Source: Macrostomum lignano (lineage: Eukaryota). Taken from it: a DNA stretch of 64,000 bases. Below, one piece after another: positions 1-64,000 of the stretch; positions within the stretch are counted from its first letter, which is position 1; each line of letters opens with the position of its first letter. The notes below the pieces were generated by a model that did no database searches, was not told the origin of the DNA, and saw only the letters and a list, made by a program, of their open reading frames with translations. Made by a program: the position numbers and the translations under genes. The stretch covers positions 124,001 to 188,000 of the forward strand of contig NIVC01000107.1 of the NCBI GenBank assembly GCA_002269645.1, written 5' to 3'.

Positions 1-35
<35 letters not shown>

Positions 36-152
36 ATTCCCTATCTCCCTACATTCCCCATCTCTCCCTACATTCCCAACCTCTCCCTACATTCCCTATC
101 TCTTCCACTTGTTTGATTCCAGCCATCGAGTCTCTCAATCCCCCTGCTGAAT
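1..152. repeat. (TC)n microsatellite plus pyrimidine-rich block; left copy of a direct repeat flanking the Penelope-like fragment
   Basis: (TC)n at 1-33, then ctacattccc-type repeats ending ...caatccccctgctgaatg at 152; the same block recurs at about 948-1140. Confidence 0.85.
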
Positions 153-947
153 GCCAGGACGTCAACGCCAGGAGGCCAAACTCATCGCGGTCCTGAAAAC
201 TCTGGTCCCACATGGCGCCAACGAGCTGGCCGGGGTGCTGCACAATCCGGCGATCCCACTGATTGTGCCGCACTGCGCTGGGTCAGACACCCTGGTTGCC
301 AAGGTGAGGGACGGCGTGGCACAGCACTGCGATGCCCCTGTACTGCCGGCCTTCACTAAAGGGAGGAGCCTTCGGGATCTACTCTGCCACAGCCAGCTCG
401 AACCAGCTTCTGCCAATTGAGATCAGCTGTACAAAGGCTCTTTTACTGCTATTTTTCCCCTCTGTGATTTTTTCATTGACTTTATTTTGATTTATTCAGA
501 TTATTTATTTTCTTCTTTTTATTCATTTTTCTGACACTGTGTACGGTGCACCTGCATTTTTGCTCTGAGCTTTTAATAATAATTTTTATTTACCTTACCT
601 ATTTATTTTGGCATTTATTTTTACAATTTTTATTCTACACTTAAAGGTCGTCTAGGCCCACTTGTACAGTTTTAGCCACCCCCCGCTTTTCTCATAGTCT
701 CGGACTCGTTTTAATGTACTGACCATGCGTACTGTTTTAAGTGCTTGAGCACATCAATTTATCGATCGTCTCTCCCTGGCGATATCGCCTTTATATATTG
801 ACGGCAATTCGCGCCAAATAAACTTCACTCGCTTACAGCCCTGACGAATAAATTTAATTTCGAAATATCGGCTACTCAATTTAAATTGACTTTTTTCAGT
901 CCTTTCTGACTTTCTACCGTGTCAGTGCCCGAGATTGGAGGCGCCCT
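153..947 (+). mobile_element. 5'-truncated Penelope-like retroelement (3' end of GIY-YIG endonuclease, C-terminal extension, 3' UTR with hammerhead motif)
   Basis: ORF 151-420 begins RQRQEAKLIAVLKTLVPHGAN, matching the GIY-YIG C-terminal R..E..I..L.T..P.GLN motif. It continues PLIVPH...PAFTKGRSLRDLLCHSQL. A T-rich UTR and a hammerhead motif at 837-873 follow. Confidence 0.7.
837..873 (+). ncRNA. Minimal type I hammerhead ribozyme motif
   Basis: AGCC-CUGACGA-AUAAAUUUAAUUUC-GAAA-UAUC-GGCU. Stem I is AGCC/GGCU, both core boxes are present, stem III is the palindrome AUAU and the cleavage triplet is AUC. Stem II is weak (AAAU/AUUU, no closing G-C pair). Confidence 0.55.
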
Positions 948-966
948 CCTCTCTCTCTCTCTCTCC

Positions 967-1019
<53 letters not shown>

Positions 1020-1140
1020 TCTACATTCCCCATCTCCCTACATTCCCCATCTCTCCCTACATTCCCAACCTCTCCCTACATTCCCTATCTCTTCCACTTG
1101 TTTGATTCCAGCCATCGAGTCTCAATCCCCCTGCTGAATG
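948..1140. repeat. (TC)n microsatellite plus pyrimidine-rich block; right copy of the direct repeat
   Basis: Near-identical to 1-152 and ends in the same ccccctgctgaatg. Confidence 0.85.
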
Positions 1141-2317
1141 CACTCAGCTCAAATTCTACTATCAGCAAAGCGAATCAAGGATTTAAGCTAGGATATGAGC
1201 GCGGAACAGCTTCATCTTTAGCGTAGGGTTCAGCCCGAGGTTTAAGAAGCGGCTCTACAAGATTGGTAAGCGGACAAATTGGCTGAGAAGCCGCACTAAC
1301 CAGCACAGCAAAAGATGATCTCTTCAAGCAAACCTATTATTGACCATTATTGACACCCTTTTTCTACACTGCAATGCTCGCCATGCATGGTATAATTAGT
1401 AAGCTTTGACAGGCCAAGCGAAACCAATTATGCGGGGTTAATCTCAAAACACCCTCTTCTGCCCGTCTCAGTTTCCTTGGAAAAAAACTGAGGACTGTTT
1501 TTCTCTCCCTCCTCTTTCTCTCCCCTTCCCGCTGTCTCCCTCTCCCTGTCTACTTCACAGTCGCTTTTCCTCTCCCCTCTACCACTTCATTTCCTTGTCT
1601 CTGCCAGCATAACAACGTATTATGATCTGCCATATATTCTTTACCCCTGTCAGCATATTTTCTTTTATCAGAAAGGATGGCAAGAAAGTATTCTAAGAGG
1701 GAGAGACTGGAGCGCGGCAGGGGATTTAGGATCGCAGAAGGAGGGAGTCAGTCGTGATAAAAAGTACGCCTTTATACAGACTCTGGTCCCGGAGGCCTTG
1801 CTCCTCCACTTTCAAGCCTGAAGCTTTACTCATCCAGCCCATCGGCTCAACTTTGCCCCAGCATCCGTCCCGCATCATCTTTGGAACTCGTCGCCATTTT
1901 CTCTCCTCCCTCCCTGTCTTCTGCGGTTGGCATTGCGCGTTTGAGTTTGAGTCTGATAACATGAAAAAATATGCTTCAGACTCCCCAAGCCTGTTTAGCA
2001 CGGCCGTCTGTCTCTCTGTCTTTTATCTTTTTTTCGTATCTCGCCCCATTCCCAGACTCTGTCTCTCTCTTCATCGGGGCTTGCATGAAACGAGGTAATT
2101 TGAGCTCGCTTTCACACTCAGATTCCCCGCCTCATCCTCAGAGGCTTTTTTATCCCTCTCTCACCCACGCACGGCTTTTCATCATTGACCACGCCGGGCT
2201 GAGATTCCGTGCTCAACACGCCGACAGGAATAGATAGAACTTTTTAAATGATTGAGATATTCGATTTGAAACAGCGTGTGGATAGATTACAATGACAGAT
2301 TGTTAAAAAAAGATGGG

Positions 2318-2412
2318 AACTGGTCTCTCAATAAGGGCTCAATGGTAACTGGTCTCTCAATAAGTGCTCAATGGTAACTGGTCTCTCAATGAGTGCTCAA
2401 TGGTAACTGGTC
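2318..2412. repeat. Short tandem repeat, ~29-bp unit, ~3 copies
   Basis: ctggtctctcaataagtgctcaatggtaa is repeated. Confidence 0.7.
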
Positions 2413-3955
2413 TTCTGAAATTCTCACTGGGATAAGTACGAGCTACGTTCTAATTTTTAATAGGTTAGACAGATATTGCACAGTTTACTCCCCCAAAGGG
2501 GCCGTCCGAAATGGCTAGTCCACTATACTAAAAATTAAGAAATTAATTAGCTAATTCAGCCACGTGCCAAAAGCACAAAACTACCAATCAGCTTGTTTTA
2601 AGCTGGTAAATTCCACAACCAGCAGCAGCAATCCAGAAGATTCCGCAAGGCGCGTGCTGAACAGTCGATGTGGAAAATTTGTGCACACATATCTCTCAGC
2701 TACTTCACCAAAGGGTCTGGGATGGGTTAGGGTTAGTTCGGCACGAATTTAATCAGGCTAATCAACTCAGACTCAATATCTGACCCCCTCACCTCAAACC
2801 AGATGGCGGTGCCGCAGAAATCACGCTTTTCCTAGGAGAAGATCCCCACGGACAGGCGCGTGAGGATGGAAAGAAATATGATGAGAGCAGAGCCAAGGAG
2901 ACTCAGGGCCAGAACTTGGGGTAGCAACTCTTCCCCAAACCACCTATTTTTCAGACGACTATAGGCTGACTAGCGCTTTTCAACTCACACGGAAAATGAG
3001 TTGGAAATGAATTTTTTTATTTTTAGTCAAACTGAAAAACTGCAGCCACAAATAGTTGTCTGGCAATGGGAAAGAGTTGCTACCCGAGGTTCTGGCTCTG
3101 GACCTCCTTGGCAAAAGGCACGCATCCGCGTCAGAATATGTATCGGGCCGGGGTTGCCTAATTAGTAACCAGGCCAGGAAGACAGGGGAGCAGTGGGGCA
3201 TTAGAGACACGACTCGGAAGTGTTTTGTCACGCTGAAATGGCCAACTCATCCGGGAAGCATAGGGTCGAAGCTGAGGCCAAAATGTAAGTACGCAGTACA
3301 CACTAGCACGGCATTAATTAAATCAATTCATCACTGCGCAGGCTTCCCACCATCGTCGCAGTCATTTTCTTTGACGTTGCTTCTGTCTTCGGCGTAGCTT
3401 TTTTGCCAGAATTTTCTACAAAAATCATGTTTCGTCATTAATGACGACGAAAATGACTATAAAATGATCTCTAACTTCTAATAAGTATAGAGCCTCATAA
3501 ATTAAACCCAAAATTCATGACTGAAAACCAAACCAGAACCTCCAAGCTATAGAATTGAAGACAATTGTTGACGTTTCAAAATCGAGCTCGATCCCAATTT
3601 CTAAGAACCACTAAGAAGCTTCCGTCAAAAAAGATGCTGCACGCAATTGAAACTTTGCAGCAGATACAGCGTGGGTTTGGAACCCATGCCCTGTATTGAT
3701 AGGATTGATCTCATTGCCTTTGGTGCGGAATGGTCCGAGTGATGGACTGCTCACTGCCACTCAGCCTCTCTTCCCGACCTGCAGCAGTGCCGTGCACTCG
3801 AGCCACATTGAGCCACTCCAACTAGTTATAGAAAATCTTTTGCGAAACTCGTCCTTCTTCTTCCGCAAGCAGAAATCAATGCAAAAGCTGTTAACCGTGG
3901 GAACTGTCCACCTATATCCTGAGCTGCTCAACAACCTCCCAAAAAAATTGAGTTC

Positions 3956-5572
3956 CTATCCCATTTCGCCGTTTTCCCCGATCCCCAAGAGAATTGCATC
4001 CCAATTCCCGCTGCCCGATCTGTCCGGAGACTCGCCTTCAAGAAGCAGCCTCGAATTCAGGGGAATGATGTTTTCTCGCAGTTTGAAAGTGAGATCTCTT
4101 TGTTCTCTGATCCCCGTTCTTGAACGATTGTTAGGGATTTTACTCCCGGCACCTCTCCCCTAATCTCACAGCCTCTGTCCCCCTGTCTCACAGCATGTCC
4201 CCAGTCTCACAGCACCTGTCCCCAGTCTCACAGCACCTGTCCCCAGTCTCACAGCACCTGTCCCCCCAGTCTCACAGCACCTGTCCCCCAGTCTCACAGC
4301 ACCTGTCTCGCAGCATCTGTCCCCCAGTCTCACAGCATCTGTCCCCAGTCTCGCAGCATCTGTCCCCAGTCTCACAGCATCTGTCTCGCAGCATCTGTCC
4401 CCAGTCTCACAGCACCTGTCCCCAGTCTCGCAGCATCTGTCCCCCAGTCTCACAGCATCTGTCTCGCAGCATCTGTCCCCAGTCTCGCAGCATCTGTCCC
4501 CAGTCTCACAGCATCTGTCTCGCAGCATCTGTCCCCAGTCTCACAGCACCTGTCCCCAGTCTCACAGCATCTGTCCCCAGTCTCGCAGCATCTGTCCCCA
4601 GTCTCACAGCATCTGTCTCGCAGCATCTGTCCCCAGTCTCACAGCACCTGTCCCCAGTCTCGCAGCATCTGTCCCCCAGTCTCACAGCATCTGTCTCGCA
4701 GCATCTGTCCCCAGTCTCGCAGCATCTGTCCCCAGTCTCACAGCATCTGTCTCGCAGCATCTGTCCCCAGTCTCACAGCACCTGTCCCCAGTCTCACAGC
4801 ATCTGTCCCCAGTCTCGCAGCATCTGTCCCCAGTCTCACAGCATCTGTCTCGCAGCATCTGTCCCCAGTCTCACAGCACCTGTCCCCAGTCTCGCAGCAT
4901 CTGTCCCCCAGTCTCACAGCATCTGTCTCGCAGCATCTGTCCCCAGTCTCGCAGCATCTGTCCCCAGTCTCGCAGCATCTGTCCCCCAGTCTCACAGCAT
5001 CTGTCCCCAGTCTCGCAGCATCTGTCCCCCAGTCTCACAGCACCTGTCTCGCAGCATCTGTCCCCCAGTCTCACAGCACCTGTCTCGCAGCATCTGTCCC
5101 CAGTCTCGCAGCATCTGTCCCCCAGTCTCACAGCATCTGTCTCGCAGCATCTGTCCCCAGTCTCGCAGCATCTGTCCCCAGTCTCGCAGCATCTGTCCCC
5201 CAGTCTCGCAGCATCTGTCCCCCAGTCTCACAGCATCTGTCCTCAGTCTCACAGCATCTGTCTCGCAGCATCTGTCCCCAGTCTCACAGCATCTGTCTCC
5301 AGTATCACAGCATCTGTCCCAAGTCTCACAGCATCTGTCCCTAGTCTCACAGCACCTGTCCCCAGGATGTGCATCCACCCCCATCTCACCCGAGTCTGCC
5401 GTCGCAGGTGCACCGCAGCAGCCAGTCCGCAGCTGATCAAAATTGATGCAGAGCAGCACACGGTAACAAAAGGAGCCACCCATCCTTGCTGCTGCTGCTG
5501 CAGGTTCTGGGAGGCGTTGAAGCAGCCCATAGCCGATGCAGTTGTGGCAAAGGGGTTCAAGCTCCTCACTCG
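3956..5572 (-). CDS. Possible last exons of a single-pass membrane protein (TM exon 5572-5390; putative terminal exon 4159-3956)
   Basis: A 183-nt phase-0 segment bounded by cag and gtgaga encodes ...WVAPFVTVCCSASILISCGLAAAVHLRRQTR (hydrophobic helix plus basic stop-transfer residues). The downstream acceptor at 4160 lacks a pyrimidine tract, and no family was recognised. Confidence 0.3.
4166..5365. repeat. Minisatellite array, ~20-bp variant units
   Basis: cccagtctc(a/g)cagca(t/c)ctgt(c) with interspersed shorter ctcgcagcatctgt variants; source of the spurious ORFs at 4166-5436. Confidence 0.95.
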
Positions 5573-6519
5573 CTGTCGGCACGCACAGTTATAGGATTGG
5601 GACGCGCCCAGACGCAGACAGAAGGCCAGTCGTGATGCAGCCAGCATGGATAAGAGACACAAGAGACCTCTGCGGGAGTTGGTGTGAGCCCCAACCCCCA
5701 CTGCTCTGGCCAATCAGAGAGAGCCGGGAGCCATCAGCTGCTCTGCCTGTGTTTGCTGAACTGTTGTTCCTACAATTCCTACAACACGCCAGCAGCGCGC
5801 GCGTCCACCATTCTTCCCCAATTATCCTCACATCCTCAAAATTTTCCTCATTCTCTTCCACTCTCTTATTCTGCTTTCCATAAGTAGGAAAGTGGGTGAT
5901 AGCCGCTCCAATGAGCTTGATTGCTTCGATTAGACAAAATAGACTGTGACACATCAACTCCGAAACAGTACAACTATGAATAAATCTATTCCGTATTTCC
6001 TCCTACGGAAACAATGGTAGGGGAGTTCCTTGCTTTTGAAAGAGCCTTCTTTTAATGGAAGTAAGCGGATGAAAACGGTTCTCGCCCCCCACCCCCTCGC
6101 CACTCTGCCTGTTTCTCCGGCATGCCTGCCTAATCCCCCTGAAAGTGCAGCAGGACAAACAGCGGGCTTGGAGTCGCGCCCCTCCCACACCAGCGTCCGA
6201 CATCCTCAATTTCGAAAATGCAGCCAGGGCGGCGCACCTGCGCCCCAGTCCGAGAAGCCGACGCCTTGGGGAACGGGGCAATGGGGAAGACCACTCTCTC
6301 TCTGAACAAACATCCCAAGCCCAAGTCTAGCGACCTCCCATCCCTATCCCCAGCTAGCGAGCATAGTAGTGTGGGATATTTCTATTCTGCCTGAGCCGAT
6401 CCAATTAATCAATTCTCTATGGCATTTCAGGTATGAATTAATTACGAGTACTAATTACCTCTTGCTTTGCTGCATTTCAGTGCAATTGGAGATGCATATT
6501 GTACAAGTTTATATAGTTT

Positions 6520-7805
6520 GATATAAAATTTGACTCATCATCAGGCCACATAAATAGTCAATAAGAGAGTCATGCTGGGTCAAGGAAATTGTCACAAGAC
6601 GTAGGGAGTTTAAAGGCTAAAATGACGGAAGGGTCAGAGATAACGGAAGTGGGTCAAGGATGATAAAATTGGGTCAAGGATGATGAAAGTGAGTCAAGGA
6701 TGATGAAAGTGAGTCAAATATGATAGAAGTGGGTCAAGGATGATGAAAAGTGGTGGGTCAAGGATGATGAAAGGTGGGTCAAGGATGATATAAGTGGGTC
6801 AAGGATTATTAAAGTGAGTCAGGGATGATGGAAGTGAGTCAGGGATGATGGAAGTGAGTCAGGGATGATGGAAGCGAGTCAGGGATGATGAAAGTGAGTC
6901 AAATATGATAGAAGTGGGTCAAGGATGATTAAAGTGAGTCAAGGAGGATAGAAATAGAATAGAATTGATAGAAATAGAATCAAGGATAGAATTGATATAA
7001 AATTTGACTCATCATCAGGCCACATAAATAGTCAATAAGAGGGTCATGCTGGGTCAAGGAAATTGTCACAAGACGTAGGGAGTTTAAAGGCTAAAATGAC
7101 GGAAGGGTCAGAGATAACGGAAGTGGGTTAAGGATGATAAAAGTGGGTCAAGGATGATGAAAGTAAGTCAAATATGATAGAAGTGGGTCAAGGATGATTA
7201 AAGTGAGTCAAGGAGGATAGAAGTGGGTCAAGGATGATAGAAGTGAGTCAGGGATGATGGAAGTCAGTCAGGGATGATAAAAGTGAGTCAGGGATGATGG
7301 AAGTGAGTCAGGGATGATGGAAGTGAGTCAAACATGATAAAAGTGGGTCAAGGATGATTAAAGTGAGTCAAGGAGGATAGAAGTGGGTCAAGGATGATAG
7401 AAGTGAGTCAGGGATGATGGAAGTCAGTCAGGGATGATGGAAGTCAGTCAGGGATGATGGAAGTGAGTCAGGGATGATGAAAGTGAGTCAAACATGATAG
7501 AAGTGGGTCAAGGATGATTAAAGTGAGTCAAGGAGGATAGAAGTGAGTCAGGGATGATGGAAGTGAGGCAGGGATGATAAAAGTGAGTCAGGGATGATAA
7601 AAGTGAGTCAGGGATGATGGAAGTGAGTCAGGGATGATAAAAGTGAGTCAGGGATGATAAAAGTGAGTCAGGGATGATGGAAGTGAGTCAGGGATGATAA
7701 AAGTGAGTCATGAATGATGGAAATGAGTCAGGGATGATGAAAGCGAGTCAGGGATGATAAAAGTGAGTCAGGGATGATAGAAGTGAGTCAGGGATGATGG
7801 AAGTT
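6520..7805. repeat. Minisatellite (~20-21 bp) with a superimposed ~470-bp duplication
   Basis: gagtcagggatgatggaagt-type units. The block gatataaaatttgactcatcatcaggccacataaatag... occurs at ~6521 and ~6993. Confidence 0.9.
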
Positions 7806-8689
7806 AAGGTAGCTGCAGCACCGGCCAGTTGGGGCAAAATATGCTTAAAGGACAATGAAATGGCACTATAAATACACAATAGTTATAAGCCAGCCTAACC
7901 GTGATTGGCTGGTGAAATTTAATAATTTATCGTTGGAAAGTCGGAGGGCAGATAGCAATTTCCTCAATTTTGCAATGCCATCAAGACCGGAGGATAAAGA
8001 GAGGTTTAGAGGATCGAGGCACACAGCCCACAGAATGGCTTGAGACCATCTACATGTAGAACAGGAAATTGGGAGGGTCAAGAATATTTCAGAGCAGCGG
8101 CTGGAACTTCTCCGCAAGAGTTTACTATATAAGCGCAGGGAATGCATATAGCTAAAAAATGGGTTGGGGAGATTTCGGCTACTGGAAGCTGAAAATCGGG
8201 CATGCAATTTCCTTCTCTAGCCAGAATATTGACGGGCAACAAAAAATTTCTTAGTAGAAAAATAGGAATAAATAATAAAGCCTATAAATACTGGATTAAG
8301 GCTAATTAAGAATGAGGACATTCAAATTGGGCAACAATTAACTTATAACATTGGGCTTATTCATCTGCGTACTAACCGAGGCCAACTTTGCTTAACTTAG
8401 TCAGTGAATCAAGCGGTTTTACGGAGTAAAGCACAAGCTCTTATAAGTGGGTCAACATTCGATTTTTTCTGAAACCGCGCAACCAGATGTGAAATACGAA
8501 ACTTCAAGTGTTGCAAACACAGTCTCATTCTGTTTTATTTGTTAGCATTCAAATGGCTGATGGATCGGTACTAAAATTGAAAAAAAACATGACAGTATGA
8601 CAAAGTCAGGGCCACCGTACACCCTGCGCTCAAGCTTTTTTGCATTATGACATTTGAAAGTTAAGTTACATACGAACGTGTGGATTCTT

Positions 8690-9140
8690 AGGTTAGGGAT
8701 GGGGATTTACAGATTAGGGATGGGGATTCCTAGATTAGGGATGGGATTCCGAGATTAGGGATGGGGATTCCCAGATTAGGGATGGGGATTCCTAGATTAG
8801 GGAATAGTATTCCCATATTAGGAATGGGGATTCCCAGATTAGGGATGGGGATTCCTAGATTAGGGATGGGATTCCCAGATTAGGGAAGGGGATTCCTAGA
8901 TTAGGGAATAGTATTCCCATATTAGGAATGGGGATTCCCAGATTAGGGATGGGGATTCCTAGATTAGGGATGGGATTTCTAGATTAGGGATGTATATAGA
9001 CATCACATTTTTAGCATGATGATGGATGGGATGGGATTCCTAGATTAGGGATGGGGGTTCCCAGATTATGGATGGGGATTACTAGATTTAGGGGTTGGGA
9101 TTCCCGGATTAGGAATTGGAATTCCCAGATTATGGATGGA
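8690..9140. repeat. 21-bp minisatellite
   Basis: cccagattagggatggggatt units. Confidence 0.9.
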
Positions 9141-9689
9141 GGACTAATTGATGTTTCTTGTCAGATGCTCAATCATATATATAACAATAGGAGCGCATAA
9201 CAATAATGAAGTTACAAGCTCTATACTATGTATGTCTTTGAGTGAGCAGCATCAAGCCTAATTAATTAATCGGCAGGTGAACAAACAAAAAACACGCGGG
9301 CGATATAAACATGTTTCTAATGCTACGCTACTCGACTTGTTTAGTAGTATGTACTGTGCTAGTGCACAAAGCACATGAAAAAAAGAAAAAATGTAAGCGA
9401 CAAATCATCCTTCTATTCTAGAAGAATGTAACCGACGCTTTTCTGGATATAATGTACGATTTTTATCATCAAGACGGTCAGCGGTAATTTGCAGCGCTAG
9501 CCGAAAAAAACAAATTAGCTGGGGTGTCACAGAGTCAGTTTTGGACAGATAGATGGTCATGTACACTGAATAACGATTGACTGTCAATCAAAAACCTGTA
9601 ATAAAATAGGATTCTTATTTGTTAAACCTGAAGCATGCGTACGAGGTTCTTAACTGCTGGAAATCCCAAGGGATTCCTAGCTGATTATG

Positions 9690-10150
9690 GATAGGCATTC
9701 CCAAGATTCCCAAATTAGGGATTGGATTCCCAGATTAGAGATTGGGATTCCCAGATTAGGAATTGGGATTCCCAGATTAGGAATTGGGATTCCCAGATTA
9801 GGAATTGGGATTCCCAGATTAGGAATTGGGATTCCCAGATTAGGAATTGGGATTCCCAGATTAGGAATTGGGATTCCTAGATTAGGAATTGGGATTCCCA
9901 GATTAGGAATTGGGATTCCCAGATTAGGAATTGGGATTCCTAGATTAGGAATCAGGATTCCCAGATTAGGGATTGGGATTCCCAGATTAGGAATTGGGAT
10001 TCCCAGATTAGCGATTGCGATTCCCAGATTAGGAATTGGGATTCCCAGATTAGCGATTGCGATTCCCAGATTAGGAATTGGGATTCCCAGATTAGCGATT
10101 GCGATTCTCAGATTAGGAATTGGGATTCCCAGATTAGCGATTGGGATTAG
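9690..10150. repeat. 21-bp minisatellite, same family as 8690-9140, just downstream of the NFS1 stop
   Basis: cccagattaggaattgggatt units. Confidence 0.95.
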
Positions 10151-10206
10151 GAAATTTTTAGTGCGTCGCAACCCTTATTTAGACACATTAGACTCCGAAC
10201 AAAAAC

Positions 10207-13065
10207 TCAATGCTGAGTCCACTGGATGCTCTTCAAATCGACGCCCTCCTGCACCATCTCCCAGAGCGGGCTGAGCTCCCTGAGCCGGCGGACCTGCCTG
10301 ACGCACAAGTCAACAGTGTAGTCCACCTCGGCCTCTGTAGTGAACCGGCCAATCCCGAAGCGGATGCTGGAATGAGCCAGATCTTCATCGGCGCCAATAG
10401 CCCTGAGCACGTAGGACGGCTCCAGGCTGGCCGAGGTGCACGCGCTGCCGGACGACAAGGCGACGTCTTTCAGCGCCATCAGCAGGGATTCGCCTTCGAC
10501 GCAGGCGAAGCTGAGATTAACGCAGCCGGGATAGCAGCTGTCCGGTCGCCGTTAACCACACGTGACTCAGCTGGCTGACTATCCGATCGATTAGGCGTTG
10601 GGACAGCCGGTCAACCCGCTCGGCATCGAAGGCCATCTCTTGGCCGGCCAGCTGGCAGGCGGCGCCGAGGCCGACGGCCAGGAAGCTTGGCACCGTGCCA
10701 GATCGCATCCCGCGCTCCTGGCCGCCGCCGCTCTGCAACGGTTCCAGTCGGACGCGCGGACGCCGACGAACGTAGATAGCGCCGACACCTTTTGGGCCGT
10801 AGAGCTTGTGCCCGGAGATCGACATCAGGTCGATGCAGGCGGCGTTGACGTCGATTGGCATTTTGCCAACTGCCTGAGCAGCGTCTGTGTGAAAGAATAC
10901 GCCGCGGGACCGGCAGAGGGCGCCGATCTTTTCAACAGGCTGACGGACGCCGATTTCATTGTTGACTGTCATGACCGACACCAGGGCGGTGTCGGGGCGG
11001 ATGGCGGACTCTAGGCTGGCCAGGTCTAGTAGACCAGACGGCTTCACTGGCAGGTAAGTTACCTGGCGGTTTGGGTGAATATAGAGATTTATCATAGCTA
11101 ATCTCGGAGGGTGAGAGGATGGATCAATTAGGTCAAAGATATGGCGGCATGATCAAAGATAAGTGAGGGAGGGTTATGGCGGCATGATCAAAGATAAGTG
11201 GTGGAGGGTTATGGCGGCATGATCAAAGATAAGTGGTGGAGGGTTATGGCGGCATGATCAAAGATAAGTGGTGGAGGGTTTTGGCGGTATGATTAAAGAT
11301 AAGTGGGGGAGGGTTATGGCAGCATGATCAAAAATACATGTAAGTGGGAGGGTTATGGCGGCATGATCAAAGATAAGTGGGGAGGGTTATGGCGGCATGA
11401 TCAAAGATAAGTGGTGGAGGGTTTTGGCGGCATGATCAAAGATAAGTGGGGAGGGTTATGGCGGCATGATCAAAGATAAGTGGTGGAGGGTTATGGCAGC
11501 ATGATCAAAAATACATGTAAGTGGGGAGGTTATGGCGGCATGATCAAAGATAAGTGGGGGAGGGTTATGGCGGCATGATCAAAGATAAGTGGGAGGGTTA
11601 TGGCGGCATGATCAAAGATAAGTGGGGAGGGTTATGGCGGCATGATCAAAGATAAGTGGGGAGGGTTATGGCGGCATGATCAAAGATAAGTGGTGGAGGG
11701 TTTTGGCGGCATGATCAAAGATAAGCGAGGAGGGATATGGCGGCATGATCAAAGATCTGGCACCGTAGCGGCCTGGGCAAAGGGGAGGGCTGGCACCGTG
11801 GCGGCCTGGACAAAAGCAAGGAACAATTCGGCAAGCAAACCTCGAATCCCTCGGACTCTAGCGCGCGGCGAGTCGAGCACGCACTTGTGCTCAGTCTGGC
11901 TAGTAATGAGGTGACGCTTCCTTGACTTGTAGAACCTGGCAACGCCTTTAATAGCGATATTATTAGACTCTGTGGCGCCGCTAGTGAACACAATCTCTTT
12001 GGGATCGGCGCCAATGAGCTGGGCCACCTGTGCTCTGGCCTTCTCAACAGCGGTCGGTCTCCCAGCCGTAGGCGTGTGAGCGAGAGTGCGGGTTGCCGAA
12101 CAGGCCGGTACAGTAGGGCAGCATGGCGTCCAGGACACGAGGATCCAGCGGAGTCGTCGCCTATTTTTGAGCAATTCAGAGAAGTGTGGACATCGTGTCG
12201 GTTTTAGTTCACACACTAGGGAGAGCACGAAAAGCGACTCGATCCGGCAAATCAGAGAACAGCAGCCACTATTCCCTTGACCAATCTGAGAACAGCAGCC
12301 GCCATTCCATTGACCAATCGGAGAACAGCAGCCGCTATTCCCTTACCAATCAGAGGACAGCAGCCACTATTCCCTTGACCAATCTGAGAACAGCAGCCGC
12401 CATTCCATTGACAATCGGGAACACAGCGCTATTCCCCTTACCAATCAGAGGACAGCAGCCACTATTCCCTTGACCAATCGGAGAACAGCAGCCGCTATTC
12501 CCTTAACCAATCGGAGAACAGCAGCCGCTATTCCCTTAACCAATCGGAGAACAGCAGCCGCTATTCCCTTGACCAATTGGAGAACAGCAGCCCTAGCCCT
12601 TGACCAATTGGAGAACAGCAGCCGCCATTCCTTGACCAATTGGAAAACAGCAGCCACTATTCCCTTAACCAATCGGAGAACAGCAGCCACTATTCCCTTA
12701 ACCAATCGGAGAACAGCAGCCGCTATTCCCTTGACCAATTGGAGAACAGCAGCCGCCATTCCCTTGACCAATTGGAGAACAGCAGCCGCTGTTTCTTATG
12801 ACCAATCAGAGAATCGAATTATTATACTCTTAATCAATCAGACCCTGTCACATTTTCGACTAATCAGAGAATGACGTATATATTGTATTACGAGTATAAT
12901 AATGAAACAATAAAAGCACACCTGAAGATCCAGATACAGCGGTCGGAATGGAGACTCCCCAGCAGCCGGAGTTGAATCGGTGCTAGCCGGAGCAGCAGTA
13001 GCAGCAGCGGCAGCCTCCGTGCCCAGAAGGCGCTGCCAGTTGCATCTAAGAGCCGACTGGCGCAT
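10207..13065 (-). CDS. NFS1: Mitochondrial cysteine desulfurase; exons ~13065-12922, 12160-11841, 11062-10207; four apparent small deletions
   Basis: The splice gives LYLDLQ|[16 protein letters not shown]. Other motifs: [30 protein letters not shown] (PLP lysine), [21 protein letters not shown] (catalytic Cys) and the terminal WTQH*. GT-AG junctions keep frame. Frameshifts lie near 12050, 11865 and two near 10540-10560. The start codon is uncertain (13065 or upstream in-frame ATGs to 13134). Confidence 0.93.
11130..11750. repeat. ~35-bp minisatellite in NFS1 intron 2
   Basis: ggcggcatgatcaaagataagtggggagggttat units. Confidence 0.95.
12240..12800. repeat. ~33-bp minisatellite in NFS1 intron 1
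   Basis: ccaatcggagaacagcagccgctattcccttga units. Confidence 0.95.
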
Positions 13066-13164
13066 GAGTAGCAAGCTTCGGCAGCCTCGGTGAATAGCGG
13101 TTAGCGCAGTCAGAGATGACATGCTGAGCGGCATGCATTAGAAGGAATAGTTTATCACTAAATA

Positions 13165-13870
13165 TTTCTGGGAGGCTGGCCCAGCAACTGAGGATCTGGG
13201 AGGCTGACCCAGCAACTGAGGATCTGGGAGGCTGGCCCAGCAACTGAGGATCTGGGGGCTGCCCAGCAACTGAGGATCTGGGAGGCTGGCCCAGCAACTG
13301 AGGATCTGGGAGGCTGGCCAGAAACTGAGGATCTGGGAGGCTGGCCAGCAACTGAGGATCTGGGAGGCTGGCCCAGCAACTGAGGATCTGGGAGGCTGGC
13401 CCAGCAACTGAGGATCTGGGAGGCTGGCCAGCAACTGAGGATCTGGAGGCTGGCCAGAACTGAGGATCTGGAGGCTGGCCCAGCAACTGAGGATCTGGGA
13501 GGCTGGCCCAGCAACTGAGGATCTGGGAGGCTGGCCAGCAACTGAGGATCTGGGAGGCTGGCCCAGCAACTGAGGATCTGGGAGGCTGCCCAGCAACTGA
13601 GGATCTGGGAGGCTGGCCCAGCAACTGAGGATCTGGGAGGCTGGCCAGCAACTGAGGATCTGGGAGGCTGGCCCAGCAACTGAGGATCTGGGAGGCTGGC
13701 CAGCAACTGAGGATCTGGGAGGCTGGCCCAGCAACTGAGGATCTGGGAGGCTGGACCAGCAACTGAGGATCTGGAGGCTGGCCCAGCAACTGAGGATCTG
13801 GGAGGCTGGCCCAGCAACTGAGGATCTGGAGGCTGGCCCAGCAACTGAGGATGGGAGGCTGGCCCAGCAG
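13165..13870. repeat. 29-30-bp minisatellite immediately upstream of NFS1
   Basis: ggcccagcaactgaggatctgggaggct units; the same family recurs at 41335-41485. Confidence 0.95.
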
Positions 13871-14859
13871 ATATAACGAGTAAGTAGATCAGATCAGTCG
13901 CACACAATACAAGTCTGCAAAAGTTGACAATACAAAGCCAATTTGCAGTTTATTAGTTAACACACCAATCGGTCAGATTGAATCAGTTGAAAACCAGATG
14001 TCGTTAGACGATTATTAAACACAAATAGCAGGCTTGGAATTTTACTTCTTTAAAAAAAACTAAAGTAACGATTAGAAATTATAAGTACAAGAACACAATT
14101 AATGACGTTAAAAACGTACAAATACTACTGATATTAATATATAAAAGGAACAGTGGCTAGAGAAAAAATAAAAAGTTTCGGATTGAATCCGGAAAAATCG
14201 ATCTTAGAAGCGCATAATTTTGCTTACAGTGACTCTTTCAGAACAGATAAATAATTAATTACACGAATAGATCGGGTTAACAGCTTTAAATCAGGATTGG
14301 CGCTTGATTATATTATTAATTAAAACAGCTTGAACACAGCAACAAGAGGCATAAAAACAAACAATCTCATGGTTCAAACCAGCTCAAGTCGGTCAGTTGC
14401 CAGGGATTAAGTGGCAGGACTAGGCAGAAGAGACGGCTGGTGGCTGAGCTGGTATAAAAGTACAACAATTGAAGAAATCTTTACAGTTGAAAGGCTCTAT
14501 TGCACCGGTGCGCGCTAAAACTAACATTTAACGCGTGCAACTACTGAAACTAGTAGCTCGTACGCGAGTGCAGCAGTCAGGGGATAGCAGCTTTCATGAC
14601 AGGTTGGAGCAGTTAATAAGGGTTAGGCAATTCGCCAGCATTAAAAAAGGCTAAATGTCGACTGTACAAGCCAATTGAAACGACAGATACTACTGCCAGA
14701 CACAACAGAGGTGTAGCACTTTTGAACAAGTTTGACAAGTGACTCTGCACACATCGAGATAATAGAAATATTTGACACACGTGACTGAGACATTAGGCAC
14801 TTTTTGAAACTCTAGATACTACTGACTGACACTGACGCTATAGACGGTACTGAGCATAT

Positions 14860-15175
14860 AAAACACTATATATACTACTGACACCAAAGAATACTAGCTA
14901 TAATATATACTACTGACACCAAGAATTAGCTATATATACTACTCAAACTATAGAATACTAGTTGTATGTACTACTGACACTATAGAATACTAGTTGTATG
15001 TACTACTGACACTATAGAATACTAGTTGTATACTACTGACACTATAGAATACTAGTTGTATGTACTACTGACACTATAGAATACTAGTTGTATGTACTAC
15101 TGACACTATAGAATACTAGCTATACATACTGACATCATTGAAAGAATACTAGCTATATATACTACTGACCAATAA
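14860..15175. repeat. ~32-bp AT-rich minisatellite
   Basis: tactactgacactatagaatactagttgtatg units. Confidence 0.85.
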
Positions 15176-15398
15176 ATATTAGCAACGCAGTACTACACAG
15201 TTATTAAACGTACACAGGAAATGAACCCCAGACACAGGAAAAAATCAAGAAAGTAAACTATAGACACAACTAGTTCAAATTAGTGCGCACGGGACGCCCG
15301 TCTCGAGCCACCGCCGCTCTCGCTCGACCTGGCATCGGCATCTTCGCTAGGCGACAGTAGCAGCTGACGCAGGGAGCGCAAACCGGACGGACTAACGT

Positions 15399-15802
15399 TC
15401 ACGGACAGGGCCACGCAGTGAGTCTCCCTTCTGGTGGCGTCTCGCATAGAACGGGCAGGTCGCGCAGGTGATGCAACGATGTCACCCCTTCGTAGCCGTT
15501 GTCCAATTCGAATTCCCACAGGCCGTCGCGCAGCATCTCTTGCCGTGCGGCCGGCCAATGTAGAAAATTCGGCGCCAAAATTGATGTCAGCGGGCGGGAC
15601 GGGCCGAGGCTCTCCAGAGCGGACACCACGTCCACTGGTCGTGTCCGGAGAGTAATACTCGGCGAATTGAGAACGGGCTCTCGATGAATCGGGCGTGCCG
15701 CCGAATACGAATATTCGATTGCCGACCAGGTGCATGCTGTGGCCGAATCGTGCTGCGTTATGTCCGCCAGCGCGGCTGAACTCATTCGATGGCTGCTCGT
15801 AT
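15399..15802 (-). CDS. Kelch-repeat protein, 3' exon (frameshifted; upstream exons not seen)
   Basis: After acceptor ccccag it reads YEQPSNEFSRAGGHNAARFGHSMHLVGNRIFVFGG...EYYSPDT (kelch R.GH...FVFGG and Y.P motifs). The frame then shifts to ...VVSALESLGP...GLWEFELDNG. The true end is uncertain. Confidence 0.65.
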
Positions 15803-15824
15803 CTGGGGGGCCGCAGGGAAGAGG

Positions 15825-16214
15825 TGCCAGTTGATTGGGGATCTGGGTGAAGCCAGTTTGATTGGGGATCTGGATGAAGCCAGTTTGATGGGGATCTGGG
15901 TGAAGCCAGTTTGATTGGGGATCTGGGGTGAAGCCTTTGATTGGGGATCTGGGGTGAAGCCAGTTTGATTGGGATTCTGGATGAAGCCAGTTTGATTGGG
16001 GATCTGGGATGAAGCCAGTTTGATTGGGATCTGGGGTGAAGCCAGTTTGATTGGGGATCTGGGATTGAAGCCAGTTTGATTGGGGATCTGGGATGAAGCC
16101 AGTTTGATTGGGGATCTGGATGAAGCCAGTTTGATTGGGGATCTGGGGTGAAGCCAGTTGATTTGGATCTGCGGGTGATGCCAGTTGATTGGGGATCTGG
16201 GATGATGCCAGTTT
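15825..16214. repeat. ~28-29-bp minisatellite running into the gap
   Basis: gaagccagtttgattggggatctgggat units. Confidence 0.9.
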
Positions 16215-16567
16215 NNNNNNNNNNNNNNNNNNNNNNNNNNNNNNNNNNNNNNNNNNNNNNNNNNNNNNNNNNNNNNNNNNNNNNNNNNNNNNNNNNNNNN
16301 NNNNNNNNNNNNNNNNNNNNNNNNNNNNNNNNNNNNNNNNNNNNNNNNNNNNNNNNNNNNNNNNNNNNNNNNNNNNNNNNNNNNNNNNNNNNNNNNNNNN
16401 NNNNNNNNNNNNNNNNNNNNNNNNNNNNNNNNNNNNNNNNNNNNNNNNNNNNNNNNNNNNNNNNNNNNNNNNNNNNNNNNNNNNNNNNNNNNNNNNNNNN
16501 NNNNNNNNNNNNNNNNNNNNNNNNNNNNNNNNNNNNNNNNNNNNNNNNNNNNNNNNNNNNNNNNNNN

Positions 16568-19500
16568 GCTCTGCTCAGTGTAATGTACAGTGCAGGTGTA
16601 CACCTGCACGCGCGCGTGTGATTGGCTGACGCTTTGTCAGACAACCTTTATTGTTGGCCAGCTATATTAAATACAAGCTCTCTGCCTTTGGGGGGGTCTT
16701 ACCCCCGAAGTGGAGTTTTACAGTGGCGACGAGACTGAAACGACCCTGCGCAAATGAGTGCAAGTGCACTAGGGCTTGTCGGCCCATACGAAGAAGGCTC
16801 TGAGCCGTGGCATATGTACCAAGCAAGGTTAGAACAATATTTTGTTGCAATGACGTCACTGAGGAAGCGAAAAAGCGAGCGATTCTGCTGAGTTCATGCG
16901 GCAAGAAAGTCTTCCATCTGGCCTTCAGTCTTCTGTCTCCTGCCACAGCCATCAGCCAAGAGCTACACCGAAATTTGCGAAGCACTGAAGAGCCATTTCG
17001 AGCCTGAGAAGTCCGAGATCGTCCATCGTTACCGGTTCTACACCAGAAATCGCAGGGAAGGTGAGGGCGTCGCGGACTTCGTCGCAGACCTCCGAGACCT
17101 GGCTCGCGACTGCAAGTTCGGCGACAGCCTGACTTCGATGCTTCGCGACAGGCTGGTGCTGGGAATCAACAACGACAGCGCTCAGCGGCGGCTGCTGGCG
17201 GAGCCCGATCTCACTCTAGCGAAGGCATTGAAGCTGGCCCTGGCGCCACGAGTCCGCCGCCAAGGGCTGCCAGCTGGTGTCGGGAGCGAGTAAGCAGATC
17301 CAGTCAGTCAGGAGTCCGTCAGCATTTTCAAGCAACAGCAGAAGTCATCTTCGACGAGGAGGTGCTTCAGGTGCCTGTCAACGAAGCATCTCGCTAATAA
17401 GTGCCCGTTCGCCACCCAGAAGTGCTACAAGTGCTCAAAGACCGGCCACACGGCGGCTGCCTGCAAATTCCAGTCGAAGGACGATAGAAGAGAGGCTCTG
17501 CAGATGCAGGACGGCGAGGAAAAAGACAGCTGCAAGGAGGAAACGGCCCACTCTCTGTACCAGCTGTCCGGCAAGCGGGTGTCGAAGGTGCCGCCAATTA
17601 CAACGACGACGGTGCGCATCAATGGCCGACCTGTTGTCATGGAAGTGGACACCGGAGCCTCCGTGTCCTTGTATCCTCGAAGACCTACAGGACCGTGCTC
17701 AACTCCCAGCCAGCACTGCAGCCTGCGTCGTGCAGCTGCGAACATACTCCGGTGAGAAAGTGCCAATGAAGGCTGCATCTGCCGTTGCTGTGGAAGCTGC
17801 TGAAGCACCGCCCAAGTCACTCAGCCTCCTTGTGGTCGCCGGCTGCGGATCCGACCTGCCTCGGAAGAGACTGGCTGTCCGAGTTGCGGCTCGACTGGAG
17901 ATCAATCAAGCAGGTGGCAGCTGCTCCTGAGGTGTCGCCCAGACTGCAGCAGCTGCTCGACAAGTACAGCGATGTTTTTTCACCTGAGCTAGGAAGTACA
18001 ACGGACCGCCAGTGAGCTTGAATATGAAGCCCGATGCTCAACCTCGCTTTATGAAGGCCAGGAATCTCCCCTTTGCTTTGAAGGACAAGGTGGAGAGCCA
18101 ACTGAACCGCGAGATCGAACAAGGAATCCTGGTGCCCGTGCAGCACTCCGAGTACGCATCGCCGGTGGTGCCAGTGCTCAAGTCGACGGCTCTGTGAGGG
18201 TCTGCGCCGACTTTAAGCAGACCGTCAACCGAACGTGGAGCCCGACTCGTATCCTCTGCCACGGATCGAAGAGCTGTTCGCGAAGCTGACTGGTGGCGGC
18301 TCTTTACTAAGCTCGACTTGTCGCAGGCGTACATGCAGCTGCCACTCGATGAGGCCTCCCAGGAAGTCTGCACGATCAATACGCACAAAGGGCTGCTTCG
18401 GTACACGCGGCTGCCCTTCGGTGTCTCGCCAGCGGTCGGGATTTTTCAGCGCCGGATGGACTGCTTGCTGCAAGGAATCACCAGCACCGCCTGCTTCATC
18501 GATGACCTCATCATCACCGGGAAGGGCGACAGCAGTCATCTGAACTCCCTGGAGCAGGTTCTGGAGAAGCTGAGCCAGAGTGGCCTCCGGTGCAAACTGG
18601 AGAAGTGCCAGTTCATGCAGACGAGCATCAGTTATCTCGGTCACCGCATCGATGCCGACGGCCTGCACCCGATCAAAGACAAGGTCGAGGCAATTGTCAG
18701 CGCTCCAGCTCCCAAGGACGCAACTCAGCTGCGCAGCTTCCTAGGCATGGTGAACTACTATGGCAAATTCCTGCCTAATTTGTCTCAAATCCTGGCACCG
18801 CTGCACCTGCTGCTGCGTGAGCAACACCGCTGGAACTGGGGCGCTGCTCAGAACTCCGCTTTCGAGAAGTGCAAGGCCCTGCTGTCTTCGGCTCCGGTAT
18901 TGGCGCACTTTGACCCGAGCGAAGACCTGCTGCTCGAGTGCGACGCGTCCCCTTACGGTCTGGGTGCGGTCATCAGCCACAGGATCGATGGAGCTGTCCG
19001 GCCTGTGGCCTTTGCCTCGCGTACGTTGCACGACGCTGAGAAAAACTACTCGCAGCTCGAGAAGGAAGCCCTCGCTGTAGTGTTTGCGGTCAAGAAGTTC
19101 AACGCGTACCTGTTCGGCCGCCCATTTCTGCTGGTGAGTGACCACAAACCTCTGCTTGGATTGCTTGCTGAGAACAAGGCCGTGCCGGCCCTGGCATCTG
19201 GAGGAATTCAGAGGTGGGCTCTGCTGCTGTCTGGCTATAACTACCGCATGGTTCACCGAGCCGGAGCCTCACTGCTATGCGCCGATGCCCTGAGTCGCCT
19301 GCCGCTGCCCGGCAAGCCGGCGACGGTCCCGAAGCTGGCAGAACTGGTCATGCTGATGGACCACCTGGACGATGGACCTGTCACGGCAGCTCAGATACGC
19401 GGCCTGACTCGAAGGGACCCCACACTAGCCCGAGCTCTGCACTTCACGCAAATCGGCTGGCCAGAGCGGGTCAGTGACGATCTGCTGCCATACTCCAAGA

Positions 19501-21116
19501 GAGCGGCTGAGCTCAGTGTGCAAGACGGCTGCCTCCTGTGGGGCGCTCGAGTGGTGGTCCCGGTTGGAGCGCGAGCTGCACTGCTCCAGGTGCTGCATCA
19601 AGGTCATGCGGGGGCGTCACGCATGAAGACGTTAGCCCGAGGTTATTTCTGGTGGCCAGGATTAGACTCGGAGATCGAAAACCTGGCCAAGGCCTGCTCC
19701 GACTGTCAGGAGTTGCAGAACGCCCCGGCGCCTTCGCCAATGTTGTCGTGGCCGTGGCCTGACCGACCGTGGTCTCGAGTGCATATCGACTATGCGGGTC
19801 CGGTGTCTGGCAAGATGCTGCTGGTTGTCGTCGATGCCCATTCAAAGTGGCTGGATGTGCATGTGGTGACGTCAGCGACCTCAGCTGTCACCATCCAGAA
19901 ACTCCGCTCCAGCTTCGCGACGCACGGGTTGCCAGATGTGCTGGTGTCGGACAATGGGCCCAACTTGGTCAGCGAGGAGATGTCCGACTTTCTCCAGAAG
20001 AACGGCATTCAGCACGTGCGCGTTGCTCCCTACCATCCGGCGTCCAACGGCCTGGCGGAACGAGCTGTCCAGACGCTGAAGCGGTCCCTGGAGAAGCAGC
20101 GCGAAGACTCCTTGGAGGATAAGGTCGCCCGGTTCCTGCTGAGCTACCGGGTCACTCCGCATGCGACAACTGGTGTGGCTCCCTGCGAACTCCTGATGGG
20201 ACGGCACCTGTGCACGTTGCTAGATCGAGCTCGGCCAGACCTGGGAGCAAGAGCACAGCGTAAGCAAAATCAGCAAAAAGAGCACCACGACTGCAAAGCT
20301 CGGTTTAGGACCTTCGAGACTGGAGACGCTGTACTGGCCAGAGACTTTGGAGCCAACGGAGGTCGGTGGAAGCCGGCGCGAGTTGTCGGTGCCACCGGTC
20401 CGACCTCCTACCTGTGCGGATTCGATGGCGACGACCGAGTGGTGCGGCGGCACGTTGACCATGTCCGCGGTGGTCCTGAGCAGCCGCGGCCTACAGGAGC
20501 TGGCGTGACAGACGGTGCTACCGACGCCAAGGCCGCACCTGAGCCGGAAGCTGCGATGCCGGCCGTGGACGAGCCGCCAAACCTGGCTGCTCCTGGAGAC
20601 CCTGAGATCGACGGGTCTCTGCGCCGATCGTCGCGAGTTCGACGTCCCCCGGAGCGCCTGAGCTACGGGTGACGTCATCTGTGAAAGAGACTGTTTTGAA
20701 TTACTGTAGTATTCGGACGTTTAATTTTGGATTTTGAACTTTGTTATGGTTATGGTTTATTTTCCTTTATTTTGTTGTGTCGTTGCTTTCCTATCTGGCG
20801 TTTGCGTAGTTTTGGTGCTGGTTAATTAATTATTATTTATTATTAAGTTATTTTTTTGAGTTATTGTTCCTCACTAAAATGTGTTGCGCTAATGTATTCT
20901 CTTGCGATCCCTGATCCCCATGTAGATGGGGAGGGATGTGGTAGCGTGGGTCTGCTCAGTGGCTCTGCTCAGTGTAATGTACAGTGCAGGTGTACACCTG
21001 CACGCGTGCGTGTGATTGGCTGACGCTTTGTCAGACAACCTTTATTGTTGGCCAGCTATATTAAATACAAGCTCTCTGCCTTTGGGGGGTCTTACCCCCG
21101 AAGTGGAGTTTTTACA
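16568..21116 (+). mobile_element. Ty3/Gypsy LTR retrotransposon (Mag-like): LTR-PBS-gag-pro-RT-RH-IN-PPT-LTR
   Basis: 5' LTR 16568-16722 (start lies in the gap). PBS tggcgacgag at 16724-16733 is complementary to the tRNA-Ser(GCU) 3' end. Gag from ATG 16754 (WHMYQARLEQYFVA) has two CCHC knuckles near 17360-17465. Protease VDTGAS is near 17645. RT (FIDD), RNase H (CDASPYGLGAV) and integrase (HQGH, HIDY, SDNG, NGLAER) lie in 18318-20672. PPT is at 20925-20936 and the 3' LTR is 20937-21116 (TG...CA). Gag-pro carries several frameshifts. Confidence 0.95.
18318..20672 (+). CDS. Gypsy pol (RT C-terminal part, RNase H, integrase)
   Basis: 784-aa ORF with YTRLPFGVSPAVGIFQR, FIDD, FLGMVNYY, YSQLEKEAL, HIDYAGP and SNGLAERAVQT. 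Confidence 0.95.
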   Translation: MSQAYMQLPLDEASQEVCTINTHKGLLRYTRLPFGVSPAVGIFQRRMDCLLQGITSTACFIDDLIITGKGDSSHLNSLEQVLEKLSQSGLRCKLEKCQFMQTSISYLGHRIDADGLHPIKDKVEAIVSAPAPKDATQLRSFLGMVNYYGKFLPNLSQILAPLHLLLREQHRWNWGAAQNSAFEKCKALLSSAPVLAHFDPSEDLLLECDASPYGLGAVISHRIDGAVRPVAFASRTLHDAEKNYSQLEKEALAVVFAVKKFNAYLFGRPFLLVSDHKPLLGLLAENKAVPALASGGIQRWALLLSGYNYRMVHRAGASLLCADALSRLPLPGKPATVPKLAELVMLMDHLDDGPVTAAQIRGLTRRDPTLARALHFTQIGWPERVSDDLLPYSKRAAELSVQDGCLLWGARVVVPVGARAALLQVLHQGHAGASRMKTLARGYFWWPGLDSEIENLAKACSDCQELQNAPAPSPMLSWPWPDRPWSRVHIDYAGPVSGKMLLVVVDAHSKWLDVHVVTSATSAVTIQKLRSSFATHGLPDVLVSDNGPNLVSEEMSDFLQKNGIQHVRVAPYHPASNGLAERAVQTLKRSLEKQREDSLEDKVARFLLSYRVTPHATTGVAPCELLMGRHLCTLLDRARPDLGARAQRKQNQQKEHHDCKARFRTFETGDAVLARDFGANGGRWKPARVVGATGPTSYLCGFDGDDRVVRRHVDHVRGGPEQPRPTGAGVTDGATDAKAAPEPEAAMPAVDEPPNLAAPGDPEIDGSLRRSSRVRRPPERLSYG

Positions 21117-25720
<4,604 letters not shown>

Positions 25721-25726
25721 CCCCCC

Positions 25727-26360
25727 AATTCGGCGACAAGCTAATTCGACTAATATGCTAATATGCATGATCTAATAGGCTTCCAGTTAATTCGGCGACA
25801 AGCAAATTCGACTAAAATGCTAATATGCATGATCTAATAGGCTTCCAGTTAATTCGGCGACAAGCTAATTCGACTAATATGCTAATATGCATGATCTAAT
25901 AGGCTTCCAGTTAATTCGGCGACAAGCTAATTCGACTAATATGCTAATATGCATGATCTAATAGGCTTCCAGTTAATTCGGCGACAAGCTAATTCGACTA
26001 ATATGCTAATATGCATGATCTAATAGGCTTCCAGTTAATTCGGCGACAAGCTAATTCGACTAATATGCTAATATGCATGATCTAATAGGCTTCCAGTTAA
26101 TTCGGCGACAAGCTAATTCGACTAATATGCTAATATGCATGATCTAATAGGCTTCCAGTTAATTCGGCGACAAGCTAATTCGACTAATATGCTAATATGC
26201 ATGATCTAATAGGCTTCCAGTTAATTCGGCGACAAGCAAATTCGACTAAAATGCTAATATGCATGATCTAATAGGCTTCCAGTTAATTCGGCGACAAGCA
26301 AATTCGACTAAAATGCTTATATGCATGATCTAATAGGCTTCCAGTTAATTCGGCGACAAG
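25727..26360. repeat. 62-bp tandem array, ~10 highly homogeneous copies
   Basis: Unit aattcggcgacaagctaattcgactaatatgctaatatgcatgatctaataggcttccagtt starts at 25727, 25789, 25851 ... 26347. Confidence 0.95.
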
Positions 26361-27430
26361 CAAATTCGGTGACAACCGATTCGGCGACAAGTCAGTTCGG
26401 CGACAGCCGATTCGGCGAATGCTGAAGGTTAAAGAAAGCTATATACAACACTCGTTGAAATTTAAAATATTTCATTATAGTCATTATAATCCTTGCCATT
26501 CAAGTAAGGTGTGATGACGTACAGTGTAGTTGTGTTGTGTGAGAGGGGTTGAGGGGAAGTGGGGTAGGAATGTTCTTTGTCTCGATGCGTCACCCAGTGT
26601 TTGCTTGTTCGTTCCATTCCTTTTCCTTTGCCCCTTTTGCTTTGTGTACAGTGTATGAAACCCTCGAGGGTCTTTGTTGCTTGCTAAATATAGAAGCAAC
26701 GGGCTCTTTCGGAGCCTCAATCTTTCTTCGGCAGTAGACACGGCCCTACAAAATAAGGTAATATTTTGTTTTAAAAATAAGCATGCCGAATAACACGTTT
26801 TTAAAGAGGTGCGTGTATACGCCCCCTTTGGAGTCTGGGTCTCGTCCAGACCAGGTACGTACGGATCCAGAAAATTTTTAATGGGGGAGCGCAGATTACT
26901 AAAGGTATACACTTATAAGTGTATATTAGGTACATATGTATATGTACACGATATTTTTGTATTTTGCATATAAAAAAGCAAAAAATTGAGACTCAACGGG
27001 GGCGCGCGTCCAGTGCGCCTCCCCCCCCCTAAATCCGCCACTGGTCCGGACGGCGGTAGGGACAACCGTGTCAAAGGCAATCGACCATATAAGTTGACGT
27101 AGTTTACGGGATTAGAGAAGTACACATGCATATTTAATTCACGATAATTACAAAATACACAATTCAACCAGGATTTTCGATGTTTAGTCTGTTCAACAAT
27201 TGTTCTTAGGGTCTCAACATTTGTTTTACTATAAGCATGTGTGATACACCGGGAAAAGCATAGTATATGTGTGGCATGTGAGGCTTACCACTTTGGCTTA
27301 TTTTGAAATCGGAGTAAACATGCAAAATTAACGCAATGGATGACAACTTAACCTGGTCGTATGTCGCCGAACTGACTGTCGCCGAATTGCCTGCCGCCGA
27401 GTCAACCTGTCGCCGAATTAACTGGTTCCC
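26347..27430. mobile_element. Possible MITE or foldback-like element with inverted clusters of ttcggcgaca
   Basis: A cluster of ttcggcgaca at 26347-26420 faces an inverted cluster of tgtcgccgaa at 27360-27430 ending ...aattaactggttccc. Confidence 0.4.
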
Positions 27431-27964
27431 ATCCAATACCCTTGTACCAAAAGAATAAATAAGATTATACAGAATTATTCTGTCGCCAAATTGCATGGTC
27501 AGCACCCGTATTGTCGATGTGTCTGTGAAAGAAACTACACTTGCATCGTCTTTGCTAAGATAGCTGGTATAATCTAGACTGTAGCTATAATACATGTACA
27601 CTGTATTGGGCCGGATTACACCAATCCAATCAATTAACCAACCAAACCATAGAGCTAGCTATAAAAGGGCATTAAATCAGCGATAATTATTTAATAAAAC
27701 GTAGAGAACCGGACAGCAACATGTGAGAAGCCCTAACTTGCTACTGGTGAGAAAAAGCAATAAAACAAATGAATTACAAAATTTTCACAAAATCTGACCC
27801 ATCAGAAACGTGTACACTGGCAGATTAAGTCAACAACAGTGGTCCAGATCATATTAATGAGGAGACTCGAAGTTATATGGTATGACTTTTTATATGTCTA
27901 ACTTTGCGAAAGTTACTCTATGTAGGGACGAAACTTCAAGTCCGCATCTGCTCAACTCTTCAGA

Positions 27965-28425
<461 letters not shown>

Positions 28426-29008
28426 CATACTACACATATTCGAATACATGCATTTCGCATTGCCAGTTCGCTATTGCATGAACTGAACAATTGCTGTCCA
28501 TTCACACGACGTTTGCAACAGCATACTGTATGAAGGTCATATTCTAGCAATAAATAAAATCGATTAATAAAACTCGTTCCGTTTACAATCAAATCCACCA
28601 GCCGACGCATTCACTCAAATTCGCAGGACCTGCATAGCGGCAGTCACACAAGTTTGCCCAATAGGAGTTGCAGCTGACTAAAGGACTGCAGGTCAGCAGG
28701 CAAAAAGTTAATTTAGCGCATCGTACAATGCACGGCTCAGTAAACAGCGGCAGTCTTTCTATTCCGCACTGCACATCGCGGCAGAGTGTACACTGTGCAC
28801 AGGGGTCATAAATTAAAGCTTCAACCCACAGCCTATCTGTTTGCAAAGGCGGGCGCACAATATACTTGCAGAGCTGAACAGACAGAGCCGTACGCTTTTA
28901 GGGTGGCGTATAAAGCTTTGGGCTGCACAAGCATCTACGAGCCAAATAAGCTCAGCTGCCCTCCGAACACTTTTTTAGCGGAAGCGAAATCGCAGCGCTG
29001 CTTTCACA

Positions 29009-30500
29009 ATGAGCAACGAAGCCACAGCTGAGTCCATCGCGGCCGCCGGACCCGACGTTGTCGTCGACCGCATCGACGCCTTCCTGGACGACCGGAAGCT
29101 GACGCAGGAGCAGGTGGCGGATGTCTATAACCGCTGGTCGAGCACCTACGAGGCCGACCTCGCCCGTGTGCCGCTCGGCTACAACAATCCGAAACAGCTG
29201 GTGGACGCCTTCGCCAAGGTGATGCCGCCGGGGCAGCAGTGCCGCATCCTTGATGTCGCCTGCGGCACCGGCCTGGTTGGCGAGCGACTCCGCCAGCTTG
29301 GCTATCAGCGCGTGGACGGCATCGACGGCAGCGAGCAAATGCTGGAAACGGCCCGCCGGAAGGGCATCTACGATGGCCTGCACTGCGAGCTGATCGGTGA
29401 CCAGCCGGTCAAGTGCGTCCCGCCGAGAACCTACGACGCCCTGCTGACCACCGGCTCGTTCTGTCCGAACCATCTCGCGCCCTCCTGTCTGCGACACCTG
29501 GCCGCGCTGGTCAAGCCAGGTGAGATTTTTGAGACAGGAAGATTAGTCTGGACAGAGTTCGTTAGATTTTATGACCTGATCGAGTAAGCCTTAGATAAGT
29601 GCCGTTCACACATGCGCATGTTATAAATTTACTTTTGAACTGTCAAACTGGGGAACTGTTTAATCATAAGTTATAAACCGGACAGGCCCTAGGGTGAAAA
29701 ATTGATTGCGAATCAAGACTCGTTCAAACCACCACGATCAAATAAGGTTGAATTTCACTCCCGTAAACGTTCATTCACCGCGTAATTAGATCGTGGCTCA
29801 TTTGCTGGCCGTGTGTTGCTGGAATAGAAATTCAACCGGGTAAATTCGTAGAATTTGAGAAGCGGATTCAGTAAAGGCGACCCCGCCAGCCAATCAGCGC
29901 CGAGTCATGCATACACCCCATACCCACCAGCCAATCAGCGTGGAAGCATGCACCCACCCTATACCCACCAGCCAATCAGCGCGGAAGCATGCACCCACCC
30001 CATACCCACCAGCCAATCAGCGCGGAAGCATGCACCCACCTCATACCCACCAGCCAATCAGCGCGGAAACATGCACCCACCCCATACCCACCAGCCAATC
30101 AGTGCGGAAGCATGCACCCACCTCATACCCACCAGCCAATCAGCGCGGAAACGTGCACCCCATACCCACCAGCCAATCAGCGCGGAAGCATGCACCCACC
30201 CCATACCCACCAGCCAATCATAAAATACGCTCGTAAGCCCAGCTGTAAACGTGTCATACAAGCACTAGCGAAGTACCAGATGTACTTTATAAAGTATAGC
30301 TGCATCTCCACACCACAGGCGGCATTGTGGGCCTGGCCATTCGAAAGGAGTTCCTCAGCACAGACCCCGTGCTGTGCCAGCTGGAGCCCGAGATGGACAA
30401 GCTACAAGCCGAGGGAGTCTGGCAGCCGGTTTTGCGCGAAGAGCGCGAGTGTTACTATGGCGACCAGGCCGGGATGTTCTATTTGCTCCGGGTGAACTAA
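29009..30500 (+). CDS. Class I SAM-dependent methyltransferase, METTL27/WBSCR27-like; exons 29009-29519 and 30319-30500 (230 aa)
   Basis: Motifs YNRWSSTYEADL, ILDVACGTGLVG (motif I), VDGIDGSEQML and LVKPG|GIVGLAIR. The phase-1 GT-AG intron gives an intact 693-nt frame. Confidence 0.85.
29880..30220. repeat. ~40-bp minisatellite in the methyltransferase intron
   Basis: cccatacccaccagccaatcagcgcggaagcatgcacccac units. Confidence 0.9.
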
Positions 30501-31499
30501 CAAAAAAAAGAAGACCTTTTATAATGATTTTAAACTGCTACTGCAAAACGGCACCAGGCTGAAATAAATTGTTTGACATTAACCGTTACATTGAAATTTG
30601 TAACTACATACATAATTATAGAATGATTATAATCGTTATGGTACGCAAATTATGCGAATAGTAGTAAGATAGGCTGATGTTAGATTTTTTGTGGAAATTT
30701 CGCGGCAGAGCATCATCATGTACAGTGTACGCTTCTGAACTGTCTAAATGACACTTTCGAACTGATCGAATTATCCTCACTGTTGTGCTTTACACAGCTG
30801 GCTAATAAATTCGCATAACGACTTAAAAATGGTTATCTCACTGATCTACCTTCTGAAACAGAAACTATATAATTGATAATTTAAAAATTCCACTAGCGTT
30901 TTGCAAATAACATACTTGGGCAATCTTTTACTTAGCTGCATTTAATTATTTTTCACTTTTCTTTCTCATTTCAGCCAACTTACTGATGGCTGGAAGACCC
31001 TCTGCGCCCACTACGATTGTACCCGAGGCCAATCTAAGGCCAGCAGCCGAGCTGGGCAACTTCCTGTACTGGGTGGCTCATTATTACTGACTAATTGACT
31101 TACCTGACACTTAAAGACACTTACCTTTTATCCTCCTACCATCTTTATGTTCTGAAATTAAAAAAGAACCATTAAAAAAATTTAACGCAGTAAAGTAAAA
31201 GATTGCCCATACTTGATATGGTAAATATGGTAACTTTATGACTTAGTAAAGTACTTAGTAAAGGACAAAAATACAAGACTATTGAAATTAGTATTCTAAT
31301 GTAGGTCCTTCATTCATTGGTATAAGTGTCGTTTTTTTATGCTTCCATTTGAGGTGGGGGCGGAGAAATGAAAAATTTCTTTTATACTTGGCTTGGTTGT
31401 TTTGAATATTGGCCGGTTTGCTGCGACATCAATGTAGTAGTAGTAGTAGTAAATTTGGCTCAGGCAAGGAGCCTGTTTTGCCAATATTATACGATGTAT

Positions 31500-33989
31500 T
31501 TAGTATTTGTTCACAAGGTTAAATGAGGTGGGCGGTTTTAACTTTGAATTGCCGCCGACGTTGAGTTCGCACGAATTAAATCCGGAAAAATCGCGCAGAC
31601 GAATCTCAACGAAATTTCTCCTGATACTCCGGCTGCCGCGGGGTCCTGAATTCCGGGGGAGGGTAGTTTCGGTCGTAGACGAGCGGTCTTTGTTAGGCTC
31701 GAGCGTTCAGAGCGGATCCTTGGACACCGAAATTAATGTACCTCGAATGCTCGACTGATTACTATCAGTAGGAGTAGCGCTGCCACCACCGTAATTTACG
31801 TAGTATTACGGAACGTTGAAGTCTCAGTGCTTTCTTTGAGTTGAGAACTTGGTTATTTTACGCCCCACGGGCAAATGACTTAAGATAGACTACGGCTTTT
31901 AAATAGTATTAAACAAAGAACGAATTAACGTTAGTTTATTGGACCAACCGCTGAATGTTAGGAAAAATACGCTGGAGTCGACTCGACGACAGAAATGGTT
32001 CCGGGGGAGCCGCGGTGCGGGGCTCTAAACTAAATAAGCTTGAGTTACTAGTCCTTAGTGACTAGGTTTTGGCTAACTGAGCACGAATAAGCAAGTACTA
32101 AAATTAAGTGTTATTAGAACAAGAGGGAAAGCGGGAGAGCGAGAGCGCGAGGGGAGGGGTGGGAGAAGGAGCTGGAGACGGGCAAAAGAAAGAGGCCAAG
32201 TTAAATACCTAAAAAGGAGCAGAAGGTGGGCAAAGTGGTCAAGAGAATGGGGACAGGGCGTGGACACCAAGGTCCAGAGCTTGGCGAGCAAAATTTCCGC
32301 AGAAAATGCACGGGAAAACAAACAAAACAGAAAAAGGGCATGTAAAACCAGAAAATGGCCGGTCAGTTACGCCAGAAAGAGGGGCTAAAACACGTCATAG
32401 ATTGCGCCAGGGGGTGGACAGATAGGGCCATAAACGGGGCGGCGGCAAAATGGAAAGTCCGTAAAATGTTATTAGGAAATTTTTAAAATAATAATTTGTT
32501 AGTGGGAGTCCGCACTACCACACATTTGAGTTGGCTTAGTTTCTAGGAAAGTATTTTTTTCTTTTTGTGATGGGTTTCGACCTTTCGGCCCCCTGTGGGG
32601 AAGCCTTCGGGCCTCAGGTCTCAGAAATAAATCAATTAGAGTCCTAACCCCCACTCCTGTCAGATGGTCAGCCCCATGGTAGCTTGATCGTGTGGCGAGC
32701 AGTCTAGGTCCTATAGCTAAGAGAGGGACAGCGAGAGACAAGCAGGGAGAATTTTGAAGGTAGAAATTAGCTAATCCGCAGACTAAGCGCTGCCACCAGC
32801 CCGTGCGTCCTGGCTCACCACACCGGGACTCTCAAAATCGGGCTTCCGACTAGAAGGGGCTTTGCACTTACCTGCCAACTAGTGTCTTTTTGCTGTCAAT
32901 CTCGAAGTCATAGCCGATGTTAAGGGACACTGCTGGGACTAGATCGCATTGGCCATGCAGGTACAGAGGGGACTTGTGCAGGGGATTCTTGCAGTGGCAA
33001 GACTATGGGGTAGCCACATGTACTATTACATTGCTAAATACGAAGAATTGTACTTTTGGCCTTCAACGCGCCACCAGCCTCTCCTAGCGCTGATGATAGG
33101 CTAACTCGAACATCAGAGACCGCATGATTCATTACCCGAGCCGCTTGGCGAACCTAGAGTGCACAGAGTACATCTCTGGAGCCGATTCTGCACTACTGGC
33201 TGTTTTGCTAACTGATTTGATAGATTGATCGACTGAGAACTGCCTTGCCATTGGTCTACTAGCTTAGCTACTCATCTGAGCCATCGGCGAACAAATAAAT
33301 AAAACCGATAAAAATAACTGTCAGATTTAACCTTCTCCTCAGATCACTTCACACTTCAGATTGAATTGGAGTTTTAGACTACTAGCAGTATTATTGAATG
33401 ACTTCTGCCTCAGCAACAGCACTACTGAACAAAAAGAGCAAAAGTGTGCGCCTAATCCAGCTACTGAAACAGGGGACAGATAAGGAATCACCCAATCAAG
33501 CAAGTCTAGGCAGCCTCTCACCCAAACAATCAGAAACTCAACAGCCGGAGACCAGGTAATCCACAGTGACCGAATCGGCTTAGTGCTTCGCAGCTGTAGA
33601 CCCGGGATGGTGCTGATGTCACGGTCTTTGCAGATAGCTAGCAGTTGATGATCTTAACTTTGATGTTCGCTGCTGATGACCGGGGGACTCGTCCTTGATG
33701 ATGATGGGGGAGGTCGCAATCCGGGGATCAAGAAACGACGGTCGGGCTCCGGGACGTCTCAATCTAAGCTAAGGTCCCTGGAGGAGTTGGTCCGAGCGGG
33801 CCAAAAACACCGGTTTAAATAGCTGCCAACTGGACCGCAGTTTGTTATAATGGAACACGTCGATTCTGATTGGCTGAGCTGTTTTGTTAAAATGAGCGTC
33901 GAATTTTCTGATTGGCTAAGCTGGTTGCTACCCAGAATAACGTGACCGGGAGATCCTATCAGTTCCCTCGGGGTCGTAAAAACATGACA
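31500..33989 (-). mobile_element. Two truncated LTR-retroelement 5' ends (LTR-like segment, PBS, short leader)
   Basis: The minus strand carries tggtggcagcg (tRNA-Leu-type PBS) at ~32788-32798 and ~31779-31789. A TGTCATG start at 33989 is followed by CCAAT boxes and a TATA-like tatttaaa. No coding domains are visible and the LTR 3' ends are not canonical CA. Confidence 0.35.
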
Positions 33990-36229
33990 GGTGCGGCCAT
34001 AAATCAATCAAAATCGCAACAAAATGATTTATGACTTTTCGCGTAGAATTGACAAAAATTAATGAAAAAATATACATTAGAAAGCTCTTATTAAATAGAA
34101 AGTGAAGATAATGAAGAGAAATCGCTAATCGCTAATCCCAAAGTACTTTTAGGGGTAAAACGCATAGCTGTCAAAGCTTTCACACGCTTGAGTGAACACG
34201 AACAATAGGCTCTGACCTCATAAATCTTGATGGCCTGTCAAAATGATGAGAAAAAAGCTACCGCCCGCATCCTCTCAGACCATTTGGCGCCCGCCTCAAC
34301 ACTGAGTGAGGCGCAGGTGGCTGTCAGACCCGCTCCGAAAGCGATGATTTATGACCCAAAAAGCTGCGCCTAGGTTATTATGACTACTAGTATGACCAGA
34401 CATTATATCTAGTATAGATTCTATGACAATTCGCAGAAACAGGATAAAAGTTAGTAGGCAAGTAAGTTTAGAGCCCATGTGCTAGCGCGGGATTTGGAAA
34501 AGTGCATCCTCATCATTTGTGTTAAAACTGTATGAGTTGAGAGGAACTCTGTAATTTATTTAAGTTTGTCTAAATAATCACAGCTATATTTAAAAAATAT
34601 TTCTATATGACAATTTAAAAGGTAATTTTGTTATTATATTTTACTGATTTAGCAACAATACATACAATAGCTAGACTGCGTCTTGCACGAAGAGACAGCG
34701 GCCGTGTCAATAAAAGCTGCACAGCGCCCAGCAGCCGTGTCGTTAATATTGAATGGCCGAATGGGTTCACACTTGAAGACACAGAGGGTGCCGTGTCCCT
34801 ACTAATTGGTAGGGTAAGAGGGTGCCGTGACACTGCAGGTGGTCTCTCTATTGCCCAAATTAAAAGCAACAGTACCATGTGTGCGTTTACATTAGGGCCT
34901 AAAGACACGGCGGGACATGCCTATAAGCTCCAATATTATAGACACGGCCGCCGTGTCTACTAATAAGTACTCCGTTTTAGCAGAGTCCTTATTTTGCACG
35001 GAAATTCAAATTGCTTGTCAGGCAATTTCGTTTCACTTGAATATATATATACGCTCTCATTCGAGTCATTACTTGCTCCATGGAACGGTACTGTACATAC
35101 ACTGTTACATAGGTGATCAATGGAAATTGACAATCGATCAGATAGGAACGGAAGCTAGCTATAACCAATCCGAGTATCAGCAAAGTTAGATTTTGTTTCA
35201 CACCTTATATTTTGAGTCTGTGCGGAGTGCTCTACTGACAGTAGATCTGGAAAGTGTCGTACGTGGAAATAATTCACTTAAATTAGACTGTTTACCCTTC
35301 GATTTTACTTTTAGATTGTGACTTCTCTTTCCTGTGTGATTCATGATAGGCAATGATTTCTGGCTTCGTGTTAAAATCAGCGTTTCGAACGCCCGTCAGT
35401 AACTAACCACGGACTGGCACTGATCAATGGTGTCACATACATCAGTGCATGCATTTATAAAAGCTATAATTTCTCAACGGTAATTATATTTAAAATCAGT
35501 AAAAACAAAAGCTTAAAAGTTATAAAAAGTTATAAGGCTTTTGGCTTTTTTCTTTGTAGATCAATAAGATTTTCCGATTAAGATTTCAACTTCAACGTTC
35601 AAGCAAATTCAAATGCCCTCGTGTGACCCTACGAAGGGCCGTTTTACATAGTGAAATTAGAATTAAGCCCAAGATGCTCTCCGAGTTAATTAGTTGTAGT
35701 CTTTATTATATTTTGTCCGCCAAAATTATAACTATTTCATTAAATATAATTGTTAAGGAACACTAAATAGCTTTTTATTAGAGACTACTAACATTTATAA
35801 ATCCACATTTGTCTTTGTGGACCTTAAAGGGCCGTTTTACTCAAAGACAATTTTTTTACGTGCAACTAAAGTTAATTTGCATTAATCGATATGGCACAGC
35901 CTAGACAGGGAGTTTTTAAAACTGACTCGAAAAATTTGCATGTCGGAATTCTCTAAAAAACAGTAGGAAAATTGTTTTCCAATTTCCAATTTATCATTTT
36001 TGTCATTTTCAGCTGGCCGCAGAGAATTTACCTCTTGTCTATTCTGCCTTTTGAATTTCCCCATATTCTGAAATAGAGATTTTCGAAATTCAAAAGATTA
36101 AAACATTATGCCCAATAATTTTGTATATTGTACTAACTGTAACTGTAACTAACCACTCCTAAAATTTTGCCAACATGAACAACTGAAGAATAAAATTCTT
36201 TTAAGATCGATATTTTGGTGTATTAGCGT

Positions 36230-36278
36230 CAGCCAATGAGGAACGAGCAGCCTTGGTAGATCTTGGGGCTTATAAAGA
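36230..36278 (+). promoter_or_regulatory. Histone H4 promoter elements (CCAAT and TATA)
   Basis: gccaatga near 36231 and tataaa at 36271-36276, about 90 nt upstream of the ATG. Confidence 0.55.
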
Positions 36279-36355
36279 TAAAGTGAACAGAAACACCCTT
36301 TTCTATCATATCATATCGGTTATTATTAAACTCAGTTTCTTCAAAGCGAATCTAG

Positions 36356-36676
<321 letters not shown>

Positions 36677-36780
36677 GCGCATTTCAACTCCGTGCCCTGT
36701 ACTGTGTACAGGCGGGCTAGGCTAGGCAAAATGATGCCTAAGCTCTGCTCGTAATTTATTTCCATCACTACTGAACGTTA

Positions 36781-36804
36781 AAACGGCCCTTTTCAGGGCC
36801 ACCA
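36781..36804 (+). terminator. Histone 3'-end stem-loop
   Basis: aaac-GGCCCT-TTTC-AGGGCC-acca, the canonical SLBP-binding hairpin, ~110 nt after the stop. Confidence 0.95.
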
Positions 36805-37014
36805 AATCTGTTTGATGCTTGCCAATCGTCGCTTGTTTGCGCAAAGTTAGTGCTAATATTAATAACTTGTATTAATAATTTATAAACCCCGCCCAATTAG
36901 GCTTCTATGAATGATTCTGCTTCGATCAATATCGAAAACGAGGCCTCTGATGGGTCTCTGTTTCACGGAGAGGATTTCGATGGATCTTCAGTCAGGATCA
37001 TGGAGATAAAAGTA

Positions 37015-37260
37015 AAGAGCAGAGAGGAGAGATTATAGAAAAGAGAGATGTGAGAGGAAAGATTACAGATTAGAGAGAATTAAGTAGAGTGAGGAATGAA
37101 GAGAGGAAAGGGGAGGTATAAGAGCAGAGAGTAAACGAGGGAGAAGAGACCAGAGATAAGTAAGGGAGTAAAGATAAGAGTGAGATGAAAGATCAGAGTT
37201 AAGAGGAGAAAGTAGTGAGGGGAAAGAGAAGTAAGGGAGGAGCGCAGAGATGAGAGACAA
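37015..37260. repeat. GA-rich low-complexity tract
   Basis: Irregular purine-rich gagag/agaga sequence. Confidence 0.7.
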
Positions 37261-37722
37261 AAGACCGGAGAATCAGTCTGGACAACGGCAGTCAGTTTTG
37301 CAAACAGGGAAAACAAGAGATGGCATTTGAAAGGCTTTGAAGAGGATTTGGAGACGATTTGGAAGATGGGATTCAAGATATGGAATTTCAGCTGATGTAT
37401 TTCAGAGAATGCAATTCTGGCGATGGGAGTTGTTCCCCTTTCTTCTCCGAAGGAGAATTCCAGGAGTACGACGTTTGCTTGCGGGAAGTTTGCTTGCCGA
37501 ATGTTGCTTGCCGAAGTTTGAGATTGAGATCTCATAGATGAAATAAAAAGCTACTCAATCAAACTAAGAATGATGCATGCACTGCAGAGACTACTGACAA
37601 AATTGAGTTCAGTAGTTGAGTTTCGCCCTTGTTGCAAAATTATTGCAAAATATGATTGAATTCACCCCAAAATTTTGTATTTATTTACTGCCGATGTCAC
37701 TCGTTTCTTTCGCTCAAAGATA

Positions 37723-37760
37723 AACCTGAAGATGCACAGTATCGTGCGAAACGCGTTGTT
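37723..37760 (+). ncRNA. Minimal type I hammerhead ribozyme motif
   Basis: AAC-CUGAAGA-U-GCAC(aguauc)GUGC-GAAA-CGCGUU-GUU. Stem II is GCAC/GUGC, stem III is the palindrome ACGCGU, the triplet is GUU and stem I is AAC/GUU. This is the layout typical of Penelope-associated hammerheads. Confidence 0.7.
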
Positions 37761-38289
37761 CAATTAAATTAATTTAATGTTGATTTTTGCCAATTCCTAT
37801 TTATTGTAAAATTTTCACATTAGCTTCAGGGCCACCTGCATAGTGGTTAATGAGTGGCCCATCTTGTATAGAATTTTTGGTTATACATGTATAGTGGGTC
37901 AAAGACTTTCGATCATAGAACCTGAATTCGGCGGGTATTAAAAAAATTGTTTAACCTCTTGATGAAACATTATGCGGAGTACATGTAGAACTAATTAAGC
38001 AGATCGCATGGAGTGCAGGGGTGTTGAGGCGAAGTCATCAATACAAAATTCACCATAAGGAAATTTTCAATAAGAAAGTCATGGACATTTGTAGAAAACT
38101 GCACTCTGGCTCTCCCAGTATCCCCCACTTGCCCCGGGCGAACGTCTATGGTCTCAGTGCAAATTTCATTTTCTTTTATTATTAACACAACCGGCTTAAA
38201 AACAAAGAGAATAATCTTTTTATCACCCCGCAAGAAAATACGAGCCAATATATTTCAAAGCTGTTACACGTATTGCTGTAGCCTCAGTA

Positions 38290-38438
38290 GGAGTTGTAGC
38301 CTAGTGGTAAGAGCCTCGCGGACTCACGACTGAAAGGTCCGGGGTTCGATTCTTGACCCACTCGGAACAATTCGTGTCCTTCAGCAAGACACTTAACTCT
38401 GCATTGTTTTGGTTCACCCAGCTGTAAAATATGGGTGC
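38290..38438 (+). mobile_element. tRNA-derived SINE with a CORE-like central domain, 3'-truncated
   Basis: A box tagcctagtgg (38297-38307) and B box ggttcgattc (38343-38352), then gtgtccttcagcaagacacttaactc...cacccagctgtaaaatatggg, similar to CORE/Meta-type SINE domains. Confidence 0.75.
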
Positions 38439-39630
38439 CAACAACAACTACAAACAACAAAGTACGCTGTCAGGTGGAAAAAAGCAGCGTCACAGCGCAC
38501 GCTTCAGAGCCTGGGCGCGAACAAAGGCCGCACCGCCGGCAGAGTCCGGGGCGCCGGCGTCGGCCAGCAGGCAGTCGACGAAACGCCGAGTTCGGGCCTG
38601 GCCGCGCCGGTAGGGTGCCTGCAACGTTAGCAGCAGCACCTCCTGCACCGGCTGCGGGCAGTCGGACTCGGCGCGGATGATGTGGCCTGCCAGCTGGAGT
38701 CGCCGAAGTCGCAGCAGTTCACTTGGACGGGCCAGGCCGGCGCGGCGATAGAGTGCCGCTTTAGTGATCCGCTCGTCGCTGATCTTAAAGAGCGCGCAGC
38801 AGGCCAGCGTGCGCCGCGTTGACTTGCTGTTCGAGCGAATCCGTCAGCGTCCAGGTCTCGGCGTTGTACAACAGGACGGTCTCGACCACCACCTGGAACA
38901 GCGCCGCCCTCTGGCGGTCAGGTAGGGCCTCGGACTGCAGGACCGCCCTCACAGAGCGAAAGGCAGCCCAAGCGAGCCCGCGGCGACGCAGCAGATCTTC
39001 GCGGACGTCAGGCACCAGACCGCCGAGGTAGACGAACTGCTGACATCGCGGGAGTTTGGTTGCCTGACCGTCAGCGCCTCGGCAGAAAATTGCGGCCTCG
39101 ATGTCGCCCGGCACGCAGAGCACAACGGTCTTCTTCGTGTTGACCACCAGGCCGACGCTCGCTGCAGCGCTAACCAGCTTGTCCAGCTGGCGCTGGGCAC
39201 CCTCTACGGTCGAGGACAGCAGGGCGAGGTCATCGGCGTAGCCAAGCACGCTGAGCGCCGTTTCTCCGGTTGACGTCGACCCACGCGTCGCCGCAGTAGG
39301 AAGCCGTCTTCGTCGGCAGGAAGAGCAGTTCGTAGCACCCAGTCAAGCACCAGGACGAACAGGAACGGCGCTAGAGTGTCCCCCTGGAGCACCCCAGGGG
39401 ATGTCTCGAAGGAGTCCGACAGGCCGTCCGGCGTCATCACAGCTGCTCTCGTAGCACAGTACAACGCCATTATGGCGGAGATCAGCTGCTCTGGTACATG
39501 ATACGCACGGAGCACATGTGGGAGCGCAGCCCTCGCAACCGAGTCGAATGCCTTCATGAAGTCAATGAAGACAACAATCAGGTCCTCCTCGATGATTCGG
39601 CGAAGAGCTAGGATCTGCGCCACCATTAGC
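38439..39630 (-). mobile_element. 5'-truncated RTE-type LINE (RT C-terminal half) with a (GTT)n-like tail
   Basis: Motifs FIDFMKAFDSV, GVLQGDTLAPFLF, GYADD, FVYLG and VETVLLYNAETWTLT; stop at 38490-38492; tail at 38439-38460; frameshifts near 39245 and 38790. Confidence 0.85.
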
Positions 39631-41159
39631 TGGGGGTAATTGAGGAGGTGTGTGATGACCCCCCAGTCCTTGCTCGGCTATTTTGCTCGGCGGACAGAAA
39701 AGTTTATGGCCATAGACATTCAAGCCATCAGCATACTGTACAGCAGAAACTGTTAATTACCATAGACTATGAGCTCACTCTTATTCGCGATGAGAACGGA
39801 TACTTACATGTAGAACATTAGGCCAAGAAGTGTCCCAGAGTAATTCACTTGCGTCGCTGCAGGTAACACAGTTAAAATAGGAAAGAAGTGATTCTAAATG
39901 ACTAAAACGACAAGATGTCACAGTAAGTGGTCAAGAGTCGCTTTAAGAGTCAATTTGAGACGTTTTATTGTCAGCGACTCTGGGTAGCATCTATAATATC
40001 GCTATAAAATCACTGAGTTGCGTCTAAAGCGCATCTGCGTCACTTTTGTGAATTAATTGCTCGAATTTCAAATAGCTCTGTTTAGTCTACTTGAGTCAGT
40101 AGAAAGTAAAGCGCGGACACGACAACTCTTGGGTCTTTTCGAGATTCTCAAACGATTTTACAACTTACTTGACGCGCTCGTGACTCAACAGTCGCCTCAC
40201 CGTCGCAGTACAGTCGTTTGAGTTGTTAAAAAATCACAAGAGTCGCCCAAAGAGTCGCTAGAGTCACTAACGAGCTGTTTGCAATGCTCCTGTGGCTGTC
40301 AATGCAACGTTTTCATTGGGCAGTGTGCCAGGCAAAATGTCTATGGTACAATGGGTGGCTGTCAATACCCAAACTTGAATTCTATGAAAGGAATTTCTCC
40401 GGTTTCTGCTATTTATGATTTTATAAATCAAATGGAAATAAAAAAATCCAAGACAGAAACGAAATCAAGACAAACATTTTTGTCTCCAAAAAGGGCTGGT
40501 AAAGACAGACCTGCCATGCCAGCTGAAATCTCGGGTGCATCCTTGCGATTTGCAATTTTATTTAGCAGCCAAATCAGTCACTCGGCTCGCACTGGCGCCA
40601 AAGAAAGAAGACAAGCAGAGAAAAAAGCGGAAGAGATCGGGGAAGGGGGAGGCTGGATGGCGCGGTTGGTTTTTGATGAAGCAAAGCGCTCAGAAGAGAA
40701 TTGAAACTATAATAATAGCCAGCCGCGCCACCCAGGTATTTTCCAAAAGAGAAGAAGTCACCAAAGAATCCATTAAAGCTGTGATAGCAATAGAACTAGC
40801 AAATACTTGCTTTAAAGTGAAAAGTGAAACGGGGGCGAAGTGCAAAAAAGAATAATAATTTCAATAGTAGTTACCTAGCCATACTACTCGTACAAATTTG
40901 CAGTAGGCAAGTCATGAATATATTGCTGAATATGGGCCCACAATTAAACATCCGTATCAATTCCAAGAAACACTATTGATTTTTATTATCACACTTGCAG
41001 TGAATCAGTTGCTAAGCGGTTAGCCATGGCAATAATTTATTAATTAAATATAATTGCTGACAAGCGGGCGCGTGCCGGTGAGGAGAAGGCAGGGAGAGAT
41101 TAAACAGCAGCAGAGAGGCCTGCCGCACTGGTCAGCCGGGGTCTTCAGCAGGCGCTCCA

Positions 41160-44100
41160 TCAGTTACCGTCGGTGTCCTTGATGGTCTCCTGCTGCTCAA
41201 ACACCGGGTAGGCCTCCATCACCTGGGCCCAGGTAAGCCTCTCCTGCACCAGCTGCTGCACTATGCCGGGGATTTTCTCCACCTGGATGGGATAAATGGG
41301 ATTTGCGTGAGAGTGAGATTCGCTGCACCTGCCGGGTGGCCCAGCAACTGGGGATCTGGGAGGCTGGCCCAGCAACTGAGGATCTGGGAGGCTGGCCCAG
41401 CAACTGACACTGGGAGGCTGGCCTAGCAACTGAGGAGCTGGGAGGCTGGCCTAGCAACTGAAGATCTGGGAGGCTGGCCTAGCAGCAGACACCAGCAGAC
41501 AGAATCCGTACCTCAACCCGAACCTGCCGCATGGAGTCGCGCTCCCGCAGCGTGGCGGTCGCCGGCGTCTTGTTGATGCTGTCGAAGTCGATGGTGACGC
41601 CGTAGGGGATGGCGATCTGGTCGGTGCGCGCGTACCGCTTGCCGATGGAGACGCTGCTGTCGTCAATGCGGTGGGACAGGCCGGCCTGGGTGAGCGCCTG
41701 GGACATGGCGGTGGCCATCTCGCGCAGCTTGGGGTTGTTGCTGAGCTGCAGCACGCTGCACTTGTAGGGGGCGATGACGGGCGGCAGGCTGAGGTAGGTC
41801 CGGGCCTCGTCTCCCTCCCGGGCCCGGAAGCTGTGCTCGAAGATGACGTACATGATGCGGCCGATGCCGAAGCTGGGCTCGATGACGCTGGGCACGAACT
41901 CAAGGCGGTGGACGGTGCGCTCAGTGCGGCGGACGGACACCATGTCCGGCGTCAGCTTGCGCTCGCTGCCGCCGATCTCGCGAGACGCCGAGCCGAGCGA
42001 CTCCAGCTCGGTGGCCAGGGAGTTCAGATCCGCCTCCTCCAGGCTGCTCAGGTACTGGGTCACGTGACTGCGGGGGAGAGGCTAAACTGACTAACTGACT
42101 GCTACTCTATACTGACTACTACTCAACTGACTACTACTTTAAACTGACTACTGCTCTATACTGACTACTACTCTATACTGACTACTGCTCAACTGACTAC
42201 TACTCAACTGACTGCTACTCTATACTGACTACTACTCTATACTGACTACTACTCAACTGACTACTATTTTAAACTGACTACTGCTCTATACTGACTACTA
42301 CTCTATACTGACTACTGCTCAACTGACTACTACTCAACTGACTGCTACTCTATACTGACTACTGCTCTATACTGACTACTACTCTATACTGACTACTGCT
42401 CAACTGACTACTACTCAACTGACTGCTACTCTATACTGACTACTACTCTATACTGACTACTACTCTATACTGACTACTGCTCTATACTGACTACTACTCT
42501 ATACTGACTACTGCTCAACTGACTACTACTCAACTGACTGCTACTCTATACTGACTACTACTCTATACTGACTACTGCTCTATACTGACTACTACTCTAT
42601 ACTGACTACTACTCAACTGACTACTGCTTTAAACTGACTATTATTTTATACAGACTACTACTCATCCTCAGTCATGTACACTCCCTGTAAATTCTATAAA
42701 TTCGATTGAACACATGACCACAGGGCACGCAACCTACACGGCATCGGCTTTGAAAGTCCTGCCAACAACGCCTTTGTTGATGACGGCTTCGTTGGCGACC
42801 ACCACCTGCGGCTCCGCCAGCATCTTCTCGGCCACCAGCTGGGCGCCGCAGGCTTTGGAGTGCTGCGTCAGGTCGTAGGCGGAGCGGTCGGCGCAGCCAA
42901 CGCACTCGATCCAGCCGTAGGAGGTCAGGCACTCGGCATCCCAGCAGTCGCAGGCGTAGTGCGCCATCTCGTTGCTGAGGTGCTGGCGGAACCGCAGCCG
43001 CTGGCGGTCCACGCCGCAGCGCACCATGAACAGGAAGATGCGGGCCATGAAGTAGGCCAGGGTCTGGTTGGCGATCACGCCGGCCGACACCGCCTGCGGC
43101 AGCGTGAGGAGGAGGGGCGACTGGTTGGTTAGAGCTCAGGCTCAGAGATACTAGCTATGAAATCTATAGACCTAATCTACAAGTTCCAATTGATATCTAA
43201 TTCCCATAAATCCGGACATCTAATCTCCATAAAATCGGACATCTAATCTCCATAAATCCGGACATCTAACTCCCATAAATCCGGACATCTAATCCCCATA
43301 AATCTGGACATCTAATCCCTATTAATCCAGACATCTAATCCCCATAAATCCGGACATCTAATCCCCAGGAATCCCGACATCTAATCCCCAGAAATCCGGA
43401 CATCAAATCCTCAGAAATCCGGACATCTAATGCCAATAAATCCGGACATCTAATCCTCATCAATCCGGACATCTAATGCCAATAAATCCGGACATCTAGT
43501 CCCAATAAATCCGGACATCTAATGCCAATAAATCCGGACATCTAGTCCCAATAAATCCGGACATCTAAAGCCAATAAATCTGGACATCTAATCCTCATCA
43601 ATCGGGACATCTAATTCCCATAAAACCGGACATCTAATGCCAATAAATCCGGACATCTAGTCCCAATAAATCCGGACATCTAATCCCCATAAATCCGGAC
43701 ATCTAAAGCCAATAAATCTGGACACCTAATCCTCATCAATCCGGACATCTAATTCCCATAAATCCGGACATCTAATCTCCAGAAATCCGGACATCTGGCC
43801 TGGAACTCCAAAGTCCGGGTCAGCTCCGGTCCAGCACAAACCTCTCCTAGCGGCTTCTCAGTCGCATCCAGGCCGGCCATCTGGTCCTTGGCCGAGTAGA
43901 GCGGCAGGCTGAGACCGGCCACGCTGGCGAACTTCGGATGAGACTTGTCGGCGGGGTCCAAGAAGTGCTCGATCTCCGCCATGGTGAACTCTCGAACTCT
44001 GCGGAGGTCAGAGTGATGTGAGCGTTAGATTTCTGTATGGACAAATTTTCCATAACAACTCATTTTACAGTTTGAATATGAGTTCCCGTTCCCAGACTCC

Positions 44101-47060
44101 CAAATTCCCAATTTCAGACTTCGGAATCTTAATCCTACTCCAGAATTCTGGTCACTAACTCTGAAATCCCGATCTCAGACTAGAGAATTCTGATCCCAAA
44201 CTCCTGAATCCCGATCCCAGACTCCAGAATTCCGATCTAAGACTCCTGAATCCCGATCCCAAACTCCAGAATCCCGATCCCAGACTCCAGAATTCCGATC
44301 CCAGACTCCAGAATCCCGATCCCAGACTCCAGAATTCCGATCCCAGACTCCAGAATCCCGATCCCAGACTCCAGAATTCCGATCCCAGACTCCAGAATTC
44401 CGATCCCAGACTCCAGAATCCCGATCCCAGACTCCAGAATTCCGATCCCAGACTCCAGAATCCCGATCCCAGACTCCAGAATTCCGATCCCAGACTCCAG
44501 AATTCCGATCCCAGACTCCAGAATTCCGATCTAAGACTCTAGACTTCCGATCTAAGACTCCTGAATCCCAATCCCAAACTCCGGAATCTCGATCCCAAAC
44601 TACAGAATCCGGATCCCAAACTCCGGAATCCCGATCCCAGACTCCGGAATCTCGATCCCAAACTACAGAATCCCGATCCCAGACTCTAGAATCCCGATCC
44701 CAAACTCTAGAATCCCGATCCCAAACTCCAGAATCCCTGATCCCAGACTCCGAAATCCCGATCCCAGAATCCCGATCCCAGACTCCGAAATTCCGATCCC
44801 AGACTCCGAAATTCCGATCCCAGACTCCAGAATCCCGATCCCAGACTCCAGAATCCCGATCCTAGACTCCAGAATCCCTGATTCCAGACTCCGAAATTCC
44901 GATCCCAGACTCCGAAATTCCGATCCCAGACTCCAGAATCCCAATCCCAGACTCCAGAATCCCGATCCTAGACTCCAGAATCCCTGATCCCACACTACGA
45001 AATCCCGATCCCAGACTCCAGAATCCCGATCCCAGACCCCAAAATCCCGATCTCTGACTCTTAAATCCCGATCTGGGATTCGGACATCAGAATCTCTGAA
45101 ATCCTGATCTCAGACTACAGAATCCTGATCCCAGACTTCGGAATCCTGGTCTCAGACTCTTAAATCCTGATCCCAAACTCCGAAATCCCACCTGAGCAGG
45201 CCAGCCCGCGGGCTGATCTCATTCCGGAAGCTGTTGCCAATCTGGGCGGCGGCGAACGGCAGCCGGCCCTGGTTGAACTCCAGCAACCGTTTAAAATTGA
45301 CGAAGATGCCCTGGGCGGTCTCCGGCCGCAGATAGCCTTTGATGTTGCCGGCGGGCCCGATGGACACCTGGAACATCAGGTTGAACTGCTGCGGCTCCGA
45401 GATCTCGTTGCCGGACTGAGGCGACTTGATGCCAAACTTCACAATAACCTCCTGCAGGCCGGCGCCGTCCAGGTTGTCGAGGCTGTTCAGGATTCTGCGC
45501 GCCTCATCGCGCCGGTCCTGCGGCGTCTTGGGATCGGCCTCCAGCTTCTCCAGGAACTGCTTGACCACGTGGTCGGCCCGGAAGCACTCGCCGGTTTTCA
45601 GGTCCTTCACCTTGTAGTCGGCGAACCTCTCCACGTGGCCGGAGGCCTTCAGCACCGGCTCCGGGGTGAGCATGGAGCAGTCCATCTCGAGCATCTGCTC
45701 CTCCAGCACGAAGAAGTTTCGCCACTCCTGCAGCAGGTTCGCCTTCACCGCGCAGCCCATCGGACCGAAGTCGTACAGGCCCTGCACACCTGCGGCAGGG
45801 GAGCAAGTGGGGAGCATGTTGCAGAGTCTTGATCAGCATCTGAGATTCTCAAGACAATCCTGGATCTCCAGGGCTAAGCTGCCACCATCCCAGATCCTCA
45901 ATGCTGAGCTGCCACCATTCCAGATCCTCAATGCTGAGCTGCCACCATCCCAGATCCTCAATGCTGAGCTTAAACCATCCCAGATCCTCAATGCTGAGCT
46001 GCCACCATCCCAGATCCTCAATGCTGAGCTGCCACCATCCCAGATCCTCAATGCTGAGCTGCTACCATTCCAGATCCTCAATGCTGAGCTGCCACCATCC
46101 CAGATCCTCAATGCTGAGCTGCCACCATCCCAGATCCTCAATGCTGAGCTGCCACCATTCCAGATCCTCAATGCTGAGCTGCCACCATCCCAGATCCTCA
46201 ATGCTGAGCTGCCACCATTCTAGATCCTCAATGCTGAGCTGCCACCATTCCAGATCCTCAATGCTGAGCTGCCACCATCCCAGATCCTCAATGCTGAGCT
46301 GCCACCATTCCAGATCCTCAATGCTGAGCTGCCACCATCCCAGATCCTCAATGCTGAGCTTAAACCATCCCAGATCCTCAATGCTGAGCTGCCACCATCC
46401 CAGATCCTCAATGCTGAGCTGCCACCATCCCAGATCCTCAATGCTGAGCTGCTACCATTCCAGATCCTCAATGCTGAGCTGCCACCATCCCAGATCCTCA
46501 ATGCTGAGCTGCCACCATTCCAGATCCTCAATGCTGAGCTGCCACCATCCCAGATCCTCAATGCTGAGCTGCCACCATTCTAGATCCTCAATGCTGAGCT
46601 GCCACCATTCCAGATCCTCAATGCTGAGCTGCCACCATTCTAGATCCTCAATGCTGAGCTGCCACCATTCCAGATCCTCAATGCTGAGCTGCCACCATTC
46701 CAGATCCTCAATGCTGAGCTGCCACCATTCCAGATCCTCAATGCTGAGCTGCCACCATCCCAGATCCTCAATGCTGAGCTGCTACCATTCCAGATCCTCA
46801 ATGCTGAGCTGCCACCATCCCAGATCCCCAATGCTGAGCTGCCACCATTCCAGATCCTCAATGCTGAGCTGCCACCATCCCAGATCCTCAATGCTGAGCT
46901 GCCACCATCCCAGATCCCCAATTCTAAGCTGTAAAATGCAGTCACTTGCACCACAAACCATTCAGTAATGACACTCACCCCCATAGATAGCAAATGATTG
47001 GTCATAGAAAAATCGCTGCTTTAGCAGAGTCTCCAGCTTGTTGCGATCAAAGCCCTCCAT
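41160..47060 (-). CDS. GARS1: Glycyl-tRNA synthetase; exons 47060-46979, 45789-45192, 43998-43842, 43093-42738, 42067-41512, 41282-41160 (1872 nt, 623 aa, frame intact)
   Basis: Motifs [14 protein letters not shown]|[75 protein letters not shown] and [11 protein letters not shown]. All five introns are GT-AG and the exon phases sum correctly. Confidence 0.96.
41335..41485. repeat. 29-30-bp minisatellite in the last GARS intron (same family as 13165-13870)
   Basis: ggcccagcaactgaggatctgggaggct units. Confidence 0.9.
42085..42660. repeat. 16-bp minisatellite in a GARS intron
   Basis: ctactctatactgact units. Confidence 0.95.
43200..43800. repeat. 22-bp minisatellite in a GARS intron
   Basis: taaatccggacatctaatcccca-type units. 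Confidence 0.95.
44090..45190. repeat. 21-bp minisatellite in a GARS intron, reaching the donor site
   Basis: cccagactccagaatcccgat units. Confidence 0.95.
45875..46925. repeat. 30-bp minisatellite filling GARS intron 1 (~35 copies)
   Basis: cagatcctcaatgctgagctgccaccatcc units. Confidence 0.97.
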
Positions 47061-50000
47061 TACTTCTTCAACAATATACTGCAGCTTTCTAGAAAGAATT
47101 TTTTATTAAATCTTATACCAATACAGTGAGAAAAATATATACAAGAAAATATAATAAACAATTGTATATAATAAGACAGTTAGCATTCAATTCTTAATTT
47201 AAAAATAGTATCCCTTCAAATATTAATGAATTTGTTTATTTATTATTTTTAACCTTTTGTTACTTTTAAATAATGCAACTTTCCTTTTAAATTGTTTTCA
47301 CAAATAGCTTTAGAACCTAAACTGACAACTCTGACTCCTAGAAGAAGTAATAGAAGTCTTTTACTTATATTATATTATTTTAGATTAACTAACTAAATAT
47401 ATTTTAATTTAAATATATTAAATTTTATATTATTTTATTAATTTCTTTTTTACTAATTTAAGATAGAAGATTTAATAAGTGTTCTGTAAGTATATAACTA
47501 GAAAAATATACGCAAAGGCAAATTTGAATGAGAAATAGGTTTTTTATAAATGAATAATTTAGCAAGGCAATTATATAAATTGCCTTTATATAATAGCAAA
47601 AATATAAATTGGAAAGAAAAAAGTAGGCCCCTCCTAATATATTTCTATGCTTGTTTATTCTTATTCTAGACTATACCAAGGTCTAACTCTAAGTGCACTA
47701 AATATTTTAAGATGAATTATATTAATTTAATATCCTTGATGGCTTGAGAGTCAATTTGAGTAAAGTTTTTCTTTTGCCTTATGGCTTATGGTCTACAGTC
47801 TAGAATAGCCTAAAATAGAGCCTGGGTTTTTTTAGGCCATACGGTAGCCACCGGCTACCCAAAAAAGCCATTGGCAACTAGATTTGTTGCATCAGAGGCC
47901 AATCTGGCAACCAACTTGAACCAAGGAAGTTGCCAATGATAAAACAGTCTATCACATTTTATTACTGCTAAGTTTGGCTTGGCTAAAAACCTGAAGCCTG
48001 AGCTGATTCAAGCATATTATTTTTTCATCAATGCGTGAAAATTGTTGCAAAAACAACTTTATAAAGTTGTTTTGTTGTATTGTGATTTGCATATGATTTT
48101 TGCTATGCACAGGCACTGGGACACTAAAATAGGTCAGTTGCCAGTTGGCAACTGAGGATGGCAATTGGCAACTAGATTTTGAGCTCCAGTTGCCATGGCA
48201 ACTGGATTTTGGATGAAAAACCCAAAATAGAGCTAAAATTGCTAAAAATTATTCCCAAGCTACAACTTGCAAGTTAAGTTGGTCTTAACAATTAGCAATG
48301 TTGAGCACCATTAATGAAAATCTTAACTTCCGATCCATTAATGGCAAAAGAATCTGATTCAGCTAAAAATCTTAACTTATTAATTCTAATTTCATTTGAT
48401 AATTGTTAATATAAATAAGTGTTAATCTGTTAAAGTTAACACACAAAAAATAGAAATCTTGCACTTTTTTTCAAAACACGCTTCATAATGCACTGTCTGC
48501 TTTTCCATCTTTTTTAGTGAAACAGCACAGAGCCGACAGAGGTCATCTATTTGATTTACAAGCTAAAAGCCTAAAAGGTAATAAATAATAATTAAAACAA
48601 CTTGCATATACAATAGCTTGTACTACTAAAAGTAAGCATAAGGTAAAAGAAGTGACTTATTTATTTGAAACGTGAAAGCTAATTAGGCCCTAGTCAATAG
48701 TAAAATACGAATTTTTGCATGAGCCTCATTCGACATTCAAATTAATAATGTGACTGCTAAAGATTCAAGTTTAAATATGAGCAAAATTTCTCGGAAACAA
48801 AGTCCAATTAAACAAACTAAAAAATTTACCTAACTCTGCATAGAGAAGAGCAGGCCCTGCATGGCAATATGCAAGCAAGTACGCAAGTTTTCTGGGTTTC
48901 AGAAGCGGCAAGGGCTGACAAAGCTTCCAATCTCTTTAAGCCCAGCCACTAAAGCCCTTTTACTCGTAGAACTTTCTCTTAGACCGAGCCCTCATTTGAA
49001 GCCGTCTCATACAGGGGTGCATTCAGGAATTTCGTTTGGGGATATCGGATTCCGCCCCTAGATTCTGAACTTCCGCTTAGAAATTTGAAAGCACTCCATC
49101 AATTTTCACTTTTGCATGTAAAACATGGCATAAGGACCAGGTAACTTCTATATAGTGGTCCTTGCATGGCATAAATCATTATGGCACTCAAATCCGCGGA
49201 AAATATCGCAGAGTTATTACAAAATGAAGGATTAGTCTAACCAATTGTTGTGTTCTAATTAACACAGAGAGTTTCTTTGATTGAAGCTTTCTCCGCGAGA
49301 CACAAATCTCGCTCACAATATATTTATAGAGGTGAAACTCCTACTTGCACGTTGCATTGCCAAATCGATACGCAATCACCTACACATTCTAGTCTGAGTA
49401 CAGTATACGCCCACGCATTCAATAATGTCAAAAGTTAATTGTCAGTGGTCAGTTCATTGCGCAAGCATTGTCAATCACAACACCAATATGTTTGTGCCTG
49501 TCTGCCCTGTGCCGTGCATTAAGTGCACTCAGGGACTACTAATAACTACTCATAATTCAACTACATGTACACTGTAGAGTTATTGAGTAGTTCCCTGAGT
49601 GCACCCTGCCGTCACTGCAGTTTCACACACTCCGTCTCTCGATATGTCTCTCTTCTCTTTTGTATCAGACTCCATAAAGCCTCAAGTCCACGCATAACAC
49701 AAGGGCAGCCGGCTTAAATTATCGAACTTGAAAAAATTGGGGGTCTCAGAATTTGGGGGGATATGCCGATATACGATCCCGGGCTAAGCTACGCTACTGC
49801 TCTTATAGCGTGAACCAGCACATGAGACGCACACCGCACCCCCACCAACCATGCAGCCGGGCAGAGGAGGCTCAGTCCCGGTCCCTGTCAGCTAAAATCG
49901 ATTACATAGTCAGTATAAACAGTCCCTGAAATCGGCAATAAGCATATGATTTATTGAAAGGCTACATATCGACCCTCCAGGTTGGTCTGTTTATAACATG

Positions 50001-50142
50001 TACATATACGTAGACAGTTAAAAGTTAAGAACTAAACCTAAGAAAGTTAAATAGGTTTGTAATAAACTTAACTTACCTTAAATACTTTGAGAACGACTCA
50101 CTTCATCGTTGACATAGAGCTAGTCCAACAATCATCTAGCAC

Positions 50143-53100
50143 ATGGCAGCCGAGTCTTCAGCAGCGGAGTCTTCAGACAGTTCGGAAGCTTCAGAAGCAG
50201 ATCCCAACACAGAAAACTTTCAACGGCGATTGTTCGCAAAATGTATAACTTTTATATATTTTTGCTACCGCAGTTTCTGATATTCATTTCATACCTAACA
50301 CACATCCACTTTGCAGGCCCAGCTCTAAACAAGATTAAGGATAAATTCCGAAAACTGAATATGGAGCAGAAGATGCTGGTGTACCTGCTATGCAAAAATC
50401 CGAAGGAATCAACGCACCTTGAACTCAAAGAAGCGTTTCCATCCAGCAAAGATAAAGTTTTACGCTCTGCATGCTCAATGTACAATGGGCTTGACAAAGA
50501 CATGCGAGAGCCGAGTCTCACAGACAGCCAGAAAGACTCCTCGTACATTGTTTATGGCGTCGAAGAGGACGATAAGAGCAAGCAGAGGGTCTTCAAACCG
50601 TTGAAAAAAGAAACAAAAGACAGCAATATTCAAGATTGGTTTCGCAACTGCACTCGGCCCATGGTTCGCGTTACCTGGCACCTGGTGAAATTTGACAGAA
50701 TGTTCACTTTCCCTATTGCTGATCGAATGGCGGAAATTCCACCAGGAACTTACGCATTGCTGGAAGTTCACACAGGAAGTGTTGGTCCCACAAGATACAA
50801 AAGCACTGAAAAATCGAGTACGGGTATTTGGCATTTGTACTCGAGAACAGACGCCAGCAATTTACCAGAGGAGAAGATGGACGACAATTTCAAAGAGGAG
50901 CTGAACAGACAGTTTGAGAACAGGTTTGACCATAGTGCACTCAATCCAATCGCTGATGCTCTTCAGGAATACCAGGAGTCGTTTCGAGTGCTGCTACTGA
51001 CAGATTTTTTTGATGTCAGAAATGAAAAAGAAAATTTGATCCGGGCTCTGACAAGAGGCAAATGGAACATTATCGTCGACTTCGATAAAAAGAGCAGAAA
51101 AGCTGGAGGGCATCACCAGTTCATCACTCAGGAAATGGAAGCTCAAGGTCGAAAGTTCTCACTTCATACTCTTCGTGACTCAAACACTTCAGATGTTCCT
51201 GAAGAAGAATTGAGTCAGTGCAAGCAGGGAAAGATGTTTGTACATTCAGGCCGACGGATGCAGTGAACGAGGGCCGGGGGGAATCAAAGGTCCAAAAAAT
51301 GGAGAAAAGCTAAAACTCCTTTTGCAATCAAAAGTTTTTGTTCCTGTTTTAGAAAGCGATGGCCCCCAAAAACGAGTTTTTTGCTTGACACTTGTAGCTG
51401 GTACAAACAATTCACCAGCTGAACTTGATCAAATCCCTCAATTGGTGAAAGACTCCGTTGAAGCTGCTAGTGGAGACTCAAGCAAGTTTTATTCCCTAGC
51501 TGTGTGTACCAGTGAGTCTGCTAGAAGCAATGCTTTACCCAATGCCAACACAGGTCAATTCGAGACGTACACGGTACCTGCCAATCAACTCAGTTGCGCT
51601 CTCAACTCTCTGTATCCTAAGAAAGATCAGTCGTTGACTGAAGAACTTCCGGGGTGTTCCGGAAAGTTCTCCATGCCTTGTAGCAGCTATGATTTCGTTG
51701 AGTTCTTCCATATTACAGCTGGACGGCCCGAAAAGCCTTTGCCGGACCTGTCTGAGGATGATTTTAATGACAGGAGACAGCAATTTCTGGCAGGTAATGA
51801 GCTGACTGCAGAAATGCTGTACTTGCATGATGAAAACCTTTTTAACAAGAGGATGTTCGTCCAGCGAAATCGAATTAATGGTCTTGAAGAAGAAGTCAAC
51901 AGCGCACTTGAATTCAGCAGCAAAAAGTCTTTTGAAAATTACGACATGAAACAGCGTTCGATAATCCGACTTATGCATCAGCCGGTCTCTGGAGCGACGA
52001 CCATTGCGAATGTCGTCATGTGGAAATTCCATAAAGAATATCCCTGCATCAAAGTGAAGGAAGCAAAAGGTGAAGACATTGTTGGCAAAGAACTGAGGAA
52101 ACTGATTTCGGATGTTTACATAAAGGCACAGAAGCCTGTTCTTGTCCTGTTTGACAATGTGGCTGATTATTTGGCCATAACTCGCTTCATGAGTGAATTG
52201 GCCAATTTTCATGCAGCACCAAAACTTGTCGTGCTGCTAGTGGAACGAGTAGTCAGACAGGAAGACTCCGGCACTGGATCAGGAAGAACTCAAATTCTAA
52301 AAATGGAGCTTTCTCCTGAGGAAGAAAAACGCTTTGCAAAGCTGTATGAGGAAGCTGGTGGAGACATGAAGTTAATTAAAAAGAGTGAAACGGATATTCG
52401 CGAGATCTTGAATGACTGCGAGAACAAAAAGACACCATTTCTGTTTGGTGTACTGCACTGCCTAGACTATTTAAAAGTTAACGAGATTGTTACTGTTTTG
52501 CTAGAAAATAGCACTCAAACTACCAAGGATTTGCTATATTTTGCTTCCCTCTCAAAGCACTACATTAACTATCCAGTTAATCTCGCTATCGCCGCACACT
52601 TGCTTGACCTATCGCCCACTCAGGATGAACCCACTGAAGTGCTTAAGAAGCTGGGACTTCATCAGCATCTTCTAATTCTGCAAAAGGTTAAAGGTGCGTA
52701 CAACTTCTCGCCGGTTGTTTGTGTTGCTGAAAAAATTATGGAAATCTGCAGCACCAAGCAAAGCGATGACGAAGGTGAGTGTGAGGACAACGGCCGTTCC
52801 AAAGAGCAGAGGCAAGTTGTCTGGTTTGTCGACCAACTCTGCGGGATGGCCGACACAATTGGATTACAGAGTTGCCTGGGCAACCTCGTCACACAGCTGA
52901 CAACGTTTAAACGGGATTCTAATGATCAGTTTAGCCACTTAATGAAATCGCTGTATGAATGTAGCAAGGATGACAAGGATGATGAGCAAAGTTTAGATAC
53001 TTTAAAAGATCTTATACACAAACTGGCGAGCTCATTTCCTTCACAGAAAGGCCACATTCTGATACACTTGGCTCGCCTGCTCACCTACAAAGAAAAATCA

Positions 53101-54495
53101 TATGACGAATCACTTATCCTGGTTCGAACAGTTCTTGAGCTTGAAACATCAGAGACTTTTTCGGATACTAGAGTCACTGACGCAACGCTGCTCGGTATGT
53201 CTTCGCACCTCCTCAATTGCAAAATCGATCAGCTTAGTAACGAATCGAATCCTATTGAGTTTAAACAAGTAATCAGCTACGCTTTGAACAGTATTGAGCT
53301 ATCAAAGAGATCGCAAGCAAAAACAGGATATTTACACGAAAGCGGCGAAGTAGTGCACAAAGCACATCCGTTTATTGGTGAGATTCAGGCTCAACGACGG
53401 CTGCTAAAAGCATTCTTCGATCTGGAATGCCATGGAGATGGCAGAGAATTTATCCGAAAAATTCAGGACTTACCGGCAGTCTTGGAAATTAACGGCGATA
53501 TTTTACAGAAAATTTTCGCTCTCGAAAGCATGTACAATCGAGGGCAGTTGGAGCTCGGATCGTATTCTTCAAAAGAGCAACTTACATTGGACCGCACAAA
53601 GAAGGAGTTCATGCAGAGATATTCACACTGCTCGGTGAAAGAGCTGCTGGAGGTCAGTGTAAAGACCGGCTTCCAGTTTGCATGGGTGGCCTTTGATTAT
53701 TATATGTCGCTGCCTTGCATCCGGGCACCTGACGATACCGAAAGTGATCTGACTAACGAAGAAGAGAATTCTGGAGCGAAATCACGTGTAACAATGTGGG
53801 ATCGAACTTGGAATGTGAGCAATCTTCCGAGAGAAAAGAAGAAAACACTTCTGAGTAATTTATTGAACTGTCCATCTAAAATGGCGAAGAACTACTTTGA
53901 GATATGCGTCCTGCTCATTCTTTTTAAGGGGCCAACTGATTTTGATCGCGCACAGAAGGTTACGCTTGAGTGGCGCAAGCGATTTGAGTCTGACCATCTC
54001 GCCCACTTCATGCACGGCACCCTCATGTTGGTGAAATACCTTAAATTACCAGTTGGCGACATGGCCACGAATGCCAAAGAGAGATTGCTGAGGAACGCAA
54101 CGGATTCTCTATCGATTTGCAAAGAAATGATGACTTGTAAGAACCGCCAGCACAAAAAACCAGGATACTATCGTCTTCGTCTTTTTATCACAAGCTCTGG
54201 AGAGCCTCTCAACATTATCAAGTACATGCCGAAGAAGAATACACACGAAGAAGAGAAGGAGCACATTCGGAAGAATAACGGAAGGAGGTTTACCGGCATC
54301 GTCGATGAAGACAGAAGGTTAATTTGCTTCGAATTGAATTCCTGGCGTCTGAATCTACCATCGCAAGATGAGAACAACGCGGAAAAAATGGACGACATGG
54401 TTCGGAAGAAAAGCCGAGTGTCCTTCTTTCTTGCGATGGCGTACAGTGGTCTCACTCCGATAGACATTAAGGAGGAGCCGCATCTGAACAATTGA
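50143..54495 (+). CDS. SAM-less SAMD9/SAMD9L-like protein (AlbA_2/Schlafen nuclease, SIR2-like region, STAND P-loop NTPase, helical/TPR region, OB-like C-terminus); exon 50143-50242, intron 50243-50316, exon 50317-54495 with one +1 indel near 51240; ~1,425 aa
   Basis: Motifs ESTHLELK, LRSACSMYN and YIVYGVEED (Schlafen/AlbA_2); KWNIIVDFDKKS (SAMD9 W.AVL.FD..S); IIRLMHQPVSGATTIANVVMWKFHKEYPC (SAMD9 Walker A region); PVLVLFDN (Walker B); and the terminal RVSFFLAMAYSGLTPIDI (SAMD9 VSFYLGFSI.GP.AYDI-like). Confidence 0.8.
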
Positions 54496-55357
54496 GTATA
54501 GATTAGTCGCTATAAATTTTAGCAAGAATTAAAGCTCGAGAACCATATCTAATTGAGTAATAAACTAAGCGATTGGATTGTTAGCTATAGGTGATTAGGT
54601 AGTCAGATGATTGAGGGAAGCTTAATTTAACTTATTACGTAACCTAGCCAAGGTATTATATTGTTTCTGTCAGGATTCTTATCAATTTCAGTCATTATTA
54701 TTTAGGCTACTACAGAGTGCCGCTTCAAATTCTATAATATCATTGCTTTTTAACCGTTGTTCCTTGATCCCTTTTTCCTTTCTCCCTTTTCGTTTATTCG
54801 CTAACTATGTAAAAATTAACTGAAGGCGCAGTTTTTATCTCGACATAGGGTACGCTCGTAACTATAATAATAGAGAATTATGTTGATGAAGTTTAGAGTT
54901 TGTACGAGCGTATATTCATTATAACGATAAAGCGGTTAAGCTCATATAAATTTAAATTAATAAGTTAGTTTGTTTCTTACAGGCATGATAGGTTTTTACT
55001 ATTTCGCTACGTTTATTTTTAGTGAACTACCTTACTAAACAGGGGATTATTTATATTAATTTGTAGATTATTTTATTATAGCTCGTATTGCAGTAAAAAC
55101 CAATGAATTGATTGAATCCTGCACTGAGCGAGTTGAAAATCTTCAAAAACGTTGCTTTAAGTACAATTAAAACAAATAACTAGCTATATTACTTGCGGCC
55201 TTCGGTATAATTTTAAATTTTCCCTAATTACGAACGTACTATTCAGTAGTGATTTTTGTGCATCTTTTAAAAACGATGGTAAAAGGTTATCCAAGTTTTT
55301 GCTTGTGCTAGTAGACTACTTGATTTTTCTGCTATTGTTTTGCAGTGGTTTAAGTAG

Positions 55358-55992
55358 TGTTGTACCCACCAGAATTGCCCCGAGAGCTGTGAATCCGACT
55401 AGGGTAGCAGGGGCTGCCCAGCTGGGACACCCCCAGGTCCCGCCTTACGCCTGTCCCTAACGCTGCGAGAGTTCACAGCCACCCATGGCTGGCGAAAGTT
55501 CACTTGACCGGCCCCTGAATGCTGGGAGAGTTCCCAGCTGCCCCCCCCCGCGCGGCACCCAGACCCAGAAAGACAAAGAAGGCTCGCACCTGTAGTTCGG
55601 TCCCAAAAAACCACCGACTATCTGCGTACCAACCGTCACTTCTTTTTTCTTTTACTGCGACTGACGCGAGCGAGGAACGCAAGGGACGGGGCGGAGCGGC
55701 GACCGCACATTAAATAGCAAGAAAAGGGAGGGGTAAACAGATATAGGCAGACAATTAAATAAAGTACACTTCACCCTGCTGGCCAGCCAATCACAAGCCG
55801 CCTAGCCGGGGAGGGGTGGAGCAAATTGATTTGGCCCCGCACAAAAGACCGGGGGTCTGGGCAGGCTGTAGGCCAGGCTAGGGAGAAGCTCAAGTCCCCA
55901 AACCCCAGCCCAACCCAGAGCGAGGGGGAGAGAGAAAAAAGAGAGAAAAAGTCTGGGAGGGTGGCGCCCTCGCTGACGCAGCACGGCCAACA
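55358..55992. mobile_element. Solo LTR, 635 bp
   Basis: Termini are TGTTG...CAACA, flanked on both sides by GTAG (55354-55357, 55993-55996) as a 4-bp TSD; internal AATAAA near 55759. Confidence 0.7.
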
Positions 55993-56639
55993 GTAGCCAT
56001 AAGTAGCCGTTTTATGTAGCAATTTTGCTCGTTTTTTATGCCGAGAAAGTTTGATCAATTATGCTTTAAAATTTGAAACCTTTTTAACCTGCGAAAATTT
56101 TATTATCCTTTGTTGTAAGATAAAGTTACTCCGCAACTGCACTGCTTAAATTTTATAATCTTATCTACGTTACACAATAATTGCACTTGACCCTTACCCT
56201 TATTCATTCAAGCCTTAAAACAGATGAAAAGTCTCCTTTTATTATTGAACCTTATTTAGCTTTTAGCAGTGTACTTTTATATTTGTAATATTTATTCTTG
56301 GTTTTTATCTGCATGCGTGTGCACCTGCACCTGTAATCCAAATATTATTTAAACTTTACGTGCGCCTACTTATATATAGCTACAGTAGTTGCTTTTCTAG
56401 TTTAGCTTACTCGCTATTTAATTCACTATTTATCTTAATTACCCCTAATTTTATCAAACCAATTATTATATCCTTTTCCTAACAATAAACGCGTCAAGGA
56501 CTACTGAGTAGTTGTTAAGCAGTCCTTGAAACGCATTATTTATAACAACTTTTTGCGTCAATAAACTGATGGAAATCAATACATAACTTGTTCCGCTTTT
56601 ATTCTGATCTGATTTGATCTGTGTTTTCTGTAGGAAAGA

Positions 56640-57363
56640 CAAGGTGGTGCCAATGATCTAATAGCAGAACTGAGACGCATCTTATGGGACTGGAGGGGTG
56701 AGCCCATAGCTTCACTTGTGTGGTCCAGCAGGTAAAACGTTTACTGCGCCAGTTGAAGAATCCACATGGCCAGGGGAGTTGTTAGTTGCTACTAACCCAA
56801 GCCTTATGGACTAAAGACACCGCCAACCCAATATTAGTGGAATCTGGGACGGTGCTAGGACCGAGTCCACCCAGGCCACCACCCAGCAGACAAGTCCCGG
56901 GAGTGCGCGAAAAAAGAAAAAATCTTAGGATATTACTAAAAGCGGTCCGAGAGCGGGGAAACCCAGGAGTCTCGGAAATGGCTTAGTTAGTGACTTAGTT
57001 TTGGAGCGAGTCTGGAAGGCTTGTTTCCGAGGGCGAGTCTCCTGTCAGGCAGTGCCTACACTGCCTAGGATACCTACAGGGCTGCAAGCCACAAGGGTAT
57101 CACCTATCCAGCTCTATATTGGAGGCCAGGTCAAGGGATCAGGAAGGGGCACAAGGAGCAAGAGGACCCGGACTCAGCCGGTATCCCCGATTCGGGACGA
57201 ACATCCAACCCAGGACTCTAGTCCACTGTCAGGATGAGAGCCGAGACACAAGGGCAGGGAGACAGCCATAGGAGCCGGCAGATGGACCAAGGACAGAGAA
57301 GTAGTGAACTGAGTGTAACTGAGTATTCTTACAGCGGGCAGGGAAAATACCCGATCAAGTCGC
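56640..57363. mobile_element. LTR-like GC-balanced segment (partly duplicated at 58597-58870)
   Basis: Sharp compositional edge ending ...aagtcgca; no TSD or matching terminus found. Confidence 0.3.
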
Positions 57364-59905
57364 ATTAAGTATTAAAAGCTTGAGTCTTGTCTCGTAAACT
57401 AAAAAAATCTTTTTTTTTCATTTTATGCTTCAGCTTAACTTCAGACCAGCTTTGTATGAAATTATTCTGATGCTGCAACATCCAGTATGATATACATGTA
57501 CATGCTATTTGTAAAAATCGTCCTTAACTGAGCTGATGATATAAAAATTATGTGTAAAAAATTCTTAAATCGCAATTTGTAATGAGACCGACAGCTATTA
57601 TTGATAAATCTGCAGGTGAAAATTACAGGTAGATAAATGATTGCCTCTTTTTGACTGTAATATTGTAAAGTTTCTTATGCAGAACGAATGGGTGTGAAAA
57701 ATTATAAACTAAAATGATTAAAATATCAAAGCCTTAAGAAAAGTTTAGAAAGTGGACCGCTGTGCTGATTTTTCCACATACTTAAATGGTACGCCAGATG
57801 AAGACGGTTGCTAAAGGCGGAACAGGTGCGTAATTGACTCAGTGATGATACTTAATTCAATATTCTTTAATTTGGTGTTGGTGAGCCGAGACTCCAGATT
57901 AGCAGGCAGTTTTCTTTCTGAACGGGAGTCACGAGAGCAAATCAGCTGTACACCGCGCAGAACTGCATCCGCTCGGGCCCTGCGCTCAGCTGAGTCTGAA
58001 GTGATGAAGTGCAGTTTGGGTTGATGGTTAAACAGCGGGGCTGCAATTGGATGATCGAAGCTTATCTATAAAAAAGTTTGTCTCCTTTTCTCAATCCCAC
58101 GTCTCTGCTACCAGTTCCCAACCAAAAGCAGCAAATGCTCAGTTCAGATGCAATTCAATCAACTCACGCTGTGCTCGTAGATGCAGCAGGCGGGCACCCA
58201 GGCCAGCAGGGACAGCAGCACCACTATGAACACCAGGTTGCAGCGCAGAATGTCACCTTGCGATTGGGTTTAATTAATTGTGCCAATTATCGGCTTTCAA
58301 TTACCTCATTTTCAATCACTTAATCACTATTCACTTCACTCCCGTCGAACCGCCCCCCTCACGAGCGACTCTCCGCTGATTCGACCGANNNNNNNNNNNN
58401 NNNNNNNNNNNNNNNNNNNNNNNNNNNNNNNNNNNNNNNNNNNNNNNNNNNNNNNNNNNNNNNNNNNNNNNNNNNNNNNNNNNNNNNNNNNNNNNNNNNN
58501 NNNNNNNNNNNNNNNNNNNNNNNNNNNNNNNNNNNNNNNNNNNNNNNNNNNNNNNNNNNNNNNNNNNNNNNNNNNNNNNNNNNNNNNNNNNNNNNGGATA
58601 CCTACAGGGCTGCAAGCCACAAGGGTTTCACCTATCCAGCTCTATATTGGAGGCCAGGCCAAGGGATCAGGAAGGGGCACAAGGAGCAAGAGGACCCGGA
58701 CTCAGCCGGTATCCCCGATTCGGGACGAACAACCAACCCAGGACTCTAGTCCACTGTCAGGATGAGAGCCGACACACAAGCAGCAGTAGGACCAAGATGA
58801 CAGAGCAGTAGTGAACTGAGTGTAACTGATTTTTCTTACAGCGGGCGGGGAAAATACCCGATCAAGTCGCATTAAGTATTGAAAGCTTGAATCTTGTCTC
58901 GTATACTAAAAAAATCGTTTTTTTTCATTTTATGCTTCAGCTTAACTTCAGACCAGCTTTGTATGAAATTATTCTGATGCTGCAACATCAAGTATGATAT
59001 ACATGTACATGCTATTTGTAAAAATCGTCCTTAACTGAGCTGATGATATAAAAATTATGTGTGAAAAATTCTAAGATCGCAAACTTGTAATGAGACCGAC
59101 AGCTATTATTGATAAATCTGCAGGTGAAAATTACAGGTAGATAAATGATTTACAGGTAGATAAATGATTGCCTCTTTTTGACTGTAATATTGTAAAGTTT
59201 CTTATGCAGAACAAATGGGTGTGGAAAATTATAAACTAAAATGATTAAAATATCAAAGCCTTAAGAAAAGTTTAGAAAGTGGACCGCTGTGCTGATTTTT
59301 CCACATACTTAAATGGTACGCCAGATGAAGACGGTTGCTAAAGGCGGAACAGGTGCGTAATTGACTCAGTGATGATACTTAATTCAATATTCTTTAATTT
59401 GGTGTTGGTAAGCCGAGACTCCAGATTAGCAGGCAGTTTTCTTTCTGAATGGGAGTCACGATAGCAAATCAGCTGTACACCGGCAGAACTGCATCCGCTC
59501 GGGCCCTGCGGCTCAGCTGAGTCTGAAGTGATGAAGTGCAGTTTGGGTTGATGGTTAAACAGCGGGGCTGCAATTGGATGATCGAAAAAAAGTTTGTCTC
59601 CTTTTCTCAATCCCACGTCTTCTGCTACCAGTTCCCAACCAAAAGCAGCAAATGCTCAGTTCAGATGCAATTCAATCAACTCACGCTGTGCTCGTAGATG
59701 CAGCAGGCGGGCACCCAGGCCAGCAGGGACAGCAGCACCACTATGAACACCAGGTTGCAGCGCAGAATGTCACCTTGCGATTGGGTTTAATTAATTGTGC
59801 CAATTATCGGCTTTCAATTACCTCATTTTCAATCACTTAATCACTATTCACTTCACTCCCGTCGAACCGCCCCCTCACCGAGCGACTCGCCGCTGATTCG
59901 ACCGA
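57068..59905. repeat. ~1.3-kb near-identical tandem duplication across the gap (57068-58388 vs 58597-59905)
   Basis: Both copies start ggatacctacagggctgcaagccacaaggg and run to ccgctgattcgaccga; they differ by scattered substitutions and small indels. Confidence 0.9.
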
Positions 59906-62688
59906 CCAGCTGCCACATCCGCACGGTCAGGCCGCCGCCAGCGAAGTCCGCCACCTCCGGGCAGTCCGGCCTCCGCACAGCCGCGGTCGTGCCATTGTGA
60001 TGCGGCTCGCACGCGTCGCCGTCGCGATCTCCCTGGCAACACTGGCTGCAGGCGTCAGCAGGCAACGGGCAGGAGCAGTCGGTCTTGCCGACCAGCTGGC
60101 AGCGGGTGAGGCAATCGCCGCCAGCGCAGGCGCCGAGTCCGCGCAGGCAGGAGGTGCCGTTGGCAAGCGGCGCAGTCGTCTCCGGTGCGGGACACGCGAC
60201 CGAGCGGCCGTCGCACTTGGCGTCCGAGCGGCACGGCCAGAGCGGCTGGGCGCGTCGGCAGACGAAGCCGGGGCGGCTGGGCGACAGTCGATGCAGCAGG
60301 CGGAATTCGCGTCGCTGCAGGAGGCCCCGGGACGCAGGCGACAGTCCGGGCCGCAGCAGTCATCCCCGGCGGGCCCGGCGTCGCAGTCTTCGCCGACTTC
60401 TCGACGGCCGTTGCCGCAGACCTGGCCAGTCTTGTTGGAGAAGCAGTCGGCCTCTCGACTCTGTGGATCCGCGGTGGAGGGGCTGGAGGGGCTGGCCTGA
60501 GCTGCGTAGGGCATGCTGTATGCTGGCTTTTATGGTATCGCGTGCTCTACACTCTACAAGCCTCGTACGCGTCTGCACTCTGAAAGTACAGCTATGTGCA
60601 GTATTTTGAATAAATACGGAATAAACAGGAATATGAGCCTAAGGATTTTCACACTCCCAGCCCTGCCAACTCACAGCCAGCACATCGGCGATGGCCTTTC
60701 TACTGCAGACGGACAGCCGGCTGTGGTTGATGTCTTTGCCAGTGACGGCCTTGACGTGCATGAGGAAGTGACCGCCCTGCTGCGGCCCGGGGTTGCACTC
60801 GCCAGCCGGAGGGTCGTGCGCCGCGCCCAGGTTGTGCGCCAGCTCGTGCGCCATCACCAACGTGGCCTGGCGAGTGGAGATGGCTTCGCCTTTGTTGTTG
60901 CTGAATGTTGTCAGCCCGACGTTTCTAGCAACGTACGTATGGCGGCCGTGGATTGAGTAGCTGGGGTTCGAGCAGAGACCTCCGGGCTGGGACCTGAATT
61001 GAGTGCCCTGTGAGGTGAGGTGAGGTGCGAAGGTGAGATGCTTTGCGTTAGAAATAGGATTGGATTGGATTGTCAGGTGGCAATTCACCTGATACGCCAG
61101 CCCCAGCAGTCGCTTCTTCAAGCGCCGAAACGCGACGAGGTGGTTGAGGCAGTGGGCGAACAAGTTTAGGCCGTTTTGCCTGAAGTCGGCGAACGCCTCT
61201 AGCAACTGATAAGCTGAAACCTCCCTGTGGATGTTGGCGTCATTGAAGTGCATCGCCTCGGAGGCCGGCACCGCGGTGGGGCCGGTCATGGCGACCAGGC
61301 TGCTCACCTCGAAGCTGATCGCAGTGAAGTTGACCTCACCGCTGCTGGTTGTGAACACCTGGGATGAATTGTTTCATGATTTTCTAATTCTAAATGCTGG
61401 GTCTCACCGAGTCAAATGGAGAGCTTGAGAACCCCCAGTCTGCACTGGCGCTCACCGAGTTAAAAAAGATCCTGTTGGCATCGTCGGTCGCCTTGATGAG
61501 AAACTTCAGCGCTGCCGACACGGAGCCAACATGAGCGACAAAGGCGTGGTCAGCGATCAACTGCAAGCGACAAACTCGACGACGTGTCGAAGATGTCTGC
61601 AAATCTGCAGACCGACGGTAGCGACGCCAGGAACCTGCGGCTGCCGCTGTCTCCACCAGAGTTTCATTGCCACTTGGGTTGTGCAGTCCACACCAGAACT
61701 CCCTGCCAGTTGTGGTTTATGTAAGGCTACAGAAAAGGCGCCACGCTTTGCTTTTGGTTCAGGTTTACGAAATTTGAGCATATTTTCTAATGCTCCTAAG
61801 GACTCACGTAGAGTTCATGCCGGAATCGTAGTACACCAGAGTGCGGTCCTCAGACTGATTGCCGGTCAGAAGGGAGAGCGGCTGCAAGAGGAATTGGTGC
61901 ATCAGCAACTGGCATGACATCAGCTCCGACATCAACAGGTTATCACAGCTGCTCATTTCTTCCTACCTCAATGTTCAACACGTTGAAGTCCGTCTCGTAG
62001 ACTGTCAGGTGAAATCGATGCCGGTCGGCGTAGCCGGTGACGCGAGAGCCCGGCTGGTCTGTAAGATTTTATAAAGTACTTTTAATTGAATCTTCGATAC
62101 CTTAAAAGTTGAAGTCTAGCGAACTGACCATCGATGTAACCAGTGAAGAAGTCTTCAAGCAGCTCTTTGGTTTTGAGCTCAGATCGGGAGCCATTCTGCG
62201 CGATCAATGTGCTCACGACGGGATGCAGCTGGCTTGCGTAGGAGCGGTCGGGTTTGAGCACCAAATGGAACTGCCTGCATTGGATTTGTGCGAACAATAA
62301 AGGTTAGTGCCACAATAGGGTGGTGGAACATGCTGAAGCAGCAGTCTGCTCGCACCAACCTGCTGAATGCGACAAAGTGCAGGTGCTGAGTGGGTAGCGC
62401 ATCCGAGCCCAGGCTCCTCCTGCTGACAAGTCTGGCCGGCTGCAGCAGCTCAAACTCGCTCAGCTGGGAGTGCAGATATTCTAAAAAGTGACGTGGATTT
62501 TTAAAATCCATGGAAAGCAAAGCAAAGCAATGTGCCTGTGAAAGGAGCTGCTTACCGTCTACTGACTGGGGTGATTTCGCACCGTTTACTTGATGAGGCT
62601 GCAAAGCTATCAAGATGCAGAGGCATGCAAGCTGTCCACGTGACGGGAGACTCAAGCCGATCCATTTTCTGTGGCTGTGAGACGCCAT
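59853..62688 (-). CDS. ADAM10/17-like reprolysin metalloprotease-disintegrin; exons 62688-62556, 62480-62360, 62274-62129, 62058-61967, 61908-61808, 61702-61456, 61358-61089, 61007-60675, 60460-59853; one frameshift near 60280
   Basis: Signal-peptide-like N-terminus, cysteine switch FWCG, furin site RRYRR, GLAY...GGLC, zinc motif HELAHNLGAAHD, Met-turn FLM, disintegrin CGNGRREVGEDCDAG and a Cys-rich domain. GT-AG junctions are in phase. Confidence 0.88.
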
Positions 62689-62922
62689 TCGCCCAGCGAC
62701 CGTTCGGTCTGAGCTCCTCAGCGGGAAAATTATTAACAAACAAATCGCCTTTTTCAAAACCCAAATGAGGTCAATTATTTCTCTAAGAGAACTCCGGCCA
62801 CAGACAAGTCTAAAAGCTGTCAAGTGCGCTGCAGCAAGGCCAGAAACTGAAAAAAGCATCACAAAGCGCTTCTCGGGGCTCAAATACATGTATAGAGGTT
62901 TGATAGGCTCTTAAATTACTTC

Positions 62923-63165
62923 ATGGATGGGGAGCGGGATGGGGAGCGGGATGGGGAGCGGGATGGGGAGCGGGATGGGGAGCGGGATGGGGAGCGGGAT
63001 GGGGAGCGGGATAGGGAGCAGGATGGGGAGCGGGATGGGGAGCGGGATGGGGAGCGGGATGGGGAGCGGGATAGGGAGCAGGATGGGGAGTGGGATGGGG
63101 AGCGGGATGGGGAGCGGGATGGGGAGCGGGATGGGGAGCGGGATGGGGAGCGGAATGGGGAGTGG
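62923..63165. repeat. 12-bp G-rich minisatellite
   Basis: atggggagcggg units, about 20 copies. Confidence 0.95.
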
Positions 63166-63583
63166 AGTTCTGGCTAGGTGAAAGTATGTGAGAAAATTAG
63201 GATGCAGATAAATATTGCCAGAAAGCTCTGAGCAACCAGCTGCTCAATCCGCTGAGTTGTCACTCAACCAAGCCACCCTGTCACTCAACTAATTTTTCAT
63301 TTCAGACTTCCTGAGTTCCGTACTGAAGCAGCGGTGGCCGCGTACAGCTGACTACTTTGAGTAATCTTTCGAGCAAATCATTTACTCACCAGAGGAGACA
63401 TTGAGTAGCAATTTCACACAATACGCAATACCGGTATAGCACTATTTTCAATTTTCAGAATTAAGTCGTGCGAATAATTATTAAATCTCATCTCAGTGCA
63501 ATTAAAAAGTAGCGATTAGCAACTGTGTTTTAGAATGCGGGAGAATATTTTACTGTCAGTTTACTACTGCAAGTAGACACCGG

Positions 63584-63735
63584 CTAGTCGCTGCACACGG
63601 AGTTCAAGAGGCCCACTATGGCGCATTTCAAGCCTTTGCAGCAGCGGATTTGCCGGCCCGGCATGCCCGGCACCGTGCAGTCCTCGCCGAACTCGCTGCA
63701 CCGGTGAGGCTGGCTGGGGCAGCAGCTGCCGGCCG
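63584..63735 (-). CDS. 3' exon encoding an inhibitor-cystine-knot (knottin)-like peptide; 5' exon presumably beyond the window
   Basis: After acceptor cccgcag it reads ...CSEFGEDCTVPGMPGRQIRCCKGLKCAIVGLLNSVCSD*, giving the spacing C-x6-C-x11-CC-x4-C-x9-C. Confidence 0.6.
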
Positions 63736-63769
63736 CTGCGGGTGGGGCGGGTGATCCGAATATGTGTTT

Positions 63770-64000
63770 GGGTGCCTGTCTGTGCCTGTCTGCCTGTGCC
63801 TGTCTGCCCATGCCTGTCTGCCTGTGCCTGTTTGCCTGTGCCTGTCTGCCTGTGCCTGTCTGCCTGTGCCTGCCTGCCTGTGCCTGTCTGCCTGTGCCTG
63901 TCTGCCTGTGCCTGTTTGCCTGTCTGTGCCTGTCTGCCTGTGTCTGTCTGCCTGTGCCTGTTTGCCTGTGCCTGTCTGAGTGTGCCTGTCTGCCCATGCC
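63770..64000. repeat. ~14-bp repeat related to (GACA)n, running off the window
   Basis: gcctgtgcctgtct units. Confidence 0.9.

Follow-up and report, generated by a model that had tools for sequence, protein, structure and literature searches.

In this study, we find that a 64,000-nucleotide stretch of Macrostomum lignano DNA (GCA_002269645.1, contig NIVC01000107.1, positions 124,001 to 188,000 of the forward strand; hereafter the window) probably carries one of two syntenic copies of a SAMD9-family gene, the window copy being frameshifted and its sister intact. The domain order, which runs from AlbA_2 through a SIR2-like domain, a lysine-less P-loop NTPase, and a helical/TPR region to an OB fold, without SAM, supports placement in the SAMD9 family. 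The gene is a flatworm member of this already known family and not a new system; earlier descriptions of the family cover molluscs, cnidarians, echinoderms, and bacteria (Avs9). The features of the locus, in window positions, are as follows.

50143..54495, + strand: SAMD9-like gene, window copy; two exons, one frameshift in the SIR2-like domain, otherwise colinear with the intact 1423-aa sister (P0003)
50143..50242, + strand: exon 1; ATG and a 33-residue acidic, Ser-rich leader; SAM absent by Pfam
50243..50316, + strand: 74-nt GT..AG intron, identical in length and position in the sister copy
50406..50858, + strand: AlbA_2 (Schlafen-type) domain; Pfam PF04326, 32 bits versus a cut-off of 25.3
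50958..51732, + strand: SIR2-like domain, approximate bounds; W-x2-[IV]-x-DFD-x-S-x3-G motif (KWNIIVDFDKKSRKAGG); holds the frameshift
51754..52272, + strand: STAND-type P-loop NTPase core; Walker A variant HQPVSGATT, Walker B LVLFDN; model pLDDT ~90
52273..52767, + strand: helical and winged-helix-like lobe after the NTPase core, from the AF2 model and SAMD9 alignments
52795..54138, + strand: long alpha-helical, TPR-like region, from AF2 helices 522-967 and Foldseek
54160..54477, + strand: small C-terminal beta-barrel (OB-like), from AF2 strands 980-1079, pLDDT ~90; ends VSFFLAMAYSG

Gene structure and the sister copy

Exon 1 is 100 nt long with its start codon (ATG) at 50143, and exon 2 is a single long exon that ends at the stop codon at 54495. 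The sister copy (PAA63023.1; 1423 aa) has the same annotated two-exon model, is intact, and reads through in one frame. In the paralogue P0002, two exons meet at the place matching the intron. A preliminary description of the window, made from the sequence alone, had named seven motifs and two Glu codons, and all of them lie where it put them: ESTHLELK at 50406-50429 (Glu codons 50406 and 50421), SACSMYN at 50466-50486, YIVYGVEED at 50544-50570, KWNIIVDFD at 51060-51086, HQPVSGATT at 51976-52002, LVLFDN at 52141-52158, and VSFFLAMAYSG at 54418-54450. It had also proposed a ~1,425-aa protein mostly in one exon, which holds for the leader exon, the 74-nt intron, and the long exon but not for the frame, which is broken once. 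In the window copy, the long exon is split between two ORFs (341 and 1085 codons) that overlap and lie in different frames, indicating one frameshift, located in the SIR2-like domain. The public gene call covers only 940 aa here and begins downstream of the break; its product would lack AlbA_2. Gene models of this assembly in GenBank were built from RNA-seq transcripts (PMC5730564). The gene identifiers of the locus were absent from the literature searched and from the genome-paper supplements, and a tRNA scan and an Rfam scan of the window were both empty.

The sister locus has the same neighbours as the window gene, namely a class II tRNA synthetase and a Reprolysin gene, and the two loci are colinear at 92-100% identity. 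A divergent central block of the two gene copies holds ~150 differences, and the copies differ in length at four places, three of them by multiples of three and one by a frame-shifting change, and the window copy translated in the sister's frame contains zero stop codons. Paralogue number and dN/dS had been suggested as checks: the genome holds at least three diverged paralogues (33-44% identity), and the comparison with the sister copy over codons 201-980 gave dS=0.14, dN=0.046, and dN/dS=0.33, with 0 stops. The two M. lignano copies have therefore diverged under purifying selection. We also considered a splice that skips the frame change, which would make it an intron and not a frameshift; this was rejected given that the residues to be lost are conserved in the sister copy and in P0002.

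Assignment to the SAMD9 family

The proposal of a SAMD9/9L architecture was borne out by the Pfam AlbA_2 match, by profile comparison with SAMD9, and by Foldseek. An exhaustive HMMER search recovered 102 relatives, while a word-indexed protein search missed nearly all of them (2, 1, and 0 matches). A profile of 35 relatives aligned in one stretch to human SAMD9 residues ~209-1587 (E=5e-100), and the profile of the four closest relatives had SAMD9 as its sole PDB match (E=8e-20). For the C-terminal 1085 residues, the AF2 model (pLDDT 82.8, pTM 0.70) returned human SAMD9 for all of its top 7 Foldseek matches, with the next match at 6e-5. The best of these was 9zjr (E=6.6e-27, 1161 columns); the top six span 1141-1171 alignment columns and the seventh 598, and human SAMD9 was the only full-length structural match of this model. 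The TM-score was low (0.33, with an rmsd of 31 A), so that the domains agree in order and not in mutual orientation. The suggested AlphaFold and Foldseek check thus succeeded for the C-terminal 1085 residues and left the N-terminal part unmatched; likewise, AlbA_2 and the SAMD9-type NTPase were recovered by Pfam and profiles, but the AlbA_2 fold was not recovered by structure search. PADLOC and NCBIfam models gave no match, and among the viral structures of BFVD the matches were all of a generic AAA+/TPR kind.

The full-length profile alignment pairs KWNIIVDFDKKSRKAGG with KWFAVLEFDPESNINGV of human SAMD9. Strands and helices alternate in the models of this SIR2-like region, and D255 and D257 (first-ORF numbering) are invariant among the relatives. 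The NTPase core has a phmmer match to SAMD9 37ib_A (E=2e-4), and its P-loop, H-Q-P-V-S-G-A-T-T versus the family signature H-x-P-G-x-G-G-[ST]-T, retains the His, the invariant Gly, and the Thr-Thr of the family and lacks the lysine and the first glycine. Ala stands at the lysine position, as it does in six other relatives, and the change of the first Gly to Val occurs only in M. lignano proteins; the P-loop of the flatworm protein departs further from the consensus than those of other members. In human SAMD9L, His takes the place of Lys, and nucleotide is bound with hydrolysis not being seen (bioRxiv 10.64898/2026.02.01.703102). Given the loss of the lysine and the first glycine, nucleotide binding and not hydrolysis would be expected of the flatworm protein. 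The helical region matches SAMD9 and, more weakly, IFIT1 and TPR proteins by Foldseek, and the family consensus at the end of the C-terminal barrel is V-x-F-x-L-G-F-S-Y-x-G.

The preliminary description had pointed to a short acidic, Ser-rich leader in place of SAM. Both points stand, given that Pfam found no SAM domain and that the leader has 33 residues. The SAM-less state is not a peculiarity of this protein, however, since SAM is limited to vertebrates, with SAM-less members in invertebrates (PMC5445408) and bacteria (PMC12680541).

The AlbA_2 domain

In first-ORF numbering, the AlbA_2 motifs are E-x4-E-L-K (E31, E36, K38), N57, and G-V-E-E84. Motif context matches E31 to E184, E36 to E196, K38 to K198, and E84 to D241 of human SAMD9. 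By this motif alignment, three of the four acids required in human SAMD9 have clear counterparts; E218 is unmapped, with D46 as a candidate. Pfam AlbA_2 scores of relatives were 28.8 bits (paralogue P0005), 23.5 bits (paralogue P0002), and 54 bits (P0052), and Pfam on the whole intact sister protein gave no match. For the N-terminal 316 residues, AlphaFold gave a poor model (pLDDT 61), with which Foldseek found no match in the PDB below E=0.08. Similarity to the human SAMD9 tRNase domain was not found by HMM search, hhalign against the human, P0088, and P0036 tRNase regions gave probabilities of at most 0.2%, and a six-sequence AlbA_2 profile did not recover SAMD9 or Schlafen among PDB sequences. 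A Macrostomum-only AlbA_2 profile matched the N-terminal ends of proteins in a ~1,225-aa group, among them a bacterial one from a Smithella MAG, and not the vertebrate type. The nuclease had been called intact-looking on the strength of motifs; with three of four acids matched, a poor domain model, and a frameshift in the window copy, we do not retain that description.

Relatives and phylogeny

In a rough neighbour-joining tree of the NTPase core (Kimura distances, 449 columns), the flatworm proteins fall in a separate eukaryotic clade with support of 100/100. This is the only well-supported split in the tree, a phylogeny having been suggested as a check; the vertebrate and mollusc grouping, in which the bivalve protein P0023 sits with the vertebrate sequences and apart from the flatworm clade, has 45/100. 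The closest clade members have a HEPN domain where the flatworm protein has AlbA_2, which fits a swappable RNase effector position. It is well supported that the flatworm members and a few eukaryotic proteins form a divergent clade whose N-terminal module is either HEPN or an AlbA_2 like that of the ~1,225-aa group. A bolder reading, which we hold to be doubtful, is that the flatworm genes together with P0004, P0006, P0007, P0008, and P0012 belong to a second animal lineage of SAMD9/Avs9-like STAND proteins, one that is set deeply apart and has either this AlbA_2 or a HEPN RNase as its effector.

Discussion

The flatworm protein shares with human SAMD9/SAMD9L (PDB 9zjr, 37ht, 7ksp) the order of AlbA_2, SIR2-like domain, lysine-less P-loop STAND NTPase, helical/TPR region, and OB fold, as well as the conserved His upstream of the P-loop and the DFD in the SIR2-like domain. 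It differs from them in lacking SAM and the flexible linker, at ~14% identity, and in details of its motifs: the P-loop reads V-S-G-A-T-T versus G-C-G-G-T-T in human, and Walker B D-N versus D-D. In AlbA_2, the E-x4-E-x-K spacing is short compared with E184..E196-F-K198 in human, a 14-residue insert precedes the G-V-x-E strand, and sequence similarity to the human tRNase domain is not detectable. Bacterial Avs9 has the same five domains, also without SAM, and its first two catalytic acids (E14/D19) are spaced as in the flatworm protein (PMC12680541). Unlike Avs9, which prokaryotic genomes encode, often beside defence systems, the flatworm gene lies in an animal contig with animal neighbours, a spliceosomal intron, and a leader exon; its NTPase core belongs to a separate, 100%-supported eukaryotic clade, and it has no PADLOC model match. 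Invertebrate SAMD9 members are SAM-less with variable N-termini, as is the flatworm protein, but frequently have Death, CARD, or Pyrin domains, none of which it has (PMC5445408). The phyla covered by Mekhedov et al. 2017 are Mollusca, Cnidaria, Echinodermata, Brachiopoda, and Hemichordata, with Platyhelminthes not listed (PMC5445408). With the Schlafens SLFN11/12/13/14, it has in common the SLFN_AlbA_2 Pfam domain and the E-x4-E ... arrangement of acids. Schlafens have their own SLFN-box/SWADL, and a helicase in the long forms, and lack the SIR2-like, STAND NTPase, TPR, and OB parts; the resemblance is confined to the AlbA_2 domain.

Two questions about the window copy concern whether the frameshift is real and where the gene came from. 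We lean toward the window copy being a very young pseudogene or truncated gene. If the frameshift were instead a consensus error of the assembly, the window copy would be an intact gene of 1,42x aa and M. lignano would have two working copies, which we consider a substantial possibility, if short of an even chance. The assembly is PacBio based (Canu) (PMC5730564), a single difference changes the frame and brings no stop codon, the remaining three indels are in frame with dN/dS at 0.33, and a gene model exists at the window locus, all of which would agree with such an error. Speaking against it, ~9 kb of flanks are identical between the two loci with almost no gap columns, so that the consensus error rate here looks low, and the length difference is not the one homopolymer base that is the usual long-read error. 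As to origin, acquisition via a mobile element or virus, or by recent horizontal transfer from bacteria, would explain the near-intronless structure with coding sequence in one long exon, the A/T-richer codons, and an AlbA_2 like that of the partly bacterial ~1,225-aa group found by the Macrostomum-only profile. The codon difference, already pointed out in the preliminary description, is confirmed: GC3 is 0.47-0.49 in the SAMD9-like gene versus 0.74-0.95 in neighbouring host exons, the comparators being Pfam-matched exons of the adjoining tRNA synthetase, Reprolysin, and aminotransferase genes. Being retrotransposon genes, the large ORFs of high GC at 18-24 kb were rejected as housekeeping comparators, and the comparison was therefore repeated with these host exons. 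Vertebrate SAMD9/9L, however, likewise has essentially one coding exon. Moreover, the spliceosomal intron position is common to paralogues, of which the genome holds several, the same host genes flank both homeologous loci, and the nearest relatives are carried on eukaryotic contigs; inverted and long terminal repeats were looked for around the gene and none were found, nor was a viral structural counterpart (BFVD). We consider acquisition by any of these routes highly improbable.

What the N-terminal domain does is a separate matter. By analogy, the flatworm AlbA_2 may be a nuclease. It could alternatively be a nucleic-acid binder, making the protein a sensor or scaffold and not a translation-arresting RNase; AlbA_2 was originally described as a DNA/RNA-binding domain (PMC5445408), no counterpart is mapped for the fourth acid required in human SAMD9 (E218), the clade member P0006 has lost the third acid (G-I-H-H), and the Pfam score is barely above the cut-off, with paralogue P0002 below it. 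We nonetheless find a nonnuclease role unlikely, given that E-x4-[ED]-[FL]-K is kept in 5/5 aligned relatives that cover the region (the sixth, P0004, begins downstream), that 5/6 relatives have an acid three residues past the conserved Gly, that the spacing of the acids is the one found for Schlafen/Avs9-type catalytic acids (PMC12680541), and that clade relatives have a HEPN RNase domain at this position.

Human and rabbit SAMD9 cleave tRNA-Phe, arrest translation, and restrict viruses (PMC12027330). Modeled on SAMD9/9L and Avs9, a mechanism that we regard as plausible, at close to an even chance, is that the intact protein would rest in a closed, nucleotide-bound state held by its SIR2-like, NTPase, and OB parts. 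The C-terminal half may then sense a signal that opens or oligomerises the protein, upon which AlbA_2 would cut RNA, possibly tRNA, leading to translation arrest in the infected or stressed cell. By the same analogy, the flatworm protein may have an antiviral role and cleave tRNA.

The SAMD9 family is medically important, with antiviral and antiproliferative functions, and its evolution is debated between descent from and convergence with bacterial Avs9. In the literature searched, no paper links SAMD9 with Macrostomum or Platyhelminthes, and the flatworm members thus widen the known animal range of the family. They pair an NTPase core of a eukaryotic clade with an AlbA_2 similar to that of a ~1,225-aa group with one bacterial member. 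Descriptive follow-up is made easy by the annotated genome of M. lignano and its use as a laboratory model. The reading of a second animal lineage, if true, would bear on descent versus convergence of the whole SAMD9/Avs9 architecture and would put that question into a transgenesis-ready model animal.

Gene structure and the sister locus

The SAMD9-like gene, like the public protein call for this locus (P0001), lies on NIVC01000107.1 of the Macrostomum lignano assembly Mlig_3_7 (GCA_002269645.1).

Features of the SAMD9-like locus
Upstream, minus strand: class II aminoacyl-tRNA synthetase gene
50143, plus strand: start ATG of the SAMD9-like gene
From 50143, plus strand: exon 1, 100 nt, coding for a 33-residue acidic, Ser-rich leader
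50243-50316, plus strand: intron, 74 nt, GT..AG
After 50316 to the stop at 54495, plus strand: exon 2, a single long exon
Downstream, minus strand: Reprolysin-type metalloprotease gene

The preliminary description had read a ~1,425-aa protein, almost wholly in one exon, with an intact-looking nuclease. The two-exon layout was retained, but the long exon consists of two overlapping ORFs in different frames (341 and 1085 codons), such that the observation held only in part and intactness was overstated, given that one frameshift had been overlooked. Relatives conserve the residues that a splice around the frame change would remove, and such a splice was therefore rejected. Each motif named in that description was present where it had been placed, and the A/T-richer codons were more pronounced than claimed, with a GC3 of 0.47-0.49 in the SAMD9-like gene versus 0.74-0.95 in Pfam-matched exons of neighboring host genes.

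The second protein in the 90% cluster of P0001 is P0003 (PAA63023.1, BOX15_Mlig007074g1, 1423 aa), the gene for which lies on a different contig (NIVC01001880.1, locus L003) between the same two neighbor genes. Its frame is uninterrupted, and it confirmed the exon-intron model of the window copy. The two copies are 96.6% identical over the gene and differ in length at four places, three in frame and one frame-shifting, and the window copy contains no stop codons when read in the frame of its sister. A ~9-kb identical flank of the two loci has almost no gap columns, which makes a low consensus error rate likely, and the frame change is not a single-base homopolymer slip. We therefore lean toward a genuine frame change in the window copy, which we consider reasonably likely. 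In this assembly, GenBank gene models were derived from RNA-seq transcripts, with TransDecoder used to call the ORFs (PMC5730564), which accounts for the 940-aa public call and suggests that the window locus or its twin is transcribed.

Divergence between the copies is restricted to a ~2.3-kb block inside the SAMD9-like gene (roughly 50.75-53.1 kb, 5-9% divergent), and on both sides of it (~46.9-50.7 kb and 53.2-58.4 kb) the window matches L003 exactly or almost exactly. Beyond ~46.9-58.4 kb, identity to L003 is 92-98%, giving a mosaic pattern that could be the product of gene conversion or of assembly consensus mixing. Within the divergent block (dS=0.14, dN=0.046), a dN/dS of 0.33 indicates purifying selection after the two copies diverged. 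Given that M. lignano is described as a recent hidden polyploid (PMC5704211), the two loci are most simply viewed as homeologous or duplicated, with patches of homogenization.

Several other features were observed in the window. A ~1.3-kb segment between the SAMD9-like and Reprolysin genes is present in tandem duplicate (57068-58388 and 58596-59905, 96-100% identical), and the sister locus apparently has one copy. An array at 13167-13869 has ~88-90% identity to a tandem array at L003 361-1157. Dense tandem repeats with periods of 17, 21, 23, 28, and 30 nt occupy 41337-46931, in or around the tRNA synthetase gene, including a 30-nt array at 45873-46931 (35 copies, 95% match). Two large, high-GC ORFs, at 18318-20672 (plus strand) and 21939-24242 (minus strand), are retrotransposon genes by Pfam only, one with reverse transcriptase, RNase H, and integrase (LTR type) and the other with endonuclease and reverse transcriptase (LINE type). 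The minus strand at 10517-11095 contains a class V aminotransferase exon (Pfam E=9e-44).

Assignment to the SAMD9 family

The first ORF matched the Pfam SLFN_AlbA_2 domain at 32 bits (curated cut-off, 25.3), as did the paralogue P0005 and the relative P0052; the paralogue P0002 fell slightly under the cut-off, and full-length P0003 had no SLFN_AlbA_2 match in Pfam. Direct phmmer against PDB sequences returned human SAMD9 as the sole match, covering the P-loop region. When 1.8 billion representatives were searched exhaustively with HMMER, 102 relatives were recovered, only 4 of which had E < 1e-30. A profile from the four closest relatives again matched SAMD9 alone in the PDB (E=8e-20), and one from 35 relatives aligned without a break to almost all of the SAM-less SAMD9 chain (E=5e-100). 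The AlphaFold model of the 1085-residue part was confident (pLDDT 82.8, pTM 0.70), and the seven best hits that Foldseek returned for it in the PDB were all human SAMD9 cryo-EM chains (best E=6.6e-27; 1141-1171 alignment columns for the top six and 598 for the seventh), the next match being weaker by 22 orders of magnitude. The TM-score to SAMD9 was just 0.33, so the domain order and folds match SAMD9 and their mutual orientation does not. We found no resemblance to viral proteins other than generic ATPase and TPR folds. The family assignment made in the preliminary description was thus correct, and the M. lignano protein very likely belongs to the SAMD9 family.

The AlbA_2 motifs are E31-x4-E36-L-K38, N57, and G81-V-E-E84 in first-ORF numbering. 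In human SAMD9, PDB alignments gave E184...E196-F-K198, K214, E218, R221, N228, and G238-V-K-D241, consistent with the set described as essential (PMC12027330). E36-L-K38 corresponds to E196-F-K198 and E84 to D241. E31 corresponds to E184, yet at the short spacing of Schlafens and of Avs9 (E14/D19; PMC12680541). No counterpart of E218 was mapped in the M. lignano AlbA_2; D46, nearly invariant among close relatives, is a candidate. The predicted structure of the AlbA_2 part was a poor model, and hhalign and HMM searches found no link from it to the human tRNase domain.

The SIR2-like domain has the family motif W-x2-V-x-DFD-x-S. The P-loop reads H-Q-P-V-S-G-A-T-T versus H-x-P-G-x-G-G-[ST]-T in the family, retaining the His, the invariant Gly, and T-T; its first Gly is Val in the M. 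lignano proteins only. In SAMD9L, the His stands in for the P-loop lysine (bioRxiv 10.64898/2026.02.01.703102). Walker B is followed by Asn where a second acid would stand.

Relatives and paralogues

In a rough neighbor-joining tree of 449 core columns, two M. lignano paralogues clustered with P0004, P0006, P0007, P0008, and P0012 in 100/100 bootstrap replicates. This flatworm-type clade is separate from the vertebrate-plus-mollusc type and from apparently bacterial groups, one member of which comes from a Smithella MAG. P0004 and P0007 are on eukaryotic contigs, and in P0007 and P0008 the position of AlbA_2 in the flatworm proteins is occupied by a HEPN_DZIP3 domain. An AlbA_2 profile from flatworm-type sequences alone matched the N-termini of a ~1,225-aa group that includes the Smithella MAG member; it did not match the vertebrate type. 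The separate clade, the HEPN replacement, and this AlbA_2 likeness are suggestive.

P0007 (L005 3001-7293) and P0008 are the closest non-flatworm relatives, and the gene beside P0007 resembles a retroelement, with RVT_1 and HTH_animal domains. In the paralogue P0002 (L002 10001-15127, NIVC01000104.1, 1577 aa), an exon boundary precedes AlbA_2 at the matching position. Its leader differs, with a hydrophobic stretch (LTIAIAILVGVLVLVWFCW), a possible membrane anchor, ahead of a long low-complexity region. P0005 and P0104 (UniRef A0A1I8I1Y7 and A0A1I8GHJ7) represent a third M. lignano paralogue, with 44% identity over the AlbA_2/SIR2-like part; its UniRef name, "Piwi domain-containing protein," is probably the result of a chimeric gene model in the older assembly.

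Implications for the family

The interpretation in the preliminary description was supported only in part: the novelty of the gene had been overstated, and its immune role is at most putative. Mekhedov et al. described exactly the same core architecture, with members in echinoderms, molluscs, hemichordates, brachiopods, cnidarians, and bacteria, and noted the P-loop without lysine (PMC5445408). Nor is the SAM-less state special, given that SAM is restricted to vertebrates (PMC5445408) and that a 2025 study named the bacterial SAM-less form Avs9, with toxicity dependent on AlbA_2 (PMC12680541). UniRef already labels P0002 "SAMD9-like." In the literature searched, we found no paper linking SAMD9 with Macrostomum or Platyhelminthes, and the M. 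lignano protein is therefore a divergent new addition to a known family.

SAMD9/9L and Avs9 suggest, by analogy, that the intact protein might be a latent STAND switch with bound nucleotide, in which triggering of the sensor half would lead the N-terminal AlbA_2 to cut RNA, a mechanism we propose only tentatively. A HEPN RNase domain at the AlbA_2 position in relatives within the clade fits the view that the N-terminal position may be an RNase effector slot.
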